Virus record (IMG/VR): IMGVR_UViG_3300035208_004867
From: an uncultured virus (IMG/VR IMGVR_UViG_3300035208_004867)
Taxonomy: Duplodnaviria; Heunggongvirae; Uroviricota; Caudoviricetes
DNA: 20,000 nt
Reading direction: 5' to 3' (one strand)
In this document: piece after piece, positions 1-20,000 of the stretch
How the letters are laid out: each line of letters starts with the position of its first letter
Position numbering within the stretch: the stretch's first letter is position 1
Translations under genes and position numbers: made by a program
The notes under the pieces: generated by a model
Databases searched by the model: none
Seen by the model: the letters and a program-made list of their open reading frames with translations, nothing else
Told to the model about the DNA's origin: nothing

Positions 1-1032
1 CATAAGTGTGGTTGTGCAGATTCCCATAATCAGCCTGATCCGGCATGTACATTATGTAAAGGTGTCGGCTGGCAGTACTCTTTTGATAATAATGAAGAAA
101 TAATAGAATCAGACTGCAAAGCAGTAGATTCGCACACAATAGACCTTATAACCGAAGTGGCAGACGGAACTACTGTAGAATCAGCATATTTACCGGACGG
201 AACTTTTTTAACCATTGAAGGGGTGTACGGTCAGTGGCTTAAAGTAACAGAGACTCTTTCAGGGCGTGAAACGGTGTTTGTAACTTATAAGTCGCCAAGA
301 GAGGTAGCGCTCCCTTCAGAAATTGCTTATTATGCCGGAAACGGAATTGTTATGTTCAACGAAAAAGAATTTCTCAATGCAACAATGACAGTTCCTTATG
401 ACTTAGCAGATGTTACAAGCGTGAAAGACAGTTCCGGCAACAGTTTTACAGTAATAAGTTTTTCGGTAGACAGAATTATAATTGATGTTACGAGCAGTGA
501 ACCGGCAGTAGGTGATATTCTTACTGTCAGCGCAAAATATATGCCGCCTTTCAAAGTGGCAATAATCAATCAGAATCTTTCTGTGGTTGACAGGGATGCA
601 CTTAAAGATATCGGCGGAGACAGTATCCTTGTGTTTCCGTATAAATACCGGATTGCACAGGATGACATAATAAGTTGCTGGAATTCTTCTCAGATAAGAA
701 AACATATAGTAAGAAGAAATTCGATAAACCTTGAAGATGAACTTCCTGATCATTTTGTAACAGAAATAAGAAGTCTTTACGCAACGAAAGACAGTGTAAA
801 TACAGTGTATACAGAAGGTACACACTTCCAGAGAACAGGACGGGATACGATACGGTGGATTTCTGACACCAGACCGACAGATGGAAGTTATTATGCCGTA
901 GAATACGTAGCACTCATGTCATATAGAGTTATTCCTAACCTGCCAAACGTCCGTTCGAGTGAAAACAAGCGGTTCCCGATGCGTGCAGCGCTTAAATTAA
1001 TGACGGGAAAATCATCAGGAGACCCACTATGA
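1..1032 (+). CDS. Neck/head-tail connector protein with N-terminal Cys4 zinc-finger motif (5'-truncated)
   Basis: The frame of the 157..1032 ORF is open from base 1: HKCGCADSHNQPDPACTLCKGVGW (CxC-x10-CxxCxGxG). I recall this motif from neck proteins upstream of the sheath in SPO1/Twort-like myoviruses. The C-terminus (GTHFQRTGRDTIRW...YAVEY...YRV) fits the same family. The GTG at 157 is internal. Confidence 0.65.
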   Translation, partial: HKCGCADSHNQPDPACTLCKGVGWQYSFDNNEEIIESDCKAVDSHTIDLITEVADGTTVESAYLPDGTFLTIEGVYGQWLKVTETLSGRETVFVTYKSPREVALPSEIAYYAGNGIVMFNEKEFLNATMTVPYDLADVTSVKDSSGNSFTVISFSVDRIIIDVTSSEPAVGDILTVSAKYMPPFKVAIINQNLSVVDRDALKDIGGDSILVFPYKYRIAQDDIISCWNSSQIRKHIVRRNSINLEDELPDHFVTEIRSLYATKDSVNTVYTEGTHFQRTGRDTIRWISDTRPTDGSYYAVEYVALMSYRVIPNLPNVRSSENKRFPMRAALKLMTGKSSGDPL

Positions 1033-1916
1033 TAACAATACAGGCGTCGATAGATTCCGATATTCTCGAAGCAATAGACAGAATGAAACAGTTCAGCATG
1101 GGACTGCCTATGTCTGTAATGTTTCCTAATGCTGCTCAGGCAGTAAAAGCCGGGGCATATGCGATTGCAGAGCAGTGGAAAGCATACGCAGGCGGGGAAC
1201 CGTTACCGTCAGGTGATAAAATAAAAAATCCGTCAGGTGGATATGCTGCCGGGGTTGCCGTAAAACAGAACGGTATGTGGGATTATACAATTTACAATCA
1301 TTCTGATGTTGCAGACTGGCTTGAAAACGGTACACAGGCGGTAGACTTCAAACAGACACATCCGTACGGGCCGCGGGGAAGAGTCGCAAAGAAAAAAATA
1401 CCAAAGAAGGAAGGTGGCGGATACAGGTATGTTCCATATCTTATTGTTCCTGTCAGATGGGGAACGCCTAAAAGCGGAGCACGGATAGGAATAAAAAATA
1501 TTATTCCGGAACAAATTTATAACAGGTTACGAACAGAAATGAGAAAAGGGACTTTCAAGAAAACTATAGTTCTTGAAGGTGATAAATATACAAGTAATTT
1601 CTGGGGAGAATTGCAGAAACGTTCTTCCTATTCATGGGGAAGCCGGTTACAGGGAGATGCTTTTGAAGGTGTAGAAAATTCACTGAATACAGGTACACCA
1701 TATATAAGCGGTATGGTAAAAATGCAGGGTGCAGGATACATGACTTTTCGTGTAATATCTGCCGACTCACCTAAGAATTCATGGATAAAACCGGCAACAA
1801 AAGGTATGCAGATAGCAAAACAGACCGCAGATTTCATGACGGGTAAAGTGGATAAAATGGTTAACGAGGCGTTTAACGTTGATTTAAAAAATGCTTTCGG
1901 GGAGACGTCAGAATAA
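1029..1916 (+). CDS. Putative neck / tail-completion virion morphogenesis protein
   Basis: 295 aa, ATGA overlap with the upstream gene, basic. Contains WLENG, YLIVPVRW and YMTFRVIS..SPKNSWI.P motifs typical of phage tail-completion/neck proteins. Lies between the neck and tail terminator positions. Confidence 0.55.
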   Translation: MITIQASIDSDILEAIDRMKQFSMGLPMSVMFPNAAQAVKAGAYAIAEQWKAYAGGEPLPSGDKIKNPSGGYAAGVAVKQNGMWDYTIYNHSDVADWLENGTQAVDFKQTHPYGPRGRVAKKKIPKKEGGGYRYVPYLIVPVRWGTPKSGARIGIKNIIPEQIYNRLRTEMRKGTFKKTIVLEGDKYTSNFWGELQKRSSYSWGSRLQGDAFEGVENSLNTGTPYISGMVKMQGAGYMTFRVISADSPKNSWIKPATKGMQIAKQTADFMTGKVDKMVNEAFNVDLKNAFGETSE

Positions 1917-2623
1917 TGGCAATATATATAATGACTAAAGTTCCTGTTACAGAGGAACTTCTGAAGGACAACTTCTCAACTTATCTGAACACAAACATTA
2001 AATGGGGAGAACAGTATCCGAATTTCAAGAATATAAACATATCAAATGATCATCCGTTTGAGCAGATACTTGGCGGACCGGATGGTTCTGTACGTCCAGA
2101 TCTTTTTCCTTCAGTTACAATAATCTCATCAAATGACGGTGAAGTGCCCGGTATGGGAAAGAACTGGGAGATTGCAGAACTGGATAAAGGTGATATAGAT
2201 GACAGTTTTGAAAAAAAAGACTGGTATCTGTCTGCAACGGCACTTACTGCGGTAAAAGCATACCTTGCAGCTAACAATATGCTGTACGGAATACAACACA
2301 CGACAACATGGCGTGACAATATTTCTTTTGAAATATGGGCGGAAAATCTACGGATTAAAAACGATTTGTACAATCTGATTTTAGGTTATTTAACCGGACC
2401 GGAAATGATACAATTGCATAAAGACACAAATATTGTAATATTTACAAATACAATTCAGGGGCAGCGCAGCGGATATTATAATTTTGATGTTGCAGGAAGA
2501 ACGTTATATGGTGCGAGATTTACCATGAGTGTAGATTATCCGGTGCTGCAGGTATCATATGACACAACAGTAAAAAGTAAGGAAATTATAGGAAAACTTA
2601 TTGGGGAGGTTAAAAATGGCTAA
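1916..2623 (+). CDS. Putative tail terminator / tail-completion protein
   Basis: 235 aa, TAATG coupling, FPSVTI and ISFEIWAEN...KNDLYN motifs resembling tail terminator folds; just upstream of the sheath. Confidence 0.5.
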   Translation: MAIYIMTKVPVTEELLKDNFSTYLNTNIKWGEQYPNFKNINISNDHPFEQILGGPDGSVRPDLFPSVTIISSNDGEVPGMGKNWEIAELDKGDIDDSFEKKDWYLSATALTAVKAYLAANNMLYGIQHTTTWRDNISFEIWAENLRIKNDLYNLILGYLTGPEMIQLHKDTNIVIFTNTIQGQRSGYYNFDVAGRTLYGARFTMSVDYPVLQVSYDTTVKSKEIIGKLIGEVKNG

Positions 2624-2795
2624 AGAAGAAAAAGTTACAGAAATTCCTTCTTACATAACAAAATATCTTGAGACCAGATCAGATATTTCAGAAATGATGA
2701 AGAAAGTCTTATGTAAATTGTATAAAGGTGAGCTGCATACTGTTGCAGAATGGAAAGAAATTATTGACAGACGGATTGAAAAACCGGCTGTTTAA
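2616..2795 (+). CDS. Small hypothetical protein (59 aa) preceding the sheath
   Basis: GGAGG at 2605-2609 precedes ATG 2616 (MAKEEKV...), which is a better start than TTG 2601. Confidence 0.7.
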   Translation: MAKEEKVTEIPSYITKYLETRSDISEMMKKVLCKLYKGELHTVAEWKEIIDRRIEKPAV

Positions 2796-2811
2796 TTGGA
2801 GGTAAATAAAA

Positions 2812-4539
2812 ATGGGTGTAAGTCCTGTAGTATTTGAGACGGCCGGCCAGAGAACGCAACATTATATTCCCGGCGTATATACAAGAAATGCTTTTATCAA
2901 GGGAAGCGGTGGAGGAGTCTCTGCAAATGTAGGTGTTATACTTGGTCCGTCCAAAGGCGGTACACCTGATACACTGCTGCAGTTTGCATCTCCATCAGAA
3001 GCGAAAGCAACACTGCTTGATGGCGATCTGTTGCGCGGCGTATATTTTGCATTCAATCCCGGTGCAAGTCTTGTCCCGCAGTATGTTTATGCAATGAGAA
3101 TTAATGCCGGATCACAATCTTCAGGAACAATGAAAGACAGCGTACCAGCTATCCAGATTTCATTGACTTCTGTGGATTATGGTGTCCATACAAACAGCAT
3201 ATCAAGAAAGTTTGAAGCAGGAAGTACTCTGGGAACATACAAGATAACAATCAAATATGGTAATACCGATACTGAATCATGGGATGATATAACACATCCG
3301 TCTTTCTCAGTACAGTACACAGGCAGCGGTACAGCTTGTGTTATGACACTTACTACATCCGGAATAACTACAACAGTAGACAGTGTGGCTGATCAGAGTA
3401 TAAGCTTTGATACTTACACAACTGTACAGGATTTAGTTGATTATATAAATACACTGACTAACTATCAGGCCACTCTTGTAACCGGTGACGGATCTGAAAA
3501 AACAGTGGAACTTGATACAGTAACTTCTTCCGATATTAAAACAGCAGCGTATACAGTACATGCCGATTTAATGGAAATTATCGACACAATCAATCAGTCT
3601 GCTTATGTGACTGCCGCACATCCTTCTGCTACTACAACGAGAATTGTTCCTGCCGTTGATACAGCTTATGTTTATCTTTCCGGGGGAACTTCCGGTACAC
3701 AGACATCTACCGACTATGAGAATGCACTTACGGCACTTGAAACAGAAGATGCCTCAATGATAGCAACTACATCTACAGATGAAGCTGTACATCTTCTTAT
3801 TCAGCAGCACTGTGAAAGTATGTCAGGTACAACCGGCAAGCATGAACGTATGTTCTGGGTTGGAGGCTCTTCGGGTGAAACGGTTGCCGCAACTATAACC
3901 AGAGCTAAAAACCTCAGCTCGGAATACGGTAATCTTTGTTTTCCCGGATTTACCGCATATGATCCTGTTGATACTGACAATGGAATATCCACTTGGTCCT
4001 GTGCAATGTATGCCTGTAAACTTATCGGGCAGGAGATGGCAGTCTCCGTCAACGAACCTCTTACTAATAAACAGATAAGTGTACTGTCATGGGAAAAGAC
4101 ATTAACAAAGACGGAAACAGAAAAACTTATTGCAGGCGGTGTTACAGCAGGTGCGAAAGATGATTCCGGAAACTTTATCACGGTCAGGGCTGTAACAACC
4201 TATCAAGGAGATCTTCTGCAGAAGAATGAACGTTCTATGATGCGTGAAGCTTTATATATGTCAAAAGATTTCCGTGCAGCGTTTGCCGGTGATATAGGCC
4301 GTCCTCAGTCAGCAGTTGATACAGGAACCATATCAAGTGTGCTTAAATCAAAGGCTGTGTCTTGGAAAAATTCAGGATATATAGTCAAGGGAACAGATCA
4401 TGACTTGATATGGGGTATAACTATGACAGAAGACGGGGATGCTCTTTTTGTTGAGTATCATGTATATCTTACAGCACCCAGAAACTTTATTTTCGGCACG
4501 GCTAACCTTCACGTATTGAGTGAAACGGTTGCTTTGTAA
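2812..4539 (+). CDS. Contractile tail sheath protein
   Basis: 575 aa, GGAGG RBS, N-terminal PGVY, GPSKGG.P, LSGGTSG, and a C-terminal sheath core (PLTNK...LIAGGV...RAVTT...PRNFI); directly followed by the tube gene. Confidence 0.92.
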   Translation: MGVSPVVFETAGQRTQHYIPGVYTRNAFIKGSGGGVSANVGVILGPSKGGTPDTLLQFASPSEAKATLLDGDLLRGVYFAFNPGASLVPQYVYAMRINAGSQSSGTMKDSVPAIQISLTSVDYGVHTNSISRKFEAGSTLGTYKITIKYGNTDTESWDDITHPSFSVQYTGSGTACVMTLTTSGITTTVDSVADQSISFDTYTTVQDLVDYINTLTNYQATLVTGDGSEKTVELDTVTSSDIKTAAYTVHADLMEIIDTINQSAYVTAAHPSATTTRIVPAVDTAYVYLSGGTSGTQTSTDYENALTALETEDASMIATTSTDEAVHLLIQQHCESMSGTTGKHERMFWVGGSSGETVAATITRAKNLSSEYGNLCFPGFTAYDPVDTDNGISTWSCAMYACKLIGQEMAVSVNEPLTNKQISVLSWEKTLTKTETEKLIAGGVTAGAKDDSGNFITVRAVTTYQGDLLQKNERSMMREALYMSKDFRAAFAGDIGRPQSAVDTGTISSVLKSKAVSWKNSGYIVKGTDHDLIWGITMTEDGDALFVEYHVYLTAPRNFIFGTANLHVLSETVAL

Positions 4540-4561
4540 TGATGAACAGGAGGAATAAATA

Positions 4562-5041
4562 ATGGCTTTACCTACAGCTACAACTAAAATAATCGCAGGC
4601 GGCGCATGGTGTCAGGTGCGTATCAGGGAAGCATCCGGCGGGACTCTGAAGGTCATAGGACTTGCAACTGAAGCATCTTACAGTGAAGATTTCCAGCTTC
4701 AGCCGGCGGCCGTCATAGGATATCTTGGTCCTGCATCTATAGATTCTCAGGGATATACATGCTCTATTACAATAGGGACTTTCGTTCCTGAAAACAAGGC
4801 AAGTACAGGATATCCGGGAGCCGGTGACACGACACTGACCGATCTTCTTTCTACAAGAAGTGAGGTACAGGAAGCAGGAAAAGGGAAAACCTTTGATTAT
4901 CTTGATTTTTACAACACAGCCACAGGAGAAGTCATAAACGCTTTCTCTCAGGCAATAATATCTTCTGACGGATCAAGAATTGCGCCGAACAGTTATGTGT
5001 CACAGAACATAACTTTACTTTCTATCGAAAGGACGGTATAA
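4562..5041 (+). CDS. Tail tube protein
   Basis: 159 aa beta-rich protein directly after the sheath; AGGAGG RBS. Confidence 0.85.
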   Translation: MALPTATTKIIAGGAWCQVRIREASGGTLKVIGLATEASYSEDFQLQPAAVIGYLGPASIDSQGYTCSITIGTFVPENKASTGYPGAGDTTLTDLLSTRSEVQEAGKGKTFDYLDFYNTATGEVINAFSQAIISSDGSRIAPNSYVSQNITLLSIERTV

Positions 5042-5074
5042 TTTCATATCTAAATTTGAACAGAGGTGGAATTT

Positions 5075-5563
5075 ATGGAAGTAAAGAAAGGTTTTTCAAT
5101 CGGAAAATTATTTGAACAGAAACCTGCAGAAGAAACTCTGAAAAACAGCAGTGAGAAACCTGTTATTCAGGTCAAAGAAGATATTATAGGAAAACTGCTC
5201 AGTGGTGATCCTGTTAATAAAAAAATTGATACCTGTTATGGTGAATTTGAATTCAGGTACCCGTCAGGAAGTGATTCAATCAACATTGCCAGACGGAGAT
5301 CTGAATATATGGGGGATCATCCTCAGAATACTTTTGACGACGGAATGCTTTATCAGTTCCAGAAATGGGCAACTCTTGATGTTCTTATTTCAAAAGTCCC
5401 GGAAAAATTCAAGGAGGTATCTACGTGGGCTGATTTTCCTGATCAGGAGACTGCTGATGAGGTTTTCAACACAGGCATTACGTTTTGCTCAGGAATTCGG
5501 GAAAAAATTAAAAACAATCGATCTGGAAAATCTGAGTCAGCAGACAAATCAGGAAACAATTGA
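5075..5563 (+). CDS. Tail assembly chaperone (G-like)
   Basis: Lies between tube and tape measure. GAGGTG at 5063-5068 precedes ATG 5075, so GTG 5066 is within the RBS. Confidence 0.75.
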   Translation: MEVKKGFSIGKLFEQKPAEETLKNSSEKPVIQVKEDIIGKLLSGDPVNKKIDTCYGEFEFRYPSGSDSINIARRRSEYMGDHPQNTFDDGMLYQFQKWATLDVLISKVPEKFKEVSTWADFPDQETADEVFNTGITFCSGIREKIKNNRSGKSESADKSGNN

Positions 5564-5804
5564 GAAATTATGGATATGTGAGCATTTTAAGTTGTTGCCT
5601 ACGGATAAAAGAGTTACAGATCTTACAGAAGACCAGATTTCAATTATCATAAGCAATTATCTGAATATGGTTCCCGAAGATGAAATGAAAAAAGAATACT
5701 GGAAGCATCGAGTTAATAAAGCTCCGGATCCAGACTTGCTTTTAAACATAGGATACAGCAAGCAGCAGATTGATAAAATAACAAAGGAAATAAACAATGC
5801 CTGA
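5499..5804 (+). CDS. Tail assembly chaperone extension (T-like), probably reached by programmed frameshift; start coordinate approximate
   Basis: An overlapping frame encodes LWICEHFKLLPTDKRVTDLTEDQISII. There is no ATG/RBS near the overlap ahead of this motif, and the ORF ends overlapping the tape measure start. Confidence 0.65.
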   Translation, partial: GKKLKTIDLENLSQQTNQETIEKLWICEHFKLLPTDKRVTDLTEDQISIIISNYLNMVPEDEMKKEYWKHRVNKAPDPDLLLNIGYSKQQIDKITKEINNA

Positions 5805-7728
5805 TATAAGATATCATGTAGATGTAGACACCAGCGGTATGAAAAATGCCGCAAATGATTTTGACAGTTTCAAGCAGAAAATTTCCGATGTTATGGGTGT
5901 TACAGATCCCGGCAAAGTTGAGCAGTTCTGGGATGAATATAACTCAGGGCTTGAAAACCAGTTAAAAACCCTTGACAAGATAGAAAGTCTCAGAGCGAAG
6001 CAGACAAGAAATACCAATTTATCGTCTTCTGATGGAACTAACTGGGCGCATAATATTTTTTCTTTCGGACATACAGTGGGAGGACTTGCCGGCGGAGTAA
6101 CGAGGGATGCGGCAGGTGCCGTTGTAGGAGCCGGTGGTGATATTTTCAGTGACATATCAAAGATGTGGAAAGATTTGCCGATGCCTGCAAAAATTGCGAT
6201 GGGAGGAGCAGGCGCCGTTATAGGGACTGGATTTGCCGGTAATGAGTTGTCAAAACAGTACGAAAACGTAGCGCCACAGGTTATATCTGCTACAGCAGCA
6301 CTTGGGAGATTTGGAGAAACAGCAAAAGAACAGTCTGAGAATTTCCGTACGACGATGCGGAGCATTACAAATGTTTCAGCAGAATATGGATACAAGATAA
6401 CTCAGGGAGCGCAGACAATAGAATCACTTATGCGCGGCGGTACTCAGTCGGGAGCTGCCACAGGATTAAGTGAAGACGTTATGCGTCAGTCACGGTCTTT
6501 AGGGTATGCTTCTCCTCTTGCAAGTCTTACATCATTATCAGCTATTGGAAGCAGGTTTGGACTTGCAGGTAATTTATCGAATTATGCGCTTGGAAGTGCA
6601 GGAAAAACGGTAGGATGGGCAAGAACTGATGAGCAGGCTCAGGCTTTATTGTCCATGCTTCAGGGTAATGTTTCCGGAGGTGTAAATCTTACAAACGAAA
6701 ATGTAAAAACCATGGTTCAGGCTCAGAACTGGTTATACGGAGCATTCGGAGAAAGAGCTGCAGGGCAGGGCGGAGCCGCAATGTATCAGAACCTTTCAGG
6801 AGCACAGGCAGGCGCAACTTCTTTAAGTTCAAGCGGAAGTATGCTTCTTTACGAATCTGCAAGAAAACCCGGGGAAAATTATACTGACACGATGTCAAGA
6901 CTGGAGTCCGGTTTCAGTCCGAAGATATTTGATCAGTACAGAAAATCAATATCAGGATCATCAAACACAGAGCAGATAGAACTTGTAAGACAGGCATACG
7001 GAGTTAATTATACAGTTGCAAGAGATATGCTCAGTGCTAAAAGTGCCGATGATATTGCGAAAGTTTACAAGGCAACGAGCGGGCCGGGGACGGAAATTAA
7101 AAATACAACAGAAGTGGATATATTAAAATATCAGGAGCAGATTGCAGGAGATGTACGTAATATTGCTACAGGAACTTCTGACGTTAAGTCAGGCGTACTC
7201 AGAGGAGTAAGTGCTATAACAAGTCTTGCCGGTAACAGAGACGGAACATATGAAAGTTTAATAAGCGGCAAAAATGAAACTACAGTAGAAGAAAGGGAAG
7301 TTACCGCAAGAAAAAACGCCATGAAAAGAGCCGGATATGTAGATGATAAATTTATGAGCAGCAACTTCGGTAGTCTTTCAGCTGCAAATGCTGCCCTTAC
7401 CGGAAAGGGAGGAGATGTGAAATCAGCCTCTATGTGGCTATATTCTCGGTATGGATTAAATACAAATGATGCACGGGATGATATTCAGTTAATAAATAGC
7501 GCCTTGCAAAACAAATATTTTGTAAGACTGGCGACAGAAAAAGATCCAAATTTCATGAACAGAATTGCTGATATTAATAATCAGGAAAAAACAGACTGGT
7601 CTGCAAAAGAAATAAAACAAGCAGCATCAGAGATAGAAAAAGAAGCCGGAGCTGTAGGAATGTTAAATCAGATATTAAATGAACTTAAAACAGCCAACAA
7701 TAGCCCTGTTGTTATAAGGAAAAGATAA
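5797..7728 (+). CDS. Tape measure protein
   Basis: 643 aa, Ala/Gly/Ser-rich helical protein with hydrophobic Gly-rich segments (GGLAGGV...GGAGAVIGTG), directly after the chaperone pair; AAGGA RBS. Confidence 0.8.
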   Translation: MPDIRYHVDVDTSGMKNAANDFDSFKQKISDVMGVTDPGKVEQFWDEYNSGLENQLKTLDKIESLRAKQTRNTNLSSSDGTNWAHNIFSFGHTVGGLAGGVTRDAAGAVVGAGGDIFSDISKMWKDLPMPAKIAMGGAGAVIGTGFAGNELSKQYENVAPQVISATAALGRFGETAKEQSENFRTTMRSITNVSAEYGYKITQGAQTIESLMRGGTQSGAATGLSEDVMRQSRSLGYASPLASLTSLSAIGSRFGLAGNLSNYALGSAGKTVGWARTDEQAQALLSMLQGNVSGGVNLTNENVKTMVQAQNWLYGAFGERAAGQGGAAMYQNLSGAQAGATSLSSSGSMLLYESARKPGENYTDTMSRLESGFSPKIFDQYRKSISGSSNTEQIELVRQAYGVNYTVARDMLSAKSADDIAKVYKATSGPGTEIKNTTEVDILKYQEQIAGDVRNIATGTSDVKSGVLRGVSAITSLAGNRDGTYESLISGKNETTVEEREVTARKNAMKRAGYVDDKFMSSNFGSLSAANAALTGKGGDVKSASMWLYSRYGLNTNDARDDIQLINSALQNKYFVRLATEKDPNFMNRIADINNQEKTDWSAKEIKQAASEIEKEAGAVGMLNQILNELKTANNSPVVIRKR

Positions 7729-9233
7729 TGAGAAGTTATAAAAGAACGCCTGAATTTGTTGTTTCCGTTGTCCGTCCGAATTATTTTTCTGCGGATGATT
7801 ATGCTGAAACTTCTGTTGCCCAGTTCAATTCAGACGCAACTAATAATGTTCTTGTAGATTACAGATACAGAAATGAAATAGAATCGTTCTCGTCTGATTT
7901 CTCTATGACACTTTTACCGGCTTTTGTAGGCAACAGCAAAAAGACAGCCATGGACTATTTTCTTGTCAATGATGTTGTTAAAATATATGAATTCAAGAAA
8001 CTTAAATACGTAGGAATAATAAAATCTCTTAAATACAATGCACGTATGGACGGGGATAAACCAGAAAGAACGATAGTTGTATCAGGATACGGAGTCGGAG
8101 GTATAATAGAGAATTTTTCTCTGACTCTTGACAATATTGTACTTGCATCGGCAAAGACAAATTTAGACTCCATAAATAATTCTTTAATTACCAAACTTGC
8201 ATCATATCATGCTGCCGGATCTTCCATGCAGTCAATATTAAGCACAATAAAAGATGCTTATAAAACTGTTATTGCTGATCTCGCCGGATTTACAGAAGGA
8301 GAAGGGATATGGAAAGTAGTAGATCAGTATCTTGTTTTCTCTTCTGTTTACTCAAACATGTATATGAAGTATCCTTTTTCCGGTTCTCTTTTTAGTTATG
8401 ACGGGAATACACTTAAAGGCATATGGGATATGCTCGTATGTAAACCTTTACAGGAATTCTTCATCAGATGGGAACCTGTACAGAAAAAATATGTGATAAT
8501 TCTTCGGCCTACACCTTTCTCACCGGATGCATGGATGAATCTTAATATAACAACACTTGATCCTTTATATTATGATGATACGGAACTTGAGTTTTCTATA
8601 GATGAAATTAAAACATGGTTTTTTGCATATATGTCAGGAAGTTCCGACCCATACGAAGTAGCAAGAGTTACTTATAAAAACGGGATCATATGGCCAAAAA
8701 GTTCATCTTTGTCATCTTATGATAAAACGGTTTTACAAAAAAAATGGATGATGTACGGATATAAGCCGCTGGAAGTCTCTTTTAGATTTTGTGACATCGG
8801 GGTTCTTTCTGACAATAAAAATAAAATAACAATTCCAAAAAGCGGAATAAAAGGGGACGTATTCCCCGGCGGAAAAACAGTAACAGATGAGCAGCTGATG
8901 TCGGCGTATTCAAAGCAACTTTTTGACTGGTATAAAAGGATGGACGAGATGCTCAAAGGGACGATAGCGGGTATGACAATGGAAGATTCTCCTCTCGCCG
9001 GAGAAAGAATATACTGGCATGGAGCACAGTTTTATGTTGAGTCTGTAGAAGGAAGCTGGACATACGGCGGTGAAATGAGGACAACACTGCGCGTTACAAG
9101 GGGTGGTATATATAACTCTAATTTTAGTTCCGGCTCAGATGAGTCTGACAAAAACTGGTTTTTCAGAAAACTTGAAAAAACAGGGAATAAAATAGGAACA
9201 ACAGCAGTTGAGATGCAGGACAACGGTGTATGA
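7728..9233 (+). CDS. Baseplate hub protein (T4 gp27 / Mu gp44-like)
   Basis: 501 aa after the tape measure; IILRPTPF motif and C-terminal GERI...FYVESVEGSW.YGG...TTLRVTRG typical of hub proteins. Confidence 0.75.
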   Translation: MRSYKRTPEFVVSVVRPNYFSADDYAETSVAQFNSDATNNVLVDYRYRNEIESFSSDFSMTLLPAFVGNSKKTAMDYFLVNDVVKIYEFKKLKYVGIIKSLKYNARMDGDKPERTIVVSGYGVGGIIENFSLTLDNIVLASAKTNLDSINNSLITKLASYHAAGSSMQSILSTIKDAYKTVIADLAGFTEGEGIWKVVDQYLVFSSVYSNMYMKYPFSGSLFSYDGNTLKGIWDMLVCKPLQEFFIRWEPVQKKYVIILRPTPFSPDAWMNLNITTLDPLYYDDTELEFSIDEIKTWFFAYMSGSSDPYEVARVTYKNGIIWPKSSSLSSYDKTVLQKKWMMYGYKPLEVSFRFCDIGVLSDNKNKITIPKSGIKGDVFPGGKTVTDEQLMSAYSKQLFDWYKRMDEMLKGTIAGMTMEDSPLAGERIYWHGAQFYVESVEGSWTYGGEMRTTLRVTRGGIYNSNFSSGSDESDKNWFFRKLEKTGNKIGTTAVEMQDNGV

Positions 9234-9844
9234 AAAGGATAATAATAGAAGACAATAAACCTGTTACTCAGTCAGGGTTATCCCAGGCGGATACATTCGG
9301 TAAAAATATAAATATTGTTTATGGATATGTTACAAACATTTATATAAAACTTGCCGCGGTATCGGTAAAACTTGACAACGGAATAACGATTAAATATGTT
9401 TCTGTCCCGTCACGAGAATGGGAGTCAGGAGACGGTGCCGGTAAAACTGATATGCCGCCTGTAGGTTCAAGGGTGTCTGTTTTTTTTCCTTATGGGCAGC
9501 AGAATATTTCCGGTGTCCGTGTGCAGGATTCTCCGATAGACATTAAAAAGGATACTGACAGGCTGGTTACAGGGGAAGAGAATAAGATAACACATCTTTT
9601 AAAAGGCGGGATACAGACCGTATATGACCGTTCCACAGGCAATTATATCATAACTGATAAAGATAACAGTTCTTTTTCCATTACAATAAATAAGAAAAAC
9701 AGTATAATATCAGTTACAGACTGGAATTCAAACAAATTTGTCATGAACAGTGACGGGATTAATATTACTGATAAGAACAATAATACGATAGCGATGGCAA
9801 GCGGTAAAGTGACAATAAACAGTCATCTTGAGGTAACGTCGTGA
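9230..9844 (+). CDS. Baseplate central spike (P2 gpV / Mu gp45-like)
   Basis: OB-fold-like N-terminus with MPPVGSRVSVFF, followed by short beta-strand repeats (ITDKDN, VTDWNSN, ITDKNNN). Confidence 0.8.
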   Translation: MKRIIIEDNKPVTQSGLSQADTFGKNINIVYGYVTNIYIKLAAVSVKLDNGITIKYVSVPSREWESGDGAGKTDMPPVGSRVSVFFPYGQQNISGVRVQDSPIDIKKDTDRLVTGEENKITHLLKGGIQTVYDRSTGNYIITDKDNSSFSITINKKNSIISVTDWNSNKFVMNSDGINITDKNNNTIAMASGKVTINSHLEVTS

Positions 9845-10215
9845 AATATATCATGGTAAACGGAGGAACAGTGGGATTCGGAACAGGTGCTGTTGTTACG
9901 GGTGGTATATTTACTATTACATCGGTACCAAGTACTGATGTGCTTATTGATAACAACGGAGTATATTCTGGATCTTTATCTTGGACTTTTGCAGGAGGAA
10001 GCGGTACAGGGAGCGTATCAGGTACCGTAACCGGATCAGGAACTATAACGGCAGGAAGCACAAGTACAAAAGCTGATTCAAAGACTGTTGTCCTTTCTGG
10101 AGATTCTGTAACGGCAACTTTTACCGGGGTGGATTCTGACGGGAATACAGTAACATATGCTGCCCAGCAGGTAGAAATACTTACGGCTGGTCAAAGTGCA
10201 GTAAAGGCGGATTGA
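9841..10215 (+). CDS. Spike tip protein, PAAR-like
   Basis: 124 aa Gly/Thr/Ser-rich, GTGA-coupled to the spike gene; S..VLIDN..V, STKAD.K.VVL.GD and terminal I..AGQ..V motifs of PAAR-like tips. Confidence 0.6.
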   Translation: MKYIMVNGGTVGFGTGAVVTGGIFTITSVPSTDVLIDNNGVYSGSLSWTFAGGSGTGSVSGTVTGSGTITAGSTSTKADSKTVVLSGDSVTATFTGVDSDGNTVTYAAQQVEILTAGQSAVKAD

Positions 10216-10216
10216 T

Positions 10217-11896
10217 ATGGCGACAAGTACTGATTATGCATATTACACAAATTTGTGGCAGAAAGCTTATTATCTTGAAATTCTGAACAGCAGTAAGATA
10301 GTTGTGCAGTCTTTTGCTTTTTCTATGCCGCCGCAGTCATCTAAAATAAAGATAGGCCAGAGAATAAATGAAAAAAGAACTTTCGGCGGATTGTTTACTG
10401 ATGATTATGGAACCGATACTGCCCAGATATCTCTTTCGGGTAATACGGGAAATTCCCAGCTTAAAGAAATAAAATTCAACGGAGTCGCACAGTTTGTAAA
10501 CGGGGAAACCGAATCTCAGATTATATTAAATGACATTGCACAGTATAAAAATACATATCCAACGGATTTTGCAGATTATAAACTATATCTGTATGATTTG
10601 AGTCAGTCAACAGTAACGGGTGTTGCTTCAAAATATTCCGGATGGGAAGTAAATCTTAAAGATGTTACAATTTCAAGGGACGCATCAAGACCTTTGTTCT
10701 GGAATTATTCTATAGAATTCACCGGGATACATCCTTTAGGAATTAAATCATACAAAACAAACGGTCTTTATGGTTCTACGGCAATTGAACTGCTGGAGTC
10801 TCTTGTTACAGCAGTACAGACAGGACTTGCAGCACTAAAAAAAATCCTTGCATCCTATACATCCGTAGTAAGTACAATAGTATATGCAGAAAGCCTCTGC
10901 GATGATCTTGTATCATCGGTAACAGAATATGCGGATACTCTTGAAGGGTTTATAACAACAACGGAAACAGGAATAAATTCAACATTCCAGATAATAGAAT
11001 TTCCCATGTCTCTCGCCACAGAACTTGTTGATGCAGTACAGGACATACGCACATCATTTGAAAATTCCGTTGATACAATAGAAAATGATCTGACTGATGT
11101 AGAAACAAAAGCAGATACAACCGTTGAAATATACACAGACCTGTTCAATGTTGAGGATGATGCATACAGTGTACGTGCAACAGCAAAAAAACTTGGAAAC
11201 ACACCGACTGTTGAGACTGTCCCAAGCGATACGTCCGGAGCAGTATCAGCGACCATAATAAGCAGTAATACAACGACAAGCGGGACGACGGATACAGAGC
11301 TGTCCCTTTTAAAAACATATGGATATAAATCAGAAACAGCTACGTCAGAAACAACTCTTGACAAACTTGCGGTAAAATATTATGGAAGCGCTGACTATGC
11401 GAATACGATTGCAATTTATAATAATATAAAGGGTGATTCTGATATTATTACGGGTATGGAACTTAAAATACCGTATCTGTCATACACTCAGTCGATAAAC
11501 AACAATGAGACTTATTCTGCATCAGGTACAGATTTTTATGGAACTGATATTTCTTTGTCCGATAACAATGACATGGAACTTGCAGAGTATGGAGATTATA
11601 AAACAGTTGACAGTGAAAACAATGTGGGACAGGCAATGAATCTGAGGCTGGCAGAAGATAAAAGTTCACGTGTAAGACTTGATAATTACGGAATAACAAG
11701 TGCTGCCGGTACAGTAGATTCGGCAAGTCTTTTAGTCTTCGTTTCATCCGTAAAAGATACGCTTGTTCAGGATCCCAGAATAAACAGCGTTGAAAATTTC
11801 AGCACAAAAGTTGACGGAAGCACTGTTTATCTGTCTTACAATGCAAATCTGGAAAACGGGGGAACATACAGCTTCACATCAAGCGTTTCCTCTTGA
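10217..11896 (+). CDS. Fused baseplate protein: tube-initiator-like N-terminus, LysM domain and gp25-like sheath initiator
   Basis: N-terminus F.MPPQS..I...QRI...RTFGG.F.DDYG.D...ISLSGNTG; LysM-like TLDKLAVKYYGS...IAIYNNI...GMELKIP at ~11348-11473; gp25-like YGTDI...NVGQAMNLRL...YG...LVQDPRI at ~11537-11896. Confidence 0.7.
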   Translation: MATSTDYAYYTNLWQKAYYLEILNSSKIVVQSFAFSMPPQSSKIKIGQRINEKRTFGGLFTDDYGTDTAQISLSGNTGNSQLKEIKFNGVAQFVNGETESQIILNDIAQYKNTYPTDFADYKLYLYDLSQSTVTGVASKYSGWEVNLKDVTISRDASRPLFWNYSIEFTGIHPLGIKSYKTNGLYGSTAIELLESLVTAVQTGLAALKKILASYTSVVSTIVYAESLCDDLVSSVTEYADTLEGFITTTETGINSTFQIIEFPMSLATELVDAVQDIRTSFENSVDTIENDLTDVETKADTTVEIYTDLFNVEDDAYSVRATAKKLGNTPTVETVPSDTSGAVSATIISSNTTTSGTTDTELSLLKTYGYKSETATSETTLDKLAVKYYGSADYANTIAIYNNIKGDSDIITGMELKIPYLSYTQSINNNETYSASGTDFYGTDISLSDNNDMELAEYGDYKTVDSENNVGQAMNLRLAEDKSSRVRLDNYGITSAAGTVDSASLLVFVSSVKDTLVQDPRINSVENFSTKVDGSTVYLSYNANLENGGTYSFTSSVSS

Positions 11897-11921
11897 AAAA
11901 TATTATAGAAAGTTGTATCAT
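11893..11921 (+). promoter_or_regulatory. Sigma70-like promoter
   Basis: TTGAAA (11893-11898), 17-bp spacer, TATCAT (11916-11921); each hexamer is 5/6 to consensus. The AT-rich context lowers specificity. Confidence 0.5.
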
Positions 11922-11958
11922 TAATTAAGAAATAAGTGTTTCCAAAAAAGAAGAAGGG

Positions 11959-11988
11959 GCACGGCGGTAATATCGTCGTGCTTTTTTT
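11959..11988 (+). terminator. Intrinsic terminator
   Basis: Stem GCACGGCGGT / ATCGTCGTGC (10 bp, two G-U pairs), AAT loop, then T7 (11982-11988). An upstream A-tract may make it bidirectional. Confidence 0.75.
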
Positions 11989-12009
11989 ATATATAACGGG
12001 GTAAAAAGA

Positions 12010-13089
12010 ATGAGCTTCAATTTACGGACATATTCCGCCATTTATGCTTCAATTAAAGCTTATATAATAGCCAATCAGGATATTATAACAGATTTTAATG
12101 ACGGAGGTGTCCTTTCTTCAGAAATAGAAGCTTTCTCAAGACAACTTGCTCAGGCATACGCAGAAGACAGAGCCGGATTTACAGAAGTTCTTAAAAGACT
12201 TCCCTACTCTATATTTGATTTTTCTGCGAAAGATGCAGTGGCGGCCACAGGATCAGTCACCTTTGCCAGAACTGATACAACGGCGGCAGTAACAATATCA
12301 TCGGGAACTCAGGTATCTACTACCGGAGGAGTCGTATTTGAGACTACAGCAGATGCGTCAATGGCCATAGGAACGGCAAATGTATCTGTAGCCGTCAAGG
12401 CCGTAACATCAGGTACGACAGGCAACGTATCCGCCGGTACTGTAACAACTATTGTATCTTCTGTGGATGCTGATTCTGTAACAAACTCATCGGCTATGTC
12501 CGGTGGTGTAGATGCTGAAACGACATCCCAGATGCTGTCACGGTTCCGTTCTTACATTATGGGACTTTCAAAAAGTAATAAATATGGAATTATGTATGCA
12601 GCTCTGTTGAATACATCAGTAAGATCGGCTTCAGTGCTTGAACATTTTCCACCGAAAAGCAATCTTTATAATTTTACTCTTTATATAGACGACGGTAACG
12701 GGTCAGCAAGCAGCGAGATGATCGCAGTTGTAAAAAATATTATTGACGGAGACGGAACACAGACAAATCCGGGATACAGGGCTGCCGGAATAAACTGTGA
12801 TATACTGGCTCCTACAATTCTTTATCAGGCGGTTACAGCTACTATTACCGTTAATTATGATGTTGATGTAGATGAAGCAAAGTCAACCCTTGGAAGCGCA
12901 ATTACATCATACATAAACAGTCTTGTTCTAGGTGAAACCCTCATAAGATCTCAGCTTATGAAGGCAATATTAAATTATACATATGTTACAGATATAGTTA
13001 TATCTTCTCCCTCTGACAACGTGACTGCTGACAACAGCGAGATTATAAGAGCCGGAACAATAACGCTTACGATGGATCAGGAAGAGTAA
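12010..13089 (+). CDS. Baseplate J-like wedge protein (P2 gpJ / Mu gp47-like)
   Basis: 359 aa; ITDFN.GGV, ATGSVTF, GTQVST..GVVF.T, GT.GNV.AG, VTN.....GG.D.E....L..R motifs of Baseplate_J. Confidence 0.92.
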   Translation: MSFNLRTYSAIYASIKAYIIANQDIITDFNDGGVLSSEIEAFSRQLAQAYAEDRAGFTEVLKRLPYSIFDFSAKDAVAATGSVTFARTDTTAAVTISSGTQVSTTGGVVFETTADASMAIGTANVSVAVKAVTSGTTGNVSAGTVTTIVSSVDADSVTNSSAMSGGVDAETTSQMLSRFRSYIMGLSKSNKYGIMYAALLNTSVRSASVLEHFPPKSNLYNFTLYIDDGNGSASSEMIAVVKNIIDGDGTQTNPGYRAAGINCDILAPTILYQAVTATITVNYDVDVDEAKSTLGSAITSYINSLVLGETLIRSQLMKAILNYTYVTDIVISSPSDNVTADNSEIIRAGTITLTMDQEE

Positions 13090-13090
13090 A

Positions 13091-14209
13091 ATGTCAAGTT
13101 ATGTTTCTTTTATTGATAAACAGCCGGCTCTTATAAAAAAAGGCAGTCTTGAAAATACTGCTGTTATATGGGAAGGAATTTCACAGGAATTTGACACATA
13201 CAGAACTAATGCAGAGGAATGCAGCAGTGTACCCGTCACGGCAGACAATGTCACGGGGGAACTTCTGGATGAACTTATAAAAAGAACCACAGGATATACA
13301 AGAAGTCTTCAGATGACAGATGCACAGCTTTTCAAGTATATCCCTATATTTTTCAGAAAGAACAAAAATCTTTCATGGGCTACGAAGTGGTCAATAATTG
13401 ATTCATTCAGCTACCTGCTTGATATAAACTATCTTTATCTTGTAGAAAACTGGGTGGATACAAATCTTTTGACAGGCAATGATTTTGAAGATTATGAGGT
13501 AGGAGTAAAAACAGCACAGTTCGGAAACTGGATACCTTCGGGAAGCACAGTGAATATCCTTTCTGACGGACAGTTTGAAGGGTCTAAATGTCTTTCGCTT
13601 ACAGGCACGGGAAGCGTTTATCAGGATGTCACAAGTGCGGCGGGAACATATATACTTCTTGTTCCTTATACAGGCAACGGTAAAATCACCGTGCAGAGAA
13701 CTTCTGACAGTTATTACTGGAATTTTACGACAATGGCATGGAATGCCGCTGCATCATCTAAAACAGTATCAAACAGTACTGCATATTATAAAATTCAGGA
13801 ACTTTTTATAATATTCAGTTCAGATGATACGGCAAAAATAACCTTTGAACCGGCGGAAAGCTCAGACACTTTTATGACAGATTACATTCAGTATGGATTA
13901 AAAGCAGCGTATCCGTATATAAAAATTATCTATAAAATATTAAGTCCTGTCGGAGAGTATGTAAACAACTGGCCGGCAGGAAATGATCCGATAACTACAC
14001 AGGTACTTGGCAACGGGTCAAGTGTTCTGGGTTCCGGTTCTTCGGTACTGGGCAGGGTAGGACTCAACGAAGACAATGCTACTTTTATGGACAATGATTT
14101 TATTTTCGGTGCCGGTGCAAGTTATCCTTCTAATTTTTATCAGAAAATTCTAAATGATATAAAACCGGCGGGTGTAAAAGCTGTATTTTCATTTATAGGG
14201 GAGGATTAA
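13091..14209 (+). CDS. Second baseplate wedge protein (P2 gpI / Mu gp48-like) with an inserted jelly-roll/CBM-like domain
   Basis: Follows J; N-terminal TGELLD and C-terminal LNDIKPAGV are gpI/gp48-type motifs. The central NLL.GNDFE...W...FEGSK.L.L segment resembles carbohydrate-binding-module folds. Confidence 0.65.
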   Translation: MSSYVSFIDKQPALIKKGSLENTAVIWEGISQEFDTYRTNAEECSSVPVTADNVTGELLDELIKRTTGYTRSLQMTDAQLFKYIPIFFRKNKNLSWATKWSIIDSFSYLLDINYLYLVENWVDTNLLTGNDFEDYEVGVKTAQFGNWIPSGSTVNILSDGQFEGSKCLSLTGTGSVYQDVTSAAGTYILLVPYTGNGKITVQRTSDSYYWNFTTMAWNAAASSKTVSNSTAYYKIQELFIIFSSDDTAKITFEPAESSDTFMTDYIQYGLKAAYPYIKIIYKILSPVGEYVNNWPAGNDPITTQVLGNGSSVLGSGSSVLGRVGLNEDNATFMDNDFIFGAGASYPSNFYQKILNDIKPAGVKAVFSFIGED

Positions 14210-14214
14210 AGAGT

Positions 14215-15558
14215 ATGGGTGAAATAACAAGAACACATTTTATAGACTCGGAAATTACAAAAACAGAAGACTTCCAGCTTGCGGCTGATTCTGCTTTTGA
14301 TACTGTATCAGATCTGTTCAGTCAATGGTTTGCGGATATAACGCATGATGTAATTGTTTCTGGTCTTGAGGTACAACAGGAAACAACACCGAGTATGAAC
14401 GTACTTATTAAAGCAGGTTTCGGATACCGGAAGAATGCAGAGGAGATATGTTTTCTGTCGTCAGATCTGTCCGTTTCTATTACGGCAGCAGATGCTTCCA
14501 ATGACAGGATTGATACGGTAGAATGTAAACTTAAAAAAACCGATCTGGATGCACAGACAAGAAAATTCAAAGACCCGACTACTGGCAATGAGTCTTATTC
14601 CAGCGTCTATACTAAATATAAATTATCAGCAGAAATAAAAGTAGTAACAGGTACAGCTGGAACAAGCGTTGCTCCGGATGTTGACAGCGGATACATGAAA
14701 CTGGCTGAAGTAAAAGTTCCTTACGGTGTAACAACTATTGTTGCTTCGAATATAAAAAATTCCAGCGCTGATTACGACGGACAGATAAACAGTGGATGGA
14801 CTGCGGATACCGCTGTCACTTTCCGTCTCGGATCAGTTAATGAGATAAAAGAGACCCTTCTTACCCATACAGCAAATACACAGCCGCATGGTGCATCAGC
14901 ATCGGCACTGGCATCGAGACTTATGTGGAGGGATGCTAACGGCAGGTCTCAGGTTTTAGCTCCGTCAGCAGACAGTGATATTGCACGTAAAGTTGATGTG
15001 GATAACTCATACGGATCGATTATTAACGATGATCTTACCATTGCAGGGACGAAAACTTTTTCAGAAACAATCCAAGGGGATATATCAGGTAATGCGGCTA
15101 CTGCTACATTGGCAGATACCGTGAAAGGCGGAGTTGAATCTGCTGAAAGGCTGACAACTGCAAGAACAATAGGCGGTGTGAGTTTTGACGGCTCTGCAAA
15201 TATAAATCTTCCCGGCGTAAATATATCCGGAAATCAATCCACAACCGGCAACGCCGCAACCGCAACAACCGCCGCATCATGCAGCGGGAACGCCGCTACG
15301 TCATCGTCATGCAGCGGGAACGCCGCAACCGCAACAACCGCCGCATCATGCAGCGGGAACGCGGCTACGTCATCGTCTTGCACCGGCAATGCGGCGACGG
15401 CAACATCTACAAGACTTTGCAAGGCATATTCTCCCGGTGAAACTTATCCAGCAGGATATTATATAGATTTAGGGTCCATCGGCGGCTCTATTAATAATTT
15501 AATAGTTTTAGTCAGTGGAACAGTCCCAGATTTTCATTGGTATTTAAGATATAATTAA
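14215..15558 (+). CDS. Tail fibre protein 1
   Basis: N-terminal baseplate-attachment motifs (GLEV...PSMNV.I.AG, AD.SNDRID.V, G..KLAEV.VP), then fibre motifs GNAATAT and LTTARTIGGVSFDGSANINLPGVN..GNQ.TTGNAATAT. Confidence 0.85.
   Translation: MGEITRTHFIDSEITKTEDFQLAADSAFDTVSDLFSQWFADITHDVIVSGLEVQQETTPSMNVLIKAGFGYRKNAEEICFLSSDLSVSITAADASNDRIDTVECKLKKTDLDAQTRKFKDPTTGNESYSSVYTKYKLSAEIKVVTGTAGTSVAPDVDSGYMKLAEVKVPYGVTTIVASNIKNSSADYDGQINSGWTADTAVTFRLGSVNEIKETLLTHTANTQPHGASASALASRLMWRDANGRSQVLAPSADSDIARKVDVDNSYGSIINDDLTIAGTKTFSETIQGDISGNAATATLADTVKGGVESAERLTTARTIGGVSFDGSANINLPGVNISGNQSTTGNAATATTAASCSGNAATSSSCSGNAATATTAASCSGNAATSSSCTGNAATATSTRLCKAYSPGETYPAGYYIDLGSIGGSINNLIVLVSGTVPDFHWYLRYN
15250..15405 (+). 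repeat. GC-rich in-frame tandem repeat, 69-bp unit (39+30 bp), about 2.2 copies
   Basis: AACGCCGCAACCGCAACAACCGCCGCATCATGCAGCGGGAACGC starts at both 15250 and 15319; encodes alternating GNAATATTAASCS / GNAATSSSCS. Confidence 0.9.
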
Positions 15559-15656
15559 TTTAACAAATTACAGATGATTTATATTCTGTTCCGTCGGGTC
15601 ATGCATATATATTGATAACCAGAATTTTATAAAAATATAATAATTAAGGAGGTATT

Positions 15657-17051
15657 ATGGCTGAAAACATAACGACTGATAATGTGGTAAGCGGTGATTC
15701 GTTTGACGAAAAAACAGAACCTACTTACGAAGACAAAGTAGTAGGTTACGATACCGCGAACTCTAAAAATATAAAAATCATCATAAGCAGTCTTGCAAAA
15801 AAAATTATAACCGGCGGTACTGTACAGACAACTATATCAGGGGCAGACAGTATACCTGTATACAATGCCGGCGGTGCTGTAGCCGGATATATAACATATG
15901 CAAATCTTGCCAGTGCTTTAGCCGCGGCAGGTACAGCACAGACTGCTATGGCCGATGCGGACAGAATTAAATTGTACAACGCAGCCGGAGGTATTGCAGG
16001 ATACATAACATATGCAAATTTAAAAGCAGCTTTATCATCAACTTTGGGTACCAATTGGCCAACAGCACTTGCATCGGAACTTGGTGCAGGTGGTGCAAGT
16101 TTACTGGGATTATCTGCACTTAAATCCAACATGGCTACAGCACTTGCAAATAATCTCAACTGGGGACGTGCGGCAAATGCTGCTGATATACCGCTTCTTA
16201 CGACAGATGTAATAACATCACTTCTGCATGTAGGTGATTATGCAGCTTTTGCATCGACAGCTCCGAATGTGCCTGATGCACACAACTGGTATGTAATGTG
16301 CGAGGTTGGGGGATATTCTGCAACAGGTGCAAGATACAGGGCACGGCGTACAGGCGGGTATGAATATATCGGGGATATATTAACAGCAGGTACAGTCACA
16401 TGGATAAAGGCATGTACACCTCCTGTTGGTTTTGTATATTTTCAAGGTACGAATGATGCTGATCCTGCAACGCTTTATCCTAATACAACATGGGATGATG
16501 TGTCATGGGAAGAGGCGAATACGACACGCCGCACTATCGGTAGTTTAGCAGGCGCACGGTTTACCGGAGTTCCTGCCCATCTTGCAGTGTCGGTAACAGG
16601 CAATGTTCCATCCATTACAATAACCAATGGCGGTAGCGGATATCTATCAGGCGGTAACGGGACAATTACACTGACGGTTGTCGGCACATGCACGACTCAG
16701 GCTACACGGACGGCAACGGTGACAAGCGGTGTCATCACTGCAATAAATGTTGTAGCAGCCGGTGCTGGATATACTTCGGGAGCAGTAGCGGTTTATGATG
16801 GTGTTGCAAGATATGCCGATATGGTACAGGGACATATTTTCAGAAGCATTTCTCTAGAAGGAGCTTCGGAAATAAAAGGGTCTTATAGCGTGGCCAGTGG
16901 TAGTGTCTATAATGTTCCTGCAATTGCAGGAACAGGAAAATCTGTTATTGCAACAAATATATCTACTGACGGCACAAACGGCACGCCACGCATCGGAGCA
17001 CAGACATCGAGTCCATGGTCAGCAGTAACTAAATGGAGGAGAACGGCATGA
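15657..17051 (+). CDS. Tail fibre / receptor-binding protein 2 with C-terminal collar-like domain
   Basis: TAAGGAGG RBS; 464 aa Ala/Gly/Thr-rich; PVGFVYFQ...P..L.P.TTW ... QGH ... DGTNGTPRIG..T.P.....W.R.A C-terminal module; followed by a chaperone-like gene. Confidence 0.8.
   Translation: MAENITTDNVVSGDSFDEKTEPTYEDKVVGYDTANSKNIKIIISSLAKKIITGGTVQTTISGADSIPVYNAGGAVAGYITYANLASALAAAGTAQTAMADADRIKLYNAAGGIAGYITYANLKAALSSTLGTNWPTALASELGAGGASLLGLSALKSNMATALANNLNWGRAANAADIPLLTTDVITSLLHVGDYAAFASTAPNVPDAHNWYVMCEVGGYSATGARYRARRTGGYEYIGDILTAGTVTWIKACTPPVGFVYFQGTNDADPATLYPNTTWDDVSWEEANTTRRTIGSLAGARFTGVPAHLAVSVTGNVPSITITNGGSGYLSGGNGTITLTVVGTCTTQATRTATVTSGVITAINVVAAGAGYTSGAVAVYDGVARYADMVQGHIFRSISLEGASEIKGSYSVASGSVYNVPAIAGTGKSVIATNISTDGTNGTPRIGAQTSSPWSAVTKWRRTA
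15816..16043 (+). repeat. Diverged 114-bp (38-aa) internal duplication in fibre 2
   Basis: GTVQTTISGADSIPVYNAGGAVAGYITYANLASALAAA versus GTAQTAMADADRIKLYNAAGGIAGYITYANLKAALSST. Confidence 0.85.
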
Positions 17052-17548
17052 TATTTTCAAAAATTGAAAACGGAATTATATGCAGCAAAATATCTGTATC
17101 AGTAAAACCGGACGGGTATGAGCTTGATACGTCTGACAGCCACACGGGTGAACGGCGTGATTTTTTTGATGATAACTGGAACAGAAAATCATTATCGGTT
17201 CTGGTTGCTGAAAAACTTGTTGACATACCATCGGGTTATAAACTTGAGCAGAATGAATTTGTTGAAATGACCAACGAAGAAAAAATAGAGGCAGGAATAC
17301 TCAAACCCACCGAACGGGAGAAAATAGCAGACGGGAAAATTGTATCAAAAACAGCAGAAGAATTATACGCTGATAAACTCATAACAGCAGGAGAATATAA
17401 TGAGTATATAGATACATGCAGAAAGTCGGAATATGTTGCAACAACTGACAGTATATTCTGGGATTACCAGGAAGACAAAGCAACCAAAGCCGACTGGGAG
17501 AAAGCAAAACAACTTATCCGTGACAAGTACCCGAAGGTGGAGGAATAA
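17048..17548 (+). CDS. Putative tail fibre assembly chaperone
   Basis: GGAGGA at 17035-17040 and ATGA overlap at 17048. C-terminal R...Y....D.IF..........W......IR.KYP is typical of fibre-associated chaperones. Confidence 0.6.
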   Translation: MIFSKIENGIICSKISVSVKPDGYELDTSDSHTGERRDFFDDNWNRKSLSVLVAEKLVDIPSGYKLEQNEFVEMTNEEKIEAGILKPTEREKIADGKIVSKTAEELYADKLITAGEYNEYIDTCRKSEYVATTDSIFWDYQEDKATKADWEKAKQLIRDKYPKVEE

Positions 17549-17869
17549 ATGCCTGAAATTGACGTGCTGAAACAGAAGATAGAATTTGTGGAAAAAAACT
17601 CAAAAGACCGGTGGCAGAATGTGGAAAAAGAAATGTCGGACATAAAACAACAGCTTGCTGATCTGCCGGATGAAATAGTTAGGCGAATGAATGAAACCAC
17701 TGACCTTAAAATCTCTGTAAAAATATCAGAACTTGATGCAAAAATCGAACGTGATAAAAATGCTACGCAGAAATGGATCATAGGTATTGCGATTACGGCA
17801 ATATTATCATTGATTGGAACATTGATTACAATTATATGGAGTGTTGCACAAAATGGAGGCATAAAATGA
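17549..17869 (+). CDS. Coiled-coil protein with one C-terminal TM helix (XhlA/BlyA-like lysis-cassette membrane protein)
   Basis: GGAGG RBS; charged heptad N-terminus, then WIIGIAITAILSLIGTLITIIW; sits upstream of the endolysin. Confidence 0.55.
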   Translation: MPEIDVLKQKIEFVEKNSKDRWQNVEKEMSDIKQQLADLPDEIVRRMNETTDLKISVKISELDAKIERDKNATQKWIIGIAITAILSLIGTLITIIWSVAQNGGIK

Positions 17870-17955
17870 AATTTCAGACAAATGGAGAACTTGTTAAAAA
17901 AGAGTATTCCTTGGCGATGGATTATTATTTCAGTATTAAAAAATAAAAGGAACAG

Positions 17956-18528
17956 GTGATGAATATACAGGATTTACTGCTTACAATTAATGATTTTTCC
18001 AGATGCGGGAAAAAACTTGATTCTGTGAAGGCAATAGTTATGCATTGGACGGGCAATCCTATGGCAAGTGCGAAAGCGAACAGAGATTTTTTTGAAAACA
18101 GAAAAAACGGAAAAGCCGGATACGGCTCTGCTCATTACATTGTCGGGATAGACGGAGAAATAATAAGGTGTATTCCGGATAATGAAATTGCATATCATGT
18201 AGGAAGTTCTCAAATTGATCCAAAGAGCGGAAAGATATATACTGATTATGCGCGGGACATATTCGGAAAATATGCAATAGATTATAAGACATTGTCTCCT
18301 AATCTGTGTACAATCGGGATCGAGATGTGCCCTGTTGACAGTGCCGGACATTATAAAGACGTTACGCTGGAATCTGCGTCGGAGCTTGTTTCTTCTCTGC
18401 TGAAAAATAATAGATTGAAAAAAGAAAACATTACCACACATTATGCAATCGTAGGATGGAAGGATTGCCCTCGTTTATGGGTGAATCAACCGGAACTTTT
18501 TTCAGATTTTATAAAATCAATAAAATAA
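17956..18528 (+). CDS. Endolysin, N-acetylmuramoyl-L-alanine amidase (Amidase_2 family)
   Basis: IVMHWT, SAHYIV, AYHVG, IGIEMC, ITTHY, KDCP Zn-amidase motifs; no cell-wall-binding domain or signal peptide visible. The start could be ATG 17959. Confidence 0.92.
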   Translation: MMNIQDLLLTINDFSRCGKKLDSVKAIVMHWTGNPMASAKANRDFFENRKNGKAGYGSAHYIVGIDGEIIRCIPDNEIAYHVGSSQIDPKSGKIYTDYARDIFGKYAIDYKTLSPNLCTIGIEMCPVDSAGHYKDVTLESASELVSSLLKNNRLKKENITTHYAIVGWKDCPRLWVNQPELFSDFIKSIK

Positions 18529-18552
18529 AGTCCGACCGACTATAAGGCAGGG

Positions 18553-19062
18553 ATGATTATGGGAGAATTATTTATTTTTATCGGTATGTGCCTGCTTGGC
18601 GCATTCTGTGTTATCGGTTTAATCGAGTGGGTTAAATCTGTCCGTGATGCAGTTATTTCGGCTGTAAAACACACGGGTAAAATCACAACAATTGCATGGC
18701 CGGTTTTGTCGATAGTGTTTGCAGTGGGTATGGGATTCGCTCTGGGTAAAATGCCGTCGAGTACCATATTCGGCGCAACGTATAATGCGGTTATTTTTGC
18801 GTCGGTATTGATGCTGGCATTCAACGAGATTTTAGGTTACAATGTGATCGTTAAACTTATTTTTTACTGGGTTGATAAAGTTGTGTATGGTGATAAAATA
18901 CCGGATGCGGTTGCACCGAAAATAGAAATGATAACGGAAAAAGTTAAAGAAATTATTCCGGATAAAATTATTGATCCGGCTCCTGTTAGTCCGGTAGTAA
19001 CAACAGGAACAATAACAGGATCTCCTGTTAATACAACAGGAACAATAACAGGTACATTATGA
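18553..19062 (+). CDS. Putative holin with three hydrophobic segments and a hydrophilic Pro/Thr tail
   Basis: TM-like stretches LFIFIGMCLLGAFCVIGLI, IAWPVLSIVFAVGMGFAL and AVIFASVLMLAF; lies between endolysin and the spanin-like gene. Confidence 0.65.
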   Translation: MIMGELFIFIGMCLLGAFCVIGLIEWVKSVRDAVISAVKHTGKITTIAWPVLSIVFAVGMGFALGKMPSSTIFGATYNAVIFASVLMLAFNEILGYNVIVKLIFYWVDKVVYGDKIPDAVAPKIEMITEKVKEIIPDKIIDPAPVSPVVTTGTITGSPVNTTGTITGTL

Positions 19063-19586
19063 AAAATCTTAAGTTCTGGATTGCCGCATTTGTTTTTGTC
19101 GCTCTGATTTTTGTCTGTGCTACCGTGTTCTGTGGATGTGTGACAACAGGGAGTGTCCCGTCTGAAATTATCGCACAGTCGGCCGCCGTTGATACAAGCA
19201 TCTCACAGTTGCAGACACAGCAGGCAACATCAGCGGAAACGGTAACACAGGTATCAGCAACCACTGATGTAATCGAGCAGACGGCAAAAACGTTGAACGA
19301 TGGCAAACTCACTGGGCAGGTGGCGACACTTAAAACACAGGTTAAAACTCTAACTGATAGTCTTAAGATCGAGCGTGATAAAACAACAAAGATACAGTCT
19401 GATTATTCAACAGTAAAGGTTTCGTCCGGTACGGAGATAACAAATCAGTCCGGTAAAATCATTAAACAGGCGGCACAGATTAAAGCGCGCAGTAAATGCA
19501 TTATTATTTTAGCTGTAATTTTATTCATACACTTACTGCTCGACGCGGCTGTACTGCTGCTGAAATTCTATTTTCATAAGATTTAA
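19059..19586 (+). CDS. Putative unimolecular spanin-like lipoprotein
   Basis: N-terminal signal ending VFCG-C27 (lipobox-like), Q/T/K-rich coiled-coil middle, C-terminal TM helix IIILAVILFIHLLLDAAVLLL; last gene of the lysis cassette. Confidence 0.6.
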   Translation: MKNLKFWIAAFVFVALIFVCATVFCGCVTTGSVPSEIIAQSAAVDTSISQLQTQQATSAETVTQVSATTDVIEQTAKTLNDGKLTGQVATLKTQVKTLTDSLKIERDKTTKIQSDYSTVKVSSGTEITNQSGKIIKQAAQIKARSKCIIILAVILFIHLLLDAAVLLLKFYFHKI

Positions 19587-19630
19587 TTTACAGTCGGGGA
19601 TAATACCTAGGCATTTATAATTATTATTGT

Positions 19631-19660
19631 GCCGGACATGTAATATGTCCGGTTTTTTTT
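19631..19660 (+). terminator. Intrinsic terminator ending the late operon
   Basis: CCGGACAT-GTAAT-ATGTCCGG perfect 8-bp stem followed by T8. Confidence 0.88.
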
Positions 19661-19682
19661 GTCTAAAAAATATATTGTACTG

Positions 19683-19711
19683 TTGACAAGTGTATAAATA
19701 ACTGTTAGAGT
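19683..19711 (+). promoter_or_regulatory. Sigma70-type promoter (likely early, host RNA polymerase)
   Basis: Perfect TTGACA at 19683-19688, 17-bp spacer, TG-extended TAGAGT at 19706-19711, AT-rich UP-like tract upstream, and GGAGG RBS at 19718-19722. Confidence 0.7.
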
Positions 19712-19728
19712 GCCAATGGAGGCTGAAA

Positions 19729-20000
19729 ATGAATAGAAAAGAATTTTGTAAAAAATATGGAATTACGGAAGCTCAGTTTTATGGAAAAGAAGAGGTCGGC
19801 GGCTCTCTTTACCTGAGTTCCCTTACGTCCATACCTGACGGGTTCAACCCGACGGTCGGCGGCTCTCTTTACCTGCGTTCCCTTACGTCCATACCTGACG
19901 GGTTCAACCCGACGGTCGGCGGCTCTCTTGACCTGGGTTCCCTTACGTCCATACCTGACGGGTTCAACCCGACGGTCGGCGGCTCTCTTTACCTGCGTTC
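19729..20000 (+). CDS. LRR-like tandem-repeat protein (3'-truncated; absent from the ORF track)
   Basis: ATG 19729 after GGAGG: MNRKEFCKKYGITEAQFYGKEE followed by (VGGSL[Y/D]L[S/R/G]SLTSIPDGFNPT)n, open to the window end. Confidence 0.85.
   Translation, partial: MNRKEFCKKYGITEAQFYGKEEVGGSLYLSSLTSIPDGFNPTVGGSLYLRSLTSIPDGFNPTVGGSLDLGSLTSIPDGFNPTVGGSLYLR
19795..20000 (+). repeat. Near-perfect 60-bp tandem repeat, at least 3.4 copies
   Basis: Units start at 19795, 19855, 19915 and 19975 and are identical except at unit positions 16 (T,T,G,T) and 22 (A,C,G,C). Confidence 0.97.

Follow-up and report, generated by a model that had tools for sequence, protein, structure and literature searches.

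The stretch of uncultured-virus DNA analysed here (20,000 nucleotides; hereafter the window) ends inside an open reading frame, 19729..>20000 on the plus strand, that runs into near-identical tandem repeats, and the question it raises is what such a gene is, whether its repeats are real, and what its product might do. An examination of the letters alone (the sequence-only reading) had described 60-bp units from 19795 on that differ at two codons, and our analysis bears this out. The variable bases are T, T, G and T at 19810/19870/19930/19990 and A, C, G and C at 19816/19876/19936/19996, giving the residue pairs Y-S, Y-R, D-G and Y-R; no synonymous differences occur among the visible units, and identity outside the two variable codons is 100%. 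TRF returned a period of 60 with 3.5 copies, 96% matches and a score of 393, and the 51-nt core between the variable codons occurred three times with 0 mismatches, compared with 0 matches in 200 dinucleotide shuffles. The array is also richer in GC than the DNA before it, as had been claimed (60.4% vs 40.4% for 1-19728), and the gene sits behind a promoter-like match downstream of a terminator-like hairpin, both being consensus matches; the hairpin putatively closes the lysis/late block (Table 1). Codon 4 of the unit is a third hypervariable position in relatives, yet it encodes Ser throughout the visible units here.

Table 1. Features of the repeat-encoding gene and the DNA that precedes it (window coordinates).
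Feature	Position	Strand	Basis or remark
Holin-like ORF	17549-17869		upstream lysis block
Amidase_2 endolysin	17956..18528	+	preceding lysis block
Two membrane-type ORFs	18553-19586		between endolysin and terminator-like hairpin
Terminator-like hairpin, 19631-19653 (10 pairs, 5 G-C, loop 3), then T-run	19631..19661	+	
Sigma-70-like promoter match, TTGACA-17-TAGAGT, TG before -10, 10/12	19683..19711	+	consensus match only
Shine-Dalgarno, GGAGG	19718..19722	+	6 nt ahead of ATG, sequence
Start codon, ATG	19729	+	sequence
N-terminal leader, 22 codons, MNRKEFCKKYGITEAQFYGKEE	19729..19794	+	kept in relatives
Array of 60-bp / 20-aa LRR-type units, 3 complete + 26 bases of fourth	19795..20000	+	
Complete units	19795-19854, 19855-19914, 19915-19974	+	sequence
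Partial fourth unit	19975-20000	+	sequence
Unit codon 4, TCT	19804..19806; also 19864-66, 19924-26, 19984-86	+	Ser in all visible units
Hypervariable unit codon 6, TAC/GAC	19810..19812; also 19870-72, 19930-32, 19990-92	+	
Hypervariable unit codon 8, AGT/CGT/GGT	19816..19818; also 19876-78, 19936-38, 19996-98	+	

The ORF represents the 5' end of a phage gene that is found widely, and the window ends inside that gene. Relatives are encoded by 70 of 90 candidate IMG/VR stretches, corresponding to 69 loci, and a further 41 were found in bacterial genomes or MAGs; the cultured Tetrasphaera phage TJE1 carries a relative at 66% identity, and a more distant relative is present in the cultured phage Edno5. 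Neither the leader nor the unit gave a match when IMG/VR was scanned for the exact pattern, nor did megablast of positions 17000-20000 against GenBank phages, and the nearest record (G001) ends at window position 16904. One contig that starts in a similar array (L071) was considered as a continuation of the window and set aside as a different phage, with 84% identity over 57 nt. Full-length genes were parsed at 27 of the 69 loci, and all except one (L058) have a leader, units and a C-terminal domain (C-domain). The shared architecture is a ~22-aa leader, 2 to at least 17 homogenised 20-aa LRR-type units with the consensus VGG-x4-L-x6-L-x8-SLTSIP[ED]GFNPT, and a conserved C-domain of ~150 aa. 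That the protein is cytoplasmic, has two parts and is encoded by a single-gene phage module is well supported. The repeat family is very large and uncharacterised, and a literature search on phage hypervariable leucine-rich repeats found no publication on it among the matches listed.

Arrays of this type are a systematic breakpoint in phage assemblies. The array is cut by a contig end in 42 of the 69 related loci, so copy numbers from short-read assemblies are unreliable; four contigs have array at both ends, and Logan contigs break within the window's array at 19846 (run X1) and 19823 (run X2). These breaks, and the uncertain order and number of units in any short-read assembly, are what might be expected if mis-assembly of short reads had created the array or the perfect identity of its units, but we consider such an artefact very improbable. 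Two unrelated studies contain the unit words, at about 3 to 8x flank depth: the unique flanks have a word depth of 86-89 in X1 and 18.8 in X2, and a 48-nt contig consisting of the invariant core reaches a depth of 700 in X1, about 8x that of the flank. The contigs that span entry into and exit from the array have depths like the flanks, among them a 7,269-nt contig that leaves the array after 19941 (82.2 in X1, 17.8 in X2). In addition, similar arrays are present in the cultured, finished genomes of TJE1 and Edno5, and the framework codons drift synonymously between genes. The public contigs suggest that the window's gene contains about 8 units and then exits into the C-terminal part. The wrong strand is annotated across the array in the finished TJE1 record and, because arrays also break assemblies, the repeat family is under-annotated in databases.

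To what extent the pattern of the visible units is general can be read from between-unit variation counted in 39 arrays (236 units). Units of the same gene differ in amino acid at codon 4 in 34 of the 39 arrays, at codon 6 in 34 and at codon 8 in 36; all other codons vary in at most 17, and L5, L7 and G16 vary in none. The ratio of pairwise non-synonymous to synonymous differences is 1292:33 at codons 4/6/8 vs 824:1077 at 16 framework codons, where changes between units are mostly synonymous. Family-wide, x6 is D in 164 of 308 units and Y in 123. The median framework identity between units is 95.8% within genes (n=780 pairs) vs 68.8% between genes (n=741), and three contigs with 99.9-100% identical flanks contain 5, 7 and 17 units in their short-read assemblies. 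Likeness within genes, change at codons 4/6/8 and copy-number polymorphism (the counts again being from short-read assemblies) are the features by which high-internal-conservation repeats are recognised, and the phage arrays qualify as such. The earlier description of a homogenised, recombination-prone LRR-type solenoid that varies at the x positions of xLxLx, made from a handful of units, holds in these 39 independent arrays.

The comparison of the variable residues with a two-residue TALE 'code' was not supported. TALE repeats are basic, DNA-reading helical hairpins of 33-35 aa with a di-residue at positions 12/13. The phage units resemble them, and the modules of lamprey VLRs, in being modular repeats with few specificity residues per unit, but they are 20 aa long with beta-strands and have three variable positions (4/6/8), and the acidic character of the arrays (in 37 genes, median net charge per unit of -1.2 and median pI of 4.1) argues against reading DNA; we therefore rejected membership among TALE-like repeats. 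The VLRs are closer in that they too are LRR proteins with a variable concave face. Their diversity is generated somatically by gene conversion from cassettes, and no donor cassettes were found in the window.

A dedicated diversifier, such as DGR-like adenine mutagenesis, could in principle write the variable codons: the NNY share is 100% at codon 6 and 94% at codon 4, and the sets of residues found there (D, Y, N, H, S, G, R) overlap with what AAY can mutate to. Against this, the NNY share falls to 56% at codon 8, whose three bases all vary (224, 247 and 249 pairwise differences), the other adenines of the unit are invariant, and the variable region lies away from the 3' end of the gene. The RVT_1 model (PF00078) had no match in four related phage records (G001-G004), one of which, G003, is a 100%-complete provirus; a control search with the same model gave matches in 3 of 14 genomes. 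A search for unit copies in the window returned three matches, all within the array, and no template copy. The doubt that the sequence-only reading had expressed about a DGR was thus justified, and with no reverse transcriptase found in the four related records and no template repeat or adenine-specific substitution in the DNA examined, we rejected DGR target status and give next to no weight to targeted hypermutation of any kind.

Proteins of the LRR superfamily consist of tandem units of 20-30 residues with an LxxLxLxx(N/C)xL core, each contributing one short parallel beta-strand on xLxLx. Pfam LRR models did not match the window fragment or relatives with 20-aa units, and the unit is without the Asn of that core. 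They did match a relative with 22-aa units (L025; LRR_8, 30.3 bits with a cut-off of 27; LRR_4, 29.3 with 27; LRR_1, 25.6 with 20.6), and homologues with 22-aa units carry the same leader and C-domain as those with 20-aa units. An AF2 model of a relative, L019 (pLDDT 91.2), places a short strand on L5-x6 in every unit and forms the leader into two short helices. When residues 1-123 of this model were compared with known structures using VIA-align, the top matches were LRR proteins (6lx0, Z 7.4, rmsd 3.7, 110 aligned; 5a5c, Z 7.1; 4u08, Z 7.0), the top LRR rows having rmsd values of 3.3-3.7 over 103-110 aligned residues and Z values that are moderate; Foldseek with the L019 solenoid gave no row at E<=0.001. 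As modelled, therefore, the solenoid has one short strand per unit on xLxLx, which is what defines the LRR fold. Since x4, x6 and x8 alternate with the core leucines on this strand, they should, by general LRR geometry, face outwards on the concave side. In LRRs, the x positions of the LxLxxL strand form the concave, ligand-binding face.

The second part of the protein, encoded beyond the end of the window, is the constant half and probably the key to function. In an alignment of 44 sequences, the invariant residues of the C-domain are D41, H78, K92, T123, G124, C126 and G129, with the Cys in a TGAC motif. The domain is basic (median pI 9.2), and its model is mixed beta/alpha, with a 6-stranded sheet and helices. 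It is found in 1,723 cluster representatives (50% identity clusters; E<=1e-3) and, among the 150 best matches listed, it ends at the C terminus or within about 60 residues of it. The N-terminal partners in 18 examined proteins are homogenised units, degenerate units, other LRR types, a Cys-rich repeat or non-repeat sequence. Pfam and NCBIfam gave only LRR models or below-cut-off matches in relatives, PHROGs yielded no usable match for the domain, a PDB sequence profile search had a best E of 1, Foldseek against the PDB gave no row at E<=0.001, and the best Z in a wide VIA-align search was 4.8. Searches of BFVD returned uncharacterised relatives only, some of them auto-named 'E3 ubiquitin-protein ligase', 'Lamprin' or 'SspH2', names that evidently stem from the LRR part, and the ESM Atlas returned unnamed viral clusters only. 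The family couples a variable binder to a constant domain without a Pfam, PDB or clear fold match, and we call that domain an effector only because of its invariant D/H/K/C residues and its constant position. One of 44 members had a UPF0150/HicB-like match to the C-domain (E 0.15), which is a lead only.

The architecture recalls the bacterial IpaH/SspH/SlrP fusions, in which short LRR units likewise form an N-terminal recognition part and the C-terminal domain is constant and contains an invariant Cys. Relatives with 22-aa units match the LRR part of the SlrP (E 1.3e-14) and SspH2 (3e-09) models, far below the full-length cut-offs, and the LRRs of SspH1 and IpaH1880 are among the structural matches (Z 5.1-5.2). 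The C-terminal part of those proteins, however, is a helical NEL of ~300 aa rather than a ~150-aa mixed beta/alpha domain, and the phage family has no secretion signal. No Pfam or NCBIfam match was obtained over the C-domains of seven relatives, and membership in the NEL E3 ligases was rejected.

The genes that surround family members bear on when the protein is made and on what it might act. In 9 of 21 loci, a RecT, Erf, exonuclease, NinB or Gam gene is no more than 4 genes away; most of the remaining loci have helicase, primase, HNH, NinG, DnaC, SSB or methyltransferase genes close by, and the TJE1 and Edno5 copies are likewise among early replication/recombination genes. Synteny in relatives would thus put the gene mostly in an early region, as had been supposed from the promoter-like match, with the exception of L021, among tail/baseplate genes, and of L007 and the window's gene, which adjoin an endolysin gene. 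A conserved neighbour, either toxin/immunity or partner, was sought among 124 neighbours, and no family was common to more than two of the 21 loci, indicating a stand-alone gene.

The recurrent proximity to RecT, Erf, exonuclease and Gam, the opposite charges of acidic array (pI 4.1) and basic C-domain (pI 9.2), and one protein (P0136) that has a solenoid-type Cys-rich repeat in place of the LRR would all be compatible with a nucleic-acid mimic that regulates the neighbouring recombination/replication proteins or host nucleases, its variable residues tuning charge. We think this unlikely: the adjacency is not kept gene by gene, the D/Y toggle at x6 shifts charge from unit to unit, something unexpected in a regular phosphate mimic, and no structural match to known mimics was found.

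We propose instead that the protein is a stand-alone binder-effector in phage-host conflict, composed of a homogenised, variable solenoid and a constant C-domain, a proposal that we regard as evenly poised between right and wrong. The gene would be driven by a promoter of its own, where the early/replication-recombination region begins. The variable, acidic solenoid would bind a partner that changes quickly, most likely a protein of the host, for example one of its defence components, and the constant C-domain would act on or through that partner in a conserved way, as an enzyme or by docking. Concerted evolution, by repeated unequal recombination or slippage, keeps unit DNA almost identical within a gene, a part of the account that is well supported, whereas x4, x6 and x8 are maintained as different between units. 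Whole units could be gained, lost and reshuffled and, together with point changes at x4/x6/x8, give new specificities, with no need for a dedicated mutagenesis machine. The terms 'anti-defence' and 're-programmable', used in the sequence-only reading, are inferential. Binders built of hypervariable repeats typify molecular arms races, and tools have more than once been made from them (TALEs, VLR/repebodies). Knowing the target would probably bring to light an activity new to counter-defence or host takeover, or a novel means of exclusion.

The last of these corresponds to a different reading, in which the protein is a phage or prophage sensor for defence or superinfection exclusion, the LRR recognising a competing phage by one of its proteins and the C-domain then acting as an abortive or blocking effector. 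The layout in the window is moron-like, with a promoter-like match of the gene's own after the terminator-like hairpin and a GC content of 60% vs 40%. Two members are provirus-borne (G002 and G003), an integrase gene and a repressor-like gene lie directly downstream of L031, and the Edno5 gene is in an operon beside CI. In the part of PMC12222747 available, moreover, high internal conservation with three hypervariable surface positions is the signature of fungal NLR sensor repeats. Against this reading, none of nine family members matched a PADLOC model at E<=0.1, a result that excludes only known systems, the models covering those known in 2023; the family has neither an NTPase or other switch domain nor a conserved partner gene, and TJE1 is listed as virulent in the accessible portion of PMC9892861. 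A sensor role is therefore possible but, in our view, improbable. The same portion of PMC9892861 describes a 'CALIN/attC' cluster in TJE1, which we do not take to be the array, the terminator quoted for the cluster being absent from the 10 kb around the TJE1 gene.

The fungal repeats (Podospora het-d/het-e/nwd WD40, ANK and TPR) are a close parallel in DNA organisation, with units that are likewise nearly identical within a gene and, in the available part of PMC12222747, about three hypervariable positions on the binding face, polymorphic repeat number and difficult short-read assembly. The phage family differs in having LRR-type 20-mers, in being phage-borne, in lacking a NACHT/NB-ARC switch domain, and in carrying a small constant domain after the array, whereas the fungal NLRs have their effector and NOD domains before it. 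Hypervariable LRRs have also been recovered by repeat mining, at a surface locus of Flavobacterium psychrophilum and, with a Y/D/H/N-rich di-residue, in Dictyostelium purpureum (Altae-Tran et al. 2020, PMC10392669). As presented in the available part of that paper, these share with the phage family localised hypervariation, whole-unit rearrangement and variable positions dominated by Tyr and Asp, but they are cellular, either secreted/T9SS-anchored or eukaryotic, and have units of ~22 residues; neither the phage family nor its C-terminal domain is described in that part.

A bolder version of the binder-effector proposal, which we advance as a speculation with a rather small chance of being correct, is that the family is a phage-wide, single-gene 'retargetable effector', in which a Cys/His domain of unmatched fold is aimed at changing host or rival-phage proteins by an LRR array reshuffled by recombination. 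The single-strand-annealing recombinases encoded alongside might help to reshuffle the array. If true, nature would have provided a compact binder-enzyme platform that phages of many bacterial phyla share. An observation that weighs against the binder-effector proposal in general is the unusual conservation of the unit framework, seen in phages assigned to many phyla; it suits a pure arms-race binder less well and could reflect a conserved partner on other faces of the solenoid.

The repeat ORF at the right end of the window is a real and well-defined feature, a hypervariable LRR putative binder fused to an unmatched constant domain, and belongs to a very large phage family. In the window, TRF resolves its array with a period of 60, 3.5 copies and a score of 393, and the 51-nt core of the unit occurs three times with no mismatches (none in 200 shuffles). 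With the codons of each unit numbered 1 to 20, variation is confined to the first base of codon 6 (TAC/GAC) and that of codon 8 (AGT/CGT/GGT), giving the residue pairs Y-S, Y-R, D-G and Y-R along the array; rereading the sequence confirmed the list of variable bases in the earlier, sequence-only reading. Its description of the array as GC-rich also held (60.4% GC vs 40.4% in the remaining window), and high array GC is a family trait, since all 38 of 38 homologous arrays exceed their own loci (median 49% vs 38%); it is largely dictated by the Gly/Pro-rich unit. The hairpin and the promoter match lie behind the lysis block. The strand opposite the array also carries an open frame (19705-19998, 97 aa), which can mislead gene callers.

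Features of the repeat gene and its upstream region in the window
Feature	Coordinates (nt)	Strand	Remarks
Holin-like ORF	17549-17869		Lysis block
Amidase_2 endolysin	17956-18528		Lysis block
Terminator-like hairpin and T-run	19631-19653		Upstream of ORF
Promoter match TTGACA-17-TAGAGT	19683-19711		Upstream of ORF; sequence match only
GGAGG	19718-19722		Upstream of ATG 19729
ORF start (ATG)	19729	+	Open through window end
Leader, 22 codons	between ATG 19729 and first unit at 19795
60-bp unit array	from 19795		3 complete units, fourth cut at 20000

Pfam and PHROG searches with the window fragment gave no match, and tblastn with the same fragment gave matches in two cultured phages. The relative in Tetrasphaera phage TJE1 (66% identity) is a 245-aa ORF that lacks annotation and lies on the + strand of its locus, L003 (5001-5738, GTG start at 5001), and that in Edwardsiella phage Edno5 is more distant (247 aa, eight 20-aa units of a different LRR flavour). 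In the TJE1 GenBank record (HQ225832; L003 4931-5738), orf50 is annotated on the strand opposite to the array, and orf51 spans merely part of the C-terminal half of the homology-supported gene. Among IMG/VR candidate stretches, 70 of 90 encode relatives, making 69 loci, at which 27 genes are complete, 17 leave the contig inside the array and 25 begin at a contig start (L045 among them was mis-parsed). The breaking of assemblies at such repeats explains why the window, or its contig, stops in the array, and the four contigs with the array at both ends (L029/L033, L023/L037, L026/L052 and L066/L068) are probably complete circular genomes opened by the assembler at the repeat and classed as linear fragments. 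Complete members share one architecture: a leader (M.K.EFCKK..ITE.QF.G.E.), then 2 to 17 or more units of the pattern VGG-x-L-[DY]-L-x-SLTSIP[ED]GFNPT, then a C-terminal domain of ~150 aa.

We aligned 308 units of 69 genes in register. For the within-gene analysis, nine arrays were left out as duplicates or of the same lineage (L040, L041, L017, L012, L050, L029, L055, L064 and L067; L055 was later found not to be truly redundant), as was any array lacking at least three 20-aa units in register, a filter that removed the 22-aa type and left 39 arrays with 236 units. Units of one gene differ in amino acid at codon 4 in 34 arrays out of 39, at codon 6 in 34 and at codon 8 in 36, followed by codon 1 (17 arrays) and codon 9 (14 arrays); L5, L7 and G16 are invariant between units in all 39. 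Pairwise differences number 1292 non-synonymous vs 33 synonymous at codons 4, 6 and 8, and 824 vs 1077 at the 16 remaining codons when codon 9 is left out, figures that are descriptive because the pairs are not independent. The tabulation across units and homologues that the sequence-only reading had proposed as a check thus places non-synonymous change where that reading expected it, at codons 6 and 8, and adds a third hot spot, codon 4, which is Ser in all units visible in the window. Position 6 is nearly binary (D in 164 and Y in 123 of the 308 units), position 4 is occupied by S, Y, D, G, N or W, and position 8 by R, S, G, N, H, E or D.

The remaining framework of 16 codons is far more alike within a gene (median identity 95.8%, 780 pairs) than between genes (68.8%, 741 pairs), indicating that the units undergo concerted evolution. 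Three contigs with upstream flanks 100% identical over 666 nt and downstream flanks 99.9-100% identical over 1,080 nt carry 5, 7 and 17 units, assembled from common blocks such as DYS-DDR-YDR-SYH; these counts reflect either true copy-number polymorphism or assembly collapse, which short reads cannot separate. Extension past position 20000 and read depth, also proposed earlier as checks, were addressed with Logan contigs of two public runs that contain the window locus, X1 (landfill) and X2 (groundwater, another study). Unique-flank word depth is 86-89 in X1 and 18.8 in X2, and the flank contigs end at 19846 and 19823, respectively. In X1, a 48-nt invariant-core contig has a depth of 700 (~8x flank), and two unit contigs, Y-R and D-G, reach 279 and 253, respectively (~3x flank each). 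A 7,269-nt contig whose depth is close to that of the flanks (82.2 in X1, 17.8 in X2) starts in a unit and exits the array after 19941, in frame, as S-YQGRMPNTKT, similar to the TJE1 exit, SS-YKGPKPNTRE. We infer that the gene has ~8 units followed by a C-terminal domain; any related phages present in these samples could have raised the depth. In X2 and a further run, X3, low-depth contigs link a unit to another continuation at 19831, 19874 and 19934; these loose ends, common to both runs, suggest that the groundwater samples contain either a related phage or a second variant of the repeat at lower abundance.

Diversification by a diversity-generating retroelement (DGR), which the sequence-only reading had raised and doubted, was rejected: none of 4 related records, of which one is a 100%-complete provirus, matched the reverse transcriptase model RVT_1, the window contains no template copy of the unit, and codon 8 differs at all three bases, with just 56% of its codons NNY and other adenines fixed. 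Ordinary recombination and selection suffice for the pattern, and no new mechanism of diversification is involved.

In relatives whose units have 22 aa (L025, L032, L060, L061 and L072), the LxLxxNxL core regains its Asn. L025, the one member of this sub-group covered by the Pfam scan, exceeds the cut-offs of LRR_8, LRR_4 and LRR_1, and it also hits the SlrP and SspH2 models in their LRR part. The AF2 model of a 263-aa relative, L019 (24-sequence alignment, pLDDT 91.2), has two strands in every unit, a short one at L5-x6 and a second at T20-V1. Foldseek of this model against PDB gave no row at E<=0.001; the top VIA-align rows for residues 1-123 are LRR proteins (6lx0, Z 7.4, rmsd 3.7 over 110 residues; 5a5c, Z 7.1; 4u08, Z 7.0). 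The model thus points to an LRR-type solenoid, which we do not assign to a canonical class because these Z values are moderate. In established LRR geometry, the residues that alternate with the core leucines of the xLxLx strand point outwards on the concave sheet, as the three hypervariable positions are predicted to do.

In an alignment of 44 C-terminal domains, D41, H78, K92, T123, G124, C126 and G129 are invariant and G79, A85, Y119, R120, A125, Y158 and G159 nearly so, with a conserved motif YRxITGACxxG. The domain model (pLDDT 82.8) has a six-stranded sheet followed by helices. No informative match came from PDB by sequence, from PDB by Foldseek with the model, from Pfam and NCBIfam, or from a wide VIA-align search (best Z 4.8); ESM Atlas returned unnamed viral clusters only and BFVD uncharacterised relatives only. 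Residues ~52-94 of the model (m32490b29ba0c) form a strand-strand-strand-helix with the motif AHG-x-T-[LI]-x-E-A-x-x-D-L and weakly resemble UPF0150/HicB-like and dsRBD-like modules (Pfam UPF0150 E 0.15 in 1 of 44 members; VIA Z 3.6-3.9), too weakly for use except as a lead. At thresholds of E<=1e-3, E<=1e-10 and E<=1e-30, an exhaustive profile search with the domain found 1,723, 1,087 and 387 cluster representatives, respectively, and in the best 150 of the 1,723 the domain ends at the C terminus or within about 60 residues of it. The N-terminal parts of 18 retrieved proteins differ: they consist of 20-aa units, either homogenised or degenerate, of LRRs of the Edno5 type or another, of a Cys-rich 8-aa repeat or of a non-repeat region (P0028), or are absent (these last may be short fragments), and the C-terminal domain is therefore the constant element and the solenoid an exchangeable front end. 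In P0136, about 20 copies of the Cys-rich repeat, C-x-F-x-T-G-x-x, replace the LRR array, which gives the domain another kind of solenoid-like front end. The two parts contrast in charge, the arrays being acidic (median pI 4.1) and the C-terminal domains basic (median pI 9.2).

The repeat gene recurs in an early/recombination context. At 21 complete loci, 113 neighbours at least 90 aa long and at most four genes away were scanned. Of these loci, 9 have RecT, Erf, exonuclease, NinB or Gam genes close by, and most of the remainder have helicase, primase, HNH, NinG, DnaC, SSB or methyltransferase genes; downstream of the gene in TJE1 and Edno5 there are likewise ERF/exonuclease and ExoVIII/RecT genes. 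The exceptions have tail genes (L021), transposases (L043) or an integrase (L031), and L007, like the window, has an endolysin immediately upstream. No family among 124 neighbours is common to more than two loci, so the gene moves without fixed companions. Bacterial genomes and MAGs yielded relatives at 41 loci (42 of 60 candidate stretches), labelled Bacteroidota, Clostridia, Alphaproteobacteria, Planctomycetota, Acidobacteriota, Elusimicrobiota and several other groups. Phage contigs are not reliably binned into MAGs, but a wide host range follows from isolates (the Bacteroidota Arachidicoccus rhizosphaerae, Flavobacterium sp. CF136 and Parabacteroides sp. PM6-13), TJE1 (Actinomycetota) and Edno5 (Gammaproteobacteria) all carrying relatives.

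The product would be a cytoplasmic early protein with a variable solenoid face for binding a changing partner, on or through which the constant domain would then act. Counter-defence or host takeover is the most likely role; an exclusion or defence sensor ranks second, and a nucleic-acid mimic or regulator third. In its manner of working, the putative binder resembles receptor repeats with high internal conservation and LRR-effector fusions; the family belongs to none of the NLR, NEL, TALE or DGR families. The same design principle, with Tyr/Asp-rich variable residues, appears in the LRRs of Altae-Tran et al. 2020 (PMC10392669), which are cellular; the accessible part of that paper does not describe the phage family.

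Elsewhere in the window, positions 1-16904 match the nearest virus record, G001 (44.9 kb), at 100% identity, and the end of G001 falls within a 464-aa tail-fibre-like ORF (15657-17051), which may mark another assembly breakpoint or a strain-variable fibre tip. Upstream of this ORF lies a 69-bp tandem repeat (15244-15405, 2.3 copies, 89% matches). G001 18489-18702 and window 12276-12486 share 75% identity, a diverged internal duplicate in the structural region.
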